From Candidatus Kaiserbacteria bacterium (GTDB lineage Bacteria; Patescibacteriota; Minisyncoccia; Phycocordibacterales; UBA918): 64,000 nucleotides of DNA. Numbering within the stretch: the stretch's first letter is position 1; every line of letters starts with the position of its first letter. Positions 1 through 64,000 of this stretch are shown piece by piece. The position numbers were made by a program, and so were the translations under genes. The DNA lies in NCBI GenBank assembly GCA_020428795.1, contig JAGQME010000001.1, forward strand, positions 24,178 through 88,177, read 5' to 3'. The notes beneath the pieces are model-generated. The model was not told where the DNA came from and did not search any database. It saw only the letters and a list, made by a program, of their open reading frames with translations.

Positions 1-506
1 CGGTAGCCAATCAAGAAAGTGCTTGGGTCTTCATCCATATCAATGAAGTCATCGACTGCTTCTTTGAATTTAGAAGATGCCGATCGACCAAAGGTTATTC
101 CCTCAACCTGACAGCCTTGGCTTTTTATGTATTCAACCAAGGGAATAAAATCTCCGTCGCCGGTAGCCAATACTATGGCGTCAACTTTAGGAGCAATCTT
201 GATAGCGTCAACGGCCATGCCAACATCCCAATCAGCCTTCTTGGCTCCGCCGTAAAAAATTTGTAAGTCTTTAGTTTTGATTTCGATTCCGATTTTTTCT
301 AAAGCTTCGAAGAAGGGTTGTTCTTCACCGCTTTCAGTGTTGACTACGTAACAAGCGGCTCTTATTAATTTGCGCCCACCAACGGCCGCACTTAAAACAG
401 CCGCAAAGTTAACTTTGCACTTGTGTAGATTTTTTGCACTGTGATATAAATTTTGCGTATCAATTATGACCGCTACCCGTTGTTCGGGTTGTCTGATAGA
501 TGACAT
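1..506 (-). CDS. NYN/LabA-like domain protein (PIN-like predicted RNase), 5' part of gene complete, extends off window start
   Basis: Manual reverse translation from the ATG at 504-506 gives MSSIRQPEQRVAVIIDTQNLYHSAKNL...ATGDGDFIPLVEYIK; the pattern of acidic residues and the GDGDF motif are typical of NYN/DUF88 proteins; not in the supplied ORF track because it runs off the edge. Confidence 0.55.
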   Translation of the reverse strand, partial: MSSIRQPEQRVAVIIDTQNLYHSAKNLHKCKVNFAAVLSAAVGGRKLIRAACYVVNTESGEEQPFFEALEKIGIEIKTKDLQIFYGGAKKADWDVGMAVDAIKIAPKVDAIVLATGDGDFIPLVEYIKSQGCQVEGITFGRSASSKFKEAVDDFIDMDEDPSTFLIGY

Positions 507-628
507 ATTTTTATGTGTAGTTTGGTTCGCCTAGACGAACTTAATAATATTAAAATAAGGACTGGTTTAGATAACCTTCGACAGTATACGATAACAAAAT
601 TGATGTTCCAAGCGGAACATCAATTTTG

Positions 629-895
629 TTATCGTTTTAGTCCTAGTTGAGCAATTAGCTTGTCGTAAGATTTAGCGTCTTTCTTCTGAAGATACTTTAA
701 ATGCTTTCGACGATCAGCTACCATTTGCAGAAGACCCCTTCTTGAGTGGAAGTCTTTCTTGTGCTTTTTTAGGTGCTTGGCTAGGTCTTCAATCTGGCGA
801 GTCAAAAGAGACACTTGAACTTCTGGTGAACCAGAATCATCATCGTGTCTTCTGACAGCTTTGATTGCATTTGATTTTTTTTGTTTGCTTAACAT
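629..895 (-). CDS. rpsO: 30S ribosomal protein S15
   Basis: 88 aa; [34 protein letters not shown]...[16 protein letters not shown] is the canonical S15 sequence pattern. Confidence 0.95.
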
Positions 896-1075
896 TTGGC
901 AAGTTTTTAAATTAGTCCTTTGGCGTAGATAGCGCCTAGTCCCTGTAGTAACCTGCGAAGGTTGTTACTACTATAGCACATTTTCTGACTTTTGCAAGTT
1001 ACACCGTAGATTTTGTTTTTGTCAAAAAGCCGATGGTTTCTGTTTTGCTATACTATATATGACGTACATATATAT

Positions 1076-1993
1076 ATGAATCTTACTCAACTCAAACGCC
1101 AATTCTTGGAATATCTTGAAATCGAACGGGGTCGGGCAGTTAAGACGGTAGAAAATTATGATCGCTATCTGACAAAATTCTTTGAATATGCCAAAACCGA
1201 TGATCCAAAAAAAATAACCGAAGATATGGTACGTGAGTTTAGGTTGTATCTTAATCGTCAGCCAGGTACCAAAGTCGGTAGTCGAATAGATCCAATGAAA
1301 AGACGCACCCAAAATTATTATCTAATCGCTCTAAGGGCTTTTCTAAAATATATTAGAAAAAGAGGGGTCACTTCACTTTCGCCGGAGGTAATAGAGTTGG
1401 CTAAGGTGCCAGAGCGATCATTGGATTTAATTACTCCCCAAGAACTCGATAGGTTGATGAAAGCGCCCGACACCAAAACTCCGCAAGGTTTGCGTGACCG
1501 AGCTATTTTGGAACTACTTTTCTCTACTGGACTTCGTATTTCTGAACTATGTGCTCTATCGATTGATGATGTTGATTTGAGTCGAGATGAATTTTCGGTT
1601 CGGGGAAAGGGTGATAAGGTGCGAGTGGTTTTTTTATCTGATTCAGCCAAAGAAGCTATTAGTCTTTACCTAAAAGCTCGTAAAGATATGGATGAAGCAC
1701 TTTTTATTCAATATGGAAAACGAGCTGATAAAGCTAAGGACAGACGTCTGTCTACCAGAGCGGTCCAGCGTACTCTAAAGTCGGCAGCTATTAAGGCTGG
1801 TATCACTCGCAAGGTATCACCTCATGTTATTCGCCATAGCTTTGCTACCGACTTACTAAGTAACGGGGCTGATTTGCGTTCGGTTCAAGCTCTCTTGGGT
1901 CACGCTAACATTGGTACCACTCAGATTTATACTCATGTGACAGACAAACACTTGCGTGACGTTCATAAGAAATATCACAGCCGGGGTGGGTGA
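1076..1993 (+). CDS. xerD: Tyrosine site-specific recombinase, XerC/XerD family
   Basis: Core-binding N-domain followed by catalytic motifs ...RHSFATDLL... and LLGHANIGTTQIYTHV (catalytic Tyr). ORF-track start at 1013 is probably an N-terminal over-extension; MNLTQLKRQFLEYLE at 1076 is the more likely start. Confidence 0.88.
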   Translation: MNLTQLKRQFLEYLEIERGRAVKTVENYDRYLTKFFEYAKTDDPKKITEDMVREFRLYLNRQPGTKVGSRIDPMKRRTQNYYLIALRAFLKYIRKRGVTSLSPEVIELAKVPERSLDLITPQELDRLMKAPDTKTPQGLRDRAILELLFSTGLRISELCALSIDDVDLSRDEFSVRGKGDKVRVVFLSDSAKEAISLYLKARKDMDEALFIQYGKRADKAKDRRLSTRAVQRTLKSAAIKAGITRKVSPHVIRHSFATDLLSNGADLRSVQALLGHANIGTTQIYTHVTDKHLRDVHKKYHSRGG

Positions 1994-2094
1994 GTTGTAG
2001 ATTGTAATTTTTTGTGGACTCACGGAAATGAGCTTGGTAGTCATCAGGGTGTCTTTGACTCCGGAGTTTTGGTATATCGTGACTTATTTTCTCG

Positions 2095-4506
2095 CTAGTA
2101 ATCAATGCTGGTAACGACATTACCAATATGGGCTAACACATGCTCTTTGCCATCTTTATCAAAATACCGAGCATCGTATGTTGTTGCTCCGATTTCGGGC
2201 TTACTTGAGACAGGTAGTGCAAATTCGGTCTGATTTGTAGCGTTTTCTACAAACTGTAAGATTAAACTTTTTGCTTTTGTAGCGTCAGCATTACTGCGCA
2301 CAATCTCATTAGATTCATCAGTCAGCACTACACGTTTGTTCGGATTTTGGATGTAATCAGAAGCTAGTATTTCCATGACCTGATCGTTATCGTTCTCCTT
2401 GATCCAATCGGGTAACCTGTCGAAATGTTCCCAATCAGCAATATTGTCAACTCTAGGTATGAAGACTAGTACATTTTGAGGTTCTTCCATTTCTCCTTCT
2501 GCACTTTTGAAACGTTGCGTTCGTCCATCTTTGAGATAGGTATATACAGAACCTTTGGCTGTTGTAATAGATTTTGGTACCTTAACTTCCTCGACCTCAT
2601 CTTCTGTTGTTTGAGTTTCAGGTTGATTCGGTTGTTTTTGTAGTTGTTTCCATTGGCTAAAATTACCGTCCATGTATGCCCAGAAGGCAGTTCTGTCGGT
2701 TAGCGTTTCTTTTGGAAAACCTACTTGTTCAAGAGCGCCAGGATATTGTTGTTCATAAACTTGATTAAGTTTGAAAATATCATTTTGATTTCGAGCCCGA
2801 ATCCATGGAACCACTTCGCTTTCAACTATTAACATTGACTGCTCTCCATTCTCTGTTTCAAAAGTTTCAATGGTTCCAATTATAAAACCACGATCAATTT
2901 TATCTTGCCAATCCGCAGTCTCTTCTTTATTGGCTGTAATCTTTTTGTATGGATATTCGGTACGAAAAATTTCAGCAGGCATTTTTTCAAGTCCGCTAGC
3001 TTTAACTCCAGCAACTCGGTGCGTACCGTCAAAGACAGAATAAATTGGTCCGGCTGGGCCTTCATAACTAGCCAGCTTAATTCTATCTCCTAGTTTATCT
3101 TCCGTATGGAAAATTCTTTCAACCCCGGCTTCATTTTCTGGGTTATTTATCTGGTCAACAATTTCTCCAATTCGACCTTTTCGTTCATTATACTCATGTG
3201 CCCATCCATCCTCATAATTATCAGCATTTGGACGACCAATTATTTTTTCAGTAGCAACCAACTCAAATGAGCCTTTATCAGCACGTGAAGGTTCAATATC
3301 ATAGAAACTTCTTGTATCAATAATAGGCTCGGCTTTTAACTTTTCATAGTCTGGTTCAGTATTTAAAGTTCCAGTAGCTTTTTCTGTTTGAATGTAGTTC
3401 ACAACACTGCTCTTACTGATTTCTTCGGTATTATTGATGATTGCTTCAACTTTCTCTTGATTTAATTGCTGTTGATCATTCGTAAGACTTTCGGTTATTA
3501 TACCCTCAAACGATTCTCTTGGCGTTTGAGTGATTTTGTCAGCGGGTGTTTCAGTTGAAGTGGGGTCTTCGGGTGATGGGTCATTCTGCTCATTTTTGAT
3601 ATCTGGAGCATTTGTTACCAAGCGTTCGTAATAAGCACTTTTTTGCGGAAATCGGTCACTAAATAATTTAATTGCTGTTTCTTCAGGGTTGTAATTAACA
3701 TTCCGTTTAAATAAACGATCATCATCGCTATTATATGTATCAGCTTCTCTCAGGCAGGCGGCAAAATCAGGGTCTTCTTTGATTGAGTTGGGTAATTCTT
3801 CATCAGTCACTCCACCAGCCATAATCGCATCTATTTGAGATTGAATCATTTCACGTTCTTTTGCTAAGGCTTCAATCTTTATTTTTTCTTGCGTTAACAC
3901 TTCGTAGCGATCTGACACTCCATTCATCTCAATCACCACATCCCGTCGGTTTAGTTTCAAGCGATCAGAGTCATCAGCTTCAATCATGGCATTTATTTCG
4001 TCTAACTCGCTTTGAAGTTTCTCTGTTGCTCGGTGGTTGCGTTCTAATCGTTCATTAAAACTTGCCTCTTGTTTGTCGAAGGATAAGAGTCTGTCTCGCA
4101 AGCTAGCTGTTTTACCGTCTAACACCTGCCCAGCAATAAAACTTTTTATGATCTCGTCCTTTTTATCCGGAGATTTTGGGTCTGCTTTGATAATATCAAT
4201 ATCAAGTTTGCTGCTGGTGATTCTGTGCTCTGCTTGATTGATTCGATTTTGTATTTCTGGTAGACGGTATTCAAAATGCGACGGCTCCGTTGTATTCGTG
4301 TCTTGCCACCTCTCCAGATCTATCAAGGCAGCATCTCGGTTAATTTCTGATAGACGAACTCCTTCTTCAAGAGCTTCAATACGTTCCTTTTTAGTATCTT
4401 CAATAGTTAAATTTCCAGCCTCAATCTTTTCTTTAGTACCAGGATTTTCATTCTGATTATTCTTTTCAATTGATGGTGTGGCGGGATTTTCAAATTCTTT
4501 TTGCAT
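2095..4506 (-). CDS. Large hypothetical protein: N-terminal coiled-coil/acidic half and a C-terminal region carrying a ParB/sulfiredoxin-like nuclease motif
   Basis: 803 aa, no signal peptide. N-half is low complexity and rich in E/K/D/Q with heptad-like character. Motif YSVFDGTHRVAGVKASGLEKMPAEIF (about aa 440-465) resembles the DGxHR...A core of ParB-like nuclease/Srx-fold domains. Starts 40 bp downstream of tRNA-Ala on the same strand. Confidence 0.5.
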   Translation of the reverse strand: MQKEFENPATPSIEKNNQNENPGTKEKIEAGNLTIEDTKKERIEALEEGVRLSEINRDAALIDLERWQDTNTTEPSHFEYRLPEIQNRINQAEHRITSSKLDIDIIKADPKSPDKKDEIIKSFIAGQVLDGKTASLRDRLLSFDKQEASFNERLERNHRATEKLQSELDEINAMIEADDSDRLKLNRRDVVIEMNGVSDRYEVLTQEKIKIEALAKEREMIQSQIDAIMAGGVTDEELPNSIKEDPDFAACLREADTYNSDDDRLFKRNVNYNPEETAIKLFSDRFPQKSAYYERLVTNAPDIKNEQNDPSPEDPTSTETPADKITQTPRESFEGIITESLTNDQQQLNQEKVEAIINNTEEISKSSVVNYIQTEKATGTLNTEPDYEKLKAEPIIDTRSFYDIEPSRADKGSFELVATEKIIGRPNADNYEDGWAHEYNERKGRIGEIVDQINNPENEAGVERIFHTEDKLGDRIKLASYEGPAGPIYSVFDGTHRVAGVKASGLEKMPAEIFRTEYPYKKITANKEETADWQDKIDRGFIIGTIETFETENGEQSMLIVESEVVPWIRARNQNDIFKLNQVYEQQYPGALEQVGFPKETLTDRTAFWAYMDGNFSQWKQLQKQPNQPETQTTEDEVEEVKVPKSITTAKGSVYTYLKDGRTQRFKSAEGEMEEPQNVLVFIPRVDNIADWEHFDRLPDWIKENDNDQVMEILASDYIQNPNKRVVLTDESNEIVRSNADATKAKSLILQFVENATNQTEFALPVSSKPEIGATTYDARYFDKDGKEHVLAHIGNVVTSIDY

Positions 4507-4546
4507 ACATTACTTATAATACACCCAGTCACTCGCCTCGTTCGCT

Positions 4547-4620
4547 TGGTGGACTCACGGGGAATCGAACCCCGAATTTATCCATGCCATGGATACGTAT
4601 TACCACTATACTATGAGCCC
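4547..4620 (-). tRNA. tRNA-Ala (anticodon GGC), CCA encoded
   Basis: Reverse complement GGGCTCATAGTATAGTGGTAATACGTATCCATGGCATGGATAAATTCGGGGTTCGATTCCCCGTGAGTCCACCA folds as a cloverleaf. Acceptor GGGCTCA/TGAGTCC has the G3:U70 Ala identity pair. D-stem GTAT/ATAC; anticodon loop ATGGCAT; T-arm CGGGG-TTCGATT-CCCCG. Confidence 0.85.
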
Positions 4621-5033
4621 TAAATTAAAATAATGTGGTGGCGACATTGTACTAGAAAAGAAGTAAAATCACCACCTGATAATGTATGGATATTTATCCC
4701 CAGTCAGTTTGTTGCACTAACTTGCCAATTTAATACAGAGGAGTAGAATTAATAGTGAATCCCCGTACATTCAAAGTTCTTTTTAAAAATTGTAGTAGAC
4801 TACAGCCACCCGTATGGCAGTAATCTGCTAATAACAAACAATTTTTATCACCCACGCTCATTTGTTGAGCAAAACCCACAACAACCCAATCAAATTTTTT
4901 CTTTCCTTTTCCCACCCCTGTCCGCCCTGCCCCCTTCGAAAAAAGCTCGATTACGGGTTGTTTTTTGTTGTGTTATTTTTATTTTTGTGCAAGAAACTTA
5001 ATCTTAGGTCTAATTTTTATATTTTTAAAAACT

Positions 5034-5085
5034 CAAACAAACTAAACCGGTGTGGGCCTTGGCCCACACCGGTTTAGTTTGTTTG
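5034..5085. terminator. Long perfect palindrome / bidirectional intrinsic-terminator-like hairpin downstream of the 5117..5953 gene
   Basis: CAAACAAACTAAACCGGTGTGGGCC-TT-GGCCCACACCGGTTTAGTTTGTTTG forms a stem of about 24 bp. Confidence 0.6.
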
Positions 5086-5116
5086 ATTGTTACTAAGCTG
5101 GTCTTATAGTTTATTC

Positions 5117-5953
5117 CTAAACCTTATTAATCTCAGCTTCGTTTCGTAATTCTTCAATTATGTCACTAACTTGATTTTGTTCAGCTTCTAATTTTAGTTG
5201 TTGTTCGATCTGAGTCTCAACTTCTTCCAGTGGTGGCAAGCCAGCCGCTTCCCCGCCAAGTCTTTCGTAGTATTCTAATACTTGTTGGTCGTCAATTTCT
5301 ACTTCAGTTATTTTAGTGTCAAGATAAGCTTGAATATGGAGATTGTCAGCGATGTTGGTTTTTAGTGTTTCTTCGGTAAGACCGAATTCTGTTAACAGTT
5401 CAGCGAAAGCCTCTTCTCCACCATTTTGAGTAACTAAGGTATCAATCTCAGCTTGTACCGCTTCGTCTGATGGTCGTTCGACTGACTCACTGGCGGCCTG
5501 TTTTAATAACTCATTATTTATAATGACATCGTAAGCCTGAGTTTCGATTTGTGATTTTACAACCAGATCATTGATATCGACCCCACTCTGTAGAGCATTT
5601 TGAGTGACTTGGGTAATACTTTCGGCCAGATCACCTCTAGTGACTGCTATCCCGTTTACATAAGCTACTGGCTCGGCCGCTTCTTCTGGGGTCAGGGTGA
5701 TATTTGGATTGTTGTCAGCGTCAGCATTGGCTTTATCATTGGCTAGTTGCATATAAGCGACCCCGGCTACAATCAAGACCAAGACAGCGACTCCGGCAAA
5801 AAATAATGAAGGCTTCATTTTTCTTTCTGGAGTGGTTTGGTCTGGGGTCGATAATGAATTACTGGTACTGTTAGCCATCGGCTCGTTATTGTTATCGATT
5901 GGTGATTGGTTTGTTTCAGATTCAGGGTTATTGGTTGTTTGATTTTGCTCCAT
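5117..5953 (-). CDS. Membrane-anchored SurA-N-like chaperone domain protein (PpiD/PrsA-like N-domain), low-complexity N-terminus
   Basis: 278 aa; N-terminal N/S/T-rich stretch, one TM helix (LFFAGVAVLVLIVAGVAYM), then VAYVNGIAVTRGDL...ETQAYDVIINNELLKQ resembling the SurA N-terminal domain. Confidence 0.45.
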   Translation of the reverse strand: MEQNQTTNNPESETNQSPIDNNNEPMANSTSNSLSTPDQTTPERKMKPSLFFAGVAVLVLIVAGVAYMQLANDKANADADNNPNITLTPEEAAEPVAYVNGIAVTRGDLAESITQVTQNALQSGVDINDLVVKSQIETQAYDVIINNELLKQAASESVERPSDEAVQAEIDTLVTQNGGEEAFAELLTEFGLTEETLKTNIADNLHIQAYLDTKITEVEIDDQQVLEYYERLGGEAAGLPPLEEVETQIEQQLKLEAEQNQVSDIIEELRNEAEINKV

Positions 5954-6137
5954 AAATATTTCTTAAATTCTGCGTTAAGTAATTTACGTATACAGTAGCA
6001 CGCTCATTATTTTTGTCACCGTTACGTTAAGCAGAACTACGTTGTATTGTTATATTTTGTTAGATTGCGGTGATGTTTTTACTAGTCGATCCAGAATACC
6101 TCGGGGTGTTAGGGCGGAAATGGCTAGGTGGATGTTT

Positions 6138-8546
6138 TTACAGATTAACATCATTTACATCTAGGTGAATAGTGTCACCTTTTTGGACTAGACCGCCAAT
6201 AATATTTTGGGCAACAGCTTCTTCTATAACATCTTGAATTACTCTTTGCATTGGTCTGGCTCCAAATACGGGGTCGTAACCCTTTTGGACTAGAGCATCG
6301 ACTAGGGCTGGAGTAAGGGATATTTGGTAACCTTGATCATTGATTCTGGATTGTAGTGAAGCCAGCATGAGCTTGGCGACGGAATGTTGTTCAGTAATGG
6401 TTAGTGGTTCAAATATAATAGTGTTATCAAAACGGTTTATTAATTCTGGTCGGTAAATTCCGGTCGATACAATTTCTTCGATTATATCTCTAGTGATGGT
6501 TTTTAGGTCCCTACCCTCCTTGACGGCGTCCATAATATGATTGCTACCGGCGTTACTAGTCGCAATAATAATAGTGTTTCTAGCATTAATTTTTTCACCA
6601 AAACCACTGGTAAACATTCCCTCGTCTAAGATTTGCAGGAATATGTCATGAATGGTTGGGTCAGCTTTTTCAAATTCGTCTAGCAACAATACGCTGTAAG
6701 GACGTTCTTGTAATAAAGAAGGTAATACCCCACTTTCTTCATTGTTGCCGATCATGTGACCAACTCTGTCTTCGCTACCGTATTCAGACATATCAAGACG
6801 AACCATTTTGTCTTCATCTCCAAAAAATATGTAGGCCAATGCCTTGGCGGTTTCTGTCTTTCCTACTCCGGTCGGACCAAGAAACAAGAATGAACCAATT
6901 GGTCGATCACTATTTACGATACCGGCTCTAGCTCTTCGCATAGTGCTTGATATAGCTGAAAGAGCAGAATCTTGCCCAATTACTCTGGCGTGTAAAGTGT
7001 CTTCTAGATTGAGTAATACGTCTCTCTCTTCACTAGTAACCGGTCCGACCGGCATGCCGGTTTTTTGAGCGATAACACTATAAACTAAGTCAGGGGTGTA
7101 AATATAATTCTCCGGTGCTCGCATTGCCACATCGGTCAAAAGAGCGATAGCCTTATCCGGCATGACACCATCAACCAGATATCGATCGGCCCCGACTGCG
7201 ATGGCTTCGATGGCTGGGTAAGTAAATAATCCATTTTGTTCATACTGAGTAGCAATTGATTGTAATAAGAAAATACTACCTTCTTGTCCGGGTTCTTCAA
7301 TTAAGATTTCTTCAAATCTTCTGGTAAAACCACTGTTTCTTTCAAGTGTATTATGAAAATTGCTTGGTGTATCTAATGCAATAATATGTAAGTGAGGATG
7401 AGCCAAGTATTCGTCCATTAGTTCCGGTACATATGAGCCAATTGATTCTGCTTGTTTTATGAAATTACTCATATTCTCTATCACCAATATAATATTTCCA
7501 GCCCCGAGTGATTCATTTAGTAGTTTTGTGAAAATATTTTCAAAACTGACTTTATTTTCGCTATTGGCAAAAATAGCGTCAGTGTCTAAGGTGACAAAAT
7601 TTTGATCTATCACCGAAGCGATAGCATTACCTTGTTTTATTTTGTCTGCTAAACCTATCACGATATCCATTTTACCAACTCCTGGTTGTCCGATTATCAA
7701 GGCATTAGCAGCTTGATTCCTAGCTAAGGCTTCTTCTAATTTGTTTATGTAGGGGGCAGAAAAATCATAGTTTCGGGTCAGACCTCCAAATACAGCGCTG
7801 GAATAAAGACTCTTAGTGTATCTCTCTAAATGATAGGTATGACCGTATGTCCAAGTACGAGCAATACCAGGTGTTTTTGACAACATATCACGGCTCCACC
7901 ACTTCTCTCTTCTCTTGAGAGCGTGGTTATTTTTAATTACCCAATTTAAGGCGCCAATAAAGTGTTCTTTTTGTACGCCAGATTGACCAAGTAGTTTGGA
8001 AAAGGCTGGATCGTTTTGCAGTATAAAGATACCAATGTTGATCAGAGTGACAACTTTTTCGTTATCAACCGGAATTGATTCAGTATTGATGATAGTTCTG
8101 TCACTACTGTTTAGATATTCAGAAATAGCTTGTTTAGTTATTCCGGTTCGACTTAAAACCAGACTACCAAGTGGTGACAAGGCAAAGCCCTTAAAAACAT
8201 CATTTTCGTATTGACCAAACGCCTCGGCTACTTCGTAGGTTATTCCACTCTCTGGTTTGCTACTGATGCCAATGACATTTTCTAATCCAAAAAAATAATA
8301 GTAGTTATGAAAACTATAGAGCAATAATTGCTCAATCCATAAGCTAGTAGCGATTAAGGTTAAACCAATAGCGTAATCAAAATAGTCATTTTGTCCAACA
8401 GCTAGAAGAAAGACACTAAGCAGTCCAGCTAACACAGCAATTGTTCCAAAAATTAGGCGTAATCTATTAAGCCAGTCTCTAGATATTATCTTGGTTAAGG
8501 CAATCGCTGGTTTATGATAGCGAAGAGAGTTTTTTAAAGTGAACAT
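6138..8546 (-). CDS. ClpA/ClpB/ClpC-family AAA+ ATPase, membrane-anchored, with degenerate first ATPase domain
   Basis: 802 aa. Two N-terminal TM helices. D1 has a Walker A-like IIGQPGVGKMDIV (T replaced by M) and no DE Walker B (ILVIENMS). D2 is intact (FLFLGPTGVGKTE ... VLLLDEFEKA ... sensor TSNAG) and the C-terminal ClpB-D2-small region reads GARPMQRVIQ. Confidence 0.82.
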   Translation of the reverse strand: MFTLKNSLRYHKPAIALTKIISRDWLNRLRLIFGTIAVLAGLLSVFLLAVGQNDYFDYAIGLTLIATSLWIEQLLLYSFHNYYYFFGLENVIGISSKPESGITYEVAEAFGQYENDVFKGFALSPLGSLVLSRTGITKQAISEYLNSSDRTIINTESIPVDNEKVVTLINIGIFILQNDPAFSKLLGQSGVQKEHFIGALNWVIKNNHALKRREKWWSRDMLSKTPGIARTWTYGHTYHLERYTKSLYSSAVFGGLTRNYDFSAPYINKLEEALARNQAANALIIGQPGVGKMDIVIGLADKIKQGNAIASVIDQNFVTLDTDAIFANSENKVSFENIFTKLLNESLGAGNIILVIENMSNFIKQAESIGSYVPELMDEYLAHPHLHIIALDTPSNFHNTLERNSGFTRRFEEILIEEPGQEGSIFLLQSIATQYEQNGLFTYPAIEAIAVGADRYLVDGVMPDKAIALLTDVAMRAPENYIYTPDLVYSVIAQKTGMPVGPVTSEERDVLLNLEDTLHARVIGQDSALSAISSTMRRARAGIVNSDRPIGSFLFLGPTGVGKTETAKALAYIFFGDEDKMVRLDMSEYGSEDRVGHMIGNNEESGVLPSLLQERPYSVLLLDEFEKADPTIHDIFLQILDEGMFTSGFGEKINARNTIIIATSNAGSNHIMDAVKEGRDLKTITRDIIEEIVSTGIYRPELINRFDNTIIFEPLTITEQHSVAKLMLASLQSRINDQGYQISLTPALVDALVQKGYDPVFGARPMQRVIQDVIEEAVAQNIIGGLVQKGDTIHLDVNDVNL

Positions 8547-8564
8547 ATATATGTATTGTCTAAA

Positions 8565-9032
8565 TTAAAATAACATCAAAATTCCCCAGATAAATAAAAT
8601 CACAATCAAGCCGGGTGCCAAAAGCCAAAAAGCATAGATAAAGCCTATAGACAGTATTTCAATTATTAAAACCATTAGGCCTATCAGTATCACTGCTGTG
8701 CGCATGACGGCTCCAACTAGCCGTGAGAATATATTGATAACAATGGCTCCAGCGATGGCTTCAAAGTCCCAACCACGTCCCTTTGACTCGGTCATTCTCT
8801 TCCAAGGAGAAAATAAAGATTTTAATAAAAGTACAATCGAAAAGAAATTAACGGTAAACCAAAGGAGGTTTTTCCAAATTTGAAATAATGAGCGCAGAGC
8901 AATTGAGTAATGCCACACTAGATAGTGGTTAAGAACTAAGATTGAAGTCATATATGTAGTATAACGTGAACCAGTCGTTAAAATTATTTCGGCTGTGTAT
9001 CTGAATAGATACTTTTTGGTATTTAGGGTCAA
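8565..9032 (-). CDS. Hypothetical multi-pass membrane protein (true start probably the internal MTSILV near 8951)
   Basis: 155 aa with 3-4 hydrophobic helices; sits upstream of and co-oriented with the Clp-like ATPase; 5' end overlaps the xthA start if taken at 9032. Confidence 0.35.
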   Translation of the reverse strand: MTLNTKKYLFRYTAEIILTTGSRYTTYMTSILVLNHYLVWHYSIALRSLFQIWKNLLWFTVNFFSIVLLLKSLFSPWKRMTESKGRGWDFEAIAGAIVINIFSRLVGAVMRTAVILIGLMVLIIEILSIGFIYAFWLLAPGLIVILFIWGILMLF

Positions 9033-9051
9033 AAACCCATATAATAGCCCT

Positions 9052-9846
9052 ATGAAGATATACTCATGGAACGTTAACGGAATTAGAGCCGTTGAAAGAA
9101 AGGGAGCCTGGCAAGATTTTATTGGTAAACATAAACCTGATATTGTCTGTATTCAAGAAACTAAGGCCCAGTACGGCCAAATTGAGTTAGATTTACCAGA
9201 TTATGAAGAATTTTGGTGTTCGGCCGATAAAAAAGGCTATTCCGGAACGGCTATTTTTAGCAAAATAGCACCAGAAGAGGTCTTGTATGGACTGCCAGAA
9301 CACATTGTTGCTAAATATGCCTTAGCGGATAACTATGGAGATACCAGTAAAGAAGGTAGAGTTTTAAGCCTAGAATTCCCTAATTTTTATCTTAGTACCG
9401 TTTACACGCCAAACGCTAAAGACGATTTAAGTCGTATTCCGATCAGGCAACAGTGGGACCCAGCTTATTTGGAGTATATGTGTGAGCTTAATGAGCAAAA
9501 ACCAGTTATTTTTTGTGGTGACTTAAATGTGGCCCACACTGAATTAGACTTGGCCCGACCAAAAGAAAATCAGGGCAAAAAAGGTTTTACCACAGAAGAG
9601 CGGACTGGTATTGACCATATGATTCAGGCTGGGTTCGTTGATTCCCTGCGAGTATTTAACAAGGAGTCCGGTCAGTACACTTGGTGGTCACACTGGGGTG
9701 GAGCTAGAGAGCGAAATGTTGGTTGGCGTATAGACTATGTTTTTGTTTCTGAAGCACTGCGGTCTATACTGAAAAATGCTCGAATCCATCCAGACCAAAT
9801 GGGTAGCGATCACTGTCCAGTATCAATCGATATAGCCTTAGATTAA
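9052..9846 (+). CDS. xthA: Exodeoxyribonuclease III / AP endonuclease (EEP family)
   Basis: MKIYSWNVNGIRAVERKG...DIVCIQETK...NAKDDLSRIPIRQQWD...GDLNVAHTELD...SDHCPVSIDI: all ExoIII catalytic motifs present. ORF-track start at 8995 is an over-extension. Confidence 0.9.
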   Translation: MKIYSWNVNGIRAVERKGAWQDFIGKHKPDIVCIQETKAQYGQIELDLPDYEEFWCSADKKGYSGTAIFSKIAPEEVLYGLPEHIVAKYALADNYGDTSKEGRVLSLEFPNFYLSTVYTPNAKDDLSRIPIRQQWDPAYLEYMCELNEQKPVIFCGDLNVAHTELDLARPKENQGKKGFTTEERTGIDHMIQAGFVDSLRVFNKESGQYTWWSHWGGARERNVGWRIDYVFVSEALRSILKNARIHPDQMGSDHCPVSIDIALD

Positions 9847-10587
9847 GTGTAAAAATAATCACACGAATCATAATTATGTCAATTGCCTTTCAGGCACCAC
9901 TTATTATAGCTATAAATAACAACGTATATTAGCTACTATGATTTTAAAAATTTTATAAAGGACATAAAAATTTTGTTATACACAGTTATCCCCAAGAATG
10001 TCCTTTACACTTTTTTATAAAGGACATAATATATTGGTAGGCCCAGAGAGGGCGAGCAGAGGTATCCGGAGTTCTCAACGGAAGCAAATTGTTTCTAAGG
10101 AGAGCTTCGGATATTTCCCTTAAAGAGTACATCAACAATTAATGAGTTAATACCTCCAACTCTAAGTTCATAACATCCCACCTTAGTAAAGCGAGTTGCC
10201 AAATGAACTGCGATCGGATAACGAACCCGTGGAGAAATTGGTTCGAAGTCCGACTCAGTTCATTAAAAGCAACTAAAATTATATTCATGTAAATCTAATA
10301 CGAATATATAATAGCTTTGCAAAAAAGAGCCATAAAATTTTGGAAATCTCAACGAGATAACCAGCAGAAGCAAAGCTTCACATAGGCTCAAACGAAAAAG
10401 GCCTGAGGAACCGGCAGCAAATCACCTTTCACCACCTCTGATTAGCTCCCGATTCCTCAGGCCTTTATTTATAAGTGAGCAAATGAACATAGCGACTATT
10501 GCGAACTATGTCTGCTATTTGTATGAAATATGGCCTATTGGCTCATTATTTCAACCATTTTTTATTAAAAAACCAAAATCTACCACC

Positions 10588-10617
10588 AGAAATCCCCCTT
10601 AAATAGGGGGATTTCTG
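10588..10617. terminator. Intrinsic terminator hairpin downstream of cca (AAATCCCCC...GGGGGATTT family)
   Basis: CAGAAATCCCCC-TTAAATA-GGGGGATTTCTG immediately after the cca stop, followed by a T-rich tract on the minus strand. Confidence 0.6.
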
Positions 10618-10637
10618 CATCAAACGCTTAGATTTGA

Positions 10638-12110
10638 CTATAAAACCTTATGTTCCTTAGCAATTTTTTGGAGAGCAGCCGTTTCTTCTTCTAACTGTTT
10701 TTTCTTGCCAGCTTCAGCTAGGTTTTTAAGCTCTGTTTCGTTCAGTAAATACAAGGCTTTAGCTCGGTTTTCCAGATATTCTTCAGTGTTTTTGCTAGGG
10801 TCTATCAACACCTCTTCCAACAGGGTGTGTAGGACATATCCAAGCTTTTTACCCGGTTTTTCCCCAGTAATATCCATAATTTTATCCCCATTTATCTTTA
10901 GCATCTTAACGGATATGGGGTCACGTAGCGCTTCGTCAACCATAGCTTTATATTTACGGAATCGAAACGGTTGCTCGTTGGGCCGACCGGTACCAATACG
11001 GTCACATACTCTTAGGTTCAGTAAGTCTTCAATATGTTCCTTACCGATTCTAACTATGGTACGGCGAACGGCAGCTAAGGTTATTTCGTCAGGATCTGAA
11101 AAAAACATATGCCACCGTACTAAATTCTCCACATTTTCACTCAATTCACTCGGTAGACGTAATCTAGACAGTATTTTCTTAGTCATTCTGGCTCCCACCA
11201 CTTCATGGCCATAAAATGTGTAATGCTTGTTTTTTCCTCCGGTTCGTCTGGTGGCTGGTTTGCCAATGTCATGGAGTAGAGCGGCTAGCCGTAGCTCGGT
11301 AGAGAAATTTTTATCAGCAGCGGCTTGCATAGTTCTTAGTAAGTGTTCATATACATCATATTTATGGATACCACCCTGTTCGCAACCAATTGAATTTTTG
11401 ATTTCTGGTAAAATATAATCAAGTAGTTCTAATTTTTCAAGGAAAATCAGGCCTTGCATCGGAGAGGTGGAATTGATAATTCTGATGAATTCACTAGCTA
11501 CTCTTTCAACTGAAATATGTTGAATTCGTTGACTATTTCGGACGATGGCGGTCATCGTCTCTAACTCAATTACAAAGCCCAATTCACTGGCTAGACGTAC
11601 GGCTCGCATCATTCGGAGAGCGTCTTCACCAAATCTTTGGTCCGGCACCCCAACTGTCTTTAATGTCTTCTCTGAAATGTCCTTTATGCCGTTGAATTCA
11701 TCCACTAATGTTTCATCTGATAGCTTGTAGGCAATAGCGTTAACGGTGAAGTCCCGCCTAGCCAAATCTTCCACTAAACTCACACCAAACTCGACTTTAT
11801 CGGGTCGTCTTGAATCAGAATATCCAGTCTCAAGCCGGTATGGTGTTACCTCCACTACTTTAAGGGTTTCGTCGGTTGTTTCTTCATTTTTTACCCCTAC
11901 TGTACCGTAATCATTATTACAAAAGCTGTCAGGAAACAGTTCTAGTATCTGATTAGGGTGAGCATTGGTGGTGATATCCCAGTCCTTAGGAGTTTTTTTG
12001 ATAAGTAAATCTCTTACACAGCCACCGACTAAATAGGCTTCAAAACCAGCGTTTTCTAAGGTTTCAGCTATCTTTCTTACCTCTAAAGGTATGTCACTCT
12101 TTTTAATCAT
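10638..12110 (-). CDS. cca: CCA-adding tRNA nucleotidyltransferase with HD domain
   Basis: Pol-beta head GGCVRDLLIKKTPKDWDITT; RLDxx...; HD domain LHDIGKPATR; 490 aa with a coiled-coil C-terminal extension. Confidence 0.88.
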   Translation of the reverse strand: MIKKSDIPLEVRKIAETLENAGFEAYLVGGCVRDLLIKKTPKDWDITTNAHPNQILELFPDSFCNNDYGTVGVKNEETTDETLKVVEVTPYRLETGYSDSRRPDKVEFGVSLVEDLARRDFTVNAIAYKLSDETLVDEFNGIKDISEKTLKTVGVPDQRFGEDALRMMRAVRLASELGFVIELETMTAIVRNSQRIQHISVERVASEFIRIINSTSPMQGLIFLEKLELLDYILPEIKNSIGCEQGGIHKYDVYEHLLRTMQAAADKNFSTELRLAALLHDIGKPATRRTGGKNKHYTFYGHEVVGARMTKKILSRLRLPSELSENVENLVRWHMFFSDPDEITLAAVRRTIVRIGKEHIEDLLNLRVCDRIGTGRPNEQPFRFRKYKAMVDEALRDPISVKMLKINGDKIMDITGEKPGKKLGYVLHTLLEEVLIDPSKNTEEYLENRAKALYLLNETELKNLAEAGKKKQLEEETAALQKIAKEHKVL

Positions 12111-12174
12111 GGATACCTCAATTGTATCAGAAAATGTTGCTTTTTCTTACTATAACACGTATTATTTTAGCGTT

Positions 12175-12246
12175 GCGCCTGTAGTGAAATGGATATCACA
12201 ACTGACTTCGGATCAGTTATTCTGGGTTCGAGTCCTGGCAGGCGCA
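12175..12246 (+). tRNA. tRNA-Arg (anticodon TCG), CCA not encoded
   Basis: GCGCCTGTAGTGAAATGGATATCACAACTGACTTCGGATCAGTTATTCTGGGTTCGAGTCCTGGCAGGCGCA. Acceptor GCGCCTG/CAGGCGC; D-stem GTGA/TCAC; anticodon stem ACTGA/TCAGT with loop CTTCGGA; T-loop TTCGAGT. Confidence 0.8.
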
Positions 12247-12295
12247 CAATATTAAATCCCCCTTTTAAAAGGGGGATTTAATATTGTGCGCCTGC
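12238..12295. terminator. About 25-bp perfect palindrome that incorporates the 3' acceptor strand of tRNA-Arg
   Basis: GCAGGCGCACAATATTAAATCCCCC-TTTTAAAA-GGGGGATTTAATATTGTGCGCCTGC; the left arm begins inside the tRNA, and the core is the same AAATCCCCC/GGGGGATTT motif as the hairpin at 10588. Confidence 0.6.
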
Positions 12296-12383
12296 GAAAA
12301 AGTCTGGGAGGCTGTTTTGATAGGACTAGACAAGGTGTATCGAAACTGTACCGAGTGTTATTTAACAATGTATAATAATATTA

Positions 12384-12668
12384 ATGGAATTATCAGAAAG
12401 ATATATAAAAACCCTTGAAAAAGAAGGTTTTATTAATATTTACGAGTGGCAGGATGTATCAGGTACCGAATATCCTTTGCATAGTCACCAAGATAAGGTC
12501 ACTATATTTTTAACAGACGGTTCGGTAACTTTTGATTTTTCAGGGGTTAAGAAAGAACTAGTGGCCCCGATCCGGTTTGATGTCCCACCAAATACCCCAC
12601 ACTCGGCTGTAGTCGGTCCCCAAGGGGCAATTTTTATTGTTGGTGAAATGATAGAGGGTGACTCTTAA
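12384..12668 (+). CDS. Small cupin-fold protein
   Basis: 94 aa; YPLHSHQDKVTIFLTDGSVTF ... PPNTPHSAVVGPQGAIFIVGE matches the cupin two-His motif pattern. Confidence 0.5.
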   Translation: MELSERYIKTLEKEGFINIYEWQDVSGTEYPLHSHQDKVTIFLTDGSVTFDFSGVKKELVAPIRFDVPPNTPHSAVVGPQGAIFIVGEMIEGDS

Positions 12669-12703
12669 GGATTGTTTCTTAATTTAGAGATCGTTTTATT
12701 TTT

Positions 12704-14515
12704 TTAGGACACCAAATTTTTTGACCAAGCTTTTACAATATTTTGTATGTTGGCGATCCAGTCGTCAGAATTATTAACTTCACCAATACTATCAACAATT
12801 TTATCTATTAAGATCTTTAGGTTATTGTGGTTAAACTGCTTGTTCTCTTCTCGCAGTTGTTTGAGTGTTTTTAATAATTCAATAAATTGCTTGATGGTGA
12901 GAGGGGCGATTTTTTGCTTTTGGCCTTTATAACCAACGGTATTCGCAATATAAAAAGTCTCAGCACTGTCAGTGTGAATTGTAGGGGCTAAGAAGACACA
13001 ACGGGCATTATCGTGCTTGTTTTCAAAATCACGTAAGTGTCGCATGACGGGTTGTCCCTCATTAAACCATTGGTCACGGCCGTTTAACATTGTGACCTCA
13101 CAGATCATATTAAAGCTATTGTAGAAACATTCAATGTCAGCCAAGCCACCTGGTGCGGTTGAAGTTGGTTGATTGTCGTCACCGACTGGGTAATTTGGTT
13201 TGATTTCTTTTGCGTCGTTTAGGGCGTACAGTCCCATTGTTGTTAGGTATTCAAGCATTAAGGCTCGATTTTCTAGTTCAAATATTTTTTCTAGTTGCTC
13301 GATGTAATCAGTAATTGATGAAATTGGTTGTGATTTGAGACGATTATTTTTTTCTTGTAAATCTTTACGTATCAAGCGTAAATTACTGATATGTAACGCT
13401 AGATCATCTTCAGTCATGGCGGATATAGCCGGCTGTTCATCAACTGTTAAACCAAGTTCGCTTTGCAATTCGATTACATTTTGATAGAGAGTATTGGCAA
13501 TTTCCGACAATTTATCTTTAGTATGCCAAGGTAAAATAGGTTGATTATCATCAGATAGATAGGTTAAATAAGCTTTTTTATCTACAAATTGTTTGGGTTT
13601 ATAGAATTCACTTTCAAATAAAGCTTCAATCTCAGTGTGTCGATTAGGTTCTAGGTCAATGTAGAAGCCATTACCTCGAATACGAACAAAACTGGTTAGA
13701 CGAAAGTATCTAATCGCATTATCACCGTAATCTTGCAGGTTTGTAATGAGTTTATTAATTTTTGCTTGATTACCAGTTCCTAAGAAATTAGTAATGAATT
13801 GTTTACGATATTTATCACGTATTTTTTTGCGTTCGGATTTCGTCTTGCCATTTTGTAGGTTGCGTAATTCGATTATTTTTCTTGCGTAGGACTCAATATC
13901 AGTATATTTAACCAAAGATGGTACAAAGAGTGAAAATTCCCCCTTGCTAATCCCCTTCGCCTTCTGTCCTTGTTCCATCTCCAATCTATTGACGGTGCTG
14001 ATTAGCTTTAAAGTAGCCACAAAAGGCACAGTCCCGTAATTACCATCGTTAGTAAATTCATTACTAGCTGGATTAGGTATTTGCCATTTAATAAATGATT
14101 TTAAGAACACTTCACCGGTGTTTTGGTCATCTTTGATCAGTTTTTTACCCAGCTCGGTTATCTTTAAAATTCCGTTATCAATAATCACAAAGCCAAACTT
14201 AGTGAGCGGGTTTAACGATTGGCGACCCCGCATCGAAAAGTCGGTGTAATTTTTTAATCTGAGAATCCTATCAATCGTTTCGTCATTAATTTCTAAGTCG
14301 GTGTCATTTATATTATTGATGATGTCCGGAGTTAATCCATTATAAAATTGCGTGTTGCCAAAGCCATAAAGTCTGTTTTTTATCAAAAGTTTCTGATAAT
14401 TGGCTTGATTAGCCTTATCCCAAGGCTTATTTTCAAGTAATTTAGTCACCACCAAAAAATCACGGAGACGTTCTGGGTTTCTGACCGTTGTTGTGATAGA
14501 CCAAGCTTTTAGCAT
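12704..14515 (-). CDS. Type IIS restriction (or nicking) endonuclease, AlwI / N.BstNBI / PleI / MlyI family
   Basis: 603 aa. Segments NPLTKFGFVIIDNGILKITELGKKLIKDDQNTGEVFLKSFIKWQIPNP, AIRYFRLTSFVRIRGNGFYIDL and MLNGRDQWFNEGQPVMRHL...CVFLAPTI match the conserved blocks of the RE_AlwI family as I recall them for N.BstNBI. Adjacent to a two-domain methyltransferase. Confidence 0.72.
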   Translation of the reverse strand: MLKAWSITTTVRNPERLRDFLVVTKLLENKPWDKANQANYQKLLIKNRLYGFGNTQFYNGLTPDIINNINDTDLEINDETIDRILRLKNYTDFSMRGRQSLNPLTKFGFVIIDNGILKITELGKKLIKDDQNTGEVFLKSFIKWQIPNPASNEFTNDGNYGTVPFVATLKLISTVNRLEMEQGQKAKGISKGEFSLFVPSLVKYTDIESYARKIIELRNLQNGKTKSERKKIRDKYRKQFITNFLGTGNQAKINKLITNLQDYGDNAIRYFRLTSFVRIRGNGFYIDLEPNRHTEIEALFESEFYKPKQFVDKKAYLTYLSDDNQPILPWHTKDKLSEIANTLYQNVIELQSELGLTVDEQPAISAMTEDDLALHISNLRLIRKDLQEKNNRLKSQPISSITDYIEQLEKIFELENRALMLEYLTTMGLYALNDAKEIKPNYPVGDDNQPTSTAPGGLADIECFYNSFNMICEVTMLNGRDQWFNEGQPVMRHLRDFENKHDNARCVFLAPTIHTDSAETFYIANTVGYKGQKQKIAPLTIKQFIELLKTLKQLREENKQFNHNNLKILIDKIVDSIGEVNNSDDWIANIQNIVKAWSKNLVS

Positions 14516-14536
14516 GGTCTGATTATGGCATAAAAG

Positions 14537-16525
14537 CTAATAATTAGTAATAAGTACCTCTACGGTCTTGTTATTTTTAGCGCTGGAGTGATAGTTGGAA
14601 TTTTTGTAATGATAATCCAATTTATGGACTTGGTAATTATGTTCTTTGGCCCATTTCTTTATTATTTTGTTAACATCGCCTTTATGTTCTAAGACGTTTG
14701 ATAGAGCAAATCTTACCTTTTTCTCGTCCAGTCTAGTCAAAAGTGAATAAAGATCCTTCTCATCCTTTTCAGTCCAGCCCCCCATTTCATTATAGCTAGC
14801 TAGACCCAATAGATAAGGTGGATCTAGGTATACAAAATCATCTTTATCCAACTTAATAGTTTCAATATCACGAAAATCTCCATTTTTAAAGGTTATTGTC
14901 TTTTCATTTGATATTTGGTTAAAAGCCGCTACGTTTTTTCTAGAACTGCCATTGTAGTCTCGTTTACCGACTGGCAGATTAAAATCACCGCTCGAATTAA
15001 ATCTTATTTGGTTATTAAAGGCGTATAAAACCAGCACTAACAGTAAATCAATCTGAGTTTTGTCTTGATTAAACTCATTACGGAGTTTTAGAAAAGCTTT
15101 TTTATTGTATTTTCCTAAACCTACTGAGCTATCAGCTTTATAGTGGTCGTAACCTTTGATATAGCTCTGACTTAAGTTAAAACGCTGAATGATATTAATT
15201 ATTTTCTGGTTCAGATCTTCAAAATTGTTGTTTTGAATCAATTTTAACAAGTTAACAACGTTATGATTTTTTTCGACACAGACTATATTTTGGGCTGTGG
15301 CATTAATACCAACGTTTGCACCACCGGAAAACACATCATAAAAAGTCTTAATGTCATCGGGAAAGAATTTTGTGATTTGCGGTAGAAGTTTGTGTTTACC
15401 ACCGGTGTAATTTAACGGCGATTTAACAAAACCACTTTGGACAGGGTTGTTTCTTGAAGCCATTATTTTCCGGCTTGAATTTGAAGAGACATTTACTTTG
15501 CACAAAAATATACGTTCCTTCAGATCATCTTTATTGGATTTACCGGTGGTAAATTGTCTAAAGTTAGTTTCAAAAACCTTTGTCTCTCCTCGTCTTTTTA
15601 AGGCTGATAGTATTTCATGGTCACTAATTCTCGACTGTGATCTCACATTTCCAGCTGTACCCATATCGTTATAAGAAACAAGAATGTATTTAGCTTTGAT
15701 GTTATCTATCAAATCACCAAAAGCAACCCCGGCCGATTTCATGTTGTATTTACTTTTGATGTGCGAACGGTCCATTTTTTTAGCAACTCCAAAAACCGCC
15801 CCTTTTTTCCAGGTAGCAATATTTTCTAGTAAATGATAAGCATCGGAATACTGTCTCGAATTATACGGTGGATCAATATAAACAATGTCGGCTTCTATTT
15901 TTTTTACCAATTCATTAGCGTCTTCTTTGTATATTTCAGTTAGACGAGTAGATTTTTTTAGTTCTAGAGGCAATAGAAAAAGCTTCTTTTCGGGAATGTC
16001 TATTTTTCTATAGGCGTCATAATGACCAACAGTGTTAGCGATTTTATCTAAGGCGTAAATTAACGATGTTATTAGATAGGCTTTCTCTCGGTAAGTGATT
16101 ACCTTTTTTTTAAATAATCCTTCAATATCGTCCCTAATAAAGCCTATTTTCTTAGCGTTTTCAGCGTCAAAATAAGTGTTAGAGAAGTTTTTAGAGAAGT
16201 AATTTTCTGGGTATTTTTGGGCTATTATATTGTTATAATACTTTAGTTTTTCTCTTAATTTTTTTTCTTGTATTTTGTCTTTACCAAAAAAAGCGGTGTA
16301 TACATAAGAATTTGAGTCCAAAATATCGTTTACGATAATTTTAGATTGATCATAAAAGTGATTGGCCACGGTACCGGTACCGGCAAAAATATCAGCAAAT
16401 GAATCAAATTTTATGTTTTCATCTCTTATTATTTTGTCTATAAAAGATAGAAGTTTGGTTTTAGAACCAAGATAGCGTCTCTGGGCCAGGTTAACCTTTT
16501 TATTTCCAAAATAGGCATCTTGCAT
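14537..16525 (-). CDS. Fused two-domain N6-adenine DNA methyltransferase (two Dam/D12-class modules), type IIS modification enzyme
   Basis: 662 aa with two copies of motif I + motif IV: FADIFAGTGTV ... VYIDPPYNSRQY and FYDVFSGGANVG ... VYLDPPYLLGLASY. Tandem MTase modules are typical for asymmetric type IIS sites. Confidence 0.85.
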   Translation of the reverse strand: MQDAYFGNKKVNLAQRRYLGSKTKLLSFIDKIIRDENIKFDSFADIFAGTGTVANHFYDQSKIIVNDILDSNSYVYTAFFGKDKIQEKKLREKLKYYNNIIAQKYPENYFSKNFSNTYFDAENAKKIGFIRDDIEGLFKKKVITYREKAYLITSLIYALDKIANTVGHYDAYRKIDIPEKKLFLLPLELKKSTRLTEIYKEDANELVKKIEADIVYIDPPYNSRQYSDAYHLLENIATWKKGAVFGVAKKMDRSHIKSKYNMKSAGVAFGDLIDNIKAKYILVSYNDMGTAGNVRSQSRISDHEILSALKRRGETKVFETNFRQFTTGKSNKDDLKERIFLCKVNVSSNSSRKIMASRNNPVQSGFVKSPLNYTGGKHKLLPQITKFFPDDIKTFYDVFSGGANVGINATAQNIVCVEKNHNVVNLLKLIQNNNFEDLNQKIINIIQRFNLSQSYIKGYDHYKADSSVGLGKYNKKAFLKLRNEFNQDKTQIDLLLVLVLYAFNNQIRFNSSGDFNLPVGKRDYNGSSRKNVAAFNQISNEKTITFKNGDFRDIETIKLDKDDFVYLDPPYLLGLASYNEMGGWTEKDEKDLYSLLTRLDEKKVRFALSNVLEHKGDVNKIIKKWAKEHNYQVHKLDYHYKNSNYHSSAKNNKTVEVLITNY

Positions 16526-16696
16526 AGCTACAGTGTAGCATTGATTGATTTTAGCTTGGTCTAAGCTTGTGGAAAATTTTTAGTTGCCTAAGCTAAAATC
16601 AGTTCCCTGTCTTAGATAGTTTCTTATTTTATCATTAATATATTTGTTTATAACACTAAAATGAACAGCTGTAATACTATATAATATATACATTAT

Positions 16697-17359
16697 ATGG
16701 TTCGAGATGAAAAAAAGCTAGAAATGGCAACGTATTATCGCAAGCGGGGTTTTTCTTATTCTGAGATAGCTAAAATAGTGGGAGTTTCAAAAGGTACAGT
16801 GAGTGCTTGGCTTAGTAAAAAATCCTTTTCAAAGAAGATAAAAACAGAAAATATCGCCCGTTCAGCTAAAGATAGCGCTACTCGACTGAGGTTGATTAAT
16901 TCAGCTCGCTATAAAGAACGTAGTAAGTTGTATGCACAAACCATAAAAGATGCTAAAACCCAATTTAAGCTCTACAAAAAAGACCCGCTATTTATCGCTG
17001 GCCTAATGCTCTACCGTAGCGTTGGGGCCAGTAAAGATGAAAGATTGATTAGGGTCACTAACTCAGAGTTAGATATTCATCGGATATTTATTAAGTTTAG
17101 TAAGACTTATTTAGGAGTAGAAAAAGACCAGATCAAGTTTTGGCTCCTGCTCTACCCTGATTTAGTTGAGAAAAGCTGTGTTAATTATTGGTCTAAAGGC
17201 TTAAAACTAAAATCTGCTCAGTGGTATAAAAATCAGGTTGTTTCTGGGCGAAGTAAAAAACAAACATTGCTTTATGGAGTTGGAAATACTATAATCGGAG
17301 GCACTGTTTTAAGGTTGAGGTTGATCACTTGGGTGGAGTTAGCTTTAAAAGAGTTGTAG
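16697..17359 (+). CDS. Hypothetical protein with N-terminal helix-turn-helix
   Basis: 220 aa; FSYSEIAKIVGVSKGTVSAWL is an HTH (sigma region-4/resolvase-type); the remainder is basic with no recognisable domain; lies between the R-M genes and tRNA-Gly. Confidence 0.4.
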   Translation: MVRDEKKLEMATYYRKRGFSYSEIAKIVGVSKGTVSAWLSKKSFSKKIKTENIARSAKDSATRLRLINSARYKERSKLYAQTIKDAKTQFKLYKKDPLFIAGLMLYRSVGASKDERLIRVTNSELDIHRIFIKFSKTYLGVEKDQIKFWLLLYPDLVEKSCVNYWSKGLKLKSAQWYKNQVVSGRSKKQTLLYGVGNTIIGGTVLRLRLITWVELALKEL

Positions 17360-17377
17360 GTACAATTAAATATAAAT

Positions 17378-17448
17378 GCGGCCATGGTTAAGTGGTATAA
17401 TGAGTCCTTGCCAAGGATTAGTCGGGAGTTCGATTCTCCCTGGCCGCA
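17378..17448 (+). tRNA. tRNA-Gly (anticodon GCC), CCA not encoded
   Basis: GCGGCCATGGTTAAGTGGTATAATGAGTCCTTGCCAAGGATTAGTCGGGAGTTCGATTCTCCCTGGCCGCA. Acceptor GCGGCCA/TGGCCGC; anticodon stem AGTCC/GGATT with loop TTGCCAA; T-arm GGGAG-TTCGATT-CTCCC. Confidence 0.88.
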
Positions 17449-17451
17449 CAA

Positions 17452-17480
17452 AGAAAAAAGACCTCCAAGGGTCTTTTTTT
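17452..17480 (+). terminator. Intrinsic terminator directly after tRNA-Gly
   Basis: AAAAAAGACCTCCAAGGGTCTTTTTTT. Confidence 0.55.
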
Positions 17481-17600
17481 GACTGTGGCCAGGGGCGTAG
17501 CTTTGTGCATACAAAGCGTTGCGCAGAATCGAAAAGCTTTTGTGATACTTTTGAGCTTTACAGCGAAAAAGTATCCAAAAGGTGTACAGAATCTGTAAGA

Positions 17601-17621
17601 TTCGATTCTCCCTGGCCGCAC
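17601..17621 (+). repeat. 21-nt perfect direct repeat of the 3' end of tRNA-Gly(GCC), T-loop through discriminator
   Basis: TTCGATTCTCCCTGGCCGCAC is identical to the tRNA 3' end. Upstream segments TGTGGCCAGGGG (17485-17496) and GAATCGAA (17526-17533) are complementary to it. Confidence 0.85.
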
Positions 17622-17630
17622 CCAATCAAT

Positions 17631-17664
17631 CAAACCCGCCAAAACAAGTGTTTTGGCGGGTTTG
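17631..17664 (+). terminator. Intrinsic terminator closing the tRNA-Gly trailer module
   Basis: CAAACCCGCCAAAACA-AGTG-TTTTGGCGGGTTTG, perfect 14-bp stem. Confidence 0.65.
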
Positions 17665-17777
17665 ATTACGTGTGTGTAATCAAAATTTTTTTGCTTAAAT
17701 ATAACCACTATTACAAAATATCAGTATGATATAATGTTATATCATACTGAGGGTTGATTGGTTTTTTATCATAAATT

Positions 17778-18422
17778 TTATTTAAAATTTATGAACACTA
17801 AAAATATAGCTATGCTAAAGGCTATATACTCGGTTATTGAAACCCAGTTAAGGCGTAGGTAATATTTTTCAATCCAATCTTCTATACCAAAACGGTTAAT
17901 ATAATCTGACAACTCTGCTTCCGACCAAGAGACTATAATTCGAAGCCTCTTCTCACTATCAGGTAAATTCTCCCAAAGACCTCTTTCTATCAATATTGAT
18001 TTTAGTAAATTCGCTCGTCTGCCAAGTAGTTTGTAACGTCTCTTGGTAATTGGCCACAGTAGCGGTATTCCCCATCCGGTGCCATAAAAATCATTGAAGA
18101 AATGTAGTAAAACAGCTATCAAAAACAACCAGCCCCAAAACGGTGCTAGGTAGATAAAAATAATACCTGCCAAAATAAATATTACCGGATAATGGAGGGC
18201 TTCTCTGTGGTCGTGGTTGTGTCCGGCTGAGGCGGCTACCCGACCTCTTTTTAATAGCTCTGGTAGGGCATCGAGGTCTGGGGACATGGCAAAGATAATT
18301 CCCACTATAAAATGCCAAGAGGGTTCAATTCCTACTATCAGCCCAGCTAAGATTGTAGCTAGTAAACCGTTAGCAACATCAGCAAGTAACGCTAGGACAT
18401 TTTTGATTTTCTTCATAGACAT
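17778..18422 (-). CDS. Membrane-bound metal-dependent hydrolase (DUF457/YdjM-like)
   Basis: 214 aa, multiple TM helices, H-rich motifs (HNHDHREALH; HFFNDF..GTGWGIPLLWP) as in YdjM family inner-membrane proteins. Confidence 0.45.
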   Translation of the reverse strand: MSMKKIKNVLALLADVANGLLATILAGLIVGIEPSWHFIVGIIFAMSPDLDALPELLKRGRVAASAGHNHDHREALHYPVIFILAGIIFIYLAPFWGWLFLIAVLLHFFNDFYGTGWGIPLLWPITKRRYKLLGRRANLLKSILIERGLWENLPDSEKRLRIIVSWSEAELSDYINRFGIEDWIEKYYLRLNWVSITEYIAFSIAIFLVFINFK

Positions 18423-18428
18423 TATTCT

Positions 18429-18782
18429 TTAATGAATAGTTTTAATTAGACCCATTTGACGCAATGTTTCGGCTAGTGCGTCATCGTCAGATATATCCAC
18501 AAATTCTTCTCTATGACTAGCAAGCTCAACGTATTCTCGGTAGGTGGCGCTGGCCGTGGTAACGGTTGTCCATTTTTTAAGGATTTCCGTTACAGAAACA
18601 ATACCAGTTTGATCACTTGGTTCGGGGTATAATTCGGGGTGTAATTTAAACCACATTCGGGCCAAAGCAATTTGTGCCTCAATAGATGATAGATTATATT
18701 TTGTCCCCTCAGGCCTTTCTTCTGCCTTTAGATAAGGGTTTTCTTGTATTAGAGGTAGGTTGTTTCTTTCCAATGAAGCCAT
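18429..18782 (-). CDS. Hypothetical protein
   Basis: 117 aa ORF co-oriented and nearly abutting the upstream and downstream genes; no recognisable motif. Confidence 0.35.
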   Translation of the reverse strand: MASLERNNLPLIQENPYLKAEERPEGTKYNLSSIEAQIALARMWFKLHPELYPEPSDQTGIVSVTEILKKWTTVTTASATYREYVELASHREEFVDISDDDALAETLRQMGLIKTIH

Positions 18783-18829
18783 AATTTAGTATGGATTGAA
18801 TCCTTGGTTACACATGAAACATTATATCA

Positions 18830-19672
18830 TTAAGATTTAGGGTTGTATGTGTAAAGGTGTACGTCACGTTGTGGGAACGGAATTGGAATATTGGCTCCAT
18901 CAAGGGCATTTTTAATCGATTCATTAAGGGTAAAGCGATGTTTTGGTTCGGTGCCAGCTTCTTTGACCCAGATCCTCACTAATAAATTAACGCTGGACTC
19001 ATCAAGTTTGTCTACCACCACCTGAGGGGCTGGGTCTTCTAATACTCCCTCTAATTCAGAAATAGCGTCAATAATCACCTCCCTAGCTTGTTCAATGGGT
19101 TGCAAATATGAGATGGAAACCTGACTCGTTATACGCACCATTCCCTCTTCTGAGTAATTTGTAACAGGATTACTAGTGATTTGTGAGTTCGGTAAATTTA
19201 TAAAAATATTATCGAGAGTGCGAATTTTGGTAGTACGTAAGGTTATGTCCTTTACTTGACCATACTTCCCTACCACCTCAATCCAGTCCCCATTCTTGTA
19301 TAATCTATCAACAAATATGTTAATTCCAGCCATAATATTAGCCAAAGATTCTTTAGCAGCAAAACCGACGGCTACTCCAGCAATACCAATACCAGCTAAA
19401 GCGGCGCTGACATCAATGCCGAGTTGGCTTAAAACCGTAATTACAGCAAATATGGTTATTAACCAACGATAAACTGATCTAACCAATATTTTTTGAAGAG
19501 CGCTTTCCAGTTTGGTCTTATGTAAAGCCGTTATTAATATACGAGACGTAATGTAGTAGAAGATAACAAACAAAACAGCCACTACCGTTGCTGATATTAA
19601 GTGTGGCACTGAAAGCCACATCGCCTCCGCTAAAGTTAATTGGGGTATATTTAATGAACCAAAGGCCTCCAT
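18830..19672 (-). CDS. Small-conductance mechanosensitive channel, MscS family
   Basis: 280 aa; TM helices followed by NIMAGINIFVDRLYKNGDWIEVVGKYGQVKDITLRTTKIRTLDN..INLPNSQI, the MscS beta-domain signature. Confidence 0.85.
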   Translation of the reverse strand: MEAFGSLNIPQLTLAEAMWLSVPHLISATVVAVLFVIFYYITSRILITALHKTKLESALQKILVRSVYRWLITIFAVITVLSQLGIDVSAALAGIGIAGVAVGFAAKESLANIMAGINIFVDRLYKNGDWIEVVGKYGQVKDITLRTTKIRTLDNIFINLPNSQITSNPVTNYSEEGMVRITSQVSISYLQPIEQAREVIIDAISELEGVLEDPAPQVVVDKLDESSVNLLVRIWVKEAGTEPKHRFTLNESIKNALDGANIPIPFPQRDVHLYTYNPKS

Positions 19673-19747
19673 ACTAGATTACTTTAATTATAGCAGTCGT
19701 CTAACAAAATATAGATACCACTCTTAATAACTCGGCAAATAATCATC

Positions 19748-19900
19748 TTATCCCCAGTGTCCCATAGAAACCATAATTTGGGGACAAAAGTGGATAACCG
19801 AGTGGATAGGTGGATAAAGGACAGAAGCCATTTGTCCTTTAAAGAATAAACAAACTATGTTTTTAGCCATTTTCTATTAAAATCGCTATTTTTATCCAAA
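19748..19900. promoter_or_regulatory. Cluster of DnaA-box-like 9-mers next to an AT-rich tract (candidate DnaA-binding region)
   Basis: TTATCCCCA (19748), AGTGGATAA (19789), AGTGGATAG (19801), GGTGGATAA (19809) and TTATCCAAA (19892), each within 1-2 mismatches of TTATCCACA or its complement TGTGGATAA; followed by an A/T-rich segment. Confidence 0.35.
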
Positions 19901-20141
19901 AAATCTAATAATACGTTTCACGTGAAACATATGACCAGTTTGTTTCATATGAAACGGATTGAAGGTGATAGGTTTATATCCCAGCTTCTTTATCGCGACA
20001 AATAGTTTAATGCTTAATATTTAAGCGTTTGAGCTTAATTTAGTTAATTAAGATATGTTCCATGTGTAACCAATGGTAATAATTAAGCACTTTATTAAAG
20101 TATTATAGAGCTTGGCGACAGATTGGTGCTATGATTAGTCT

Positions 20142-20546
20142 ATGGTTAGTAAGGTTGATAATAAGAAAACCGGTGATTTAGGTGAATTGATTACTGCCAA
20201 TTGGTTGGAAAATAAGGGCTATACAATTCTTAATTTAAAATATCTAAAGAAATATGGTGAAATTGATGTGGTGGCTCAAAAGGATTTAACGGTACATTTT
20301 ATTGAGGTCAAAACGGTTTCATATGAAACTAGGCAGGCTTTGGAATATGCTGTTACACATGAAACCTGGCGACCTGAAGAACAGGTACATAAAAAGAAGC
20401 AGTTTCAAATTTCTAAGGCAATCGAGGCTTGGTTGGCTGAGTATCGCTACACCGGAGACTTTCAGATTGATGTAGCGGCCGTGCGTATTGTTCCACGTGA
20501 AACATATGCCACTATTAATTTTCTAGATAATGTGATATTTGAGTGA
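20142..20546 (+). CDS. YraN-like (UPF0102) putative endonuclease
   Basis: 134 aa; GDLGELITANWLENKGYTILN ... GEIDVVAQ ... HFIEVKT fits the YraN/UPF0102 pattern. The coding sequence contains four copies of a 14-bp palindrome family. Confidence 0.65.
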   Translation: MVSKVDNKKTGDLGELITANWLENKGYTILNLKYLKKYGEIDVVAQKDLTVHFIEVKTVSYETRQALEYAVTHETWRPEEQVHKKKQFQISKAIEAWLAEYRYTGDFQIDVAAVRIVPRETYATINFLDNVIFE

Positions 20547-20727
20547 TCTTGGCACTGTTTCATGTGTAACGGACCCTTTTTGTTAGATTTGTTAACGAAA
20601 CACCTTGTTTTAGTCTAACGCAACCAACAAAACCCTTAGGGCAAATATTTTGCTGTAGGGGTTTTGTACTACTCTATATTTCTGAAGTAATCTTTTATTA
20701 AATTTATTGTGTGATACATTGGTGATA

Positions 20728-21123
20728 ATGAAATTTTTTGTTACAGGACGATCGTCTAATTACAATAGAGTAATTGAAGCTTTTGACAAAATTGAGGCTT
20801 CAGGCAACGAAGTTACGTTACGTTGGACGGATTTTCCGATGATAAAACCTTATAGTGAGAATTCAGAAAAGGCGGGTGAGTATTCTATTCAACAATTAAA
20901 GGGGATAGCAGAAGCAGACGTTTTTATTCTTTTTGCTCATGAAGACGGGACAGGTGTATTTACAGAATTTGGAGCAGCTTTGATAATGGAAATGCTTAAT
21001 AAAAAACTCAAGATATTTGCTATAGGAAACGATGATGTTAAAGGGAAGGCAATGTTTCACTTTCATCCAATAATTCAGTGGCGCAGTAGTGTTGATGAGA
21101 TCATTAGTGAAGTTACTAAATAA
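20728..21123 (+). CDS. Nucleoside 2-deoxyribosyltransferase-like (Rossmann-like) protein
   Basis: About 131 aa from MKFFVTGRSS; ADVFILFAHEDGTGVFTEFGAALIMEM..KIFAIG resembles the conserved D...GT.FE.G.A core of PF05014-type proteins; weak, motif-level only. Confidence 0.4.
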   Translation: MKFFVTGRSSNYNRVIEAFDKIEASGNEVTLRWTDFPMIKPYSENSEKAGEYSIQQLKGIAEADVFILFAHEDGTGVFTEFGAALIMEMLNKKLKIFAIGNDDVKGKAMFHFHPIIQWRSSVDEIISEVTK

Positions 21124-21292
21124 CCATTGGCTTTTTACACTATTGGTGATATTATTTTGCCCATGAAATGATGTTTAGTTTGGGTTGTAAGCAAGCTTCC
21201 GCCCTCTCTTCACTCGGTCATGTTGTGCAAATTTGTTTAGAGACTGTTTGAATAAGTATTTCACTCAACTAGAGCAGTCTAGGAGACTATTT

Positions 21293-21363
21293 CGGGGTGT
21301 AGCATAGTGGTAGTGTACGCGGTTTGGGACCGTGTGGTCCGGGTTCGATTCCCGGCTCCCCGA
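21293..21363 (+). tRNA. tRNA-Pro (anticodon TGG), CCA not encoded; acceptor stem has one T-T mismatch and the D-stem is short
   Basis: CGGGGTGTAGCATAGTGGTAGTGTACGCGGTTTGGGACCGTGTGGTCCGGGTTCGATTCCCGGCTCCCCGA. Anticodon stem CGCGG/CCGTG with loop TTTGGGA; T-arm CCGGG-TTCGATT-CCCGG. Imperfect acceptor and D arms lower confidence. Confidence 0.7.
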
Positions 21364-21364
21364 C

Positions 21365-21406
21365 AAATTATAATACCCACAGGATTTCCTGTGGGTATTA
21401 TAATTT
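21365..21406 (+). terminator. Perfect 19-bp-stem hairpin directly after tRNA-Pro
   Basis: AAATTATAATACCCACAGGA-TTT-CCTGTGGGTATTATAATTT. Confidence 0.65.
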
Positions 21407-21492
21407 TCGCTAGGGAATCGAAGCCCGATTGAGCTATTTTGAGAACGAAGTGAATCAAAATAGCCAATTGGGATACTGTTCGTGTTGCGAAA

Positions 21493-21513
21493 GATTCCCG
21501 GCTCCCCGACAAA
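21493..21513 (+). repeat. 21-nt perfect direct repeat of the 3' end of tRNA-Pro, T-loop through trailer
   Basis: GATTCCCGGCTCCCCGACAAA is identical to 21343-21363 plus 3 trailer nt. Upstream GGGAATCGAAGCCCGA (21413-21428) is an inverted, slightly mutated copy of the T-arm. Confidence 0.85.
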
Positions 21514-21600
21514 AAATAAGACAAATACAATAAGATCTTCTTTCTTAGAAAGGTTTTTATTATATCGTTGTACTAATGGTGGTGATATAATGGCCGTATT

Positions 21601-22029
21601 ATGCAGTCTAAGGAAGTCCATTTTTGTGGTAAGGTGGCTCAAAAAGCTATTATTGATAATGGTAAAGGGGAGATACTAATCGTAAGAGACCCTAGAGAAT
21701 CGGAAGAAGTTTGGGAGATTCCGGGTGGTCGTATAAATGAAGATGAGGAGCCAAAGTCAGCCCTAGCTAGAGAGATCAAAGAAGAGTTGGGTGTTGAAGT
21801 CGAGGTTGGGGAGGTTTTGTCCTTAGAGCAGTTTTGGCAACATTCAGATCAGGCTAAAGCTTTGCTAATTGTTTACGTCTGTAGAATGAAAAATCCAAAT
21901 GCCAGTCTTAATTTGGAGGCTAAAGAAGTAGCGGAGGCTAGATGGGTGACAGCAACGGAGTGTGATAAGCTTAATTTTTTCGTTGAATACCAAAGGGCTA
22001 TAAAAAAGTATTTTTCTGATAAGATATAG
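21601..22029 (+). CDS. NUDIX hydrolase
   Basis: Nudix box GGRINEDEEPKSALAREIKEELGVE. Confidence 0.8.
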   Translation: MQSKEVHFCGKVAQKAIIDNGKGEILIVRDPRESEEVWEIPGGRINEDEEPKSALAREIKEELGVEVEVGEVLSLEQFWQHSDQAKALLIVYVCRMKNPNASLNLEAKEVAEARWVTATECDKLNFFVEYQRAIKKYFSDKI

Positions 22030-22033
22030 AATT

Positions 22034-22957
22034 ATGATTACGTACTACTACCGCACCCTAAAAGACAGTGAACTTAAGATAATTAATGAGCCTAGAAACG
22101 GGGTCTGGGTTCATGTTGAAGAACCAACCGAAGATGATATAAAAATTCTTACGACTCAATTTGGTTTGGATGAAGATATTCTTGAGGATGCCCAAGACTT
22201 TTTTGAGGTACCGAGATTAGAAAGAGAAACTGGCGGTACTTATTTCTTTACACGCTATCCTTATGAAGAGACCAAAGAAGACACCGATTCAGCTCCGTTG
22301 ATGATTGTGATGGGGGAGTCGTTTGTTTTGACACTAACCCTACGTGACATACCACAATTTAATAAGCTTTTTGACGGCAAAGAGGCGGTACACACTACTC
22401 AAAAAGCCAAGCTGTTTATTCAGCTTATGACGGCTGTCACTACTTCTTATGAAAAAGAATTAGTGAGACTGCGAAGAGCGGTACATCGGGATCGGGCCAA
22501 GTTGAGACGGATCGGTAACACGGAGATAGTGCGTTTTGTGAATTATGAACACAAACTAAATGATATGGTGGCGGCTGTCGTGCCTACTAACACTTGGATT
22601 CAGCAGTTAACTAAAGGTAATTACATGCAACTTTATAACGACGATGTTGAGTTGATGGAGGACTTGGTGGTGGATAATAGCCAGTTAGTGGATTCAGCTC
22701 GTTCGGTTCTAAAAACCATCCAAAACGTCCGTAATGCCTCCGAAGTTATTTTGACCAATAATCTAAACACTACGATAAAAACCCTGACGGTCTTGACGAT
22801 TATTCTCACTGTACCAACTATTATAGCTTCTTTATATGGCATGAATGTGCCTTTACCGTTTGGAGAGAGTAAATATGGCTTTGTTTTTGTCCTACTTTTT
22901 ATTATGGTTGCGGTAAGTGGAATTGTTATGTTATTTAAGAAAAATAAGTGGTTGTAG
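22034..22957 (+). CDS. corA: CorA-family magnesium/cobalt transporter
   Basis: 307 aa; cytoplasmic domain followed by two C-terminal TM helices with YGMNVPLPF (the YGMN signature). Confidence 0.85.
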   Translation: MITYYYRTLKDSELKIINEPRNGVWVHVEEPTEDDIKILTTQFGLDEDILEDAQDFFEVPRLERETGGTYFFTRYPYEETKEDTDSAPLMIVMGESFVLTLTLRDIPQFNKLFDGKEAVHTTQKAKLFIQLMTAVTTSYEKELVRLRRAVHRDRAKLRRIGNTEIVRFVNYEHKLNDMVAAVVPTNTWIQQLTKGNYMQLYNDDVELMEDLVVDNSQLVDSARSVLKTIQNVRNASEVILTNNLNTTIKTLTVLTIILTVPTIIASLYGMNVPLPFGESKYGFVFVLLFIMVAVSGIVMLFKKNKWL

Positions 22958-22960
22958 AGT

Positions 22961-23578
22961 ATGGGTGATAAACAACAGGTTTTTTATATTCACGGCGGTA
23001 AAGCTTACTCTAATTATAGCGATTATATTGAATATTTAAAAACAGCTGAGATTCGTAATTTGCCGAGTTCAATACAAATGAAAAAATGGTCTAATTCACT
23101 GCCTGAAAGTTTGGGAGAAGACTACGAGGTATTCATGCCATCAATGCCAAACTCAAATAATGCCAAATATAAGGAGTGGAAAATTTGGTTTGAAAGGCAT
23201 TTTGAATACTTAAAAGATGGGGTGGTATTACTTGGTTGGTCACAAGGAGGGTATTTTTTGACTAAATATCTAATCGAAAACGAATTACCGTTTATTGCTA
23301 AGGCTTTAATCTTAGTGGCAGCACCATTTGAGGCAGATGATTTTGGTGGTGAAGATGGTGGTGATTTTGCTTTTGCTACGGAAAAAGTAGGTGATATAGC
23401 CGAAAAAGTAGAAAAAATATATATTTTGCACTCCAAGGATGACTTTGTAGTACCTTATGATCATGCCTTGAGGTTTAAGGCAGGGTTGCCTCCGGCAACC
23501 CTGCTCTCCTTTGAGGATAAAAATCACTTTTTGATAGAGGAGTTTCCGGAAATAATCAGCCTTATCAAAAGTATGTAG
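22961..23578 (+). CDS. Alpha/beta-hydrolase-fold serine hydrolase (RBBP9/YdeN-like)
   Basis: 205 aa; nucleophile elbow GWSQGG; late D and H (HSKDDFVVPYDHA) consistent with a Ser-Asp-His triad. Confidence 0.55.
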   Translation: MGDKQQVFYIHGGKAYSNYSDYIEYLKTAEIRNLPSSIQMKKWSNSLPESLGEDYEVFMPSMPNSNNAKYKEWKIWFERHFEYLKDGVVLLGWSQGGYFLTKYLIENELPFIAKALILVAAPFEADDFGGEDGGDFAFATEKVGDIAEKVEKIYILHSKDDFVVPYDHALRFKAGLPPATLLSFEDKNHFLIEEFPEIISLIKSM

Positions 23579-23695
23579 GTGGTCTATCGGTTATTTTTTG
23601 TAGACTGGTCAATCTTAAATACTCTCATTTATAATATGTGATATTGACATCGATCAGAAAGTGGTCTGCTTTTCTGGCTTTATCCCAGTGATCTC

Positions 23696-24331
23696 TTGAA
23701 AGATTGTGCTGTTTTGCACGTCTTCACGTATAATGGTTCTTGCATGGCTCTTGATAACCAAGAAAATTCACAAAAGGACCACGAAGAGCGTTTTTTGAAA
23801 GCTTTCGAGGAATATAGTGACGCCTTGTTTCGTCACGCCTTTTTGCGCATAAGTGATAGAGAACGGGCGATTGATGTGGTTCATGACACTTTCGCCAAGG
23901 TTTGGACTTATGTCCGAAATGGTCACGAAATAAAGTCGTATCGTCCATTTTTGTATAAGGTTCTTAATAACCTAATCATTGATGAATATCGTAAGGCCAA
24001 GGAAGCTTCGTTGGATGCTCTAATGGAGTCGGAGGGGGTGGACGAGGGTTCGTTTAATGAATTATCGGAGGATACGGTCAAATCGTTGGTGGCGACTCTC
24101 GATGGTCGTAAGGCGTTTGATTTACTGGTTGAAATTCCCGATACGTATCGTGAGGTGTTAGTTCTCAGATTTGTTGATGAACTTGGACCAAAGGAGATAT
24201 CAGAATTGATTGAAGAATCAGAGAATGTTATATCAGTTAGGTTATTTAGAGGTTTAAAACTCTTAAAAACCCTGATAACTAAGCAAGAGGAAGCGATGGA
24301 AAGGAAGCGTCTAGCTAAAAAAGCTAGTTAA
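23696..24331 (+). CDS. ECF-type RNA polymerase sigma-70 factor
   Basis: Region 2 (DAIDVVHDTFAKVWTYV..YRPFLYKVLNNLIIDEYRK) and region 4 HTH (EVLVLRFVDELGPKEISELIEESENVISVRLFRGLKLL). Start may be the internal Met near 23744. Confidence 0.85.
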   Translation: MKDCAVLHVFTYNGSCMALDNQENSQKDHEERFLKAFEEYSDALFRHAFLRISDRERAIDVVHDTFAKVWTYVRNGHEIKSYRPFLYKVLNNLIIDEYRKAKEASLDALMESEGVDEGSFNELSEDTVKSLVATLDGRKAFDLLVEIPDTYREVLVLRFVDELGPKEISELIEESENVISVRLFRGLKLLKTLITKQEEAMERKRLAKKAS

Positions 24332-24338
24332 TAAAATT

Positions 24339-25841
24339 ATGAAGAAATTTACTCAACAACTACATAAAAAGACCGACGGCATTTATCTGCGGTCTAGTGA
24401 GAAGCGTCTGCTACGGGAGCGAGTTGTTGCTTATATGGAGTATCATCCATTACCGACTAATTTAAATACTAAGAAAGCGGACCAGAAACAGTCTGTTTCG
24501 AAAAACAGTAAGTCTATCACCTCAGAAGCGTTTGTAGTTTTTAAGCTAAACGCTCGCTGGTTCCAGAGCTTTGCCATTTTAGGGGTGTTGTTTATCGTGG
24601 TTGGTCTGCCAACTTTGGCTGAAAGATCACTACCAGGCGATATTTTGTATCCAATGAAAGTACAGGTAAACGAAGAAGTACGTTCTTCTCTGGCCTTTTC
24701 TCCGTACGCAAAAGTAGAGTGGGAAGCGACTCGACTGGAACGTCGTTTGGCCGAAGCTCGTTTGCTCGCTCAAGCTGGAAAACTAACCGAAGAAGTGGAG
24801 CAAGATGTGGCCGAGGCTGTTAAGAAGCATTCAGACTCAGCTCAACAAACAATTCTAGCTCTAAAAGCCACCGATACTGAGGAAGCTGCTTTAGCCGAAA
24901 TTTCACTGGTTTCCGTCTTAGAGGCTCAGAATGACTTATTTAATATCCAGAATGAAACGGAAACATCGGTAGATGATTCGGGTGAAGGGATGGTTAAAGA
25001 AAATAATGGCACCTTAGCCATGGCGGTCAGAACAGCTTTTGTGGCCGCTGAGAACGTGCACAAAGATACCCCGGTGACTCCGGCTCGGCTGTTTGCGGTA
25101 ATTGAAAAGGAAACCACCTACGCAGAGGAATTGTTTGCTTCAATCTCAAAAGACACTTCGGCTGAAGAAAAACAAAATATCGACAGAAGGTTGGATGATA
25201 TAAGACGAAAAGTAGAAGAAGCTCAGAAGTTAAACATTTCTTTAGCGGAAATGTCTCCTGAAATTTCTGTTATTAATGAGGCTAGTACCTCGGATGGTGA
25301 TTTGGTTTCTCAAGACAATGATATTGAGACTGAGGTAGAGGTTGGGAGCGATAACGGTCTTTATCTAAAGACAAATCAGGAGATTTTGAGTCTATTAAGG
25401 ATAGCTCTGACTGACACCAGAAAACTAATCAATTTTATGACTGATATTGAAATCCGTAATTCTTTTTCTGTCGATGAGTTAGTACCAATTACTCTGACAA
25501 CTGAAGAGAGACAGATTGCTGTTAAGGAAAATCTTAATAAGGTGTCTAGTTTGATGAAGGTGGTTAATTCCAAAAAGCTAGAAGCGGAATTGGTGGATAA
25601 GGTAACAACCGGCAAAGCAACAGTCAGTGAGTTAGTTGAAAAAGCCAATTTAGCTTTGGAAAAAGAAGCTTTGACTGAAGCTGAACAAGCGACTAATGAT
25701 GCGTTAAGTTTGGCCGAGGACCTAATGGTCTTAACTGATAAGAGTCCGGTTGATCTAACTAATATTTCAATTGTAAACTCTTCTTCCAGTACCGCTACCG
25801 CTACTGATGAAATAGTATCGACCACCACGGATGGTGTTTAG
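24339..25841 (+). CDS. Putative anti-sigma factor / DUF5667-like membrane protein cotranscribed with the ECF sigma
   Basis: 500 aa; one TM helix (FQSFAILGVLFIVVGLPTLA) after a cytoplasmic N-terminus; long helical extracytoplasmic domain; stop/start within 8 bp of the sigma gene. Confidence 0.5.
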   Translation: MKKFTQQLHKKTDGIYLRSSEKRLLRERVVAYMEYHPLPTNLNTKKADQKQSVSKNSKSITSEAFVVFKLNARWFQSFAILGVLFIVVGLPTLAERSLPGDILYPMKVQVNEEVRSSLAFSPYAKVEWEATRLERRLAEARLLAQAGKLTEEVEQDVAEAVKKHSDSAQQTILALKATDTEEAALAEISLVSVLEAQNDLFNIQNETETSVDDSGEGMVKENNGTLAMAVRTAFVAAENVHKDTPVTPARLFAVIEKETTYAEELFASISKDTSAEEKQNIDRRLDDIRRKVEEAQKLNISLAEMSPEISVINEASTSDGDLVSQDNDIETEVEVGSDNGLYLKTNQEILSLLRIALTDTRKLINFMTDIEIRNSFSVDELVPITLTTEERQIAVKENLNKVSSLMKVVNSKKLEAELVDKVTTGKATVSELVEKANLALEKEALTEAEQATNDALSLAEDLMVLTDKSPVDLTNISIVNSSSSTATATDEIVSTTTDGV

Positions 25842-25865
25842 AGTCTTTAAAGCTGTAAATATCAG

Positions 25866-25926
25866 ACTGAATCCTGTCAAATGAAACAACACCCGCAGGG
25901 TGTTGTTTCATTTGACAGGATTCAGT
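25866..25926. terminator. 29-bp perfect-stem hairpin after the anti-sigma-like gene
   Basis: ACTGAATCCTGTCAAATGAAACAACACCC-GCA-GGGTGTTGTTTCATTTGACAGGATTCAGT. Two further hairpins follow at 26055-26091 and 26101-26149. Confidence 0.6.
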
Positions 25927-26194
25927 AAGACCTTTATATTGTTAGAGATGTTTAATGACCGATATCTAAAAATAAGTCATCTGCGATTTATTTCGATTAT
26001 AATTTGCATTATTAAGCGTAATCGGTCGTTTGCGGTGTAATTTGAATGTAAATAATGCAAAACGACCTCATAAAATGAGGTCGTTTTGCATTTATGTGAT
26101 GAGCGTGGGTAAATGAAGTAATGATAATTGTCTCATTTACCCAGCTCATGACGAGTCTGGACGGCAAAGTGCCGGTGATCTTTGGGAGGATAAA

Positions 26195-26455
26195 ATGATT
26201 GTTAGTTTGGAGGAGCTCTGTGAAGCCTTCGGTGTGGAGGGTGGACCGGAGGGTATGACGGCCGATGAGATATTGACCAAATTCAAAAAGCGGTACAAGG
26301 CCCTAAACGACAAAAGGGAGTTGGTTGACATCGTCCGCAGATTATTCGGTAAAGAGTTTGCTCTTGATTTACAACACTCTAGCTGTGTTATTGCGGAAAA
26401 GCTCTTTATGAGTCGTATCGAGTCTCAGGTGGCCAAATGGGTGAAGGGCGGTTAA
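26195..26455 (+). CDS. Hypothetical small protein
   Basis: 86 aa; good RBS GGGAGGATAAAATG; locally GC-richer than surroundings; no recognisable motif. Confidence 0.4.
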   Translation: MIVSLEELCEAFGVEGGPEGMTADEILTKFKKRYKALNDKRELVDIVRRLFGKEFALDLQHSSCVIAEKLFMSRIESQVAKWVKGG

Positions 26456-26536
26456 GACATCGCCCTCGCCCCACCATCATTTATCATTTTAGTTCTTTCT
26501 TTTTATATTATAATTAAGCGTTAATCATTTATTATT

Positions 26537-27316
26537 ATGACAACCAAAATCCTTGGCATTCAGTTTAGAAAAAACCCTGTCTCTAAAGAACAGGAGCGGG
26601 TCTGTATGGTTAGGGAGGCGGGTGTTTATTGTGATATCGATTTTATCGATGGTTTTGACAAACAAATCGATTGGAATTACCCCGAAGTAGTTATGCAGGA
26701 ATACGACGGAGTTATTTTGGGCGGTTCTGGAGACTTTGATTTTGACGGAAATCGTGATGAAAAAGACGAATCTCGTCAGATGTCGTATGAGTTATTGGGG
26801 ATGTTGAGACCACTATTTCAATATTTATTTGATAACGATATTCCCACGCTGGGTATTTGTTACGGACATCAATTGCTGGGAGCCTTTGCGGGTGCTCAGG
26901 TACGTTACGATGAGACACAGAAGAAGACTCGGTCGCATGAGGTTAAACTGATGATTGATAAAAATGATTTCTTTATCTTTAGTGATTTACCTGATACCTT
27001 TTTTGCGCAGTATGGTCATAAGGATGTTTTGGATAGAGTTCCAGACGGAGCCGTTCTTTTGATGAATGGTGGGGAAAAGTGTCGAGTGTCTGCCCTTAAA
27101 TACAAGAACAATATATACACCACTCAATTTCACCCAGAACTAAATTACGAAGACATGGTTTCAAGAATGAAAAATAATCCTGATTATCTGCCAGAAGGCA
27201 CTTTGGCGGAAGAGGTTTTTAAACCTAGTCCAGACGCTACTAAAATCTTACGTAACTTTAGTAAATTGATAGCTAGTCATAAAGAAGGCTCGACAGAGTT
27301 GGTTGAGTCTGTATAA
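26537..27316 (+). CDS. Class I glutamine amidotransferase-like protein
   Basis: GATase1 nucleophile elbow LGICYGHQLL plus downstream H/E (QFHPE). Confidence 0.8.
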   Translation: MTTKILGIQFRKNPVSKEQERVCMVREAGVYCDIDFIDGFDKQIDWNYPEVVMQEYDGVILGGSGDFDFDGNRDEKDESRQMSYELLGMLRPLFQYLFDNDIPTLGICYGHQLLGAFAGAQVRYDETQKKTRSHEVKLMIDKNDFFIFSDLPDTFFAQYGHKDVLDRVPDGAVLLMNGGEKCRVSALKYKNNIYTTQFHPELNYEDMVSRMKNNPDYLPEGTLAEEVFKPSPDATKILRNFSKLIASHKEGSTELVESV

Positions 27317-27411
27317 TTGGTCTATTATGCAAGGGATGATTACATCATATTTCTACTTTTGGTTTACCACTGAGGAAACTCAGGGGGTTTTCAGTACATG
27401 ATGTACTAGCT

Positions 27412-27453
27412 GAAAACGGACCGAGTTTCCTGAAGGAAACTCGGTCCGTTTTC
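27412..27453. terminator. Perfect 19-bp-stem hairpin after the GATase gene
   Basis: GAAAACGGACCGAGTTTCC-TGAA-GGAAACTCGGTCCGTTTTC; preceded by another hairpin GTTTTCAG...CTGAAAAC at 27388-27418. Confidence 0.6.
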
Positions 27454-27503
27454 TTTTGCCGGTCGAGTAAATTACCAAAATATTTTTTAGTCATTTACTC
27501 GGT

Positions 27504-27794
27504 TTGCAAAGTAGCAATCGAACGGACCGCCCGTTTGGCGGAGAAATAGTTCTTAAAAATCGAGGGAAGAGGGAAAGATCAATGTTGGATACGAATCAAA
27601 GGGGTGGAGCTGTCTACGCAACTCTCATCGAGAGTTGCGATTACTGGACCAAGCAGGCTTTCTATATCTTGACTGCCTGTGGCCTTAGCGATGAGGTAGC
27701 TTACCTTGTCGCTACAGACACAGACAAGGCTTATCGAAACCAGGAAGAATTGCTAAAGCTTCTTGATTATCTTTTAGCCAAGATCAAAAGATGA
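27504..27794 (+). CDS. Hypothetical small protein (start possibly the internal Met at about 27582)
   Basis: ORF only; a weak RBS lies before the internal MLDTNQRG start. Confidence 0.3.
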   Translation: MQSSNRTDRPFGGEIVLKNRGKRERSMLDTNQRGGAVYATLIESCDYWTKQAFYILTACGLSDEVAYLVATDTDKAYRNQEELLKLLDYLLAKIKR

Positions 27795-27951
27795 AAACGA
27801 TCTAAGGTGTAGGCTGATCAACTTTTGACCAATTAGGTCGCCGGAAGAAAGGGCGAGCGATAGCTCGCCCTTTTCCTATTGTATTCGGGTTGCGCTCAGA
27901 CCCATCTTTGGTACCATCAGGGATGAGTTATATAATATTAATTTTTTTGAC

Positions 27952-29058
27952 ATGGAATATTTATCTGCAAACGCTATCACCGCTTTACTACCAGAAATGG
28001 CTTACGAATTACCCTTGTTTGGCGTGCTAGATTTACGTATATTTATACTCTCGCTCAGCGTTTTTCTGGCTCTCAGCTTCTCTTTTTGGTTGTTGCGAAT
28101 CATCGTCTTAGCTAATCTAAAAAGACTATCTCGTCTGACCACGACCGATATCGATGATGTGGTAATCGACGCTATTAAGGGGGTAAGACCGTGGGTTTAT
28201 AACATTATCGCTCTTTTCTTAGCTTTACAGTTTTTCACTCTACCTCAATTGGTGGCCAATCTGTTACTGGCGGTATTTTTATTTGCGGTTGTCTGGCAGA
28301 TTGTGGAAATTGCCGTTTGTTTTGTTGATTATGGTACTCGTCGGTGGCTGGAAAAAGATGAAGATGGTGACGGTGAAATTGATCCTAACTCAGCTACTGC
28401 CTCTAACATGGTGGCTTTACTAGCCAGAATTGTATTATGGGCGTTAGGGATTTTATTTGTTCTATCTAATCTTGGTATTGAAGTCACGTCTTTGATTGCT
28501 GGACTCGGTATTGGCGGTATCGCTGTGGCCTTTGCTTTACAAGGAATTCTTTCGGACTTATTCGCTTCTTTTTCTCTTTACGCTGACAAACCGTTTCGAA
28601 TTGGTGATTTTGTAGTGATTGGTAATGATTCCGGTACGGTCCAAAAAATCGGTATTAAATCAACTCGTCTTAAGACCTTACAAGGAGAAGAATTGGTAGT
28701 GTCAAATAGTGAACTTACCACTGCCAGGGTGCAAAATTTCAAAAAAATGGATGAAAGAAGAATTGTATTAACACTTGGCGTGACCTACGACACTCCCTAT
28801 GAAAAGGTAAAAAACATCAACGGAATGATTGAAGAGATTTTTGACAAAGTTGATGGCGGACGATTAGACCGAGTTCATTTTACGACTTTTGCTGACTCAG
28901 CTTTGTTATTTGAGGTGGTCTATTACGTGGAATCTTCTGACTACACAGATTATTTGAATATTCAGCAAATATTCAACCATAATCTTATGAAAAGATTTGC
29001 CGATGAACAAATTGAATTCGCTTACCCCACTCAGACTATTTTTGTGAAAAAGGATTAG
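27952..29058 (+). CDS. Mechanosensitive ion channel, MscS family (second paralogue)
   Basis: 368 aa; N-terminal TM helices then GIEVTSLIAGLGIGGIAVAFALQGILSDLFASFSLYADKPFRIGDFVVIGNDSGTVQKIGIKSTRLKTLQGEELVVSNSEL, the MscS pore helix plus beta-domain. Confidence 0.85.
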   Translation: MEYLSANAITALLPEMAYELPLFGVLDLRIFILSLSVFLALSFSFWLLRIIVLANLKRLSRLTTTDIDDVVIDAIKGVRPWVYNIIALFLALQFFTLPQLVANLLLAVFLFAVVWQIVEIAVCFVDYGTRRWLEKDEDGDGEIDPNSATASNMVALLARIVLWALGILFVLSNLGIEVTSLIAGLGIGGIAVAFALQGILSDLFASFSLYADKPFRIGDFVVIGNDSGTVQKIGIKSTRLKTLQGEELVVSNSELTTARVQNFKKMDERRIVLTLGVTYDTPYEKVKNINGMIEEIFDKVDGGRLDRVHFTTFADSALLFEVVYYVESSDYTDYLNIQQIFNHNLMKRFADEQIEFAYPTQTIFVKKD

Positions 29059-29108
29059 CAACCAACCAATTATTTTAATTTTGGTGGGGTGGTCAAAATA
29101 GTATTTAA

Positions 29109-30176
29109 CTATAACTCGTTACTAAGTAGGGTCTGCAAGAAGGGGACCATGGTTTGTCTAAATATTTTGGCTCGGAAGGGTAGGTTGCCACTAACATTTT
29201 GGGCCAAATTATAACCAGTCTCTTCTTTGATGGTTCTGTCTACATAAGATAGAGATATGGCTCGTAGACTACCGGCTCCAAATCTACTGTCGTCACCTTT
29301 GGTAGAAATCATACCAATCGCTCTACCGGCTTCATTGACTATTGGTCCGCCGGAAGCACCTTGTTCTCCCACTTTTGAACCAGCAATAGAAAACAAATCA
29401 ACGTAGTTAGAACCAAAAGTCATCAATTCAACGATTGAAGATTGGGTTTCTATCTCTATCAGTTCGGCTCCAGAACCCTCTCTTTGCATGATAGAGGCTG
29501 GATAGCCAGCGGCGGTGATGGGACTTGAGACAGCCCCGACTGTTAGTAGGTTGGTATCTATGGCAAGAGCGGGGAAGTGGGCCGGCATTGGTGCTTGGTC
29601 GGTACGGCCGGTAACGTACAAAAGAGCGTAGTCACGTTCGCCGGTACCGGAGGGGGAGGTTTCTGTTAGTAAATTGGCGTGCTCTTGAATCCAGGCCGGT
29701 GATATGTAGAGTAGATCAGTGTTGTAGGTAGGGGTGGCGGGAGTACCGGTACGTAAAACACAGGAAGAGTCTCCGTCTATGATGCCATCAAGTAGTAAAA
29801 ACTGGGCTACGTGGGCGTTTGTTATGATAACACCGGTATCGTTTATAAAATAACCGGAGCCAGTAGTAGAACGAGTGTATTCGTCGGTGGTGAAAGTACA
29901 AAAAATATTGACCAGAGCTTCTTTAGTGGTGACTTTAGTGGGTGGGGTGATTACACCGTCTATGACAGAGGCTCCTTGGTAATTGATATTATCCAGTAGT
30001 ACGCTGGGGATGGCTGAGTCGTGTTGGTATTGTGAAGAGATATCGACTAAATTTTCTCCTTCATTGGTTGAGGTTGGATCCGGTTCAATGTATTCAGCAA
30101 TAATAGTCGCCAAGTTATTGGTGAAAGCTAAATAACCCATTAATATAGCTACTAAAATTTCTTGAATAAATTGCAT
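29109..30176 (-). CDS. Secreted trypsin-like serine protease (S1 family)
   Basis: N-terminal signal/TM; catalytic His block GSGYFINDTGVIITNAHV; Ser block GASGGPIVNEAGRAIGMIS. Confidence 0.75.
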   Translation of the reverse strand: MQFIQEILVAILMGYLAFTNNLATIIAEYIEPDPTSTNEGENLVDISSQYQHDSAIPSVLLDNINYQGASVIDGVITPPTKVTTKEALVNIFCTFTTDEYTRSTTGSGYFINDTGVIITNAHVAQFLLLDGIIDGDSSCVLRTGTPATPTYNTDLLYISPAWIQEHANLLTETSPSGTGERDYALLYVTGRTDQAPMPAHFPALAIDTNLLTVGAVSSPITAAGYPASIMQREGSGAELIEIETQSSIVELMTFGSNYVDLFSIAGSKVGEQGASGGPIVNEAGRAIGMISTKGDDSRFGAGSLRAISLSYVDRTIKEETGYNLAQNVSGNLPFRAKIFRQTMVPFLQTLLSNEL

Positions 30177-30254
30177 ATTTTTTAGAGTATAACAAAACTA
30201 TTCCAGTATCCGTTAGTCTATAGGTGCACAGACAATAAAACCAAAGGCCAATCT

Positions 30255-30710
30255 CTAAGAAACTGTCTTTAAATCTGAGTTGGCGAGATCAAGTAACTCT
30301 TTAAATAATGGGGAGATAGCTTCGGGAATTTCTGAAATAGGAAACCATTTTGCTTCACTGATTTCTGCTTTATCGATTTTAAAATCACCGGTGGTAGCCT
30401 CGGCTATAAATAAATGGATGGTATCTCTCTTGTACTCAGCTTCGGTATAGACCTCCGTGATTTTCCTAATGTTTTTTAGTTCCAGATTAACTTCTTCTTT
30501 AACTTCTCGTCTTAAGGCTTGTTCAGTTGACTCACCTTTTTTCAGGCCACCGCCTACTATTGTATATTGGATATTGCCATAGGTGTGTCTAACCATTAGT
30601 AGGTGACTATCGTATATAATAAAGCATTTTACTCCAGTGGTGACAGGTCTTCTTAAAAACCAGTAGGTCTTGGCTAGAGGGTAAAGAGTTCTATATATTA
30701 AGGCTCTCAT
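30255..30710 (-). CDS. NUDIX hydrolase
   Basis: Nudix box GGGLKKGESTEQALRREVKEEVNLEL. Confidence 0.8.
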   Translation of the reverse strand: MRALIYRTLYPLAKTYWFLRRPVTTGVKCFIIYDSHLLMVRHTYGNIQYTIVGGGLKKGESTEQALRREVKEEVNLELKNIRKITEVYTEAEYKRDTIHLFIAEATTGDFKIDKAEISEAKWFPISEIPEAISPLFKELLDLANSDLKTVS

Positions 30711-30854
30711 AAAGTCGGTGATTATAGAACTATAGCAGAGTTTTGTTTGAATTTATTATGATAGGATACTAATTTATAAGTTAGTTAATATTACTTGACT
30801 AAATATATACTAAACTATAATATAGTATATATTGAATAATCAATGTAAACTAAC

Positions 30855-31991
30855 ATGATAAATATTAATATCTGTAAAAAAGTCTCACAACCAACTGGAT
30901 ATATAGCGTCAATACCAGAAACTTTTCCTAATAAGGACCTTTTTAATGTACCACCAAATATTTTATTTAAGGCGGTAGAAGCAGAAAGATTGATTGGTAA
31001 GTTGGACGGTATCACCTTAACTCTTCCGGACATAAATTTTTTCCTCAGAATGTTTTCATATAAAGATGCTACCTCTTCAGCTCAAATAGAAGGCACACAA
31101 GCAACTATGGCTGAGGCTTTGGCTGTAGAAGCAGAGATAGAAAATGATAAAACCGATGCCTCTGATATTATTTTCTATATAAAAGCTTTAGAGTACGGAA
31201 TTGAAAGACTTAAAGAATTTCCAATATCACTTCGGTTCATTCGTGAGATCCATGCCAAACTTATGGATGGTGCTAGGTCAACTCATTTTGCTGATCCTGG
31301 AGAATTTAGAAAAAGTCAGAATTGGATTGGAGGCACAAACTTAAGTAATGCTACTTTTGTTCCTGTACCTCATACCGAAATGAACTTATGTTTAGGTGAT
31401 TTAGAAAAATTTCTTTATGATGACGCCGCCACTCTACCACTAATTTCTATTGCTTACGCTCATGCACAATTTGAAACCATTCACCCTTTTTTGGATGGTA
31501 ACGGTCGGGTGGGTAGACTTCTGATAACTTTTCTCCTTATGAAAAAAGGAGTGTTGGAAAAACCGGTGTTATTTTTATCTTCTTATTTTAATAAATACAA
31601 AAAGATTTATTACGATAAACTCAGTGGATATCATGACGATGGAGATGTTTTTGGATGGGTAGATTTTTTTCTAGACGGTGTTATTGAGACAGCGAATGAA
31701 GCTATTAAGATTTCAGGTGAAATAAGACAAATTAGGGACAGAGATATGGCTAAGATACAAAGTTTATCAAAACGTGAATCAGATAGTGGGGTAAAGGTTC
31801 TTAATTATTTGTTTGAAAATCCAATTATTACTACAAAAAGTATTATGAACATTACGGGCTTTACTCGAGCTGGTGCTCAGGGTGTAATAGATCGTTTTGT
31901 TGGACTGGGCATCTTGGTGGAAGAAAATAAGGAAAGTAATTACGATGTAAAGTATACGTACGAAGAATACTTTATGGCGTTTGTAAGATAA
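30855..31991 (+). CDS. Fic/DOC family protein with C-terminal winged-helix domain
   Basis: Fic motif HPFLDGNGRVGRLLITFLL (HPFx[DE]GNGR); 378 aa. Confidence 0.9.
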   Translation: MININICKKVSQPTGYIASIPETFPNKDLFNVPPNILFKAVEAERLIGKLDGITLTLPDINFFLRMFSYKDATSSAQIEGTQATMAEALAVEAEIENDKTDASDIIFYIKALEYGIERLKEFPISLRFIREIHAKLMDGARSTHFADPGEFRKSQNWIGGTNLSNATFVPVPHTEMNLCLGDLEKFLYDDAATLPLISIAYAHAQFETIHPFLDGNGRVGRLLITFLLMKKGVLEKPVLFLSSYFNKYKKIYYDKLSGYHDDGDVFGWVDFFLDGVIETANEAIKISGEIRQIRDRDMAKIQSLSKRESDSGVKVLNYLFENPIITTKSIMNITGFTRAGAQGVIDRFVGLGILVEENKESNYDVKYTYEEYFMAFVR

Positions 31992-32178
31992 AAAACAAAA
32001 CCAACTCTTGGAACAATCGAAAAAATTACTCATGCTCTTGGAGCTGAGATTAAAGATCTTATTGTAGCATTTCAAGGGAGTGCGGGTGAAGTCCGGCACG
32101 GTGGTTTTGCTTAAAATAATCCCGTTTAACGGCGAGGTTGTCTTACTCTGAGTTTATTTCAAAACACGAAGTTGCAAA

Positions 32179-32200
32179 TTGTGCGGGTGAGAAGAATCGA
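32179..32200 (-). repeat. 22-nt perfect direct repeat of the 3' end of tRNA-Gly(TCC), T-loop through trailer
   Basis: Plus-strand TTGTGCGGGTGAGAAGAATCGA is identical to 32394-32415. Plus-strand TTCGATTCTTC at 32309-32319 is the inverted partial copy. Confidence 0.85.
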
Positions 32201-32395
32201 TTACCTTCGCATTAGTATATTCATCGGCTAACGCCTCGAATATACTGTGCTACGCAACCCCGACGCTCGAATCGACCTCGCTTCGCTTTGGTCGATATAC
32301 TCGCTCTTTTCGATTCTTCACGTGAGCAAAAACGTTTGCTTATTTCACCCTCCCAACCAAAAACGGGCGCACTTTCGTACGCTCATTTTTGTTTG

Positions 32396-32466
32396 TGCGG
32401 GTGAGAAGAATCGAACTCCCGACTACTGCTTGGAAGGCAGTCGTTTTACCACTAAACTACACCCGC
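32396..32466 (-). tRNA. tRNA-Gly (anticodon TCC), CCA not encoded
   Basis: Reverse complement GCGGGTGTAGTTTAGTGGTAAAACGACTGCCTTCCAAGCAGTAGTCGGGAGTTCGATTCTTCTCACCCGCA. Acceptor GCGGGTG/CACCCGC; D-stem GTTT/AAAC; anticodon stem ACTGC/GCAGT with loop CTTCCAA; T-stem has two G-U pairs. Confidence 0.8.
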
Positions 32467-32851
32467 AAATGATATTTATAAATAAAGAATTTACTTCATT
32501 TTCTCAATTGTGACGGTTATCAGGTTTCCTTATAGGGTTTCCCTTAATCCGCTATTTTGAAATATTTAGTTTAAGCCAATTACTTCAAAGTCTCACGATT
32601 CTAGCATACGTACCGCATATTTCAATCACAAACACAAAAGCCCCGACTGGGGCCTTTGTGTTTGTGATGGGAAATAGCGAAAAAATAACTCTTTGTATTT
32701 CCACATAGCGTAATACCTCCGCTACACCAATATTTTAACACATTTAAACTCAGGGTTTTATAGGTGATATTGTAATAAGCTGGGGAAAAGCCAAAAAGCC
32801 AAGCCCCTGTTTGATGAATCAAACAGGGGCTTGGCGGAGATTAAGAAGGGA

Positions 32852-33124
32852 TTATTTTACCGCTTCCTTTAGGGCTTTAGCAGCGCGGAATTTTGGTACT
32901 CGCATTGCTGGTACTTGGATAGCTTCACCGGTTCGTGGATTACGAGCGGTTCTAGCGTCACGCATTTTAGCTGAGAATATACCTAACCCAGCGATTGAAA
33001 CTTCTTGTCCAGCCTTAAGGGTATCAATGATGCTATTTAGCATAGTTTCAACTGCTCGCTCAGCATCTGCTTTTGTAATACCAAGCTCTTCGTGTACTTT
33101 ATTGATGATATCTGCCTTGTTCAT
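32852..33124 (-). CDS. hup: DNA-binding protein HU
   Basis: 90 aa MNKADIINKV...GFGIFSAK.R.AR.ARNPRTGE.I.VPA..VPKF..AK.LK, canonical HU; hairpin terminator at about 32795-32830. Confidence 0.95.
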   Translation of the reverse strand: MNKADIINKVHEELGITKADAERAVETMLNSIIDTLKAGQEVSIAGLGIFSAKMRDARTARNPRTGEAIQVPAMRVPKFRAAKALKEAVK

Positions 33125-33334
33125 AATTAAATTTTATACTATTTCAGCGAGTAAAATTTTGTGTGAAAACTTTCACACCATGCCTTACTTATATGGCTTG
33201 CAAAACATTATATAGCAACATATTAGCTCTGCAACGACTTGTAAATGTTTTTTTGTGTGTTCTAGTAAAATTGACTATGACCAAAAAATTTTTGTGCTAT
33301 CATAAAAATCTATTAAAAGTAATATCTATTCAAA

Positions 33335-33892
33335 ATGAAAATTGGAGTAATGGGTGCTAAGGGAAGTTTTTCAGAGCAGGCTGGTGAGTTGTTTAAACAA
33401 CGACACTCAATTCCGGAGAGTGATATTGTACCCTTAGTTTCAGCCGAAAATGTACTAATGTCGGTGGAATCGGGTGAGATAGATAAGGGCATTTTTCCGA
33501 TTGAAAACAGTAACGGTGGAATTGTTATTGAAGCAGTACACGCCATGGCTAAACATCGGTTTATGATCGAAGAGATGTTCGAATTAGATGTTCATCATAT
33601 GCTTTTGGTTAAACCTGGTATGACGGCTTCACATATTAAGACAGTTTGTTCCCACGATCAGGCTTTGAAACAGTGTCGAATGTATCTTAAGAGAGTGTGG
33701 CCGGAGGCGGAGATTGTACCCTACGCTGATACTGCTAAAGCCGCTGAAGATCTGGGTAACGGTGTGCTAAGTGATACTACGGCCGTGATCGCTCCTAGGC
33801 GGTGTGCCGAGATATACGGACTAGAGATATTGGAAGAGTCTATTCAAGATTTAAAATTTAATTACACTACTTTTGTAGTGGCGGTGAAATAG
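33335..33892 (+). CDS. Prephenate dehydratase catalytic domain protein (no ACT domain)
   Basis: 185 aa; MKIGVMGAKGSFSEQA ... FPIENSNGGIV ... TVCSHDQALKQC match PDT N-terminal and catalytic-region motifs. Confidence 0.65.
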   Translation: MKIGVMGAKGSFSEQAGELFKQRHSIPESDIVPLVSAENVLMSVESGEIDKGIFPIENSNGGIVIEAVHAMAKHRFMIEEMFELDVHHMLLVKPGMTASHIKTVCSHDQALKQCRMYLKRVWPEAEIVPYADTAKAAEDLGNGVLSDTTAVIAPRRCAEIYGLEILEESIQDLKFNYTTFVVAVK

Positions 33893-33894
33893 TA

Positions 33895-34410
33895 ATGCCT
33901 GAGAAAATTTATAACAAAGTAGTGGTTGTAGACGAAAACGATAGCGAGATCGGGGCTGAATATATGATGGATGCTATTAATAAGGGTTTAATTAGACGAG
34001 CTTCAAGGGTTTTTGTCTTTAATAAGAATGGTCAGATTTTGGTTCAGCGACGAAGCGAGTATGTTTTAAAACCATTATTACTTGATCAATCAGCAGCTGG
34101 TCATGTCGATGAGGGAGAGACTTATTATGAGGCTGCTGTAAGAGAACTTAATGAAGAGCTGGGCATTAAAAATGTTGATTTGGAAGAAATAGTTGTATCT
34201 TTGAGGACGACTGATTTTTATAATGCTGTTTATAGAGTAATTATTGAAAACGATGAGCAGATAAATTTTGATACCGAAGAGGTGGCAGAGGTGATTTGGT
34301 TTGACGTAAAAGATCTAGATAAAGAAATGTTGCATAAACCGGAAAATTTTAATAAATCTTTTATACAGATGTGGGGCAGTTTGCGTGACCGGCTGATGAT
34401 GGCTGTTTAA
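33895..34410 (+). CDS. NUDIX hydrolase (third in window)
   Basis: Nudix box AAGHVDEGETYYEAAVRELNEELGIK. Confidence 0.75.
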   Translation: MPEKIYNKVVVVDENDSEIGAEYMMDAINKGLIRRASRVFVFNKNGQILVQRRSEYVLKPLLLDQSAAGHVDEGETYYEAAVRELNEELGIKNVDLEEIVVSLRTTDFYNAVYRVIIENDEQINFDTEEVAEVIWFDVKDLDKEMLHKPENFNKSFIQMWGSLRDRLMMAV

Positions 34411-34419
34411 TATAAAAGA

Positions 34420-34745
34420 AGCGTGCGCCCCAGGACTGTCCCGGAACGCACTTGGTCAATGGGCGGGGATTCCGTACGAGCGGAACCATTCAGCCAGATT
34501 GGCTCTGGCCACCGGTCCCCAGATTGGACCCCATACCCTCTCCGTCACCGAGAGGCAGTCATGAACCCACTCAGCGAGGTTGTAGGCGAGCAGTTGCTGG
34601 AGCCAAAAAGTCTGGGCTCCGTTGACTGCCGCCAAGAACTCCGGGCTGGGTGGCTCTGGGATTTCAAGACCCCACCCACCCGCTCTGTTACAAAACATCG
34701 GCGTCTCCTTTCCATTCCACCATACTCCTCTAATTAAAAAAATGC
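34420..34745. ncRNA. GC-rich about 320-bp noncoding island, candidate structured RNA of unknown class
   Basis: Local GC far above the about 38 percent background; overlapping ORFs of 80-104 aa on both strands (shadow ORFs); bounded by the NUDIX gene and the rny terminator; contains AAAGTCTGGGCTCC, resembling the RNase P P4 strand, but the locus is too short for a full RNase P RNA. Confidence 0.3.
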
Positions 34746-34762
34746 AAATTGGGGTGTCTAAT

Positions 34763-34809
34763 AAAAAACGTTAAAGGCGCCTCCATCGGAGGCGCCTTTA
34801 ACGTTTTTT
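34763..34809. terminator. Bidirectional intrinsic terminator (21-bp perfect stem) after rny
   Basis: AAAAACGTTAAAGGCGCCTCC-ATC-GGAGGCGCCTTTAACGTTTTT. Confidence 0.65.
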
Positions 34810-34815
34810 ATTAGA

Positions 34816-36345
34816 CTACCTAGCGTAACTTACCACTCTCGTCTCACGTATCACGTGTACCTTGATCTCACCCGGATATCTTAACTGAGCTTCAATGGTG
34901 GTAGCGATCGTCCTAGCCAGACCGCTGGCCTCAAAATCGTTGAGGGTCTCTGGGTTAACAATGACTCTGATCTCTCGACCAGCTGAGATAGCAAAGGCCT
35001 TATCGACTCCAGCTAAACTGGTAGCGATGGCTTCTAGTTCACTCAAACGCTTGATGTAATTTTCAAGTGAATCACGTCTAGCGCCAGGTCTAGAGCCAGA
35101 CAGTGAATCAGCCACCTGAACAATAATTGATTCCGGAGTTTCGTAGGGATATTCTTCATGATGGGCCCGCATGGCCAATATTACTCTTTCATCGACATCG
35201 TATTTTTGTAGAATTCTGATACCAATTTCTACGTGTGTACCAGCTACTTCATGACTAACAGTTTTGCCGATATCATGTAAGAGGGCTCCTGCTCTGGCTA
35301 CTGCCACGTCAGCCCCGACTTCTTCAGCGATTATAGCTGCCATATGGGCCATCTCAACGGAATGCCAAAGAACATTTTGGCCATAACTGGTACGAAAATG
35401 TAGCCGACCAAGAATGGTTAATAGGTCCGGGTGTAGGTTTGGCACATTGGCATCATAAGCAGCTTTTTCACCCATTTTACGCACGGTACCGGCTACTTCT
35501 TTTCTGGCTGCTTCGACACACTCTTCAATTTTGGCTGGCTGAATACGCCCGTCTTTCATTAGGGCCTCAAGCGCCACCCTAGCTATTTCTCGTCTGATTG
35601 GATCAAAAGAAGAAAGGGTAATGTATCCAGGAGTGTCGTCTATTAACACATCCACTCCAGTCATTCTTTCAAAGGTGCGAACATTACGGCCTTCTTTTCC
35701 AATTACCTTACCCTTCATTTCTTCGTTGGGTAGCTCTACATTGGCCGTCATTATATTGGTCGGCATGTTGTTTCCCAGACGATGAAGGGTCGCTAAAAGA
35801 ATATTCTGAGCCTTAGCTTCATATATTTCCTCACCAGCTAGGGTCATTTTACGGATTCTTTCCTCTAAATCACCGGCTCTTTCTACCTCCATTTTAGCCA
35901 CTACTTGTTCAAAGGCTTCTTCTTTGCTTAGAGAAGCGATTTCCTCAAGCTTGTTGTCTAGCTCGTCCTTGCGTTCATCTAGACGTACCTTTAAGGTTTT
36001 TATTTCTTCTATTTTGCTTCGCACAGCTTCTTTTTCAGAGTCTAGACTGATTTGACGTTCATCAAGAAGCTCCTCCTTCTTTTCCAAGCGGTCTTCTTTG
36101 TGTTTTATTTTTTCTTCTTTTTCTTTAAACTCCGCTTTTGCTTCCGTCTCTATTTTATCGGCTTTGGCCTCCGCTTTTTCCACTATCTTAAATGCCTGTT
36201 CTTCGGCTTTTAGCATCTTTTCTTTTAGGTCTATTTCAACCGATGCTTTTTGTCCAAGGGCGTGTAGGTATCGTAGGTAGTAACCAGAAGCTATGCCGAT
36301 TATGAGCGCTGCCAAGGCAATGCCCAAAATAATCAAGGTTGGCAT
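34816..36345 (-). CDS. rny: Ribonuclease Y
   Basis: N-terminal TM helix, coiled-coil, KH domain (VIGKEGRNVRTFE), HD domain (LLHDIGK ... HHE), C-terminal ...IRETRVVSYAR. Confidence 0.9.
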   Translation of the reverse strand: MPTLIILGIALAALIIGIASGYYLRYLHALGQKASVEIDLKEKMLKAEEQAFKIVEKAEAKADKIETEAKAEFKEKEEKIKHKEDRLEKKEELLDERQISLDSEKEAVRSKIEEIKTLKVRLDERKDELDNKLEEIASLSKEEAFEQVVAKMEVERAGDLEERIRKMTLAGEEIYEAKAQNILLATLHRLGNNMPTNIMTANVELPNEEMKGKVIGKEGRNVRTFERMTGVDVLIDDTPGYITLSSFDPIRREIARVALEALMKDGRIQPAKIEECVEAARKEVAGTVRKMGEKAAYDANVPNLHPDLLTILGRLHFRTSYGQNVLWHSVEMAHMAAIIAEEVGADVAVARAGALLHDIGKTVSHEVAGTHVEIGIRILQKYDVDERVILAMRAHHEEYPYETPESIIVQVADSLSGSRPGARRDSLENYIKRLSELEAIATSLAGVDKAFAISAGREIRVIVNPETLNDFEASGLARTIATTIEAQLRYPGEIKVHVIRETRVVSYAR

Positions 36346-36503
36346 AGTATTTTGAACTAATGAATAAGGGTACAGACAGTCAGAAAATCATACTCTGTAG
36401 TAGAAACATAGCAGAATTACGGCGAACTGGAAAGGGGTGTGTCTAAAATTATGGTTAGAAACTATCTAAATTTTAGAATAGTTACTATCCAAAGAATCCT
36501 ATT

Positions 36504-37100
36504 CTACTTATGTACTTCGTCTATCAGGCCGTATTTTTTGGCCTCTTCTGCGTCCATAAAGAAGTCACGGTCAGTGTCTTTTTCGATTTCGGATAATTTC
36601 TTACCACTTGCTTTTGCTAGCATTTTATTTAAGCGCTCTCTGGTTTTGAGGATGTGTCTAGCGGTAATTTCTATATCACTGGCCTGTCCTTGGGCTCCTC
36701 CCCAAGGTTGATGAATCATTACCTCAGCGTTGGTTAGAGCAAACCGCTTACCTTTAGCGCCTTGGGAAAGTAATATTGAACCCATCGAAGCGGCCATACC
36801 GACACAGACCGTGGATACGTCAGGTTTAATATGATTCATGGTGTCAACAATAGCCAAACCAGCGGTGACGCTACCACCTGGTGAATTTATATACAGAGAA
36901 ATATCTTTTTTAGAATCTTCCGATTCCAAAAATAATAATTGGGCCACCACCAGATTGGCCATATGGTCTTCAATTGGACCGGTGATAAAGATGATACGTT
37001 CTTTAAGTAGCCTAGAGTAGATATCAAAAGCACGTTCACCGGCTTGGGTCTTTTCAATTACCATTGGTACTAAAAAATCATTTATTTCAGATTGTTTCAT
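36504..37100 (-). CDS. clpP: ATP-dependent Clp protease proteolytic subunit
   Basis: 198 aa; [51 protein letters not shown] ... catalytic Ser (GMAASMGS) and His (MIHQP). Confidence 0.95.
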
Positions 37101-37165
37101 AATTTATATTCCTATTATTATTCGTGACTGACAGCGTTTATCCTAACAGAAAGTTAAACGGTTGA

Positions 37166-37210
37166 AAACAAAACGGTCGCACGGCAAAGCCGTGCGACCG
37201 TTTTGTTTTT
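37166..37210. terminator. Intrinsic terminator after tig (about 20-bp perfect stem)
   Basis: AAAACAAAACGGTCGCACGG-CAAA-GCCGTGCGACCGTTTTGTTTT. Confidence 0.65.
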
Positions 37211-37225
37211 GGGTAATCAATGAAT

Positions 37226-38386
37226 CTAGGCTTCTTCAAGCATTTTCATAACAGCCTCATTTTGGAGAATTGATTCAACGTAAATCTTAACTCTGGCTGG
37301 ATCAGCGTCTTTGTATTGTTCAAGTAGTTGCTTAACTTGGTTTTCTACCAAAGTATCATCAGCTTTGATATTTTCAGTCTTAGCAATCTCGTTTAGAATC
37401 AATTGTAATTTGGCTCGCTTTTCTGCAGCCGGAGTCCATTCTTTCTTTAGATCTTCTTTAGTTTTTTTGATATGACCGAGGTAGTCGTCCATTCGTAGGT
37501 TACTTCTAGCTAAATCTTCGGTCATTTGAGCAAACATTTGTTCTAGTTCTGAATCTACCAATACTTGAGGTAGCTCAAGCTCACTCGCTTCTATGATTGA
37601 ATCAGTAATCTTAGCTCGGTGAGTGGCTTTGACCTCTTGTTCTTTTTCTAGGGCCAGATGTTCCTTTAATTTAGCTTTAAAATCAGCTACCGTTTCAAAT
37701 TGACCAGGTTGACCAAGAGTCTTTACGTATTCATCGGTTAGTTCTGGTAAAGGTTCCTCTTTAGTGTCATCTTCATCAACTGCAGTTTTATAAGCTTCGG
37801 ACTCAAGAGTTGGTAGGTCTTTTGTTTCGTCATGATCGTGATCACAGTTTTCATCATGTACGTGCTCAGTTTGTTCATTGGCAACAGCTTTGGCTTGCAG
37901 TTTTTCGTAAGCTCGTTTCTGTCTTTGAATATCTACAATTTGTTTCTCTAAGTCTTCGTCAGTTACTTCGGTTGAAGTCTTGGTTTGATTAGTAGTTTTG
38001 GCTAGGGTTTTAAAATCAGGTAGAGTGATTTCTGGTAAGGTAGCTACGGTGAAAGTAAAGCCAAGTGGATTGTCTTTAGCGATTTTAGTGATATTGATTT
38101 GGGGATACCCAATGGCATCGATATTATGTTCTTTTAAGACTAGTGGGTAAATTTTAGCTAGAGCTCTTTCCGCCATCTCACTTAGCACGGTCATTTCACC
38201 AACTCTTTCCACTACCACTTTTTCTGGCACATGACCGGGACGAAAACCGTCTACTTTTAGATCTTGTCCACAACGTTTAATAGCGGCCGTTCGTTCTTTT
38301 TCTAATTCGGAAAAAGGTATTTCACCGGTTATTTTTACTTGTGATTTAGCCTCTTTTTCCACGGTGTATTGTTTGATAAAGTCCAT
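37226..38386 (-). CDS. tig: Trigger factor
   Basis: N-terminal ribosome-binding domain with GFRPGHVP signature; 386 aa; upstream of clpP in the conserved tig-clpP arrangement. Confidence 0.88.
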   Translation of the reverse strand: MDFIKQYTVEKEAKSQVKITGEIPFSELEKERTAAIKRCGQDLKVDGFRPGHVPEKVVVERVGEMTVLSEMAERALAKIYPLVLKEHNIDAIGYPQINITKIAKDNPLGFTFTVATLPEITLPDFKTLAKTTNQTKTSTEVTDEDLEKQIVDIQRQKRAYEKLQAKAVANEQTEHVHDENCDHDHDETKDLPTLESEAYKTAVDEDDTKEEPLPELTDEYVKTLGQPGQFETVADFKAKLKEHLALEKEQEVKATHRAKITDSIIEASELELPQVLVDSELEQMFAQMTEDLARSNLRMDDYLGHIKKTKEDLKKEWTPAAEKRAKLQLILNEIAKTENIKADDTLVENQVKQLLEQYKDADPARVKIYVESILQNEAVMKMLEEA

Positions 38387-38485
38387 ATAAATATTCTTAT
38401 GATAGTTTGTGAATTAACAGGTGGTTAGTGTACTAATAATAAAATTTTTTGCAACCAAAAAGTCATTTCTATGTTCACTGAAGTG

Positions 38486-38552
38486 ATCCAAAAAACCATC
38501 GAGATCTGGCTCTATTATTTTTTAAAGCCAGATCTCGATGGTTTTTTTGGAT
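38486..38552. terminator. About 27-bp-stem near-perfect palindrome downstream of the 38617..39042 gene / upstream of tig
   Basis: GATCCAAAAAACCATCGAGATCTGGCT...AGCCAGATCTCGATGGTTTTTTTGGAT. Confidence 0.55.
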
Positions 38553-38616
38553 ATGTTTATTAGTCCGCTCAGAGTGCCCCCGAGGCGTTAGTCTAGGGAT
38601 AGTCAGATGGGTGTTT

Positions 38617-39042
38617 TTACTGTTGTGCCTCGGCTACGGTTTCTAGTTCGGCGTTGATAGCGTTTATTTCTGAGTCTAGAGTTTCTAAGTCGGTGCTTTC
38701 TATGTCAGCTTCAATGGCTGAAAGCTCATCTGATGTACTGGTAGTTAGAGTGGCGTCGGTCTGTGCCCTAGCTGTAGTGCTTTCCGGTTCTTTGTTTTGG
38801 GCGGCGGTTGGTCGCAGAGAATTACTTGGCACAATCTCTGTCTTCTTGATCAGTAGTTGCCAGTAAAACAAACCAGCCAGTATAAGTAATAAGAGAATTA
38901 TCATAGAAGCCAGCATGTAGGGCATGTAGGCACGATTGTTGGAACGAATTTTAGGTGAACTAAAACTCGTCTCCACAGAATTATCCGGAATTTTTAGTTC
39001 ATCATCGGAGAAAGTTGGTGGAGCATTTTTTTTCATAACCAA
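38617..39042 (-). CDS. Hypothetical single-pass membrane protein
   Basis: 141 aa; one TM helix (MLASMIILLLLILAGLFYWQLLI); acidic C-terminal tail. Confidence 0.4.
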   Translation of the reverse strand: MVMKKNAPPTFSDDELKIPDNSVETSFSSPKIRSNNRAYMPYMLASMIILLLLILAGLFYWQLLIKKTEIVPSNSLRPTAAQNKEPESTTARAQTDATLTTSTSDELSAIEADIESTDLETLDSEINAINAELETVAEAQQ

Positions 39043-39053
39043 GATATTTTACC

Positions 39054-39689
39054 TTATTCCACCGTTGTAGAACTAGTGGCGCTGTTAATGGTTGGAGCGG
39101 ATTTGAGTAGGGACACCGTCTTTCTTAGTCCAGAGTGGCTGGCTCGCAAAGTATTGGCAATAGCTACGTAGGTTTCTTTCAAGATAGTCATGGTTGATTG
39201 AGGATTTTCTGAAGATACGGCCAATAATACTTTTTGATCGATATCTTTAAGGGTGGCTCTAGCTTCAGCTAAAGTGATTTTGGTTTTATTTAATTCAGAT
39301 TCAGCTTGACTGGTGTCTTGGCCTGCAGCTTTGGTCTTGGCGATTCGACTTTCTAAACGTAGGACGATTCCTTCCATGCGCAGTACAGCAGCATCCATTT
39401 TGTTACTCATATTGGAGGCGAGGTTGATCAGTCTTTTTTGGGTTGGTTCACTTAAACTAACTCCAGCTTTTAAAGGAGTAGGATTGGTTTTGGCCTGCGG
39501 TAGGACCGTCTCTTTGGTAGTGGTACTTTGGTCGGAAGTGGTACTAATACTACTTGAAGCTGAAGTGGAGTTTGTAGAAGTGGAGATTAAATCACTTTGG
39601 GCCAAAACTATTAAATGAGAAGTGACGAATAAACCGGTTATAAATAAGGCAAGATATATATATTTGAATTTTAAAAACGATGTTTGCAT
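39054..39689 (-). CDS. Hypothetical secreted Ser/Thr-rich protein
   Basis: 211 aa; signal peptide, S/T-rich linker, predicted helical C-domain; 12-bp gap to downstream gene. Confidence 0.4.
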   Translation of the reverse strand: MQTSFLKFKYIYLALFITGLFVTSHLIVLAQSDLISTSTNSTSASSSISTTSDQSTTTKETVLPQAKTNPTPLKAGVSLSEPTQKRLINLASNMSNKMDAAVLRMEGIVLRLESRIAKTKAAGQDTSQAESELNKTKITLAEARATLKDIDQKVLLAVSSENPQSTMTILKETYVAIANTLRASHSGLRKTVSLLKSAPTINSATSSTTVE

Positions 39690-39784
39690 ACCAATATTTT
39701 AAGACTTGATTATAGTATAGCTTTGATTGATTAATAAGTTTGTTTTCTATGCACAACTTAAATCTTAAATTTAGTATTGGGATA

Positions 39785-39848
39785 AACCCCACCAAAAACA
39801 CCAAGCGGTATCCCGATCGGGATACCGCTTGGTGTTTTTGGTGGGGTT
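39785..39848. terminator. 30-bp perfect-stem palindrome after the pyrophosphatase gene
   Basis: AACCCCACCAAAAACACCAAGCGGTATCCCGATCGGGATACCGCTTGGTGTTTTTGGTGGGGTT. Confidence 0.6.
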
Positions 39849-39868
39849 GGTTTTAGATAATTTAGTTA

Positions 39869-40789
39869 CTAAAGTTTTAGACTAGGTAGGATTTGTTTTT
39901 TGCGGGACATAATACCTGGTAATACTTCGGTATCGCTTTCCACTTTAACACCAAAGGAGGCAGATATTATCTGACTGGTTAGTTCATTGTAAGTTAAAAC
40001 AGTAGCTTCCTCGTTTAGGATATCAACAATAAAGAAAAGTACGTCATCAACATCACTTTCTTCAGCGATGGTGTCAGTTATGGCCTTGATTAGACCAGTT
40101 TTTCTTTCTAAGACAGTTTTTGGATCAGTGGTTTCGATAACTGATACTCTAAGATTTTTATCTCCAACTGCGTACTTTTTACTATCAAGTTTGATCAAAC
40201 CAGTGTCAGTGAAGTTTGAAATATCAGATTTGGCGGCAAACATTTCGTCAGCATATTTTTCAATATCTATTTCTAGGTCCTTGGCTAAAGTCTCGGCCAC
40301 ATCTTTGTCGTGTGGGGTGGTGGTAGGACTACGAAAAGCCAAGGTGTCAGAAAGAATACAGGACAGAATAACACCCTTTATTTCCGTGGCTATGTCCACT
40401 CCAGACGATATTATTTCGTCGTACATAACGGTGGCGGTGCAGGCCAATGGTCGCATAGTTATTTTAACCGGTGACTCGGTGGTCAAGCCCCCAACTAATT
40501 TGTGATGGTCAATAATTTCACGAATATTTACCTCATTAATATTAGTAAATAATTCTTGGGGGTTATTGGTATCAACGATAATCACTTCGTCTTCGACTGA
40601 AACTGACTCTAGTAATTCTGGGGTGTCTATTTGCCAGTGGTTTAATACGAACTTTGTTTCTGAGTTTAGTTCACCGAGCACGTATGGTTTAGCTTCTGTG
40701 CCGGTATGATTACTCAAATACCAAGCCCAAATAATGGCACTACCAGTGGCGTCAGTATCAGGTGACAGGTGTCCGAATACTTTTATCAT
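39869..40789 (-). CDS. ppaC: DHH-family phosphoesterase, likely Mn-dependent (family II) inorganic pyrophosphatase
   Basis: 306 aa; N-terminal HLSPDTDATGSA (DHH motif I), DHHK, DHHA2-like C-domain; length and motif spacing typical of PpaC. Confidence 0.7.
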   Translation of the reverse strand: MIKVFGHLSPDTDATGSAIIWAWYLSNHTGTEAKPYVLGELNSETKFVLNHWQIDTPELLESVSVEDEVIIVDTNNPQELFTNINEVNIREIIDHHKLVGGLTTESPVKITMRPLACTATVMYDEIISSGVDIATEIKGVILSCILSDTLAFRSPTTTPHDKDVAETLAKDLEIDIEKYADEMFAAKSDISNFTDTGLIKLDSKKYAVGDKNLRVSVIETTDPKTVLERKTGLIKAITDTIAEESDVDDVLFFIVDILNEEATVLTYNELTSQIISASFGVKVESDTEVLPGIMSRKKQILPSLKL

Positions 40790-40818
40790 AGTAATTTTTG
40801 GATATTTAAGAGTGATAA

Positions 40819-42246
40819 TTATTTATCTTTTTCGTCTTCTGACAAAACAGCCTCTGCTTCTTCTGGGGTGTCTATTTCATCCTCTTCTTCAGAGTCGGGT
40901 GTCATATCTCTATCTTTGGTTGGTTCGTCTTCTTCCGGTAGTTCTGGTTTGGTAGTAGTAGCGTCTTCGTTTTCTAATACATCGTCATCAGCCCCCACTT
41001 CTGATTCGATTGGTGCGTCGATTTCTACACTACCATCAGCGTCTGCTTCCGCCAGAGGTTCACCTTTAGCTGACACAATATCTATTTTCCAACCGGTTAA
41101 TTTGGCCGCTAGTCTTACGTTTTGACCACCTCTACCAATGGCTAAGGACTGTTGGTCTGGAGCTACTTCCACGATGGCGTGACCTCTGGAATCTTCGTTT
41201 TCTGATGGTGTCTTTGGTTCACTTTCTATAGTGACGTTAAGGACTTGAGCGGGAGATAGAGAGTCTTCGATAAAGTTAATTGGCTCTTCTGACCATTCTA
41301 TAATGTCAATTTTTTCGCCTCCTAGTTCACTCATGACAGTTGAAACCCGAACACCTCGTTGTCCAACCAAAGAACCAACGGGGTCTATGTGTTGATCGTT
41401 GGCATAGACGGCTATCTTTGAACGAGCGCCAGCTTCTCTAGCAATCGCTTTTATTTCCACTACTCCAGTTTGGATTTCTGGTGCTTCAATTGCAAATAAG
41501 CTAGCCAAGAAATCTGGATGAGAGCGAGATAATTTAAGGAAAACCCCTCTGGCTGTTTCATCTACCTCAATCAAAGAAGCGCGGATACGGTCACCTGGTT
41601 TGAATCTTTCGCCGGGGATTTGTTCATCGTAGGGCATGATTCCGGTGACTCGACCAAGGTCAACATAAAGGTTGCCACGTTCGAATCTTTGTACATGTCC
41701 CATCACTACGTCACCCTCTTTTTGTCCAAATTCTTTCAAAGCAGACTCTTTCTCAGCCTCTCTTACTTTTTGGATGATTACTTGCTTGGCCGTCTGGGCC
41801 GCAATTCGTCCGAAATCGTCTTTATTTTCTAGAGGGAAAACTAGTTCATCACCAACCTGCACATCTTTTTTGATCATTCTGGCTGTATCAATCATGATAT
41901 GTTTCTCAGCGTCAAACCTAACCAAACCGTCGATGGCGGGGGTTTCATTATCGTCTCGGCGTCGATCATCAACTTCTTCGGCACTGTCATCAGTCTCCGG
42001 TTTAATCATAGTTTCGTCTAAGACGATCTTGATCTGGCTAAAGATAGTTGTTCCGCTATCCAAATCAAAATTACAACGGATAATTTGTCCTCTTTTACCG
42101 TATTCTTTTTTGTAAGCAGTGGCTAGAGATTGTTCAATCGCTTCCATCATTTTGGCCCTAGGTATTCCACGCTCTTCTTCCATTTCGCCCAATACAGAGT
42201 GAATAACTTTTAAATCAAACATATTAATAATCTTTAAATTTGCCAA
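40819..42246 (-). CDS. nusA: Transcription termination/antitermination factor NusA with acidic C-terminal extension
   Basis: N-terminal domain, S1 (GDELVFPLEN..FGRIAAQTAKQVI), two KH domains (RGVRVSTVMSELGGEKIDII; GQNVRLAAKLTGWKIDIV), acidic D/E-rich tail. Confidence 0.9.
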   Translation of the reverse strand: MANLKIINMFDLKVIHSVLGEMEEERGIPRAKMMEAIEQSLATAYKKEYGKRGQIIRCNFDLDSGTTIFSQIKIVLDETMIKPETDDSAEEVDDRRRDDNETPAIDGLVRFDAEKHIMIDTARMIKKDVQVGDELVFPLENKDDFGRIAAQTAKQVIIQKVREAEKESALKEFGQKEGDVVMGHVQRFERGNLYVDLGRVTGIMPYDEQIPGERFKPGDRIRASLIEVDETARGVFLKLSRSHPDFLASLFAIEAPEIQTGVVEIKAIAREAGARSKIAVYANDQHIDPVGSLVGQRGVRVSTVMSELGGEKIDIIEWSEEPINFIEDSLSPAQVLNVTIESEPKTPSENEDSRGHAIVEVAPDQQSLAIGRGGQNVRLAAKLTGWKIDIVSAKGEPLAEADADGSVEIDAPIESEVGADDDVLENEDATTTKPELPEEDEPTKDRDMTPDSEEEDEIDTPEEAEAVLSEDEKDK

Positions 42247-42529
42247 TGATTTAAATAATAGCTATACATAAAGCTATATAAAATCATATCTTAATAATTT
42301 CTACACAATATGCGCGGGCCGTAGGCCCGCGCATATCTGTCATCTCGATATATTACTCTTTTAAATATAAAAAGCAAATTTACAAAGTAACACTCTTCTA
42401 CAAAGGGTGTTACTTTGTAAATTTAAAGATTAATCAGAGTTAATCTGTAGGTAACTAATATTAAAAAAATATTAGTGCTGTATAATGTAAACATATTGTA
42501 ATGGTGATGTTGCGAGGTTCTTTTTATAT

Positions 42530-44284
42530 ATGCGTATTCAAGATGAACAACTAAAACGATTTATAGGCGACGCTGGTCTGGTTAGTAAAAAAGATATCGC
42601 TGAAGCGGAGAAAGTAGCTAAGGAGGAAAAGAGAACTCTGGCTGAAGCTTTGATTGCGTCTGGAACCATGACTGAAGACGATATGCGTCGAGTAGAGTCT
42701 TATGTGTTAGGTATCCCTTTTGTTTCTCTCAAAGGAGTTAAGGTGGATTTTTCCATATTGTCATTAATACCAGAGCCGGTAGCTCGCAACCACAATATTA
42801 TTGCTTTTAAAAAGAACGAAGAGTCGTTGGAAGTAGCTATGCTAGATACTGCTGATTTACCAGCGATAGATTTCATAAAGAAAAAAGTTGGACTAAAAAT
42901 ATTGCCCCGTCTAACTGATACAGAGTCAATGAAATCGGCTCTTTTGCAGTATCAGAAAACTCTCAAAGATGAATTTGGTGACCTAATAATGAAAGAAACA
43001 TCGGCTTTGAAAACTATTGCCGAAGATACCGGTGAGGAAGCTACTGAAGAAGATCTAAAGAAAATGGCCGAAGATTTGCCAGTGGTCAGAATAGTGGATA
43101 CCTTATTGAGGCACGCTATTATTCAAGGTGCTTCTGATATTCATATTGAACCTATGGAGGAGTCTGTTTTGGTGCGTTATCGAATCGACGGCATCTTGCA
43201 CGATGCCATGACTTTACCTAAAAACGCCGCTCCTACCATAGTGGCTAGATTAAAAGTTTTATCAAATCTCAAACTCGATGAAAAAAGATTGCCACAAGAT
43301 GGCCGGTTTAAGATGGAAATGGATGGCCAAAAAGTTTCCTTCCGAGTTTCGATTCTACCAATTTTCTTCGGTGAGAAAGTAGTAATGCGTTTACTGCGAG
43401 AAAATCGTTCTGGTTTTACCTTAGAAGGAATTGGTTTTCACGGTTCTTCTTTAGAAAGGTTGCAAGATGCCATGAAACAAACCACTGGCATAATTTTGGT
43501 AACGGGACCAACTGGTTCTGGTAAAACTACCAGCCTCTATACCGTGCTGGATCTACTTAATACCCCAGAAGTAAATATTTCTACTATTGAAGACCCGGTC
43601 GAATACCAAATGCCTAGAATAAACCAGACCCAAGTTAAATCGGAGATCGGTTTTACTTTTGCCACCGGTTTGCGTTCCTTAATGCGTCAAGACCCAGACA
43701 TTATTATGGTTGGTGAGATTCGTGATAAAGAGACTGCCAGTCTAGCCATTAACGCCGCTTTGACCGGTCACTTAGTATTGGCCACTGTTCACACTAATTC
43801 TTCTTCTGGTACGGTGGCTCGTTTGGTAGATATGGGAGTAGAGACATTTTTGCTGGTCTCAACCCTAAGAGTAGCGGTTGGGCAAAGACTGGTGAGGCGA
43901 TTGCGTGAAGACGCTAGAGAACCGTATAAACTTAGTTCTGATGAAAAAAGTGAGTTAGGTAAACACGCTGATATGGATAAGGTTTTGGAGGTTCTAAAAG
44001 AAGAGCAAATTATTGCCAATAATGCTACGTGGAACAGTGTTGATTTTTATCACGCTAAAGATGTGCCAGAGGGGGAAGAGGCCTATAAGGGTAGAATCGG
44101 TATCCACGAAATATTGCCGATGAGTCCATCTATAAAAGAAATGGTTATGTCCGGAGCTACCGCTGATCAAATTCAAGAACAAGGGCGTAAAGAAGGGATG
44201 CTCACTATGCTTGAAGACGGTATCTATAAGGCCGCCAAAGGTTTGACTACAATTGAGGAAGTATTGCGAGTAATTAACGAGTAA
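42530..44284 (+). CDS. pilB: Type IV pilus assembly ATPase PilB / GspE family
   Basis: 584 aa; GSPII_E N-terminal domains; Walker A ILVTGPTGSGKTTSL; Asp/His boxes; tetracysteine-less variant. Confidence 0.9.
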   Translation: MRIQDEQLKRFIGDAGLVSKKDIAEAEKVAKEEKRTLAEALIASGTMTEDDMRRVESYVLGIPFVSLKGVKVDFSILSLIPEPVARNHNIIAFKKNEESLEVAMLDTADLPAIDFIKKKVGLKILPRLTDTESMKSALLQYQKTLKDEFGDLIMKETSALKTIAEDTGEEATEEDLKKMAEDLPVVRIVDTLLRHAIIQGASDIHIEPMEESVLVRYRIDGILHDAMTLPKNAAPTIVARLKVLSNLKLDEKRLPQDGRFKMEMDGQKVSFRVSILPIFFGEKVVMRLLRENRSGFTLEGIGFHGSSLERLQDAMKQTTGIILVTGPTGSGKTTSLYTVLDLLNTPEVNISTIEDPVEYQMPRINQTQVKSEIGFTFATGLRSLMRQDPDIIMVGEIRDKETASLAINAALTGHLVLATVHTNSSSGTVARLVDMGVETFLLVSTLRVAVGQRLVRRLREDAREPYKLSSDEKSELGKHADMDKVLEVLKEEQIIANNATWNSVDFYHAKDVPEGEEAYKGRIGIHEILPMSPSIKEMVMSGATADQIQEQGRKEGMLTMLEDGIYKAAKGLTTIEEVLRVINE

Positions 44285-44288
44285 TAAA

Positions 44289-45515
44289 ATGCCTACTTTT
44301 ATTTATCATGGTAAAGACGATAAAGACATAAAGGTTTCTAAGACTGTTGAAGCCACTGACCGTTATGCAGTTTATGAAATTGCCCGCAACAATGGACACA
44401 CGGTCACTTCAATTGATGAACAAAAGAAACATTCACTTAAAGCCATCTTTAATATCCAACGACTAGAGTATCTGATGAGTCGGGTTAAAGATGATGAGCT
44501 AGTCATGGTGACTAGAAATTTAGGTTCCATGTTGGTGGCTGGCTTACCTCTCTCTAGAGCTTTGTCGGTGATTGAGAGACAGAGTAAAAACCCTCGGCTT
44601 AAAGGGGTGATGAGTGATATAAGAGAAAAAATAAACGAAGGTTCGCAATTTTACGAGGCTTTAGAGGCTTATCCTAAGGTATTTAGTAATCTGTACATAG
44701 CAATGGTCAGAGCAGGAGAAGAAAGCGGCGGTCTTTCAGAAGCTCTAAAAACCCTAAGTGTTCAAATGGAAAGATCTTCTAATTTAAAGAAGAAGATTAA
44801 AGGAGCCATGATTTATCCAGCGATTGTGATTGTTATCTTGGTTATTATTGGAATCTTAATGATGATTTTTGTTATGCCTTCCATCACTGGTACCTTTAAA
44901 AGTCTAGATGTCGAGCTACCGACTACGACCAAGATCCTAATCACTGTTAGTGATTTTATGGCGGCTAATACCGTAGCAACCCTGATCGGACTGATTTCTT
45001 TTGTGTTGGGCGGAATTTATTTTTTGAGAACCAAAGCTGGTCATATCACTACTTCATATATTATTCCTAAATTGCCAGTTATCGGCAAAATAGCCAAAGA
45101 AGTAAACGCCGCTCGCACCTCAAGGACCCTATCTTCTTTGTTGTCGTCTGGGGTTGATGTGATTCGGGCCTTAAATATCACCGAAGAGGTGGTACAAAAT
45201 GTTTTTTATAAAAAAATTATTGCGGAGGCGGCCGTTAGAGTTGAAAAGGGTACACCACTTTCTGAGGTGTTTATTGAACGAGAAGATTTGTATCCGGTTT
45301 TGGTGGGGGAGATGATCTTGGTGGGTGAAGAAACCGGAGATATTTCTCACATGCTACATGAACTAGCTATTTTTTATGAAAATGAAGTGGAACAAAAAAC
45401 CAAGGACCTCTCGACTATTATCGAGCCGATACTGATGGTGGTGATCGGTGGAGCAGTTGGTTTCTTTGCTCTCGCTATGATTGCTCCGATCTATTCTATT
45501 GGCGATAGTATTTAA
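44289..45515 (+). CDS. pilC: Type IV pilus inner-membrane platform protein PilC / GspF family
   Basis: 408 aa, duplicated GspF domains, three TM segments, ends ...IAPIYSIGDSI. Confidence 0.9.
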   Translation: MPTFIYHGKDDKDIKVSKTVEATDRYAVYEIARNNGHTVTSIDEQKKHSLKAIFNIQRLEYLMSRVKDDELVMVTRNLGSMLVAGLPLSRALSVIERQSKNPRLKGVMSDIREKINEGSQFYEALEAYPKVFSNLYIAMVRAGEESGGLSEALKTLSVQMERSSNLKKKIKGAMIYPAIVIVILVIIGILMMIFVMPSITGTFKSLDVELPTTTKILITVSDFMAANTVATLIGLISFVLGGIYFLRTKAGHITTSYIIPKLPVIGKIAKEVNAARTSRTLSSLLSSGVDVIRALNITEEVVQNVFYKKIIAEAAVRVEKGTPLSEVFIEREDLYPVLVGEMILVGEETGDISHMLHELAIFYENEVEQKTKDLSTIIEPILMVVIGGAVGFFALAMIAPIYSIGDSI

Positions 45516-45519
45516 TCTT

Positions 45520-47310
45520 ATGAAGCTCAAGTTCGGTCATAAACAAAATATTAACCGAAGTATAATTTATGGCAGTAAGCAGGCCGGTTTTAGTTTTGTG
45601 GAGTTAATTGTAACCGCAGCTATGGTGGCCTTGGTTTTTGGGGGATTGTATGCTGGTGTAAGTTCAATGATTAAAGTAATCGCCAATTCCAAAGCTAAAG
45701 CCGGAGCGACTGCTTTAATGGTAGGAAGAATGGAGTATATTCGTTCCTTACCCTATAGTCAGGTCGGTACTGTTAGTGGAGTACCACCAGGACTCATTCC
45801 TCAAAACAGTACCACCAGCATCAATGGCATTATTTACAATGAAAGAATTTTAATTGAGTATGTTGACGATGAAGCTGATGGTTATGGAGGAGCAGATGTG
45901 AATGCGATTTTGGCTGATTATAAAAGAGTGAAGGTTGAATATAGTTGGCAAAACAAAGGAGTGACTAAAACCGTATCCTTGGTATCAAATATAGTACCGG
46001 TTGGTATAGAAACTACTGACGGGGGCGGTACCATAAAGGTAAATGTTTTTAATGCATTAACACAACCGGTTTCTGGTGCTGAAGTAAGATTCATCAACAC
46101 TTCTTCAAGCACTATGCCAATTGACACCACTCGTTTTACTGGTGTTGATGGTTTAGCTTATTTATCTGGGGCTCCAGCGATGGCAAACTATGAAATTTAT
46201 GTCACTAAAACTGGCTATTCTTCTGATAGCACTTATATTGCCACTTCAACAAACCCCAACCCTAGTACACCGCCAGTTTCTGTAATAGAGAGTGCTGTAT
46301 CAACTATGAATTTTCAGATTGATTTGCTTAGTAATCTAAATATTAAAACACAAAGCAATCCTACTTACGCTTCTTTTGAAGATAATTTTCTGAATGATAC
46401 TCTATTGGCCACCAGTAGTAATACGGTAGTTAGTGGTGGCAGTTTAGTGTTGGCTGATTCTGGCGGTATCTATCAAAGCAGTGGTTTTGCTATCAGTACC
46501 ACTACTACACCGAGTCCAATAGAGGGTTGGTACAGTGTTGATTTTGCTGCCAATATCCAATCCTCTACCTCTGTCTTGATGTCACTTTATTATGATAACT
46601 CGGGTGTCCTTACTTTGGTACCTGACACAGATTTACCAGGTAACAGCGTTGGTTTCTCAACTAGTCCGATTGACATACAGTCTTTGGACACATCTACTTA
46701 TGACAATCTATCCTTGGGAGCAACGTTATCAACTATTGATACCGCTTATACACCTAGTATAGATGATTGGTCTATTACTCACATAGTCTCGCAACCAAAC
46801 TTAAGTGGTGTGCCAATCACAGTCATAGGCAATAAGACCATCGGAACTTACGTTGATCTGACTCCGGTTTATAAATATCTAAAGAGTGATAGTACCGACG
46901 GTAGTGGCGAATTAAATCTGACTGATATTGAGTATGATTTGTACTCATTTGAAATAGATCCTAGTACCTACAGTATTATTGAGATTTGTGATATGACACC
47001 AGTTTCTTTGGTTCCTAATGATACGGTTAATGTCGATATTACCTTAGGTAGTCCAACTGCCTCACAACTATTAGTAAGAGTAGTTGATCCAAGTCAGTCA
47101 CCAATTGCTAACGCCACTGTTAGACTAGAAAGAAGCGGTGTAGATGTTACCCAAACCACTAGTTTGTGTGGGCAGACTTATTTTACTGGAGGGTTACCGG
47201 TTGCTGATGATTATCAGGTGACAGTCTCAGCTCCCGGCTACATAACAGAAGTATTAGGAACTACAACTGTAAATTCTTCCAGTGTTTTGGATGTAAATCT
47301 GGGTTCATAA
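45520..47310 (+). CDS. Large prepilin-like protein (type IV pilin N-terminus plus ~570-aa S/T-rich extracellular domain)
   Basis: Class III signal: basic leader then G-FSFVELIVTAAMVALVFGG (the G/FxxxE prepilin cleavage-methylation motif). ATG at 45520 (ORF-track TTG at 45481 overlaps the pilC stop). Confidence 0.6.
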   Translation: MKLKFGHKQNINRSIIYGSKQAGFSFVELIVTAAMVALVFGGLYAGVSSMIKVIANSKAKAGATALMVGRMEYIRSLPYSQVGTVSGVPPGLIPQNSTTSINGIIYNERILIEYVDDEADGYGGADVNAILADYKRVKVEYSWQNKGVTKTVSLVSNIVPVGIETTDGGGTIKVNVFNALTQPVSGAEVRFINTSSSTMPIDTTRFTGVDGLAYLSGAPAMANYEIYVTKTGYSSDSTYIATSTNPNPSTPPVSVIESAVSTMNFQIDLLSNLNIKTQSNPTYASFEDNFLNDTLLATSSNTVVSGGSLVLADSGGIYQSSGFAISTTTTPSPIEGWYSVDFAANIQSSTSVLMSLYYDNSGVLTLVPDTDLPGNSVGFSTSPIDIQSLDTSTYDNLSLGATLSTIDTAYTPSIDDWSITHIVSQPNLSGVPITVIGNKTIGTYVDLTPVYKYLKSDSTDGSGELNLTDIEYDLYSFEIDPSTYSIIEICDMTPVSLVPNDTVNVDITLGSPTASQLLVRVVDPSQSPIANATVRLERSGVDVTQTTSLCGQTYFTGGLPVADDYQVTVSAPGYITEVLGTTTVNSSSVLDVNLGS

Positions 47311-47325
47311 ATTAGTGTAAAGTTT

Positions 47326-47940
47326 ATGTTTAACAAAATTTTCTTAAAAAGAGGCATGACATTAGTTGAAATGATGGTAGCAGTTAGTTTGTTTTCCATT
47401 TTGACATTAGTAGTCACTAGTAGTATTAACGCAATGTATCGTTACAACTCTTACACCTTCGCTCAAGCCTATCAAGTACAAAACGCTCGCCTTGGTATGC
47501 AGTCTTTGATTCGTGATGTGCGAGAAATGACCTTTGCTGATGATGGTACTTTTCCGCTAGCTATCATGGAGGAAAATAAAATTGCTTTTTATAGTGATAT
47601 TGATAGAGATAATAGTGTTGAGTATGTAGAGTTTTCCTACAATGGTACAACAACAATAATTAAAAATGTCTACAATGCAACTGGCAGCCCACTTACATAT
47701 AACCTAGGTTCACCGGACGAAACATATACTCTTTCAAGGTATGTGCAGAATAATATACAGGGAACTTCTACTTTTATGTATTATGATAATGATGGAAATC
47801 AATTATTTTCACCATCTGACATTACTGATGTTCGTTTTGTCCAAGCTCAGATTATTGTAAATATAGATCCGGTTCGTGACCCTGGGCAGTTTATGCTTCG
47901 CTCCAGCGCTTCATTACGTAATGTTAAAGAAAATATATGA
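47326..47940 (+). CDS. Prepilin-type minor pilin / pseudopilin
   Basis: G-MTLVEMMVAVSLFSIL prepilin N-terminal motif; 204 aa. Confidence 0.6.
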   Translation: MFNKIFLKRGMTLVEMMVAVSLFSILTLVVTSSINAMYRYNSYTFAQAYQVQNARLGMQSLIRDVREMTFADDGTFPLAIMEENKIAFYSDIDRDNSVEYVEFSYNGTTTIIKNVYNATGSPLTYNLGSPDETYTLSRYVQNNIQGTSTFMYYDNDGNQLFSPSDITDVRFVQAQIIVNIDPVRDPGQFMLRSSASLRNVKENI

Positions 47941-49370
47941 TTAAAAATTTTAATCAACACAATAAGGGGGCGCTACTAGTGCTAGTTTTGGTGTTTGGAA
48001 CAATATTTTTTCTTATTGTTATGAGCTTTATGGGTTTTGTAGTGACTCAATCACAAATTCAGGAAAATAAGCTCCAACAAGAGAGGGCATTGGCTATTGC
48101 CGAGGCCGGTTTGGATTATTACAAATGGTTTTTGGCACACTACCCTAGCGATGTAACCAATGGTACTGGTTTACCTGGACCTTATGACATTCCCTATTCT
48201 GATCCTGAATTGGGAGTAATTGGCACCTCAAGTTTATCGATTGCTAGTTCTACTTACTGTGGGGTAGTTTCTAATATTGAAATTTATTCAACTGGTTATA
48301 CTGCCGAAAAACCAAATCTGACTCGTACTGTCTATGGTCGATACTCCAGACCAACGGTAGCCGAATATGCTTATATTATTAATTCCAATGTCTGGGCCGG
48401 CCCCGATCGAACCATTATTGGTCCTTACCACTCAAATGGTGTTATTCGTATGGATGGAACTAATAATTCTACCGTCACTAGCGGACAAGAAGACTGGGTT
48501 TGTGATGGTTCAATCAATTGTGGCGCTAGTGGCGTTACTCTAGATGCTGTGTTTGGTGATGGTCCAAACTTTGCTTTATGGAATTTTCCTTCAACTCCTA
48601 TTAACTTTACTGGACTAACTCTAGATTTGGCTGTTATGAAAGATAGAGCAGAAAATGGAGGTGGTATTTCTATACCACCTACAGCTTCAAATGATTACGG
48701 CTATCGCTTGGATTTTCAAAACGACGGTACGTTAGATGTATATACGGTCGACACCGTATATAGTTATTATAGTTATAACTCTGAAGATGGCGATGGTTCT
48801 GAAAGAAATGTAATTGATGACGATAATTTTTATGCTACTTATACTCTTAACCCTGATTGTCCGTTAGTCTTTGTCGAAGACAAGGTCTGGTTAGGGGGTG
48901 ATTTATCTATGAAAGTAACAGTTGCTGCTGCGGATACTGATACCGCCGGAGTTGATCCTTCTATTATCTTAAATGACAATATTACTTATGCTACTTCTTC
49001 AGCCGGTCTGTTAGCAGTAGCTGAAGATGATGTTTTGGTGGGGTTGGTTGTACCAGATAATATGATCCTTAATGGCATATTTGTTGCTCAGAATGGTCGT
49101 TTTGGACGCAATCATTATAGAACCTCTGGTTCCTATGATGTTTTAAGTATCCATGATTCTTATGTAAAAAGAAATTCACTAACTATAAACGGAACCATTG
49201 TGTCGAATGGTCGTGTGGGGACAAAATGGGTTAATGGATTTGGTAATTTTACCTCTGGATTTGATACAAGATATAATTCTTACGACCGCAATCTCGTAGA
49301 CGACCCGCCTCCGTTAGCTCCTCACACCTCAGACGACTATAGGTTTATCGAGTGGCGAGAAGAGATTTAG
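47937..49370 (+). CDS. Pilus-associated hypothetical protein with N-terminal TM helix (PilX-like position)
   Basis: 477 aa; N-terminal hydrophobic helix KGALLVLVLVFGTIFFLIVMSFMG; overlaps previous gene by 4 bp; last gene of the pilus cluster. Confidence 0.4.
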   Translation: MIKNFNQHNKGALLVLVLVFGTIFFLIVMSFMGFVVTQSQIQENKLQQERALAIAEAGLDYYKWFLAHYPSDVTNGTGLPGPYDIPYSDPELGVIGTSSLSIASSTYCGVVSNIEIYSTGYTAEKPNLTRTVYGRYSRPTVAEYAYIINSNVWAGPDRTIIGPYHSNGVIRMDGTNNSTVTSGQEDWVCDGSINCGASGVTLDAVFGDGPNFALWNFPSTPINFTGLTLDLAVMKDRAENGGGISIPPTASNDYGYRLDFQNDGTLDVYTVDTVYSYYSYNSEDGDGSERNVIDDDNFYATYTLNPDCPLVFVEDKVWLGGDLSMKVTVAAADTDTAGVDPSIILNDNITYATSSAGLLAVAEDDVLVGLVVPDNMILNGIFVAQNGRFGRNHYRTSGSYDVLSIHDSYVKRNSLTINGTIVSNGRVGTKWVNGFGNFTSGFDTRYNSYDRNLVDDPPPLAPHTSDDYRFIEWREEI

Positions 49371-49406
49371 TCAGCCAGACTTTTGAGCGTGCTATAATTT
49401 TTTGAT

Positions 49407-50189
49407 ATGAATAAAAGAAAACCACCGCTTGTTGTGGGTAATTGGAAGCAAAATCCTAGTTCAATCACCGGGTCAGCCAACTTAATTCGTGACCTGATTA
49501 AGGGTCTTGGTAGTAAAAAAAGAGTTACCGAGGTAATGGTGGCGCCCCCGGCGGTGTTTCTAAGTCAAGTAGCTAAAGATATTAAAAAGCGTCCAATTGG
49601 TTTGGTAGCCCAAGCTGTATCGTCAAACAGTGGTGGCGCTCATACGGGAGAAATTTCCGCTAGCATGTTAAAGAGTGTGGGAGTCGAAGGAGTAATTATT
49701 GGTCATTCTGAAAGAAGAATGAGTGGTGTAAGTGACCAAACTGTTAACGTTATTCTTAAGGTGGTGATAGCTAATAAACTAACTCCGATTATTTGTGTGG
49801 GGGAGACAGAGAGAGATAGTAGTGGTGATTTCTATTCAACTGTTGAGTTTCAGATTGTAAATGCTCTCACTGATATTGCTTCCAGTAAAGTTTCTGGGAT
49901 AGTGATTGCTTACGAACCGGTCTGGGCCATTGGGTCTGGTGTTACCGCTACTACGGAGGATATTCTAGAGATGAAACTTTTTATTCAAAAAGTATTAATT
50001 AATTTGTATGGACGTAATGTGGCCAACAAGGTCCGCATATTATACGGGGGATCAGTAAAACCAAAAAATGCTACCGAGATTTATCAATCAGGCGAAGTTG
50101 ATGGTTTTTTGATTGGTGGAGCCAGTCTCAAAGCCAAAGATTTTGTCTCGATTATCTCGTCTGTCGAAGCGGTTTTTAATGAATCGTAA
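49407..50189 (+). CDS. tpiA: Triosephosphate isomerase
   Basis: VVGNWKQN, IGHSERR, AYEPVWAIGSG, GGSVKPKN: all TIM signatures. Confidence 0.9.
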   Translation: MNKRKPPLVVGNWKQNPSSITGSANLIRDLIKGLGSKKRVTEVMVAPPAVFLSQVAKDIKKRPIGLVAQAVSSNSGGAHTGEISASMLKSVGVEGVIIGHSERRMSGVSDQTVNVILKVVIANKLTPIICVGETERDSSGDFYSTVEFQIVNALTDIASSKVSGIVIAYEPVWAIGSGVTATTEDILEMKLFIQKVLINLYGRNVANKVRILYGGSVKPKNATEIYQSGEVDGFLIGGASLKAKDFVSIISSVEAVFNES

Positions 50190-50194
50190 TTTGT

Positions 50195-51319
50195 ATGAAG
50201 ACTCTGAAAGATTTGAAAATTAAAAAAGGTAGCTATGTTTTGGTACGGACTTCTCTAAATGTACCCATCGAAGATGGTCAGGTTCGCAACCAGTTTAGAA
50301 TAATGCGAGATTTGCCCACTATCAATATATTGGTAAATGCTGGAGCTAGAGTCATATTGTGTGGCCACATTGGTAGTAATGGTGAACAGAGTCTTAAGCC
50401 AGTAGCTGATGTCTTAGAGACACATTTAAAGCTGGTTATGTCGCCGGAGGTGCTTGGTAGTAAGACCTTGGATTTGCGAGATAAGCTACAGGACGGTGAA
50501 GTATTACTTTTAGAAAACCTTAGATTAGATCCTAGAGAAAAGAAAAACGACGAAGAATTTGCCAGGGGCTTGGCTGATTTAGCCGAAGTTTTTGTTATGG
50601 ACGCTTTTCCAGCTGCTCATCGGAGTCATGCTTCGGTGGTAGGGGTGCCAAAATATTTACCCACCTACGCCGGTATAAATTTTATGCATGAGTACGATGA
50701 GTTAACTAAGGCTCTTAAACCAAAAACGCCATCACTATTTATGTTGGGGGGAGCAAAGTTTGATACTAAAATGCCTTTGGTGGAGAAGTTTCTAGATTTG
50801 TATGATCACATATTTATCGGCGGTGCCTTAGCTAATGATTTTTTTAAAGCCAAAGGTTATGAGATAGGTAAATCGTTGGTCTCGGATGTTTCTTTGGTAG
50901 ATAGCCCACTCTTAAGTCACCCTAAGATATTAGTGCCGGTTGATGTGGTAGTGGACGGTCCGGATGGTAGACACATCGCCTTGCCTGATAATGTTAGCAA
51001 AGAAGAGACTATCTTTGATGTTGGACCAGCTACGGTTGAGATGCTGAAACCGCTTATACAAAATGCCAAAATGGTTTTATGGAATGGCCCGTTTGGAGAT
51101 TATGAAAGAGGGTTTGAAGCGCAGACAGTGGCTACAGCCAAATTGGTGGCCAATACCAAAGGATACTCAGTTTTGGGTGGTGGAGATACGATTGCCGCTA
51201 TTGAGTCACTTTGTAACCAAGAGTGTTATGGTTTCTTATCAACCGCCGGTGGAGCGATGCTAACGTTTCTAGAGCATGGTACTCTGCCAGCGATTGAAGC
51301 AATGGAGTCAGAAAGTTAG
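50195..51319 (+). CDS. pgk: Phosphoglycerate kinase
   Basis: VLVRTSLNVPIEDGQVRNQFRI, hinge and C-terminal GGGDT..A-like motifs (LGGGDTIAAIE); 374 aa. Confidence 0.9.
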   Translation: MKTLKDLKIKKGSYVLVRTSLNVPIEDGQVRNQFRIMRDLPTINILVNAGARVILCGHIGSNGEQSLKPVADVLETHLKLVMSPEVLGSKTLDLRDKLQDGEVLLLENLRLDPREKKNDEEFARGLADLAEVFVMDAFPAAHRSHASVVGVPKYLPTYAGINFMHEYDELTKALKPKTPSLFMLGGAKFDTKMPLVEKFLDLYDHIFIGGALANDFFKAKGYEIGKSLVSDVSLVDSPLLSHPKILVPVDVVVDGPDGRHIALPDNVSKEETIFDVGPATVEMLKPLIQNAKMVLWNGPFGDYERGFEAQTVATAKLVANTKGYSVLGGGDTIAAIESLCNQECYGFLSTAGGAMLTFLEHGTLPAIEAMESES

Positions 51320-51320
51320 G

Positions 51321-51740
51321 TTATAAATTGGCTTTTATAGCGGAGACAATTTTTTCTAACTCATCACTTTCAGCCATTTGGCCACTTGGCAAAATTTTGC
51401 CAAGTGGTATCTCGTCCGAAGTCATCGGATAGAGTTTGATATGTACATGGGGAACCTCAAAGCCTTCTATTACGTAGCAAGTTCTTAAAGTAGAAAAGGT
51501 CTGATCAAGAGCCTTAGCTATTTTTCGACTGATTTTCATAAGGTGTAGATAGGTGTCTTCGTCTAAACGGCCGATGTAGTCTACTTCTTGTTTGGGAATA
51601 ATGAGGGTTTGGCCTGGTACGGCTGGGGATATATCTAATATAGCAACACAAACATCATCTTCGTAGATGAAGAAGCCCGGTAATTCACGATTTATTATTT
51701 TACTGAAAATACTCGACATAATAGGTGAATTATAACGCAA
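51321..51740 (-). CDS. HIT-family (histidine triad) protein
   Basis: 139 aa; histidine triad-like PHVHIKLYP near the C-terminus. Confidence 0.75.
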   Translation of the reverse strand: MRYNSPIMSSIFSKIINRELPGFFIYEDDVCVAILDISPAVPGQTLIIPKQEVDYIGRLDEDTYLHLMKISRKIAKALDQTFSTLRTCYVIEGFEVPHVHIKLYPMTSDEIPLGKILPSGQMAESDELEKIVSAIKANL

Positions 51741-51767
51741 AACTCTGATCGTGGTAACATAGAGCTT

Positions 51768-53471
51768 ATGTCAGAATATCGCCTGTTTCCTAGCGTGCCA
51801 AGTGCGGTGTCGGCTGAGTTGGCCCATCTAACACCTCACCTACAACAACTATTGTATCGTCGTAACATCACTGACAAACAATCAGCCAGCGATTTCTTGG
51901 AACCGGATTATGAAAGAGATTTGCACGACCCCTTTCTTCTCAATGATATGGACCCAGCTGTTTGTAGGATTGAGCTAGCTATTAAAAAAAATGAGCACAT
52001 TTTAATTTTTAGCGACTATGATTGTGACGGTATTCCGGGGGCAGTGGTTTTGCATGATTTTTTTACTGCCATTGGCTACTCTAATTTTTCTAATAAGATT
52101 CCTCACCGACATTTTGATGGTTTTGGTTTAAATATTGATTTGATCAAAGATATTCAAAAAACTGAACCCAAACCAACTCTGATCATCACTATTGATTGTG
52201 GTACCACTGACAGTGGGGCGGTCAAATTGGCTAGTGAATTTGGAATTGATGTAATTATTACCGATCATCATGAACCAAAAGATGTCTTACCAGAAGCGGT
52301 GGCGGTGGTTAATCCTAAGGTTGGCAACACCTATCCATTTAGTGGTCTCTGCGGAGCAGGAGTGGTGTTTAAGTTGGTACAAGCGCTTATTATAAAAGGC
52401 AACTATAAATTAGTAGCTGGTTATGAAAAATGGTGGCTTGATATGGTGGGATTGGCTACGGTGGCCGACATGGTGCCTTTACTTGGTGAGAATAGAGCTT
52501 TGGCTCATTACGGCTTAACAGTGTTGCGTAAGTCTCGTCGGCCTGGTTTACAACAATTATTAAAAACCCAAAAAGCCAATCAATCAAAATTAACTGAAGA
52601 TGATATCGGTTTTACCATTGGTCCAAGAATAAACGCTGCTTCCAGAATGGATAATCCTGAAGATGCTTTTTTTATGCTGGCCACTAAGGATGAGGGTGAA
52701 GCAGGCGCCTACGTGAATCATTTAGAAAAACTAAACCAAGAAAGAAAGACAGCAGTGGCTTTGATGACGAAGGATATTCATAAAAGATTAAAATTGATTG
52801 ATGAGGTGCCACCGGTGCTGGTAATGGGTAATCCTGACTGGCGACCTTCTTTGGTTGGACTAGCCGCTTCAAAATTGGCCGAAGAATACAATCGGCCAGT
52901 CTTTTTGTGGGGTCGAGACGGAAACGAGAAATACAAAGGTTCCGCTAGAGGTGGCGGTCGGGTGAGTGTAATAAATATAATGGAAGCGGGGGCTGAGGTT
53001 TTCTTAGAATTTGGGGGACACCATATGTCCGGTGGGTTCACTGTTTTGGATGAATATATCCATAATTTCGGTGAGAGTCTCAATCAGGCTTTTCTTAGTC
53101 TCGGGGAGAAGGCTGATGTCTCTGAGCCGTTGGTTGTTGATATGGAACTAAATTTGGACGATATCGATAATACTTTTATTTTTAATCAAAACAAATTAGC
53201 GCCTTTTGGTCACAGTAACCCTAAGCCGGTCTATCTGTTTTCGGGAGTAACCCCAAACAACGTCTCTGTTTTTGGTAAAGCTAAGGATCATACTAAATTA
53301 GAGTTTGAAACAAACGGTCTGGCTAAAGAGGCGATTTGTTTTTTTAAAACCCCAGATAAATTTGCGATGACACCCAAAGTCGGCCAAAAGCTATCGCTTT
53401 TGGCCGAACTCGAACAATCCTTCTTTATGGGCCGGTTGCAGACTCGTCTCAGAATAGTTGACATTGTTTGA
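51768..53471 (+). CDS. recJ: Single-stranded-DNA-specific exonuclease RecJ (DHH/DHHA1)
   Basis: DHH motifs ILIFSDYDCDGIPG, ITIDCGT, ITDHHEP; DHHA1 GGHHMSGG; OB-like C-terminal domain; 567 aa. Confidence 0.85.
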   Translation: MSEYRLFPSVPSAVSAELAHLTPHLQQLLYRRNITDKQSASDFLEPDYERDLHDPFLLNDMDPAVCRIELAIKKNEHILIFSDYDCDGIPGAVVLHDFFTAIGYSNFSNKIPHRHFDGFGLNIDLIKDIQKTEPKPTLIITIDCGTTDSGAVKLASEFGIDVIITDHHEPKDVLPEAVAVVNPKVGNTYPFSGLCGAGVVFKLVQALIIKGNYKLVAGYEKWWLDMVGLATVADMVPLLGENRALAHYGLTVLRKSRRPGLQQLLKTQKANQSKLTEDDIGFTIGPRINAASRMDNPEDAFFMLATKDEGEAGAYVNHLEKLNQERKTAVALMTKDIHKRLKLIDEVPPVLVMGNPDWRPSLVGLAASKLAEEYNRPVFLWGRDGNEKYKGSARGGGRVSVINIMEAGAEVFLEFGGHHMSGGFTVLDEYIHNFGESLNQAFLSLGEKADVSEPLVVDMELNLDDIDNTFIFNQNKLAPFGHSNPKPVYLFSGVTPNNVSVFGKAKDHTKLEFETNGLAKEAICFFKTPDKFAMTPKVGQKLSLLAELEQSFFMGRLQTRLRIVDIV

Positions 53472-53514
53472 GCCCGCTCTATAGTGTTTTAAGGTTGTCG
53501 GGAGGATAAACAAA

Positions 53515-53721
53515 GTGGACAAGGGTGAGCTTAAACCAGGTAGGTATGTTTTGGCTGAAACCTTTCTTGTGACAGTTACTAGGAAGGGTGACAGAACTTA
53601 CCTTAAGGGATTGTGTAGTAATGGAGAAATATTGGTTTTTGAAATTATGGATAATGGTAGAAAAGTCATATTACTTGATAGGGGTCGTAGACTAGGACCC
53701 TACAGTATCAGCCGCCTTTAG
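53515..53721 (+). CDS. Hypothetical small protein
   Basis: 68-aa ORF, no motif. Confidence 0.3.
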   Translation: MDKGELKPGRYVLAETFLVTVTRKGDRTYLKGLCSNGEILVFEIMDNGRKVILLDRGRRLGPYSISRL

Positions 53722-53824
53722 AATGAGGATAAGCGAAAGCTAGACTCAATTAATTATGGGCGGCTTTCGTGTTTTGTAGTTTGGTGGGGTGCTATTTATT
53801 TAGCTAATTGTTATACTGCTTTTT

Positions 53825-54241
53825 ATGAATAAAATTATTGCTTACACCGATGGCGGAGCGAGAGGTAATCCAGGACCGGCCGGAATCGGAGTTTATATTA
53901 CTGACGAATCAGGAAAGGTTTTAAAAGAAGTAAAGGAAGCGATCGGTAATAGCACTAATAATTTTGCTGAATACAATGCGGTTTTGGTGGCTTTGCAGAC
54001 TCTAAAGCAACTCTATGGCAAAAAATCCAAAGAAATGTCGTTTGAAATCCGTCTGGATAGTGAATTGGTTAAAAAACAATTAAATGCCGAGTATCAGATC
54101 AAAGAACCTGGTTTAGTGCCAATGTTTATTGAAATACACAATCTAAGGGTGGCCAATTTTCCCAACCTAATCCTCACTCATGTTCCCCGTGAAAAAAATA
54201 AAGAAGCCGACCGGTTGGTCAATGAAGCCCTTGATGCCTGA
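53825..54241 (+). CDS. rnhA: Ribonuclease HI
   Basis: IIAYTDGGARGNPGPAGIGVYI ... AEYNAVLVAL ... EADRLVNEA: RNase H type 1 catalytic D-E-D-D pattern. Confidence 0.8.
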   Translation: MNKIIAYTDGGARGNPGPAGIGVYITDESGKVLKEVKEAIGNSTNNFAEYNAVLVALQTLKQLYGKKSKEMSFEIRLDSELVKKQLNAEYQIKEPGLVPMFIEIHNLRVANFPNLILTHVPREKNKEADRLVNEALDA

Positions 54242-54271
54242 AGTTTGTCTCGTAAATAATCTTATCATTGA

Positions 54272-54300
54272 CACAATTAAGTAACTCTTTATAATCTCAC
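54272..54300 (+). promoter_or_regulatory. Sigma-70-like promoter for the downstream noncoding locus
   Basis: TTGACA - 16 nt - TATAAT (ttgacacaattaagtaactctttataat). Confidence 0.4.
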
Positions 54301-54307
54301 GCTAGGG

Positions 54308-55115
54308 TGGGGCAATCGTGCAACACCAAAACCGCTATGATGCGGTAAGCAGGGAGAGATGATTTGTTGTACAACGATAATTACCCACTGGGGTTGATCC
54401 TGTCTAGAAAGTTACCTAGGCCGGAAAATATGGAGGACTCCGAATTCGTGGGATACAAGACTTTTGCCAAGAGCTTGCGGAGACCGGACACGGAAGATCT
54501 GGTGTCGTTGCATTTCCATGTATTGTCTAGGGAGGTGCAAGCCAGACGATGGAGAGTGGTCGGGTATGATTTCGATTCTCCCCAAAGGGTTGATTTGGTT
54601 TTGAAGGCTGTACCCGACAATACTACTCCAGATGCCGATCAGATTCTGGTGGTCTTGGTTGGCGGTCGTCTGGAACTGGCTTTTTCCATGCATTTTCCAA
54701 GATAGGTACCATTAGACTCTAAATTCTGTATAGGGTACCAATCTAAAAGTAGGGCACGGCCGATGGCCATCGGCCGTGCCCAAAGGAGATAAGCACAGTG
54801 TGTCATTTGACCACTGGGCTTTTTTGTTGTATTTTGGGGATAGGCGGTCCAGCCGGATCGCTGGCAATTTTGGGAGGCGGGCATGAGGGTGCTTGAGAAT
54901 TCGGTTTTGATTGAGGAAATTTCCTGCCCGCAAAGGTGAAGTACCAGTCTCCCAGAGGGGTGCTGATTCATCGGTAACTCGCACCGGTGTTGAACGGACG
55001 GCCCCGACACCGGCTGTAGGGCTGGTGAGGGAGATTACGCCTTATCGTCCCTAATATAGGGACTTCGTCCGATTCGCCCAGAAGGCGAATCGGACTCAAC
55101 GTATCTGCTACACTC
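54308..55115 (+). ncRNA. About 800-nt promoter- and terminator-bounded GC-rich noncoding locus, candidate large structured RNA (class unresolved)
   Basis: GC well above background; 6-frame track shows mutually overlapping ORFs on both strands (shadow ORFs); many local hairpins (CGTCCCTAATATAGGGACTTCG, CCGATTCGCC-CAGAA-GGCGAATCGG); ends with stem CTGCTACACT/AGTGTGCAG followed by TTTTTTATTTT immediately before the ComEC start. Confidence 0.4.
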
Positions 55116-55144
55116 TAAGTGTGCAGAGTTTTTTATTTTATACA

Positions 55145-56737
55145 ATGGTAATTAGTTTTGGTCTTGGTATCTTCGTCCAATCTTTTTACGTTATAGATAA
55201 AATCAGTATTCTTTGGTTTCTCAGCATAGCGCTAGCGCTAGCATTGGTTTGGCGTCGTCGAACAGTTTCGTCTGATCGTATAAATTTAGCCTCAAATCTA
55301 GTCTTACTCTTTGTAGTGTTTGTTTTTTGTTTTGCGTTGGGAGCGGTTAGGATGCTTTGGGCAGAACAATACTTTATTAACACAGAAGCCGAATCCAAAT
55401 TTGAAGAGGAGATTCAAATTACCGGAGTGGTTGTTAGAGAGCCCGACGTTCGTTCCAATAGTACGCAATTGTTTGTGCGAATCGATAACGGTGAATTATT
55501 CTTAGTTAGAACAGATCGTTACTCTGGTATCAATTACGGCGATGAGTTGATGATATCAGGCACGCTTTCTAAAGCTGAGGCTTTTGAAACAGATTTAGGT
55601 CGGACCTTTAATTATCCTGATTACCTCAGAGCCAAGGGGGTTAGTCATATAATATCGTGGGCTGAGATTGAGGTCGTTGATGTCAATCAAGGTAATTTTT
55701 TGCTTCATTTTATCCTTACACAAAAACAGGACTTTATGCACAGATTGGAGGAGGTGATTATTGAACCTGAAGTTGGTTTGGCGGAGGGTCTCCTTCTTGG
55801 TGTTAAACAGGGTTTGGGAGACAATTTGGAGATGGCTTTTCGTAAAACCGGTATCATCCACATTGTGGTCTTATCTGGTTACAACGTGATGTTGGTGGTA
55901 ACTTTTGTCTTGTATGTGTTTGCTTATTTTTTACCGTTTCGAGCTAGATTGATAGCCGGAGTAATAGCGATTGCCCTATTTGCTTTGCTGGTCGGCTTAT
56001 CATCAACGGTTGTTCGGGCTTCAGTGATGGCCTCCTTACTTTTAATGGCCAGAAGTATTGGTAAATCATATCAAGTTTTGCGGGGGTTGGTGGTGGCGGG
56101 GATAATTATGTTAATCATTAATCCCTATCTCTTGGCTTTTGATATTGGTTTCCAACTATCTTTTATTGCCACCCTAGGTTTGATTTTGGTCGCTCCCTAC
56201 GTTGAGTCAAAGTTTAAGGCGGTACCAACTTCGTTTGGTATACGAGAATTTTTGACAGCCACTATTTCTACTCAGATATTTGTGCTACCAATCTTGTTAT
56301 ATCAAATTGGTGAGTTTTCAGTGGTAGCTGTTCTGGTGAATGTTTTAGTTCTACCAATGGTACCAGTGGCCATGATGTTGACTTTCTTGGTTGGAGTAAC
56401 TGGTGTCTTTAGTGCGACGATTGCCAGTGTCTTTGGTTTCTTGGCCTACCTGTCTCTTTTGTACATAATAACCTTAGCAGAGGGTTTTGCTTCACTACCA
56501 TTTTCCGCTTTGGTGGTACCAGCTTTCCCATTTTGGGTAGTGATAGGGGGTTATATTTTAATTGCGATTGTTTTGTACATTAAATTTAAGACCAATCAAA
56601 AAATTGAAGCTTATGATTTGATTGAGTCATTCGTTAAATCCAAATCCGCTGAGTCAACCGATGATAATGGTAGAGAGTCGGTAGTGAGTTGGTTTGTCGA
56701 AGAAGAGTCGATCGTGAAAACTAGATTAAGTAGGTAG
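55145..56737 (+). CDS. comEC: ComEC/Rec2-family DNA internalisation channel (competence domain only)
   Basis: About 530 aa, polytopic; DUF4131-like N-region then Competence domain (GIIHIVVLSGYNVMLV...); no C-terminal MBL domain in this ORF. ATG at 55145 preferred over 55121. Confidence 0.78.
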   Translation: MVISFGLGIFVQSFYVIDKISILWFLSIALALALVWRRRTVSSDRINLASNLVLLFVVFVFCFALGAVRMLWAEQYFINTEAESKFEEEIQITGVVVREPDVRSNSTQLFVRIDNGELFLVRTDRYSGINYGDELMISGTLSKAEAFETDLGRTFNYPDYLRAKGVSHIISWAEIEVVDVNQGNFLLHFILTQKQDFMHRLEEVIIEPEVGLAEGLLLGVKQGLGDNLEMAFRKTGIIHIVVLSGYNVMLVVTFVLYVFAYFLPFRARLIAGVIAIALFALLVGLSSTVVRASVMASLLLMARSIGKSYQVLRGLVVAGIIMLIINPYLLAFDIGFQLSFIATLGLILVAPYVESKFKAVPTSFGIREFLTATISTQIFVLPILLYQIGEFSVVAVLVNVLVLPMVPVAMMLTFLVGVTGVFSATIASVFGFLAYLSLLYIITLAEGFASLPFSALVVPAFPFWVVIGGYILIAIVLYIKFKTNQKIEAYDLIESFVKSKSAESTDDNGRESVVSWFVEEESIVKTRLSR

Positions 56738-56801
56738 TTTTTAAGAAAAGGTTCAGGGGACAAATCCCCTGAACCTTTTCCTTTTAATCTTTATATGTTC
56801 A

Positions 56802-57377
56802 CTAAACTCGATTAGCTACTACTTCCCAGTTAAGATTTTTAAAAAAGGCTTCAATGTACTTACTTTTATCAGCCGGTAGATAATCTCGCATGTAGGAGTG
56901 TTCCCACATATCCAATCCCAGAACAATATCCAAATCAGCCAAGTGACCTAAGTGTTGTTCGTCAACCCAAGTACACACTAATCGGTTTACGGTCTTGTCA
57001 AAGTAGCACATCGACCAGCCTACTCCTCTTGTCTTTGCTATGGTACTGAAGTGAGTGATAAAGTTTTCTAGTGAGCCAAACTGGGCTTCGATTAAGTTTT
57101 TTAGATTGCCTTCGGGCAGGGGTTTGGCTCCACCTTCAAATTGAGAAAAGTAGGCTTCGTGGTTTTTCATACCACCAAACTCAAAACCCAAACGTCTTTG
57201 TACTTCAGCTAAGGCATAGCTATTTTCCTCCGGCGTTTTTTCCATTTCAGCAATCGTAGCGTGAATTAAGTTTACATGTTTAACGTAGCCTTGGTATAGA
57301 CCAATGTGCGAGTCAATGGTTTCTTTAGAAATACCGTCTAATTCTGGTATGTCAAATGTCTTAGCTTCGTATTGCAT
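56802..57377 (-). CDS. sodA: Fe/Mn superoxide dismutase
   Basis: 191 aa; N-terminal helical hairpin with His ligands, C-terminal DMWEHSYMRDY (metal-binding D..WEH.YY signature). Confidence 0.9.
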   Translation of the reverse strand: MQYEAKTFDIPELDGISKETIDSHIGLYQGYVKHVNLIHATIAEMEKTPEENSYALAEVQRRLGFEFGGMKNHEAYFSQFEGGAKPLPEGNLKNLIEAQFGSLENFITHFSTIAKTRGVGWSMCYFDKTVNRLVCTWVDEQHLGHLADLDIVLGLDMWEHSYMRDYLPADKSKYIEAFFKNLNWEVVANRV

Positions 57378-57426
57378 AAATTAAATTTCCAAACTAATAA
57401 AGTCCAAGCATAGTATCATATGGAGA

Positions 57427-58323
57427 ATGTATATGCATGAGTATGATGAAGATTTTGTTAGAAAACGTTTGATAATTTTGGGTTTCTTGATCTTGGTCAC
57501 TTTTGGTGTTTGGGTAATTCCTTTTATAGATGGAGATTTGTCAGCTAAGGTAAGTGGTGATAATCAATATTTAAAAGTAAGCTTCTTGGATGTGGGACAA
57601 GGAGATGCGATTTTTATTGAGACTAAAGACAAGGTCCAAGCTTTAATTGACGGTGGTCCAAATGAGGCAGTTTTACGTCAACTAAGTTCACAGATGGGTT
57701 TGTTTGATCGAACTATTGATGTGGTAATTGGTACTCATCCTGATAAGGATCATATTGGGGGGTTGGTGGATGTCTTAGACCGTTATAAGGTGTCGATGAT
57801 TTTAAAAACCGATAATGTAAACGACACCAGTGTTTCCAAACTATACGAAGAAAAAATTGAACAAGAGGGGGCAGAAGTGATTTATGCTAGGCGGGGACAA
57901 AAAATCAAGCTAGGTGAATTTACTACCATTGAAGTTTTGTATCCAGAGACTGAGGTAAAGGATGTGGAGAGTAATGCCTCGTCGATTGTGGTCAAAGTTG
58001 TTTATGGTGATACTAGTTTTATGTTGAGTGGTGATTCACCAAAACAGATCGAAGAGTATTTGGTACTTACTTCAGGCGAACACCTTAAAAGCAACGTACT
58101 AAAGGCCGGACATCATGGCTCAAGAACTTCTACCTCCGAACTATGGCTGACCGAGGTTGATCCGGATTACGCTGTAATTTCAGCTTCGAGTGATAATCGT
58201 TACGGTCATCCCCATCAAGAAGTAATAGATTTGCTTTTTAATTACGGGGTGGAGATTCTATCAACGGCTGAGAGAGGCACTATTGAAATGTACTCGGATG
58301 GACTTGACGTTTGGTATAAATAA
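57427..58323 (+). CDS. Metallo-beta-lactamase-fold hydrolase (ComEC C-terminal-domain-like), N-terminal TM anchor
   Basis: FLDVGQGDAIFIE ... GTHPDKDHIGGL ... GHHGS: MBL motifs as found at the C-terminus of full-length ComEC. Confidence 0.72.
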   Translation: MYMHEYDEDFVRKRLIILGFLILVTFGVWVIPFIDGDLSAKVSGDNQYLKVSFLDVGQGDAIFIETKDKVQALIDGGPNEAVLRQLSSQMGLFDRTIDVVIGTHPDKDHIGGLVDVLDRYKVSMILKTDNVNDTSVSKLYEEKIEQEGAEVIYARRGQKIKLGEFTTIEVLYPETEVKDVESNASSIVVKVVYGDTSFMLSGDSPKQIEEYLVLTSGEHLKSNVLKAGHHGSRTSTSELWLTEVDPDYAVISASSDNRYGHPHQEVIDLLFNYGVEILSTAERGTIEMYSDGLDVWYK

Positions 58324-58354
58324 TGTTTTTATTATCAATAAAAGAGGGGTGAAA

Positions 58355-58528
58355 ATGAAGATTTGTCCGTTTTGTTTTAGCAAGTTAATTCGGCATGACA
58401 GCGTGTGGCAGTGTCTGAAGTGTAGCAAAGATTTTGAAGGAGGTCTGCGAGTACGTGGTCCGAAAAATAAAGAAAATAAAAGAAAAGACGGTATTTCTGC
58501 CGGCAAGCCCCGCATCATGAGTAAGTGA
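58355..58528 (+). CDS. Small zinc-ribbon protein
   Basis: 57 aa MKICPFCFSKLIRHDSVWQCLKCSKDF... with CPxC...CxxC; RBS AAGAGGGG 7 nt upstream. Confidence 0.4.
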   Translation: MKICPFCFSKLIRHDSVWQCLKCSKDFEGGLRVRGPKNKENKRKDGISAGKPRIMSK

Positions 58529-58560
58529 TGCGGGCCGTTCGTTTATTGGTTTATCGTGGG

Positions 58561-58600
58561 GCAGAAAAGGCCCGCACCTTTAGGTGCGGGCCTTTTCTGC
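58561..58600. terminator. Bidirectional terminator between the zinc-ribbon ORF and rpmB
   Basis: GCAGAAAAGGCCCGCACC-TTTA-GGTGCGGGCCTTTTCTGC followed by TTTTAT. Confidence 0.6.
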
Positions 58601-58609
58601 TTTTATATG

Positions 58610-58852
58610 TTAAATAAGGTTGGCTTCCTTTAGGGTATTGTAGGCGCCATTTTTTGCTATGGTACGCAAACCTTTGGTGGAAACTTTTATGGTTACGTGT
58701 TTATCAAGCTCAGGAACAAAGATTTTTTTCTTTTGCAGATTAGCTTGACGACTTACTTTTCCGCATGGGTTAAATTGCGTCGCACGGGTGCGGTTTGAAT
58801 ATCGGCCCCCGATCTGGGTCTTCTTGCCGGTGATGTCACATTGTTTTGCCAT
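58610..58852 (-). CDS. rpmB: 50S ribosomal protein L28
   Basis: 80 aa MAKQCDITGKKTQIGGRYSNRTRATQ..F.PNLQKK...V, canonical L28. Confidence 0.9.
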   Translation of the reverse strand: MAKQCDITGKKTQIGGRYSNRTRATQFNPCGKVSRQANLQKKKIFVPELDKHVTIKVSTKGLRTIAKNGAYNTLKEANLI

Positions 58853-58926
58853 ATGATTGGTTTTAGTGGCGCTATCGTACCATAATGCTTTGAATCTGCA
58901 AGCTTTTCACGTATGATTATAAACCT

Positions 58927-59556
58927 ATGGAACAAATCGCTATTTTAATAGTCCTGATATTATCAATCGTAATTCACGAAATGGCTCATGGTCACGTTGC
59001 TAATTGGCTCGGTGATCCAACTGCCCGCTTACAGGGTCGTTTGTCTCCAAACCCACTTGTTCACATTGATCCACTTGGTTCGGTTTTAATTCCAGCTCTA
59101 CTCTTCTTTAGCCAAACCGGTATTATTTTTGGTTGGGCCAAACCGGTTCCTTATAATCCATACAATCTCCGTAATCAAAAATGGGGAGAGGCTATAGTCG
59201 CTATTGCCGGACCGGCGGTTAACATTTTACTAGCTGTTATTTTTGCTCTCATCATTAGAAGTTCGGACATTCTAAATCTATCTCAATCATTTACAGAAAT
59301 CGCAACGTACATAGTGTTTATTAATATATTGTTGGCTATGTTTAATATGTTGCCGATTCCACCACTTGATGGTTCAAAGATATTGTTGGCCGTATTGCCG
59401 TTTAGAGCGCAAATGCAGTACAGGAAATTCATGGTCATAATGGAACGTTTTGGTTTAATTGGCATGTTCCTTTTTATCTACGTATTTATTACTTTTTTCT
59501 CGGGGCCATTCTTTGGTTTTGTGGAGAATCTGGTCGGCCTCTTAATTGGCAATTAA
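58927..59556 (+). CDS. Site-2-protease-like zinc metallopeptidase (peptidase M50 family, short form)
   Basis: 209 aa polytopic; HEMAHG zinc motif in TM1-2; NPLVHIDPLG downstream motif. Confidence 0.7.
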   Translation: MEQIAILIVLILSIVIHEMAHGHVANWLGDPTARLQGRLSPNPLVHIDPLGSVLIPALLFFSQTGIIFGWAKPVPYNPYNLRNQKWGEAIVAIAGPAVNILLAVIFALIIRSSDILNLSQSFTEIATYIVFINILLAMFNMLPIPPLDGSKILLAVLPFRAQMQYRKFMVIMERFGLIGMFLFIYVFITFFSGPFFGFVENLVGLLIGN

Positions 59557-59633
59557 GACTATATTGATCAGTCGTATCAAAAGTAGATTTTTTATTGCAA
59601 ATTTTTACATATATAGTATTGTATGCGGGCTTT

Positions 59634-60041
59634 ATGGCAACAATAAATCAATTAACAAGAAACAAGCGACGTGATCCGGCTACCAAAAGTAAGACGGGTT
59701 CTCTTCAGCTAGGCTTCAACTCTATTAAGAATAAAGCCAACTCATATAACTCACCGTTTAAACGTGGGGTTTGTACTAGGGTGACTACTAAAACTCCGAG
59801 AAAGCCGAACTCAGCGATTCGAAAGATCGCCCGTGTTCGTTTAAGTAACGGACAGGAAATCACTGCCTACATCCCAGGTGAAAAACACTCTCTCCAAGAA
59901 CACTCAGTGGTATTGGTGCGAGGTGGACGAGTTAAGGATATTGGTGTGCAATATACGGTTGTGCGTGGTAAATACGATGCTACCGGAGTTGATAAGCGTA
60001 TGCAGGGGCGTAGTCGATACGGCGCCAAGAAACCTAAATAG
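59634..60041 (+). CDS. rpsL: 30S ribosomal protein S12 (with an about 11-aa insertion in the N-terminal region)
   Basis: [13 protein letters not shown]...[72 protein letters not shown]...[10 protein letters not shown]; ORF-track start at 59595 is an over-extension. Confidence 0.9.
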
Positions 60042-60371
60042 CGTTCAGCTATACCCCGTCTGCTTTGTCGCACGGCGTAAATTTTTTCTCACAGTACTTA
60101 AGTACAGCTCGGAAAAATTTCTTTGTGCTCCGCGCATCCGGGGCATCCTGAACACTATTTAAGACAAGTCTCATTTTATCTAAAATATTTTAGATAAATC
60201 ACGTACTGAACCTGAAAATTTAATAATTTTTCAAGTTCAGGAATAGTATATATTCGCTACAGATTATAGGATGCGACTCAAGTTAAAGCTTCGGAGTCAA
60301 ATTATGCGAAGAATGAAACATGTTTCCATACATATCTCATTCTTAATCTTTATTAAAATTAAGAACAAATT

Positions 60372-60845
60372 ATGCGACGACCAATTAAAAATCGTAACGT
60401 TGTACAGCCAGATATAAAATTTGGCTCAGTGGACGTTGAAAGATTGATCAACTACATCATGCTTAGGGGTCAGAAGGAGACTGCTCGTAAGATCGTGTAT
60501 GGTGCTTTTGAAGAAATTAAAAATGCTAAAGAAGGGGGTGGTGATCCATTAGAGATTTTCAACACAGCTCTTCGTAACGCGGGTCCTCAGATGGAAGTCC
60601 GATCTCGCCGAGTGGGTGGTGCCAACTATCAGGTGCCCCGTGAAGTCCGACCAGAGCGTAGACACGCTTTAGCTCTACGTTGGATTATTAATGCAGCTAG
60701 AGGTCAAAAAGGTATTCCTATGCACTCAGCTTTAGCTAAGGAATTGATGATGGCAGCCAGAGAAGAGGGAGCGGCCGTGAAAAAGAAGGAGGATACTCAT
60801 AAGATGGCTGAGGCTAACCGTGCTTTTGCCCACTTCGCTTGGTAA
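60372..60845 (+). CDS. rpsG: 30S ribosomal protein S7
   Basis: 157 aa MRRPIKNR...[21 protein letters not shown]...[17 protein letters not shown]...R...ALRWI. Confidence 0.9.
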
Positions 60846-61095
60846 TAGACATTTTTGTCACGATACTACGCAAAAGGCCCAAAAATTTGTAAGCCGTATG
60901 TTTATCATGGTGAACAATTTTTGGGCCTTTTGCCTTGTTTCGTTTAGAAAATATCAGTTACTAAAACCCCGTAATTGGCGATGTACTCCTCATGATTAAT
61001 CTAAATTTTTGGTTTTACAAATTAGATAAATTATATCGACTCATTTTTTTGTTGGCTGTTTCCGCTTAAAAGATTCGGTTTAGTTATACGGTATA

Positions 61096-61539
61096 ATGTC
61101 TGGTATGAAACAAAATATGGAGGGAGGAAACGAGAAAGCTCTGTCTATACTTGAGCGCAAGCGACAGGAAGCTTTTTTGTCGGTTATAAACACGCTTGAT
61201 GAACGTTTTTTGGTAGATTTGAAGCAGTCTTTTAAGAGTCACGAACAAGAATATTCAATCACTTCACTAGAGGATTGTATAGTTGCTTTTGCTCAGCAAA
61301 ATCGAGAATTGACTGAAGAGTTATATAGAGAAATTGTTTCTCAAAATGAATATCATAAAGAACAGGCTATAGCCAAACTCCGAGAGTTATTTGTAGCCTA
61401 TGAAAAAACAGTCGCTCTTTTCACTGAGTTACGCAGTTACCATCCGACCGTAGCTAGTAAATTGGCGGAGAGATTACCAGCTCTTAAGGTTGTGGTCGAA
61501 CAGGCTGAAAAACAGTGGACAGAGTTAGACAAAAATTAG
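61096..61539 (+). CDS. Hypothetical helical protein
   Basis: 147-aa ORF immediately upstream of and co-oriented with the GH15-like gene (2-bp gap). Confidence 0.4.
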   Translation: MSGMKQNMEGGNEKALSILERKRQEAFLSVINTLDERFLVDLKQSFKSHEQEYSITSLEDCIVAFAQQNRELTEELYREIVSQNEYHKEQAIAKLRELFVAYEKTVALFTELRSYHPTVASKLAERLPALKVVVEQAEKQWTELDKN

Positions 61540-61540
61540 T

Positions 61541-62587
61541 ATGGAAATAGATTTTGAAACAGAAATAAAACAACACCTAGATGTCATTCGTACTATGCAG
61601 ACCCCGACGGGAGTTTTTACCGCTTCGGCTGAAGATACTTTTTATAACAAAGCTTGGTTGAGAGACATTTACTTTATCGTTTTATCTTTTCTTGAAGTTG
61701 GTGAAATCGAGACAGTCAAAAAAGCGGCCAAAGCTCTGCTTCAAGTTTTAATTAAGAATCAAGATAAAATTGACTGGGCCATCGCCAACAAACCACACGA
61801 AACTTGGCAGTACATTCATGCTCGCTTTCATCCTGAGACTTTTGAGGAATATTGGGAAGAGTGGGGGAATAGCCAAAATGATGCGGTGGGTGAGGTCTTG
61901 AACTTGCTAGTTGAATTAGAGTTAAGAGGTGAAGGGGTTGTAGAAACAGAAGCTGAAAAAGCGATGTTGCAAAAATTGATTGATTACTTGGTTTCACTTG
62001 AATACTGGCACGATAGTGATAACGGTATTTGGGAAGAGAATCTGGAAATACACGCTTCATCAATTGGGTCTGTTTTGGCCGCCCTAAGAAAAGCTAGGCA
62101 GTTAGATTGGTTGCATGTGCCAGATAGCGCTATTGAATTAGGTGAACAGTCACTTAATAATTTATTGCCAAGAGAATCTACTACCAAGTTTGTCGATTTG
62201 GCTTTACTGACTCTAATTTACCCCTTCGAGGTTACTAAAGAAGAAGAAACTTTAGAGATTTTAAGAAATGTTGAATATCATTTAGTAAAAGATAAAGGAG
62301 TTTTGCGATATAAATTCGACCGTTATTACAACCACAACGATGATGGTTACAGTGAAGAGGCAGAGTGGTGTTTTGGCTTGTCATGGTTGGCTATTATCTA
62401 TGCAGATAGAGGTCAAGTTGACAGAGCTTGGTATTATTTGGAAAGGGCTAAAAATGCTGTAACAAAAGATGGAAAGGTGCCGGAAGCTTATTTTTCACAT
62501 ACTGATAATCCAAACCCAAATACACCATTAGCGTGGGCAGAAAGTATGTACGTTATTGCTCTCAAGAAGATTCGAGACTTAGGCTAG
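61541..62587 (+). CDS. Glycoside hydrolase family 15-like (glucoamylase/glucodextranase-type alpha/alpha-6 barrel) protein
   Basis: 348 aa; NGIWEENLEIHASSIG matches the GH15 catalytic WEE(V) motif region; additional W/Y-rich helical repeats. Confidence 0.6.
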   Translation: MEIDFETEIKQHLDVIRTMQTPTGVFTASAEDTFYNKAWLRDIYFIVLSFLEVGEIETVKKAAKALLQVLIKNQDKIDWAIANKPHETWQYIHARFHPETFEEYWEEWGNSQNDAVGEVLNLLVELELRGEGVVETEAEKAMLQKLIDYLVSLEYWHDSDNGIWEENLEIHASSIGSVLAALRKARQLDWLHVPDSAIELGEQSLNNLLPRESTTKFVDLALLTLIYPFEVTKEEETLEILRNVEYHLVKDKGVLRYKFDRYYNHNDDGYSEEAEWCFGLSWLAIIYADRGQVDRAWYYLERAKNAVTKDGKVPEAYFSHTDNPNPNTPLAWAESMYVIALKKIRDLG

Positions 62588-62623
62588 CGTCATCTAGGAG
62601 GTATTTATGATATACTCGCCATT

Positions 62624-63088
62624 ATGAAAAAAGGTATTCTTTTGCTCTTGGTCGGTTTTTGTCTGGGGATTATAGCTCTTTGGTTGGCTAGCTACTACAA
62701 CGTAAAAATTGTTGAGGAGACTATCAGAGATAATGTGCATCTGGAGACCACCGTAGTTGATGTTTTTAAATTTACTTTAGAGGAAGAGGTTCGTAAAAAG
62801 ACTGGTGAACCGGAAGCTGGCTTTAAGCCAGAGGATTATTTGGCGGTATTTCCAGGTCTTAGCAGTTCGGATTTTAATGGAGTGATTGGTAATAGTGGTA
62901 CTTATGTTTTAGAAAATGGTAAGTTAGTCTTCAATCTAAAAGAGACCGGCCTCAGACCAACTACTTATGGCGGAATTGGCAGAACTGGCATGAAAACTTT
63001 GTTAAATAATATTGCCGAGCGAAGCAAGATTGATCTGACTGCCAACGGAACTCTGACTGATGTGATGCGGGTTTTAACAACCGAGTAG
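62624..63088 (+). CDS. Hypothetical membrane-anchored protein
   Basis: 154 aa; N-terminal TM helix (ILLLLVGFCLGIIALWLASYY). Confidence 0.4.
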   Translation: MKKGILLLLVGFCLGIIALWLASYYNVKIVEETIRDNVHLETTVVDVFKFTLEEEVRKKTGEPEAGFKPEDYLAVFPGLSSSDFNGVIGNSGTYVLENGKLVFNLKETGLRPTTYGGIGRTGMKTLLNNIAERSKIDLTANGTLTDVMRVLTTE

Positions 63089-63181
63089 ATCATCAGAACT
63101 TTTGTATTTTAGACCGATGATAGTAACCCTCATCACTTAAGACATTTCATTTTTGCTCATAATAAGGTAAGGTACTGTCCT

Positions 63182-64000
63182 ATGTCACAAAAGCAAGGCA
63201 TCATAACTTTTAATAATGTTTCTTTTGAACACGACCCCACCAAAAAGACTTTGGTAGAGGCTAGTTTTTCGGTTCGACGGGGAGCAAAGTTTGCTTTAAT
63301 GGGCCAAAACGGAGCCGGCAAGAGCACCTTGTTCTCTTTAATCACTGGAGCGCTTAAAGCCGACTCTGGAGATGTTAATGTTTATCCTAAAACTTCTATC
63401 GCCCTGTCTCGTCAAGTGATTCCAAGAGATGAATTAGAATTAACGGTCAGAGAATTTTTTGAAAAATGTTTTCAAGAAAAAGTCTATGATATTGATCCAA
63501 GAATAGACACGGTTTTAGAAATCGTAAATCTTGTACCCACTCCCAAAATAAAAGATACTTTTAAAGATCGAATTGTGGGTAGTTTTTCTGGTGGTCAGCA
63601 AGCTAGATTACTTTTGGCTTCGGCTTTAATTCAGAATCCGGACGTTCTTCTTCTTGATGAGCCGACCAATAATCTTGACCGTGAAGGTATTATTCACTTG
63701 ACGGCTTATCTCCAAAATTACAATAAAACCGTGATCGTAATTTCTCACGATTCAGAATTTCTTAATGCTTTTACCAGAGGGGTTTTGTATTTGGATATTC
63801 ATTCACATCAAGTTGAGCAGTACGATGGCAACTATCACGATGTGTTAAAAGATATCGCCGCCAGAGTTCTAAAAGAGCAAAGACAAAATGCTCAGGCCGA
63901 GAAAGAAATCCAAGCCAACAAAGACAAGGCCAATTTCTTTGCTCACAAAGGTGGGAATATGCGTATGGTAGCCAAACGAATGCGTGAAAAGGTGGAGGAG
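63182..64000 (+). CDS. ABC-F family ATPase (EttA/Uup-like), N-terminal part; continues beyond window
   Basis: MSQKQGIITFNNVSFEH..., Walker A GQNGAGKSTL, signature FSGGQQARLLLA, Walker B LLLDEPTNNLD, then a basic/Q-rich linker start (KEQRQNAQAEKEIQANKDKA) typical of ABC-F. Not in the ORF track because it is truncated by the window end. Confidence 0.8.
   Translation, partial: MSQKQGIITFNNVSFEHDPTKKTLVEASFSVRRGAKFALMGQNGAGKSTLFSLITGALKADSGDVNVYPKTSIALSRQVIPRDELELTVREFFEKCFQEKVYDIDPRIDTVLEIVNLVPTPKIKDTFKDRIVGSFSGGQQARLLLASALIQNPDVLLLDEPTNNLDREGIIHLTAYLQNYNKTVIVISHDSEFLNAFTRGVLYLDIHSHQVEQYDGNYHDVLKDIAARVLKEQRQNAQAEKEIQANKDKANFFAHKGGNMRMVAKRMREKVEE

Follow-up and report, generated by a model that had tools for sequence, protein, structure and literature searches.

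The window, a stretch of 64,000 nucleotides from a Candidatus Kaiserbacteria bacterium, carries on its reverse strand an open reading frame of 803 residues, here called BIG803, which directly follows a tRNA-Ala(GGC) gene. An earlier, sequence-only reading of this DNA had placed the ORF between that tRNA and a recombinase gene, and both neighbours were confirmed at the coordinates given in Table 1, with the stops of BIG803 and of the convergent xer gene 101 nt apart. The remaining surroundings include SurA/ClpB-like genes. The ATG start is supported by the homologues, which share the initial residues MxEGFENP with BIG803. The interval from the tRNA 3′ end to the start codon yielded no terminator-like site, and because the ORF directly follows tRNA-Ala, transcription may read through into it from the tRNA promoter. 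A strong terminator is included in the spacer of about 500 nt that forms part of the segment lacking a counterpart in related genomes. The GC profile over this segment showed no clear anomaly, and no paralogous module of BIG803 was found elsewhere in the 64 kb.

The N-terminal half of the protein is acidic, as had been read (65 D+E against 45 K+R in residues 1–300). It is also low in proline and glycine (5.5%), with heptad-compatible stretches at residues ~120–240. The predicted lack of a membrane segment was likewise upheld (maximum Kyte-Doolittle 19-residue mean 0.54), and inspection by eye revealed no signal peptide.

Table 1. Positions of BIG803, its modules and its neighbours within the window
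Feature	Position	Strand	Remarks
Xer-type tyrosine recombinase (context only, outside the feature)	1013..1993	+	Pfam Phage_integrase 3e-49; convergent with the ORF
Segment without counterpart beside xer in related genomes	1994..5116	.	tRNA-end copy, ORF, tRNA-Ala and ~500-nt spacer
Degenerate copy of both tRNA-Ala acceptor-stem strands	2012..2033	-	GCTCAT-TT-CCGTGAGTCCACAA
BIG803 ORF	2095..4506	-	803 aa, ATG start; NCBI hypothetical protein KC845_00110, Candidatus Kaiserbacteria bacterium (100% match, P0001)
C module, beta-rich	2098..2571	-	aa ~646-803; AF2 pLDDT 96.7, pTM 0.90
Middle module	2632..3330	-	aa ~393-625; modelled as a divergent ParB/Srx-fold core, then a beta-hairpin/helical subdomain; stand-alone and fused homologues
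D-G-T-H-R, GxxR P-motif (Box II)	3016..3030	-	aa 493-497 (G494-T-H-R497); strand-helix junction
Thr/Pro/Glu-rich variable linker	3331..3621	-	aa ~296-392; length and sequence unconserved; dN/dS 0.29
N module, acidic and helical	3622..4386	-	aa ~41-295; also alone or fused to other C-halves, including HExxH-motif regions
tRNA-Ala(GGC)	4547..4620	-	CCA encoded; 3′ end 40 nt upstream of ORF start, same strand

The recombinase and the tRNA-end repeat

The tyrosine recombinase is a housekeeping Xer and not the integrase of BIG803. In 76 of the 80 related genomes examined, rpsO is found upstream of this recombinase, whose presence here is no evidence of mobility. The recombinase neighbour singled out in the first reading is therefore present, but it is convergent with BIG803, lies outside the segment delimited by the tRNA-end repeat and is conserved in all the relatives. 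Two further roles for Xer were tried and rejected. Its action as the integrase of an element, or within an integron-like cassette, does not agree with its convergent orientation, its pairing with rpsO and the absence of BIG803 beside it throughout the 80 genomes. Xer-mediated integration at a dif site near xer, as in IMEX, found no conserved dif-like motif after the xer stop across the 80 loci.

The first reading had suggested looking for an att-like repeat beyond the recombinase, and none was found there; the copy of the tRNA end lies before it. This copy, a 14-mer at 2012–2025, is identical to the tRNA-Ala 3′ end (4547–4560) at 13 of 14 positions and is the sole other match in 64 kb at two or fewer mismatches (0.18 expected at that threshold). 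Analytically, 0.009 such copies are expected across the window and 6e-6 in the intergenic stretch. BIG803 thus abuts a tRNA 3′ end and has a direct repeat at its far border, which is the arrangement of a tRNA-integrated island. As an att scar the copy is ambiguous, however, since similar tRNA-end copies follow three other tRNAs here, without cargo. Only one ORF, and no integrase, is located between the repeats. Querying metagenome contigs with the junction pattern and the SurA-like neighbour returned no empty site, and no closer relative was found.

Modules of BIG803 and their relatives

Nothing usable was recovered for BIG803 from Pfam, NCBIfam, PADLOC or PHROGs, and at E<=1 Pfam offered no family for it or for the five homologues scanned. 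A search of 5.8 billion proteins detected 12 full or partial homologues with swapped C-halves. In addition, the N, middle or C module stood alone or was otherwise fused in 350 representative clusters, in proteins of up to 1477 aa. BIG803 is an undescribed accessory protein composed of three independently shuffled modules. It combines several effector-type domains in one polypeptide with wide shuffling, which is the pattern of polyvalent proteins. Pfam recognised only three domains on 65 fused relatives: a calpain-type protease on one middle-module protein, a GNAT domain on another, and one marginal Fe_dep_repr_C.

Compared with three homologues, dN/dS was 0.07–0.15 in each of the three modules and 0.12–0.17 for BIG803 overall. 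All three modules are under purifying selection, and these values indicate that the gene is real. The dS values differed by module (1.56, 0.45 and 0.61), pointing to a mosaic history.

A constant N module with alternative C-halves is also what a polymorphic toxin, or an exported effector of an episymbiotic CPR cell, might present. The N module would then serve in delivery or as an adaptor, comparable to LXG-type domains with small helical partners. The C-halves (the ParB/Srx and C modules, or the HExxH region of a paralogue) would be interchangeable warheads directed at hosts or competitors. Small coiled-coil genes do adjoin the homologues, and the calpain-type and GNAT fusions, the module shuffling and the mosaic dS fit the same picture. 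We nevertheless consider it distinctly unlikely. BIG803 lacks a membrane segment, a known trafficking domain and, by eye, a signal peptide. No consistent downstream immunity gene was present, the next gene in the window being the convergent xer, and the small partner genes run divergently instead of in the same direction and are missing from the window. The low dN/dS in every module, moreover, gives no sign of an arms race.

The AF2 model of the middle module had a pLDDT of 90.3 and a pTM of 0.85. When it was compared with the PDB using Foldseek, ranks 1–19 all belonged to the ParB/Srx superfamily (including SerK, sulfiredoxin, ParB, Noc, Atu1540 and Osa), at weak E-values of which the best was 5.8e-3 and none reached 1e-3. 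Sulfiredoxin was matched with a probability of 0.99–1.0 and a TM-score of 0.56–0.58 on the target. At E<=1 the only PDB sequence matches were to SbnI, over ~40 residues spanning the motif (E 0.0035). The motif itself, YSVFDGTHRVAGVKASGLEKMPAEIF, occupies residues 489–514. Within it the P-motif is flanked in the model by a strand (model residues 100–106) and a helix (108–117), and its G, H and R do not vary among 22 homologues from CPR bacteria and two from actinobacterial plasmids. A conserved strand-loop, V-x-T-x-K-I-[IV]-G-R-P at residues ~415–426, is by its sequence a candidate Box I, or C-motif.

Judged by the predicted fold together with the GxxR P-motif, the middle module is a divergent form of the ParB/Srx type. 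The model, the leading Foldseek matches and the SbnI sequence match agree with the earlier assignment of this fold to the C-half. The Pfam profile proposed as a check (PF02195, ParBc) did not match even at E<=1, nor did ParBc match any of 36 fused relatives at E<=1e-3. The nuclease label attached to the domain gained no support and is a candidate label only. NTP binding is the common denominator of the ParB/Srx fold, and the solved relatives closest to the middle module are kinases and a reductase.

The leading matches might be read as pointing to a small-molecule kinase of the SerK/SbnI type, in which L-serine or a comparable metabolite would be the substrate of the middle module and the other modules would be regulatory or act as scaffolds. 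SbnI provides the best PDB sequence matches, SerK (5x0k) and 1vk1 are the top Foldseek matches with more than 200 aligned columns each, and a stand-alone homologue (P0015, locus L088) lies 1.1 kb from an enzyme of the PALP family, the class that uses O-phosphoserine. However, the sequences resemble each other only over ~40 residues about the P-motif, and the TM-score to SerK is 0.21 (5x0k, 209 columns, rmsd 12 Å), which means that the second subdomain is different or differently oriented. The annotated neighbours of the window copy included no PALP gene, nor did those of the other homologues. The attached helical module of 300 aa, the island contexts and the occurrence on actinobacterial plasmids do not suggest core metabolism either, and we regard the kinase reading as very unlikely.

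The C module found no fold match in the PDB with Foldseek (best E 0.11). In BFVD it matched domains of phage proteins of 1093–1395 aa (3e-6 to 6e-5), and it was also found within a 2044-aa ORF on a viral contig, together with a PD-(D/E)XK domain. Its family comprised 109 clusters, mostly stand-alone Patescibacteria proteins of 170–200 aa, with invariant R, K, D, H and G residues. Stand-alone middle and C modules often lay among housekeeping genes, which indicates that mobile elements are not the only setting of these modules. A phage origin of BIG803 was considered and rejected: the middle module had no match in 2.9 million viral contigs and the whole protein had none in GenBank phages.

Distribution, genomic context and interpretation

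BIG803 is an accessory gene. It was missing next to the conserved rpsO-xer pair in 80 out of 80 related genomes, whose Xer identity was only 65–84% and which also lacked the tRNA-Ala at this locus. The homologues of BIG803 belong to another cassette and are located on islands at tmRNA or tRNA genes, or close to such islands. Accessory status and a link to mobile elements, as considered in the first reading, are both supported.

This distribution effectively refutes a housekeeping role in chromosome organisation, in which a ParB-like protein would act as a partition or condensation factor by means of a coiled coil. The ParB/Srx fold, the long helical region and the location next to xer would suit such a role, to which we assign a next to negligible probability. 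The gene is rare overall as well as missing from the related loci, and its homologues occupy variable island contexts. The first reading had seen no resemblance to a partition ParB, and BIG803 is indeed not one: it has no HTH, no GERRxRA box and no C-terminal dimerisation domain, its motif reads DGTHRVAG, and parA is not adjacent.

A Metallophos gene and a small divergent gene were directly upstream in all five of the other homologue contexts examined. At one locus (L001) the cassette comes right after the gene for a large serine recombinase, a gene overlapping the tmRNA 3′ end, and at another (L096) the 3′ end of a tRNA-Glu is 115 nt from the homologue's stop. Homologue neighbours also included a RelB/ParE pair, a Schlafen/AlbA_2 protein and a weak ArdC-N match (E 0.029). 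The cassette partners (HTH, Metallophos and the 264-, 110- and 165-aa genes) were all missing from the 64-kb window. DNA homology to the closest homologue began 18 nt before the ATG and ended 4 nt beyond the stop, and so covered the bare ORF only. No virion, conjugation (T4SS) or secretion genes were seen beside any homologue, which leaves delivery as a polyvalent protein unsupported.

Polyvalent proteins typically carry hub domains such as zincin MPTase, ArdC-N and RadC/JAB. Candidate traces of these were, besides the weak ArdC-N match, two motifs: HExxH in the N-module proteins P0036 and P0164, and H-T-H-P...S-S-G-D in the 264-aa homologue neighbour. JAB and metalloprotease readings of neighbours and paralogues were rejected, as they had motifs only and no Pfam or PDB sequence support.

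The accessory distribution and these neighbours could indicate a stand-alone anti-phage defence protein, in which the ParB/Srx module would be a nuclease under NTP control that destroys invading DNA, in the manner of GmrSD/SspE-type systems or Osa, a ParB/Srx DNase/ATPase. The Metallophos gene beside the homologues matches the PADLOC candidate defence gene PDC-S10 at 2.7e-10, the Schlafen/AlbA_2 gene and the RelB/ParE pair flank one homologue, and Osa is among the fold matches, weakly (Foldseek E 0.7). Against this, PADLOC gave zero matches for BIG803 and for P0008 and P0011, and neither the DUF262/DGQQR and HNH partner domains nor a second nuclease domain was present. The closest solved relatives are the kinases and reductase mentioned above, and the window copy, between xer, the tRNA and the SurA/ClpB-like genes, is outside any defence island. 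Defence is in our view an unlikely function.

We suggest instead, giving it about an even chance, that BIG803 is a horizontally moved, multidomain accessory protein of mobile-element origin rather than a housekeeping one, and that its three modules recombine across Patescibacteria. The acidic helical N module would probably mediate oligomerisation or partner binding. In the middle module the GxxR pocket is predicted to bind a nucleoside triphosphate, and binding, hydrolysis or phosphotransfer there might switch or power the attached modules. The C module would represent a new beta-rich family also present in giant phage proteins. BIG803 may thus work like the polyvalent effectors of phages and conjugative elements, upon DNA or upon a target in the host or in a rival element, during conflicts between mobile elements and the cell.

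A more speculative extension concerns the copies that follow several tRNAs here. These short structured post-tRNA elements might be gene-capture platforms, with BIG803 as the cargo of the tRNA-Ala copy. They would form an undescribed tRNA-proximal insertion system of Patescibacteria that moves bare ORFs from a pool of shuffled effector modules. The arms of each element would copy the acceptor/T-arm strands of its own tRNA around a shared core, and the pool would include the divergent ParB/Srx NTP-binding module and the new-fold C module shared with giant phage proteins. We see only a slim chance that this is correct.

Patescibacteria have small genomes, and the majority of their accessory proteins resist annotation. 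BIG803 opens the way to three domain families that recur but have not been catalogued. One is a putative ParB/Srx-fold family too divergent for Pfam, which occurs in CPR bacteria and on actinobacterial plasmids and would add to the diversity of this NTP-binding fold that has lately become apparent. Another is the C-terminal domain, which is modelled with confidence, has no relative of solved structure and is shared with giant phage proteins, and the third is a helical N module with interchangeable C-halves. If BIG803 is a mobile-element effector, it gives access to the biology of conflicts in a phylum without cultivated members. The tRNA-linked elements may prove more widely interesting than BIG803 itself.

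Comparison with known systems

The canonical CTP-dependent clamps ParB, Noc and KorB show a distant likeness of fold (Foldseek E 0.1–0.3). Unlike them, BIG803 has no HTH, GERRxRA box, dimerisation domain, parA or parS. It is also unlike the ParB-like nuclease families (Osa, DdrB-like ParB, GmrS/DUF262), to which it is connected by no Pfam or PADLOC match and, for Osa, only by the weak Foldseek match already given.

Sulfiredoxin is a eukaryotic and cyanobacterial enzyme with a defined peroxiredoxin substrate. Its minimal core (PDB 7lj1, 3cyi, 1xw4) superposes on the middle module at an rmsd of ~4 Å, and the G-x-H-R of BIG803 resembles the G-C-H-R of Srx. However, the x position is Thr in place of the catalytic Cys, and the module is 2.3 times larger. 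The free serine kinases SerK and SbnI (PDB 5x0k, 5uje, 6nr6), as well as Pfu-392566 (1vk1), have the ParB/Srx N-terminal fold and, like the BIG803 model, a second subdomain after the core. BIG803 shares with SerK/SbnI the motif Y-x-V-x-D-G-x-H-R-x(5)-A-x-G...P followed by a strand. It differs in the short alignable stretch (~40 residues) and the low TM-score over the whole module (0.21), in its extra N and C modules, in having no PALP partner and in its mobile context.

Genomic islands at tRNA genes and cis-mobilisable remnants resemble the locus in several respects. BIG803 abuts a tRNA 3′ end, has the 13/14 copy on its far side and is absent in relatives, and its homologues are in tmRNA/tRNA islands with serine recombinases. 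Unlike such islands, the stretch bracketed by the repeats is only 2.5 kb long and holds one gene and no integrase, and in the distal copy the 5′ acceptor strand is present as well.

Orphan fusion proteins with a ParB-CTPase fold have been described on mobile elements (Kaljevic et al. 2025, PMC12704722). DdrB-like ParB domains were reported in polyvalent proteins, with lineage-specific domain fusions and mosaicism (Iyer et al. 2017, PMC5512222). The starting point of these surveys was Pfam PF02195 or DdrB. The middle module of BIG803 matches neither PF02195 nor DdrB, the modules joined to it are undescribed, and no phage or conjugation genes adjoin BIG803. The proteins of both sets are enriched on mobile elements, to which BIG803 is linked as well. 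Like them, BIG803 joins a predicted NTP-binding fold to lineage-specific domains, has no ParA partner and displays domain mosaicism.

Gene, modules and family of BIG803

BIG803 and tRNA-Ala(GGC) were found with the positions, spacing and orientation given by the sequence-only reading (see the table of features), and the motif quoted there occupies residues 489-514. A search of the protein for a hydrophobic segment found none, in line with the claim that it lacks a TM segment. The first 300 residues are acidic and Pro/Gly-poor with heptad-compatible stretches, which makes a coiled coil plausible there. An exact match (100% identity) was hypothetical protein KC845_00110 at NCBI, from a Candidatus Kaiserbacteria MAG. 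No match was obtained in Pfam, NCBIfam, PADLOC or PHROGs at permissive thresholds, and only 12 among 5.8 billion proteins resembled BIG803. The gene is real, and its family is undescribed.

Alignment of homologues divided the protein into N, middle and C modules. P0011 and P0012 had only the N module in common with BIG803, and in P0008 the C module was replaced by other sequence. An exhaustive HMM search recovered 350 representative clusters with each module alone or in other fusions of up to 1477 aa. In the fusion partners Pfam picked out hardly anything: a single calpain protease, a single GNAT and a marginal match to Fe_dep_repr_C. That the N module stays constant and the C-halves vary (with HExxH regions in P0036 and P0164) would fit a polymorphic toxin or exported effector, the alternative to which we gave second weight, but neither an export signal nor an immunity gene was recognised. 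Against three homologues, dN/dS was 0.07-0.15 inside the modules and higher in the linkers. Since dS differs between the modules in comparison with P0002 (1.56, 0.45 and 0.61), the alignments indicate a mosaic history.

Features of the BIG803 region, modules of the protein and related features in the window and in retrieved loci (L-numbers)
Feature	Location	Strand	Details
Tyrosine recombinase gene (xer)	1013..1993	plus	Phage_integrase, 3e-49
BIG803 ORF	2095..4506	minus	ATG start, 803 aa
tRNA-Ala(GGC)	4547..4620	minus	40 nt upstream of BIG803, same strand
N module	aa ~41-295		Homologue alignment
Variable linker	between N and middle modules		Homologue alignment
Middle module	aa ~393-625		Contains motif; homologue alignment
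C module	aa ~646-803		Homologue alignment
tRNA-downstream element	window 17450-17621	plus	
tRNA-downstream element	window 21365-21510	plus	
tRNA-downstream element	window 32181-32394	minus	
tRNA-downstream elements elsewhere	L006 7777-7990; L033, L041, L047, L054, L065, L085		
Conserved homologue cassette	L001 6030-10919; also L002, L003, L004, L005, L006, L095, L096		
Middle-module homologue	L097 6356-7405		M. intracellulare pFLAC0070_1
Middle-module homologue	L098 6248-7495		Kitasatospora plasmid

Folds of the middle and C modules

The AlphaFold2 model of the middle module (22 input sequences) reached pLDDT 90.3 and pTM 0.85. Foldseek returned nothing from the PDB at E<=1e-3; ranks 1-19 were ParB/Srx members throughout, including free serine kinase SerK and 1vk1 (E 5.8e-3), sulfiredoxin (probability 0.99-1.0, TM 0.56-0.58 on target), ParB, Noc and Atu1540, with Osa lower at ranks 36 and 50 (E 0.7-0.85). 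The family profile, searched against PDB sequences at E<=1, matched only three SbnI entries (E 0.0035-0.014), over 40 residues centred on Y-x-V-x-D-G-x-H-R. The GxxR P-motif (G494, H496, R497) lies at a strand-helix junction of the model and is invariant even in Mycobacterium, Streptomyces and Kitasatospora plasmid homologues at 28-35% identity. Because fold, motif position and closest sequence neighbour agree, the predicted assignment of the middle module to ParB/Srx is supported, as the sequence-only reading had proposed, though the module is too divergent to match Pfam ParBc. The fold is a versatile NTP-binding module whose nucleotide specificity is not predictable from sequence (PMC12704722), and nuclease activity is one activity reported for some members (PMC5512222); the label cannot be inferred for BIG803 from the present evidence. 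The most heavily weighted alternative, a stand-alone defence nuclease as earlier suggested, finds no support in PADLOC and lacks a second nuclease domain. A partition-type ParB, ranked last, is refuted by distribution and architecture: HTH, GERRxRA box and parA neighbour are all absent, and the earlier remark that BIG803 is unlike chromosome-partition ParB was correct.

The middle-module homologues on actinobacterial plasmids (L097, L098) are hypothetical proteins of 349 and 415 aa that retain G-x-H-R, GPxGPxY and YE..YP motifs, with a tyrosine recombinase, a VapBC pair and an SNF2 gene among their neighbours. At a single locus (L088 5609-8532), a PALP-family enzyme is encoded 1.1 kb away from the stand-alone middle module P0015, with an ATP-grasp gene also near, echoing the pairing of SerK/SbnI with O-phosphoserine-using enzymes. 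That one PALP neighbour and the rank of SbnI/SerK as best sequence neighbour speak for a SerK/SbnI-like small-molecule kinase, third in weight, but the similarity is only local.

The C-module model (51 input sequences; pLDDT 96.7, pTM 0.90) had no fold match in the PDB (best Foldseek E 0.11, TM<=0.25), nor did PDB sequences match. Its family comprises at least 109 clusters, mostly stand-alone Patescibacteria proteins of 170-200 aa, with invariant Arg, Lys, Asp, His and Gly. In a viral structure library it matched five uncharacterised proteins (E 3e-6 to 6e-5, probability 1.0), four of them 1093-1395 aa long. It also occurs in a 2044-aa ORF bearing a PD-(D/E)XK domain on one IMG/VR contig (L094, IMGVR_UViG_3300008261_000125; 214-9164, 9165-16402). 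As table 11 yielded just two ORFs of >=100 aa across those 16.4 kb, the remainder of the contig may use a reassigned stop codon.

The xer locus, islands and tRNA-end repeats

The recombinase lies about 100 bp past the BIG803 stop, as first described; the two genes are convergent, with stop codons 101 nt apart. Among 80 loci of related species, retrieved via the Xer protein (65-84% identity), rpsO preceded xer in 76 and BIG803 adjoined it in none; no tRNA adjoined xer in the 35 scanned. The recombinase is therefore a housekeeping Xer, silent on the mobility of BIG803, and its proximity was rejected as a sign of mobility. After xer, some relatives continue directly with a SurA-like gene, a ClpB-like gene or exonuclease III, and others have several kilobases of unrelated DNA. 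The xer-exonuclease III interval is a variability hot spot of the clade (~30 bp to ~9 kb, unrelated content; window 1994-9000, L007-L086), with rpsO, xer and the exonuclease III gene widely conserved as flanks; a ClpB-like gene and a TM protein recur around it in part of the clade. Just past the SurA-like gene, an inverted repeat at 5028-5091 (31-nt arms, 94% complementary) folds into a hairpin that resembles a strong bidirectional terminator and gave spurious sub-threshold Rfam matches (psRNA14, MIR5998).

In all five other readable contexts, two genes lay immediately before the homologue, a small divergent one and one of the Metallophos family (PADLOC candidate PDC-S10, 2.7e-10); in three contexts an XRE-type HTH gene came ahead of them. 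None of these genes occurs in the 64-kb window. The cassette consists of a 186-189 aa Metallophos gene, small divergent gene(s) of 110+264 aa or 165-168 aa, and the BIG gene. A motif in the 264-aa protein, H-T-H-P...S-S-G-D, recalls JAB/MPN, but Pfam and PDB sequence searches did not support this resemblance. In L001 a large serine recombinase gene (3557-5476) that overlaps a tmRNA 3′ end is found shortly before the cassette; in L091 another (8227-9790) overlaps the 3′ end of tRNA-Glu(CTC), in an island with a stand-alone C-module gene. The overlaps are 20-29 nt. These recombinases mark integrative islands of Parcubacteria with BIG-family or C-module genes. In L096 a tRNA-Glu 3′ end lies 115 nt from the homologue's stop. 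Between the window and the closest BIG803 copy, DNA homology (81%) is confined to a stretch that begins 18 nt ahead of the ATG and ends 4 nt past the stop, so that the bare ORF is all they have in common. The suggestion of an accessory or mobile gene thus gains from the absence of BIG803 at all 80 related xer loci and from homologues near tmRNA/tRNA islands, but not from Xer.

An att-like copy of the tRNA-Ala 3′ end, sought beyond the recombinase, is present but ambiguous, lying before xer: a 14-mer recurs with one mismatch, on the same strand, at 2012-2025, between the BIG803 and xer stops. It is the sole other match in 64 kb at <=2 mismatches (chance expectation 0.18; at <=1 mismatch, analytically estimated, 0.009 window-wide and 6e-6 for the intergenic stretch). 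The two copies resemble attL/attR sites bounding a 2.5-kb remnant that lacks an integrase. This reading was revised after a control: some tRNAs of related genomes, and three of the four other tRNA genes present in the window, have their own 3′ end repeated exactly, over 16-24 nt, at a distance of 100-215 nt downstream. The tRNA-Ala copy also includes the 5′ acceptor strand (GCTCAT-TT-CCGTGAGTCCACAA), like these elements. BIG803 may have inserted between a degenerate element and tRNA-Ala rather than creating the repeat; in both cases its position is an insertion spot close to a tRNA. Searches of metagenome contigs found no empty site.

The tRNA-downstream elements, absent from Rfam, are structured stretches of 110-215 nt after many tRNA genes (MFE about -40 to -110 kcal/mol); most orthologous tRNAs lack them. 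A terminator hairpin is followed by a 5′ arm, a partly conserved core and the exact 3′-end copy, which pairs with the arm and closes the structure. The arm is complementary to the final ~20 nt of the tRNA and corresponds to its 5′ acceptor and T-stem strands; each tRNA has its own arms, and the cores resemble one another between tRNAs and between genomes. Downstream of tRNA-Arg(TCG), past its terminator, GTGCGCCTGC (12248-12300, plus strand) repeats the 3′ end of that tRNA in reverse complement with no distal direct copy, and may be half of such an element. These elements may merit separate attention.

Proposed role and known systems

On the best-supported reading, BIG803 is an accessory protein of several domains that came from a mobile element. 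Its description is well supported, and as its mechanism we infer a mode of action like that of the polyvalent or orphan-ParB fusion proteins of phages, plasmids and ICEs: a putative NTP-binding ParB/Srx module, joined to modules specific to the lineage, may act with them in element-host or element-element conflicts. Fusion of ParB/Srx folds to lineage-specific domains on mobile elements is a known theme; new in BIG803, from an uncultivated phylum, is a family that Pfam ParBc does not cover and that combines the fold with a new-fold module and a shuffled helical one.

Follow-up and report, generated by a model that had tools for sequence, protein, structure and literature searches.

A predicted type IIS restriction-modification cassette of the AlwI family, inserted between resident genes of a Candidatus Kaiserbacteria genome

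Between a tRNA-Arg and a tRNA-Gly gene in a 64-kb stretch of a Candidatus Kaiserbacteria genome (the window), two neighbouring genes encode an AlwI-family restriction endonuclease (REase) and a fused adenine methyltransferase (MTase). Our analyses indicate that they very probably constitute a functional two-gene type IIS restriction-modification (R-M) cassette, horizontally acquired and lodged in a variable intergenic hotspot between resident genes. Comparison with other genomes showed that the cassette is mobile and located its insertion point. As judged from this comparison, the foreign part is the ~4 kb alone from the cupin stop codon to the conserved HTH promoter, and the cupin and HTH genes on either side are resident (Table 1). 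The result corrects an over-extended island call made in a sequence-only reading of the same DNA, and points to a minimal two-ORF R-M unit that circulates among Patescibacteria/CPR genomes and lands in a recurrent variable spot.

Table 1. Features of the locus (positions in the window)
Feature	Position	Strand	Basis or remark
tRNA-Arg(TCG)	12175..12247	+	ARAGORN and Rfam; backbone neighbour, beside the CCA-adding enzyme gene in relatives
Small cupin-like gene	12384..12668	+	Resident backbone, outside the mobile unit
Inserted segment, ~4.0 kb	12669..16636	.	Empty-site alignment; each boundary +/- ~30 nt
AlwI-family REase, 603 aa	12704..14515	-	Pfam, PADLOC, N.BspD6I/ss.BspD6I matches, AF2 fold
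M-R spacer, 21 nt	14516..14536	-	TGn-CATAAT box, conserved in 5/5 cassettes compared
MTase C-terminal module, aa 361-662	14537..15445	-	Dam-family, T4 Dam-like N6-adenine MTase
MTase N-terminal module, aa 1-360	15446..16525	-	D12-class alpha-type N6-adenine MTase
Insert-specific sequence upstream of MTase gene	16526..16636	-	Carrier homology limit; HTH promoter block from ~16637
HTH_23 protein gene, 220 aa	16697..17359	+	Resident backbone
tRNA-Gly(GCC)	17378..17449	+	ARAGORN and Rfam; backbone neighbour, syntenic in relatives

The cassette and its two enzymes

Four other CPR genomes carry an MTase gene (M, 662 aa) followed, after a spacer of 20-21 nt, by a REase gene (R, 602-604 aa), with entirely different flanks. 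The M-R pairs of the CPR carriers share 71-87% nucleotide identity, limited to both ORFs and ~20-25 nt upstream of the M ATG, and the gene downstream of the cassette differs in every carrier genome. It is because like pairs sit in such unrelated contexts, with homology confined to the ORFs, that we regard the two-gene cassette as mobile. The REase clade is CPR-wide, with >100 homologs at 66-77% identity.

Within the cassette, the MTase gene comes first, and a conserved -10-like box stands ahead of each of the two genes. The TGn-CATAAT box at 14522-14530, 6 nt ahead of the REase ATG, is a putative extended -10 and may give the REase its own, possibly leaderless, transcript besides read-through. 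The conserved TGC-TACACT box at 16532-16540, also 6 nt ahead of the ATG, is the putative extended -10 of the MTase gene. Of 60 gene starts, 9 show this box-before-ATG arrangement, versus 1.7% of all ATGs.

The MTase ORF (14537-16525, minus strand, 662 aa) joins in one chain two D12-class N6-adenine modules, each of which, when scored alone, matches Pfam MethyltransfD12 (PF02086) nearly end to end (7.2e-31 for the N-terminal and 2.6e-31 for the C-terminal module). The N-terminal module has FAGTG (motif I) at aa 47 and DPPY at aa 218 and matches PADLOC PDLC03373, the profile of a stand-alone 339-aa MTase, at 3.5e-111; searches of it against the PDB and the NCBIfam Dam profile gave no match. The C-terminal module has a T4 Dam-type motif I, FSGGA, and DPPY at aa 568. 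It scores 165.1 bits against NCBIfam TIGR00571 dam (cut-off 114.85 bits) and aligns end to end with T4 Dam (4.7e-41). The mutual similarity of the two halves is confined to the motif level. The sequence-only reading was thus right about two complete modules with DPPY twice, but not about a strict FxGxG in both, given the FSGGA of the second; its term "Dam-class" fits the C-terminal module alone, the only one to score above the NCBIfam Dam cut-off and to look like T4 Dam.

The REase consists of an N-terminal DNA-binding region followed by a C-terminal PD-(D/E)XK catalytic domain (~aa 396-603). An HMM search gave a full-profile match to Pfam RE_AlwI (PF09491; E 3.9e-85, 286.9 bits, profile positions 2-441 of 441; curated cut-off 23.1 bits), which bears out the proposed membership in this family and, with it, the description of the pair as an AlwI/N.BstNBI-family REase with a tandem double m6A MTase. 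The REase also matches, over its full length, PADLOC PDLC03393 (4.5e-124), a REBASE-derived profile labelled "Type II nicking endonuclease". N.BspD6I is matched with an E of 2.7e-31 at 25% identity, and ss.BspD6I with an E of 1.4e-17 in the C-terminal domain. An AF2 model (pLDDT 72) superimposes on N.BspD6I across the whole chain with a TM of 0.72-0.75 and displays the modular fold of N-terminal DNA-binding domains and a separate catalytic domain, with low confidence precisely at the catalytic core, residues 414-486. The catalytic residues, E422, D460, E473-V-T475 and E486, are invariant across the clade (49-119 members compared). E422/D460/E473/E486 align with the N.BspD6I block holding E418 and D456; these two are the equivalents of E422 and D460, and both are mutated in PDB entries 6qnz and 5lhc. 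An exact-sequence look-up of the REase gave no hit, but the homology search recovered the identical NCBI protein, whose annotation already names it as AlwI-family. Taken together, these comparisons show a full-length AlwI-family endonuclease with intact catalytic motifs.

Mode of cleavage and recognition site

The R-M pair is real and probably functional. In the mechanism that we propose, the two different D12-class modules of the fused MTase would place N6-methyladenine on both strands of an asymmetric site, protecting host DNA. The REase would bind this site as a monomer via its N-terminal domain, and its C-terminal PD-(D/E)XK domain would cut a few bases to one side. By analogy with FokI, MlyI and AlwI, we lean towards cleavage of the second strand once two catalytic domains have transiently dimerised, and a homodimerising double-strand cutter of the MlyI/AlwI type is the most likely identity of the enzyme. 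MlyI and AlwI are homodimeric cutters without a small subunit (PMC3017599). The caveat of the sequence-only reading that the enzyme could be either a cutter or a nickase is upheld, but the neighbourhood of the cassette holds no small-subunit gene in any carrier, which moves the odds towards a cutter. A tblastn search with the catalytic domain detected no second copy in the 64-kb window and none within 8 kb in seven carrier loci. Candidates for a small subunit were short proteins from an exhaustive representative search; the two "small-subunit-like" database proteins that were checked proved to be fragments, one from a split ORF and one from an adapter-truncated contig.

The REase might instead be a natural stand-alone strand-specific nickase, resembling N.BstNBI/N.BspD6I with no partner, in which case restriction would proceed by nicking only. 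This is unlikely, though three points speak for it: the best PADLOC profile carries the nicking label, which implies that its curators place the clade among nickases; the nearest solved structure over the whole chain is that of the nickase N.BspD6I; and no gene for a small subunit lies nearby. However, the label of PDLC03393 was probably transferred by similarity, and N.BspD6I, which is just 25% identical to the REase, itself falls in another profile, PDLC03394 (1212 bits, versus 129 to PDLC03393). BstNBI and BspD6I, moreover, are subunits of a heterodimeric cutter and not true solitary nickases (PMC3017599), and both the two-strand MTase and the strong conservation in >100 homologs agree with a classical defence by double-strand cleavage. 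There is a small chance that the enzymes of the CPR-wide REase clade truly work alone as strand-specific nickases, or that they recognise a sequence not seen before; if either were true, the pair would be an R-M system based on a natural nickase, and the enzyme a possible new reagent for nicking DNA.

Loss of REase activity, with the MTase left to serve as an orphan or regulatory methylase, is a common fate of R-M systems, and nothing more specific speaks for it here; with both ORFs at full length relative to their homologs and the catalytic residues invariant, we consider it very improbable. Scarcely credible, in turn, is a heterodimer of the BstNBI/BspD6I type in which the REase would act as the large subunit and a distant gene of the same genome would supply the small catalytic one. 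The family offers a precedent (PMC3017599), and the C-terminal domain does match ss.BspD6I (1.4e-17), but the small subunit of BspD6I is the adjacent downstream ORF, whereas here the downstream neighbour differs per genome and no adjacent ORF encodes such a subunit. The REase has no close sequence relation to N.BstNBI/N.BspD6I, no paralogue of the catalytic domain appeared in the tblastn searches of the window and the carrier loci, and a distant partner could not move along with a two-gene cassette.

Site avoidance was assessed for all 5-mers against a Markov-3 expectation, in carriers versus non-carriers, and no candidate site gave a signal. The counts of GAGTC, GGATC, GCATC and GGATG do not stray far from expectation, all four sites occur inside the cassette, and a depletion of GATC is common to carriers and non-carriers. 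The sites suggested earlier, GAGTC or GGATC, gain no support from the computation, and the family also includes GCATC-type enzymes. Since the AlwI family spans several specificities (PMC9799307), the site is not readable from family membership. Transfer of a specificity from the A. lwoffii and Geobacillus relatives was rejected because the identity is too low, and a literature search for a CPR methylome motif found nothing relevant.

Insertion point and resident neighbours

The ORF listing, ARAGORN and Rfam confirmed the positions at which the four ORFs and both tRNA genes had been placed, and the segment is indeed more AT-rich than its surroundings: with a window GC of 0.395 on average (sd 0.016), the tRNA-to-tRNA segment is the lowest-GC 5.1-kb stretch (0.349), and the GC of the insert is 0.347 versus 0.399 in the remainder of the window.

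Among 60 syntenic relatives, tRNA-Arg, cupin, HTH protein and tRNA-Gly follow one another in this order as conserved backbone, and the tRNA-Arg to tRNA-Gly interval measures 5130 nt here versus a median of 1339 nt in relatives. The cupin-like gene, whose Pfam Cupin_2 match is sub-threshold, occupies the matching position in 22 of the 60 relatives with both tRNAs. The HTH_23 gene, which always adjoins tRNA-Gly(GCC) and has a strongly conserved promoter block, occurs in 43 of the 60, all lacking the R-M pair. Neither gene lies beside the cassette in the other carrier genomes, and none of 80 syntenic relatives carries the REase or the MTase. The horizontal acquisition proposed in the sequence-only reading is therefore borne out for the R-M genes, a similar pair of which sits in unrelated CPR contexts. 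The 220-aa HTH protein was also considered as a controller of the R-M pair and rejected, being a backbone gene in those 43 relatives; no small HTH controller gene moves with the cassette, which is thus one without a controller protein.

Alignment of the window with eight empty-site relatives revealed that the insert stands in place of a terminator hairpin found 3' of the cupin gene in these relatives, and that backbone sequence, the HTH promoter block, sets in again at ~16637. The nearest backbone relatives are just 58-77% identical in the CCA-adding enzyme. The site is a hotspot, the same interval in relatives holding Fic/DOC, MoxR-vWA, GHKL ATPase and TrmB-type genes. No att sites, inverted repeats or target-site duplications were found around the insert. 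The segment is not flanked by direct repeats of either tRNA, its far end bearing no repeat of tRNA-Arg, and neither the ORF list nor the Pfam scan contained an integrase.

The sequence-only reading had taken the whole 5-kb interval, cupin and HTH genes included, as a single tRNA-flanked accessory island, and low GC throughout, a tRNA gene at either end and repeats nearby do favour such a tRNA-integrated unit; however, relatives without the R-M pair keep the cupin and HTH genes in synteny as backbone, there is neither an integrase nor a bracketing repeat of a tRNA 3' end, and the repeats beside the tRNAs are those of an unrelated family of elements, so that this reading can practically be set aside. 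When presence and absence are compared across relatives, the 5-kb unit fails and the R-M pair alone is absent, and the tRNA genes are syntenic neighbours and not demonstrated integration targets.

The hairpins and repeats at the tRNAs belong to a separate, lineage-wide family of ~130-nt structured elements 3' of tRNA genes; related genomes have them throughout, behind tRNA-Gly, tRNA-Arg and tRNA-Pro. The copy of the tRNA-Gly 3' end is part of this family and lies outside the segment. The hairpins and repeats had been read as a sign of acquisition, but are tRNA-linked and not att sites of the insert. These elements are more unusual than the R-M pair, and a literature search on them found nothing relevant.

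Comparison with known systems

The R-M pair is of a standard, well-known kind of type IIS defence cassette, already correctly named by automatic annotation. The AlwI R-M system (GGATC 4/5) and the plasmid systems of A. lwoffii pH7-48 and Geobacillus pGS18 belong to the same Pfam family and, like the present cassette, lack a small subunit. The two plasmid systems also have the same layout, with a fused two-module adenine MTase and then the REase. Their REases are, however, just ~24-31% identical to the present one, the A. lwoffii enzyme matching in the catalytic domain only, and fall in PADLOC PDLC03463, whereas the present REase falls in PDLC03393. The order of the MTase modules is swapped as well, the Dam-like module being N-terminal in A. 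lwoffii and Geobacillus and C-terminal here, and the A. lwoffii system has a small HTH controller gene while the present cassette has none.

N.BstNBI/N.BspD6I (GAGTC), the large subunit of a heterodimeric type IIS enzyme, provides the nearest solved structure, and its catalytic block aligns with that of the REase. The lengths are nearly equal (604 aa for N.BspD6I, 603 aa here), but N.BspD6I belongs to a separate profile cluster (PDLC03394), and its adjacent small-subunit ORF is missing here. The same-family MlyI and PleI (GAGTC), homodimerising type IIS cutters, have a single-polypeptide REase without a partner (PMC3017599), the mode that would be expected here by analogy.

Fused MTases described as "DNA adenine methylase + C-terminal Dam" accompany AlwI-family REases in M. 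bovis, M. meleagridis and S. uberis (PMC12898733). Likened by description, these share the module order and REase family of the present cassette in different phyla. In the SfaNI-like AlwI-family system of Caldicellulosiruptor (GCATC/GATGC), an asymmetric site carries m6A methylation (PMC9799307), as would be predicted for the present pair. The cutting mode (cutter or nickase) and specificity of the AlwI-family clade identified here could be of practical interest to enzyme developers.

The endonuclease and the methyltransferase

The gene pair is genuine: a type IIS restriction–modification cassette of a well-known family, intact and acquired horizontally, in a Candidatus Kaiserbacteria (Patescibacteria/CPR) contig. 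The family is already correctly annotated in NCBI, where the protein identical to the endonuclease carries the name 'AlwI family type II restriction endonuclease'. All ORFs and tRNA genes listed in the sequence-only reading are real and lie at the positions it gave (see the table), and its assignment of the endonuclease to the RE_AlwI family is confirmed by a Pfam match covering the whole profile (E 3.9e-85). The REBASE-derived PADLOC profile PDLC03393 is also matched end-to-end (4.5e-124).

Coordinates of the features in and around the tRNA-Arg to tRNA-Gly interval
Feature	Position	Strand	Basis
tRNA-Arg(TCG)	12175-12247		
Perfect 58-nt palindrome	12238-12295		
Degenerate element copy	about 12286-12362		
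Cupin-like ORF	12384-12668	+	ORF call
Endonuclease ORF, 603 aa	12704-14515	-	ORF call
Cassette box	14522-14530	-	
Methyltransferase ORF, 662 aa	14537-16525	-	ORF call
Cassette box	16532-16540	-	
HTH ORF, 220 aa	16697-17359	+	ORF call
tRNA-Gly(GCC)	17378-17449		
tRNA-linked element	17485-17623	+	
21-nt copy of tRNA-Gly 3' end	17601-17621		
Second tRNA-linked element	21381-21512	+	

The solved structure nearest to the endonuclease is the nickase N.BspD6I (2.7e-31, residues 92–571), and the C-terminal domain also resembles the small catalytic subunit of BspD6I (1.4e-17). The AlphaFold2 model, built from an alignment of 49 homologs (pLDDT 72, with the lowest confidence in the catalytic core), matches N.BspD6I along the full length of the chain (TM 0.72–0.75, E about 1e-21), and the fold search with this model returned the BspD6I small subunit as the sole other significant fold family. 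Residues E422, D460, E473-V-T475 and E486 align to the BspD6I catalytic block, in which E418 and D456 are the positions mutated in PDB 6qnz and 5lhc, and they are invariant throughout the clade. The endonuclease is a genuine and intact member of the AlwI family.

The sequence-only reading had left it as either a cutter or a nickase. The family includes homodimeric cutters such as MlyI and AlwI, with FokI as the class prototype, and BstNBI/BspD6I, a heterodimer in which the adjacent ORF supplies the small subunit and the large subunit on its own is a nickase (PMC3017599). We found no second copy of the catalytic domain in the 64-kb window, nor in seven carrier loci up to 8 kb from the cassette. 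An exhaustive search for the domain did include some proteins of 160–240 aa among its matches, and the two that were placed in genomic context are both artefacts: one is half of a full-length gene that has been split, namely the downstream part, and the other, a 183-aa 'protein' on a 734-nt contig, is a truncated AlwI-family gene. This public metagenome contig (ERZ27297286 k119_71132; locus L090) opens with a Nextera transposase adapter, AGATGTGTATAAGAGACAG (positions 1–19). Because no second copy lies nearby and these two short proteins are artefacts, we favour a homodimerising double-strand cutter as the probable state of the enzyme. A solitary nickase comes second and is rather unlikely, its main support being the label 'nicking endonuclease' on PDLC03393.

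Scored apart, each half of the methyltransferase is a nearly full-length D12-class module (E about 1e-31), with motif I preceding DPPY. The C-terminal half belongs to the Dam family (TIGR00571, 165 bits; cut-off 114.85) and aligns end-to-end with T4 Dam (4.7e-41). The N-terminal half, which gave no Dam match and no PDB match, is the counterpart of a stand-alone methyltransferase profile in PADLOC. Of the two Dam-class modules proposed earlier, the two D12-class modules with their motifs therefore stand, but the Dam match is confined to the C-terminal one. Since the halves are alike at the motifs only, the protein is a fusion of two lineages rather than a tandem duplication.

The insertion site and the neighbouring tRNA-linked elements

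The AT-richness noted earlier is borne out by a GC content of 0.349 in the tRNA-to-tRNA interval, the minimum among the 5.1-kb stretches of the window (mean 0.395, sd 0.016). We compared the interval with 80 loci in which the adjacent CCA-adding enzyme gene has a relative (58–77% identity); none of these loci contains the endonuclease or the methyltransferase. Most have the order CCA enzyme, tRNA-Arg(TCG), cupin, HTH, tRNA-Gly(GCC), tRNA-Pro; where both tRNAs are present, the HTH gene occurs in 43 of 60 loci and the cupin gene in 22. The Arg–Gly interval has a median length of 1339 nt; that of the window, at 5130 nt, ranks 59th of 60. Eight 'empty-site' relatives have a GC-rich terminator hairpin after the cupin stop codon and, beyond it, a strongly conserved HTH promoter block, whereas in the window the terminator is gone and the block restarts at about 16637. 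Given this empty-site order and the resumption of the promoter block, the foreign DNA spans about 12669–16636, with the cupin and HTH genes as residents.

The proposal of a horizontally acquired, tRNA-flanked island of 5 kb thus survives for the restriction–modification pair, but not for the cupin and HTH genes, which are part of the resident backbone. The island is smaller and does not involve tRNA integration: neither an integrase nor an inverted repeat nor a target duplication was found at the cassette, and the repeats near the tRNAs form a separate element family.

Four further CPR genomes (from Moraniibacteriota, Paceibacterota and others) carry the cassette, with the methyltransferase gene (662 aa) preceding the endonuclease gene (602–604 aa) by a 20–21-nt spacer and with wholly different flanking genes in each. 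Nucleotide identity among carriers is 71–87% across about 3.8 kb, and homology runs from only about 20–25 nt 5' of the methyltransferase start codon to the endonuclease stop codon. The cupin and HTH genes are missing at the other carrier loci, and no controller gene moves with the cassette. Its GC content is below that of the host flanks in the window (0.347 vs 0.399) and in three of the four other carriers.

Because relatives hold different cargo in the Arg–Gly interval, it is a recurrent variable or defence-like hotspot; this cargo comprises Fic/DOC, a bpMoxR AAA+ and vWA pair, a GHKL (HATPase_c_3) protein, TrmB-type regulators and a SAM methyltransferase (tRNA-Gly to tRNA-Arg interval of comparison loci L009, L026, L039, L040, L049 and L052). 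The gene for the 220-aa HTH_23 protein (region 16637–17359) always ends 10–20 nt 5' of tRNA-Gly(GCC), and its promoter block, TGTTTATA..AAAATGAACAnnTGTAA..TATATAATATA, is unusually conserved.

The structures at the tRNAs are unrelated to cassette insertion. A conserved element of about 130–140 nt that follows tRNA genes has as its 3' terminus the 21-nt copy of the tRNA-Gly 3' end; the same arrangement occurs at 18 of the 61 tRNA-Gly(GCC) genes examined in the window and its relatives, and the second copy in the window lies 3' of tRNA-Pro. The consensus fold of ten copies (RNAalifold) is a three-way junction of 26 pairs, 17 of them with compensatory double changes. A covariance model gave 73 hits in 1.18 Mb, with many copies in L008–L087 and tandem copies at several loci. 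Among the 45 strongest hits, 44 are found no more than 232 nt 3' of tRNA-Gly(GCC), tRNA-Arg(TCG) or tRNA-Pro(TGG), and 26 terminate in a perfect copy of the final 12 nt of the respective upstream tRNA. The core consists of GGAAUCGAA, a long hairpin, GUAC and a short GAAnC-UGUAA-GnUUC hairpin, and the 3' end copies the element's own upstream tRNA from the T-loop to the 3' end. The family has no Rfam match; it is possibly new and represents either a small mobile element targeting tRNA 3' ends or a tRNA-trailer ncRNA.

The palindrome, which begins within the last 10 nt of tRNA-Arg, comprises a terminator and the initial 10 nt of the degenerate element copy. It unites the terminator hairpin with the acceptor 3' strand in inverted copy. 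At this position in relatives, the inverted copies of the 3' half of the tRNA are longer (arms of at least 71 nt in L025) and co-vary with the tRNA of each lineage. In about 13 relatives, the tRNA-Arg gene is reversed relative to the CCA-enzyme gene.

Expression signals and recognition site

In all five cassettes, TGn-(T/C)AnnnT lies exactly 6 nt 5' of the ATG of both genes, suggesting that each has its own putative extended -10 promoter and a short-leader or leaderless transcript. The arrangement is general in this genome: of 60 crude gene starts in the window, 9 have TGnTAnnnT 5–8 nt 5' of the ATG, compared with 1.7% of all ATGs. As SD-like motifs precede only 3 of the 60 starts and TGnTAnnnT is frequent there, leaderless or very short-leader transcripts may be widespread.

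The positions of T4 Dam K11, R116, P126 and R130, which we take to be GATC-contact residues, are conserved in the T4 Dam-like module in our alignment, a weak lead towards a GAT-containing recognition site. GAGTC and GGATC, suggested earlier, as well as GCATC and GGATG, are as frequent as expected in the window and the carriers, and each is present within the cassette. GATC is rarer than expected in window, carriers and non-carrier relatives alike (O/E 0.67–0.75, z from -9 to -28; L001–L087). Known AlwI-family specificities include at least GGATC, GAGTC/GASTC and GCATC (PMC9799307).

Relation to known AlwI-family systems

With 25% identity, N.BstNBI/BspD6I is not a close relative of the endonuclease; N.BspD6I is a member of another profile cluster, PDLC03394 (1212 bits), and scores just 129 bits on PDLC03393. 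The AlwI-type enzymes of the Acinetobacter lwoffii and Geobacillus plasmids belong to a third cluster, PDLC03463, and the likeness of the A. lwoffii enzyme to ours is restricted to the catalytic domain. The fused methyltransferases of these plasmids (L088:1414-3336 and L089:2072-3970, respectively) have the reverse module order, with the Dam-like module N-terminal instead of C-terminal as in the window. Because the order is swapped, separate fusion events are implied by these sequences. The window-like order, paired with AlwI-family endonucleases, is found in M. bovis, M. meleagridis and S. uberis (PMC12898733).

Follow-up and report, generated by a model that had tools for sequence, protein, structure and literature searches.

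The window, which is the whole stretch of 64,000 nucleotides that was analysed, carries an intact tRNA-Gly(GCC) gene followed by a small module (module 1) that ends in a copy of the 3' end of that tRNA. The order proposed in the original prediction, with a hairpin, an inverted copy of the tRNA 3' end, a structured spacer and a 21-nt repeat behind the tRNA, is borne out, and the features of this locus are as follows.

17378..17448, + strand: tRNA-Gly(GCC), intact, without encoded CCA (ARAGORN; Rfam RF00005, 65 bits); 3' boundary at 17448/9
17429..17449, + strand: first (proximal) copy of the 21-nt repeat, spanning the tRNA from its T-loop to its 3' terminus
17453..17480, + strand: hairpin, then a T-run; terminator-like by eye, uncalled in the consensus scan
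17484..17494, + strand: 5' arm, part 1 (5' strand of helix P0), complementary to the 3' strands of the tRNA acceptor and T-stem with two G-U pairs (fold)
17495..17524, + strand: Px hairpin within the 5' arm, of the conserved type GCGYAGCTTT...AAAGCGTTGCGC, also seen at L055 and other loci
17525..17533, + strand: 5' arm, part 2 (5' strand of P1), complementary to the T-loop copy; this is covarying helix 1
17535..17583, + strand: P2, a long hairpin with the tip motif GA-(mini-hairpin)-GAA (fold, covariation)
17585..17597, + strand: P3, a hairpin with a UGUAA loop, preceded by the conserved junction GUACAG (fold, covariation)
17601..17621, + strand: distal copy of the 21-nt repeat, the 3' arm (3' strand of P1 at 17601-17609, of P0 at 17610-17620)
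17523..17615, + strand: match to the type-A core covariance model R1 (72.1 bits; the sequence is itself in the seed alignment)
17631..17664, + strand: second strong hairpin, past the module; terminator-like by eye

The 21-nt repeat TTCGATTCTCCCTGGCCGCAC is exact at 17429-17449 and 17601-17621, which within 250 nt is expected by chance with a probability of about 1e-10. The inverted copy is likewise real; GAATCGAA lies at 17526-17533 as predicted, but TGTGGCCAGGGG, which had been placed at 17485-17496, lies one base to the left, at 17484-17495. As RNA, the module (17483-17624) is predicted to fold with -66.8 kcal/mol (z = -8.9; none of 200 shuffles did as well) into an 11-bp helix (17484-17494 with 17610-17620) and a 9-bp helix (17525-17533 with 17601-17609), with the hairpin 17495-17524 between the two 5' strands. 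Since these two helices pair the 5' arm with the distal repeat, the T-loop copy is base-paired in the predicted fold and not looped, in agreement with the helix of about 20 bp that had been proposed. The two hairpins that had been called terminators are visible, but a consensus terminator scan of the + strand flagged neither 17453-17480 nor 17631-17664; the latter is probably the original terminator of tRNA-Gly(GCC). Module 1 is identical in two other assemblies.

The same architecture does recur after tRNA-Pro and tRNA-Gly(TCC), as had been claimed, and decayed relatives of it lie elsewhere in the window.

about 12248..12355, + strand: decayed module behind tRNA-Arg(TCG), distal repeat lost
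21293..21363, + strand: tRNA-Pro(TGG) (ARAGORN, Rfam)
21365..21510, + strand: tRNA-Pro module of 146 bp, with hairpin, 5' arm, P2, P3 and an 18-nt distal repeat at 21493-21510
32080..32180, - strand: probable decayed second module after tRNA-Gly(TCC), that ends in an incomplete third copy of the 3' end of the tRNA, GGACTTCACCCGCAC, at 32094-32080
32181..32395, - strand: type-B module of tRNA-Gly(TCC), with hairpin, 5' arm (32350-32345 and 32319-32312) and an inserted hairpin (32340-32325)
32396..32466, - strand: tRNA-Gly(TCC) (ARAGORN, Rfam)

The tRNA-Pro module matches the R1 model with 98.6 bits at 21412-21504 and folds with z = -5.2, and the type-B module (z = -5.5) has a larger core and a 20-nt distal repeat at 32200-32181, with homologues behind the same tRNA at L001, L004-L006, L008, L011, L016, L019 and L020. 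The decayed tRNA-Arg(TCG) module retains its hairpin, a 10-nt inverted copy GTGCGCCTGC, a Px hairpin of the CTGGGAG type and a remnant of the junction. At all three window modules the repeats are 18-21 nt long and the tRNAs, which score 62-73 bits, are complete upstream of the module. Identity is restricted to these repeats of 18-21 nt, and segmental duplication of the whole tRNA region, which the original prediction had named as a finding that would count against it, is thereby rejected. The tRNA-Ala gene of the window has no small module; a possible degenerate repeat lies 2.5 kb downstream of it, a weak candidate, and the 803-aa ORF found there is fixed in the species.

A family of structured cassettes behind tRNA genes

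The modules of the window are members of a large family of small, non-coding cassettes that trail the majority of tRNA species, and about 30%, or roughly a third, of the tRNA genes sampled from related ultra-small bacteria (CPR/Paceibacteria) carry one. A repeat of at least 14 nt is found 75-324 nt downstream in 23 of 73 tRNAs from the window and the CorA-linked loci of relatives, and none of these 73 tRNAs has a repeat farther than 324 nt downstream that would mark a larger island. Similarly, 21 of 76 unselected tRNAs on metagenome contigs have such a downstream repeat. The scan for repeats of tRNA 3' ends proposed earlier thus found them to be recurrent well beyond the three modules, at a scale (a whole bacterial class) that the original prediction underestimated, and the covariance-model search proposed with it gave, for R1, matches that are solely tRNA-adjacent and on the tRNA strand.

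The core of one subtype, type-A1, defined by its CCCGATTG/CAATTGGG P2 base, was found in 131 copies, 92 of which have a tRNA on the same strand no more than 600 nt upstream; this set was retrieved by exact pattern, which biases the conservation estimates for the P2 base. These 92 cores, from metagenomes, follow tRNAs with 31 anticodons for 16 amino acids, and their arms match the local tRNA. Modules fall in a narrow size range of 110-220 bp, with a core of about 90 nt and repeats of 18-24 nt; no module encloses a gene, and there is no ORF inside any of them. Orthologous modules at tRNA-Gly(GCC) and tRNA-Gly(TCC) persist among genomes of only 60-74% identity.

The modules are a conserved, structured single-stranded nucleic acid, with both compensatory changes and strand asymmetry. 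The conserved core is a three-way junction, P1-P2-P3, closed by a helix of the 5' arm with the downstream repeat, and the 5' arm complements tRNA positions from about 54/56 to 72. Compensatory changes occur in 25 of the 28 core pairs, and P3 has four pair types per position. The percentage of alignment cells that are paired is 95.5%, compared to 74.0% in shuffles, and the covariation score of 0.549, compared to 0.150 in shuffles, was reached by 0 of 500 and lies above the slid controls (0.05-0.11). In all of the 106 modules compared, the tRNA-sense strand is the more stable one, with a mean of -62.0 kcal/mol against -53.9 kcal/mol for the other strand, and the top strand is favoured in 104 of 106 if DNA parameters are used. 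Covariation and sense-strand asymmetry together uphold the structural part of the earlier suggestion that these are structured small RNAs in tRNA trailers. The type-B cores aligned too poorly in MAFFT to yield a consensus structure.

Further features of the fold concern its unpaired elements and its relation to the tRNA. The modules contain conserved unpaired nucleotides and tandem G-A motifs, and the tips of P2 often read GCGAAGC, a sequence that forms a very stable mini-hairpin as DNA as well. The arms covary with the T-stem of each genome, and in 23 of 26 modules with a decayed distal repeat the 5' arm continues to fit the real tRNA. Mismatches and G-U pairs occur in the arms, whose appearance is that of old sequence and not of a fresh template copy. 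In a predicted fold of the whole transcript, the 5' arm has two alternative partners, and the fold mimics a T-loop insertion.

Turnover of modules and their genomic surroundings

Modules are gained, lost, tandemly duplicated and decaying between strains, and each cassette is a discrete indel with a copy of the last 18-24 nt of the tRNA on either side. With the upstream copy the tRNA is complete and intact, and the cassette's own hairpin and T-run usually come next. Four independent contigs of the window's own species (L023-L026), with flanks that are 99.7-100% identical, are without exactly the 146-bp tRNA-Pro module and keep one copy of the repeat, the frame of the indel being ambiguous within the repeat. 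The comparison with sister genomes that had been proposed therefore yielded a precise empty site within the species, and the expectation for inert scars, that the same loci show no length polymorphism, does not hold for these filled and empty tRNA-Pro alleles. The tRNA-Pro module is also absent in all sampled relatives in which tRNA-Pro, like that of the window, is oriented toward the CorA gene (L003, L004, L006, L012 and L013), so that a recent gain in the strain of the window is the more parsimonious reading.

Across syntenic loci the presence of modules is patchy, and one relative of 70% identity (L027) has no module at any of the four tRNAs. The same tRNA can be followed by different core types in related genomes (L009 versus L004-L008), tandem copies are found at L139, L109 and L052 and arrays of unlike modules at L005 and L013, some of which structures could be assembly chimeras, and decay is frequent. 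The proposal of a family of miniature tRNA-targeting elements thus finds support in the empty site, the patchy syntenic presence, the tandem arrays and the cores behind 31 anticodons. Polymorphism alone is no proof of active insertion, because loss and duplication through repeats of 18-24 nt need no dedicated mobility.

No recombinase is associated with the modules. The sole recombinase of the window, called as a gene at 1076-1993 with its longest ORF starting at 1013, is an Xer of the housekeeping type that adjoins rpsO, 15 kb from module 1, and scores 140.6 bits, compared to a cutoff of 265 bits, with the integron-integrase model; Xer models fit it better. A tblastn search with this protein found no tyrosine recombinase within 3 kb of about 120 module loci, and one Xer orthologue lies 4 kb from a module, in L091. 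When the 638 ORFs within 3 kb of modules were clustered, the ten most frequent clusters, read from sequence, resembled ordinary syntenic housekeeping genes (among them RuvX, PilM, RbfA, TypA, RelA and an HTH protein); together with the absence of a recombinase in the tblastn search, this led us to reject a linked protein. Competence genes (ComEC, PilB and PilC) are present in the window. A promoter scan found none for the modules, most of which stand behind a terminator-like hairpin; an intervening terminator is lacking at L033, L045 and L082.

The modules did not match a known family. Rfam at the gathering threshold returned the tRNAs only, and at E ≤10 nothing credible for modules 1 and 3, with ribozymes, group I introns, tmRNA and T-box included. 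There was no match to a module in phage and plasmid collections, the A1 core pattern is absent from IMG/VR, and an origin from phages or plasmids was rejected; the IMG/VR pattern matches that did arise (33 type-B, 1 type-A) are attributed to chance, as they lie in high-GC coding DNA without a nearby tRNA. A full-text search of the literature found no description of such a module, which given its incomplete coverage is absence of evidence only; the earlier statement that no element of this composition had been described agrees with these searches.

Particular classes of element were also set aside. Hammerhead and other small ribozymes do not fit, as the junction strands (AAG, GAUACUG, none) do not match a hammerhead core in either orientation, and the GA...GAA motif is merely a tandem G-A motif and not a sign of a ribozyme. 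A group I or T-loop intron is excluded by the intact upstream tRNA and by a core of about 90 nt, since a group I intron has a P3-P9 core and a size of at least about 200 nt, and we know of no bacterial enzyme that removes a T-loop insertion. The known tRNA introns of Patescibacteria sit in the anticodon loop (PMC13011429). TIGR-Tas arrays, which are likewise CPR-associated, differ in architecture. Integron cassettes with attC sites were rejected since the junctions have no R-box and the recombinase is below the integron-integrase cutoff, and integration at dif sites (IMEX, CTX type) since the sites are tRNA 3' ends. MITEs have terminal inverted repeats and duplications of 2-10 bp at dispersed sites, whereas the repeats here are 18-24 nt long and target-specific. 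Correia/NEMIS, ERIC and REP/BIME elements share with the modules that they are small, non-coding and multi-copy, form hairpins if co-transcribed and have no transposase of their own; the modules differ in their strict specificity for tRNA 3' ends, their long target-derived repeats and their target-specific arms.

Possible origin and function of the modules

We tentatively prefer, as a reading that falls somewhat short of probable, that the modules are cargo-less, structured cassettes that are horizontally exchanged at tRNA 3' ends, keep the tRNA intact and, being non-autonomous, spread via the repeated tRNA segment. Cassettes would persist and spread by recombination through this segment. Recombination between the two copies of the repeat would give precise loss or tandem duplication, while in acquisition from relatives the conserved tRNA would serve as the left homology and the terminal repeat as the right homology or att core. 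These bacteria carry genes for DNA uptake, which makes imported DNA plausible as a source, and host or trans-acting functions would have to do the recombination, since the modules encode no recombinase. The cassette would probably be transcribed by read-through from the tRNA promoter, as a predicted tRNA-trailer RNA. Its closing helix copies the acceptor/T-stem stack and the discriminator base of the tRNA, and it is therefore conceivable that RNase P, RNase Z and the CCA-adding enzyme could trim it into a discrete, stable RNA. The conservation of structure over family-level divergence suggests that the module RNA is selected, either for propagation of the element or by the host.

Several points speak against this reading: most modules stand behind a terminator-like hairpin and without a promoter, the route by which one scaffold got arms for 31 tRNA species is without a mechanism, and 18-24 nt is marginal for RecA-type homology. 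With respect to processing, tRNA-like ends alone require neither the pairing of the T-loop copy nor identity to the neighbouring tRNA. Compared to integrative elements, the flanking repeats of the tRNA 3' end and the precise empty site are present, and an integrase in or adjacent to the module is not. Indeed, tRNA-integrating islands and prophages, and CIMEs, share with the modules direct repeats from the T-loop to the 3' end, an intact tRNA, empty sites and tandem accretion; the modules differ in having no integrase in or near them, in their size of 110-220 bp without genes, and in an inverted target copy that pairs with the repeat. One module scaffold serves at least 31 tRNA species, while an integrase system serves one.

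We regard as doubtful, though worth stating, that the modules are a new, protein-less, retargetable mobile element, in which an RNA (or top-strand single-stranded DNA) scaffold with two exchangeable arms finds its target by base pairing and uses host enzymes only. One arm would be complementary and the other identical to the last ~20 nt of the tRNA, and the arms would be re-specifiable, so that one scaffold could colonise nearly every tRNA species of the class. If the arms do guide targeting, a minimal element can occupy conserved genes without coding for a protein, which would be relevant to how tRNA-targeting integration originated and to programmable insertion. If the family is as we describe it, roughly every third tRNA gene in a major and little-understood bacterial lineage bears an unannotated structured element, and the tRNA 3' ends of these reduced genomes are active sites of recombination, at which strains appear to exchange T-arms and 3' ends. 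The three-way junction with target-matched arms would be a new conserved RNA fold for structural and functional work. The repeats can confuse tRNA annotation, predictors of genomic islands that rely on tRNA fragments, and metagenome assembly.

It is unlikely, in our estimate, that the modules are folded single-stranded attachment sites like attP(+) of CTX phage or attC of integrons. The 5' arm and distal repeat of the top strand would rebuild the duplex from T-loop to 3' end, a trans-acting tyrosine recombinase, possibly the host Xer, would exchange one pair of strands in the T-loop, replication would resolve the junction, and the Px hairpin would mark the strand like the extrahelical bases of attC. 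In geometry the modules match an integrated element of the CTX type (a repeat, a hairpin in place of the short 'genome', then the inverted copy, a spacer of 65-100 nt and a repeat), and the inverted target-like sites together with the top-strand bias under DNA parameters fit a folded-hairpin IMEX as far as a predicted fold can. The repeat boundaries lie within the T-loop, where tRNA-targeting integrases classically cross over, the arrays look like cassette arrays, and the GCGAAGC tips, the one Xer-type recombinase and competence genes that could deliver incoming single-stranded DNA also agree. Both attC arrays and CTX attP(+) resemble the modules in an imperfect hairpin of 100-150 nt with a strand-specific fold, in structure conserved over sequence, in inverted and direct target copies about 65-100 nt apart that rebuild a duplex mimic of the target, and in array-like accumulation at a fixed site. 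However, the target here is a tRNA gene, not attI or dif, the repeats are 18-24 and not 6-7 nt long, R-box, IntI and ORF are missing, and the tie to Xer is putative. No recombinase is linked to the modules, and the Xer gene has a housekeeping setting beside rpsO. In addition, the T-arm offers symmetric arms of only 5 bp, unlike Xer sites, the unpaired nucleotides and tandem G-A motifs are more like RNA tertiary structure, and there is no known source of circular single-stranded DNA.

Host-selected and essentially immobile RNA trailers acting in cis are another explanation that we consider improbable. Such trailers would regulate stability or 3' processing, or else act as a sensor or buffer of the 3' half of the cognate tRNA; selection or gene conversion would keep the three-way match of tRNA end, 5' arm and 3' arm, and presence or absence would arise from repeat-mediated deletion only. 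Compensatory conservation of structure behind the same tRNA over family-level divergence is as expected, as are the covariation of arms with the T-stem, the match of the 5' arm to the real tRNA despite a decayed repeat, its two alternative partners, and the loci that lack a terminator. Other tRNA-linked non-coding RNAs are known, such as the plant dicistronic tRNA-snoRNA genes (refs 66-67 as cited in PMC12045711), as are tRNA mimics, such as MALAT1 mascRNA and bacterial YrlA (PMC4201824); the modules share with these a position directly 3' of a tRNA or mimicry of one, and a closing helix that copies the acceptor/T-stem stack. The modules, known here from sequence alone, differ in the paired T-loop copy, the mimicry of their own neighbour and their polymorphic presence. 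Against immobility stand the patchy distribution, the different core types at the same tRNA, the tandem arrays of unlike modules, the frequent decay, the relative without modules at all four tRNAs and the gain at tRNA-Pro to which parsimony points, and no essential cis function should be missing from some members of a species.

A retroelement-like origin is very improbable. The 5' arm would be where the tRNA 3' end binds as a primer, the terminal repeats would resemble retroviral R regions, and the read-through RNA would be reverse-transcribed into new copies that recombine into the tRNA gene. Retroviral primer-binding sites use the same 3' segment of the tRNA; as in these sites and in 3' tRNA fragments, the modules have a complement of the last ~18-20 nt of the tRNA (the 5' arm) and an identity from T-loop to 3' end (the 3' arm), and an RNA from the tRNA T-loop to the distal repeat would bear terminal direct repeats. 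However, the 5' arm has no CCA complement, the two segments pair together, and there is no reverse transcriptase in the window or near the modules; group II introns are reported absent from Patescibacteria, which also counts against this origin (PMC13011429). The RVT_3 match at 53825-54241 is an RNase H domain.

Finally, it is scarcely credible that the modules are inert scars, randomly deleted remnants of islands or prophages with attL, attR and little DNA left: such elements usually leave direct repeats of the tRNA 3' end behind, and the accessory genes near some arrays and the possible degenerate repeat behind tRNA-Ala would agree, but the modules are mutually homologous with a shared, covarying fold, never enclose genes, keep to a narrow size range with no distant repeat among the 73 tRNAs, and lack similarity to phages, plasmids and viral contigs, which leaves little of the earlier suggestion of deletion remnants. 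The accessory genes seen near some of the tRNA-module arrays are Fic, RhuM-Fic, zeta toxin and an R-M system.

Anatomy and conserved fold of the modules

The source genome is Candidatus Kaiserbacteria (Patescibacteria/CPR, class Paceibacteria), with a CorA protein 100% identical to a protein that NCBI lists under this name. The window has five tRNAs (ARAGORN and Rfam), of which tRNA-Gly(GCC), tRNA-Pro and tRNA-Gly(TCC) are followed by modules without an ORF, and tRNA-Arg by a remnant consisting only of a hairpin and an inverted copy. The parts of module 1, which follows tRNA-Gly(GCC), and the repeats of the other modules are as follows.

17378-17448, plus strand: tRNA-Gly(GCC) (ARAGORN, Rfam)
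17453-17480, plus strand: hairpin and T-run after tRNA-Gly(GCC)
17484-17494 and 17525-17533, plus strand: segment of module 1 complementary to the tRNA 3' end (5' arm), in two pieces
17495-17524, plus strand: hairpin (Px) between the two pieces of the 5' arm
17601-17621, plus strand: exact 21-nt copy of the last 21 nt of tRNA-Gly(GCC), 3' of the structured spacer
21493-21510: repeat of the tRNA-Pro module, plan as in module 1
32200-32181, minus strand: repeat of the tRNA-Gly(TCC) module (module 3), plan as in module 1
32094-32080: partial third copy of the repeat, tRNA-Gly(TCC) side

The original prediction had located the modules correctly, except that its first inverted segment was off by one base; the hairpins that it called terminators are present, the first with a T-run, but neither was flagged by a consensus scan. 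The second of these strong hairpins lies 3' of the distal repeat. The predicted RNA fold of module 1 (-66.8 kcal/mol, z = -8.9) pairs the inverted and direct copies in helices of 11 and 9 bp. In an alternative fold of the full transcript, the distal repeat is taken up by the tRNA body, and the upstream repeat spans the hairpin to pair with the 5' arm.

A three-way junction emerges when 39 type-A cores, module 1 among them, are aligned; the tRNA-Pro module is also of type A. In P1, the T-loop copy pairs with an anti-T-loop segment; P2, a long hairpin, has a GA-[mini-hairpin]-GAA tip and is followed 3' by a conserved junction, (G)RUACUG; and P3 has 4-5 bp and a UGUAA loop. Compensatory changes occur in 25 of the 28 core pairs, and the paired fraction of cells is 95.5%, compared to 74.0% in shuffled alignments. 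Covariation scores 0.549, against 0.150 for shuffled alignments, none of 500 shuffles reaches the observed value, and slid controls score 0.05-0.11. Each P3 position shows four Watson-Crick pair types among 121 distinct cores of the A1 subtype (pattern-retrieved). The sense strand is more stable than its complement in all 106 modules (-62.0 versus -53.9 kcal/mol), and in 104 of the 106 with DNA parameters. The covariance-model search that had been proposed recovers tRNA-adjacent modules: in the window, the type-A model matched only the two type-A modules (98.6 and 72.1 bits), and in relatives its matches lie next to tRNAs, on the tRNA strand. Px hairpins fall into a few conserved types, that of module 1 recurring at tRNA-Gly(GCC) in the locus L055. 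Module 3 has a second core type, common to most tRNA-Gly(TCC) loci of relatives.

Turnover and tRNA range

Loci of relatives, retrieved via CorA (60-71% protein identity), carry the same four tRNAs in variable gene order and orientation, and modules are patchy among them, some tRNAs being filled and others empty. A repeat of at least 14 nt accompanies 23 of the 73 tRNAs in the window and these loci, invariably 75-324 nt downstream and none farther; in every relative, the repeat and inverted copy track the T-stem sequence of their own genome. The nearest relative with a complete contig (70%) is module-free at all four tRNAs.

The comparison with sister genomes for empty sites, also proposed originally, uncovered length polymorphism. 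The 146-bp tRNA-Pro module is precisely missing from four independent same-species metagenome contigs with flanks 99.7-100% identical, which have a single tRNA 3' end and then the downstream sequence as in the window; one sample with an empty tRNA-Pro site has module 1 at 100% identity. Since a tRNA-Pro module is lacking from all sampled relatives (L003, L004, L006, L012 and L013) in which tRNA-Pro faces CorA, as it does in the window, that of the window would most simply be a recent gain.

Orthologous modules are kept at the same tRNA between genomes of 60-74% identity, and modules are also lost, duplicated, truncated or, in L009, replaced by another core type. That they are immobile trailer RNAs selected by the host is unlikely. 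Of 26 cases with a decayed distal repeat, 23 retain a 5' arm that fits the real tRNA; some cases are register artefacts. In L111, the adjacent tRNA is otherwise identical but has a T-stem unlike the one that the arms and distal repeat fit, which suggests that tRNA 3' parts are exchanged by recombination.

From the type-A1 core (the subtype with the CCCGATTG/CAATTGGG P2 base) we derived a two-part pattern and scanned metagenomes with it. The matches listed, together with all other sequences examined, comprise at least 131 A1 cores, a sample biased by pattern retrieval and drawn from contigs that may be chimeric. At least 92 of these lie no more than 600 nt downstream of a tRNA on the same strand; the tRNAs represent at least 31 anticodons and at least 16 amino acids, and the module arms agree with the local tRNA. 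Of 76 other tRNAs on the contigs listed, 21 have a repeat of at least 12 nt, with an inverted copy in 18 of the 21. Tandem modules consist of identical units in L139 and L109, and of the same core with different arms in L052. Upstream of A1 modules in L034, L035, L040, L096 and L141, a conserved ~30-nt AAAGTTGTCGAACCAACTCCAGCTCGGCGCAC occupies the expected position of the tRNA 3' end, although no nearby tRNA was detected. This sequence resembles a tRNA 3' end bearing short insertions; a further module type may have it as its 3' arm.

Nature and possible mechanism of the modules

A module is a discrete, repeat-bounded indel that leaves its tRNA intact, has a conserved sense-strand fold, occurs at a wide range of tRNAs and turns over. 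We tentatively favor the reading that modules are non-autonomous cassettes that undergo recombination via the repeated tRNA segment. An exchange between two repeat copies would cause loss or duplication; on acquisition from relatives, the tRNA would provide left homology and the terminal repeat right homology or an att core. Type IV pilus and competence genes (PilB, PilC, pilin-like proteins and ComEC; 42530-47940 and 55121-56737) are present in the window, a possible route for DNA uptake. Read-through from the tRNA promoter is predicted to transcribe the cassettes. Their closing helix is a copy of the acceptor/T-stem stack, so that tRNA-processing enzymes might trim the RNA. This mechanism leaves unexplained how one scaffold has arms for at least 31 tRNA species.

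In its working, the module is nearest to a CIME-like, att-flanked gene-less integrative element combined with an attC/CTX-like target-mimic hairpin, but it differs in a defining respect from each known family compared: integrative elements have an integrase and attC sites an R-box, both of which it lacks, CTX-type elements sit at dif, where modules do not, and dispersed structured repeats occupy scattered sites, whereas modules are not dispersed. It is improbable that modules are CTX/attC-like sites of folded single-stranded DNA acted on by a recombinase in trans; no recombinase or other recurrent gene is linked to them in the neighborhoods searched, and the sole tyrosine recombinase in the window is an Xer-type gene beside rpsO. 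No Rfam family matches the modules, and no description was found in Rfam or the literature searched (coverage incomplete). We doubt that they are a categorically new protein-less, retargetable element targeted by base pairing.

Hammerhead and group I intron readings were rejected, the latter on the grounds of an intact tRNA and of the different placement of Patescibacteria tRNA introns, which are reported from the anticodon loop (PMC13011429). A phage or plasmid origin found no support in searches of phage, plasmid and viral sequences. PBS-like retro-logic is very improbable, and inert or random scars are scarcely credible in view of the narrow size range, the homology among members and the covarying fold.

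Neighboring features of the window

Three DnaA-box-like repeats, GTGGATAA (19790-19817), and the palindromes GTTTCACGTGAAAC (19916) and GTTTCATATGAAAC (19943) cluster between mscS-like and UPF0102 genes, where GC skew turns positive; the replication origin is probably at 19790-19960. Relatives have the same cluster immediately 3' of tRNA-Gly(GCC). Just upstream of this tRNA in the window, as in L027 and L111, is a gene for a 220-aa protein that carries an HTH_23 domain at its N terminus (16697-17359), with homologues at seven metagenome loci. Genes for an AlwI-type restriction endonuclease and a fused D12 adenine-methyltransferase (12704-16525), which separate tRNA-Arg from tRNA-Gly(GCC), look like an inserted restriction-modification island, because these tRNAs are only about 1-1.3 kb apart in relatives. 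The gene for a Fic_N+Fic protein after module 3 (30855-31991) likewise looks inserted, since in the relative L014 the gene immediately after tRNA-Gly(TCC) is a NUDIX gene; in L035, RhuM-Fic fusion and zeta toxin genes (1540-2520) lie beside a tRNA-module array.

tRNA-Ala(GGC) (4547-4620) is the sole window tRNA with an encoded CCA, absent from the other four; a CCA-adding enzyme gene (10638-12110) adjoins tRNA-Arg. Downstream of tRNA-Ala (region 2014-4620, minus strand) is a AGCGAACGAGGCGAGTGAC motif resembling that of terminator-less modules, then an 803-aa ORF with a DGTHR motif (possibly ParB/DndB-like), no Pfam or PHROG match, and counterparts in three further contigs from this species. 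The tRNA-Ala 3' end then recurs as a degenerate copy, ATTTCCGTGAGTCCAC (about 2026-2011), and the Xer gene ends ~20 nt away from it.
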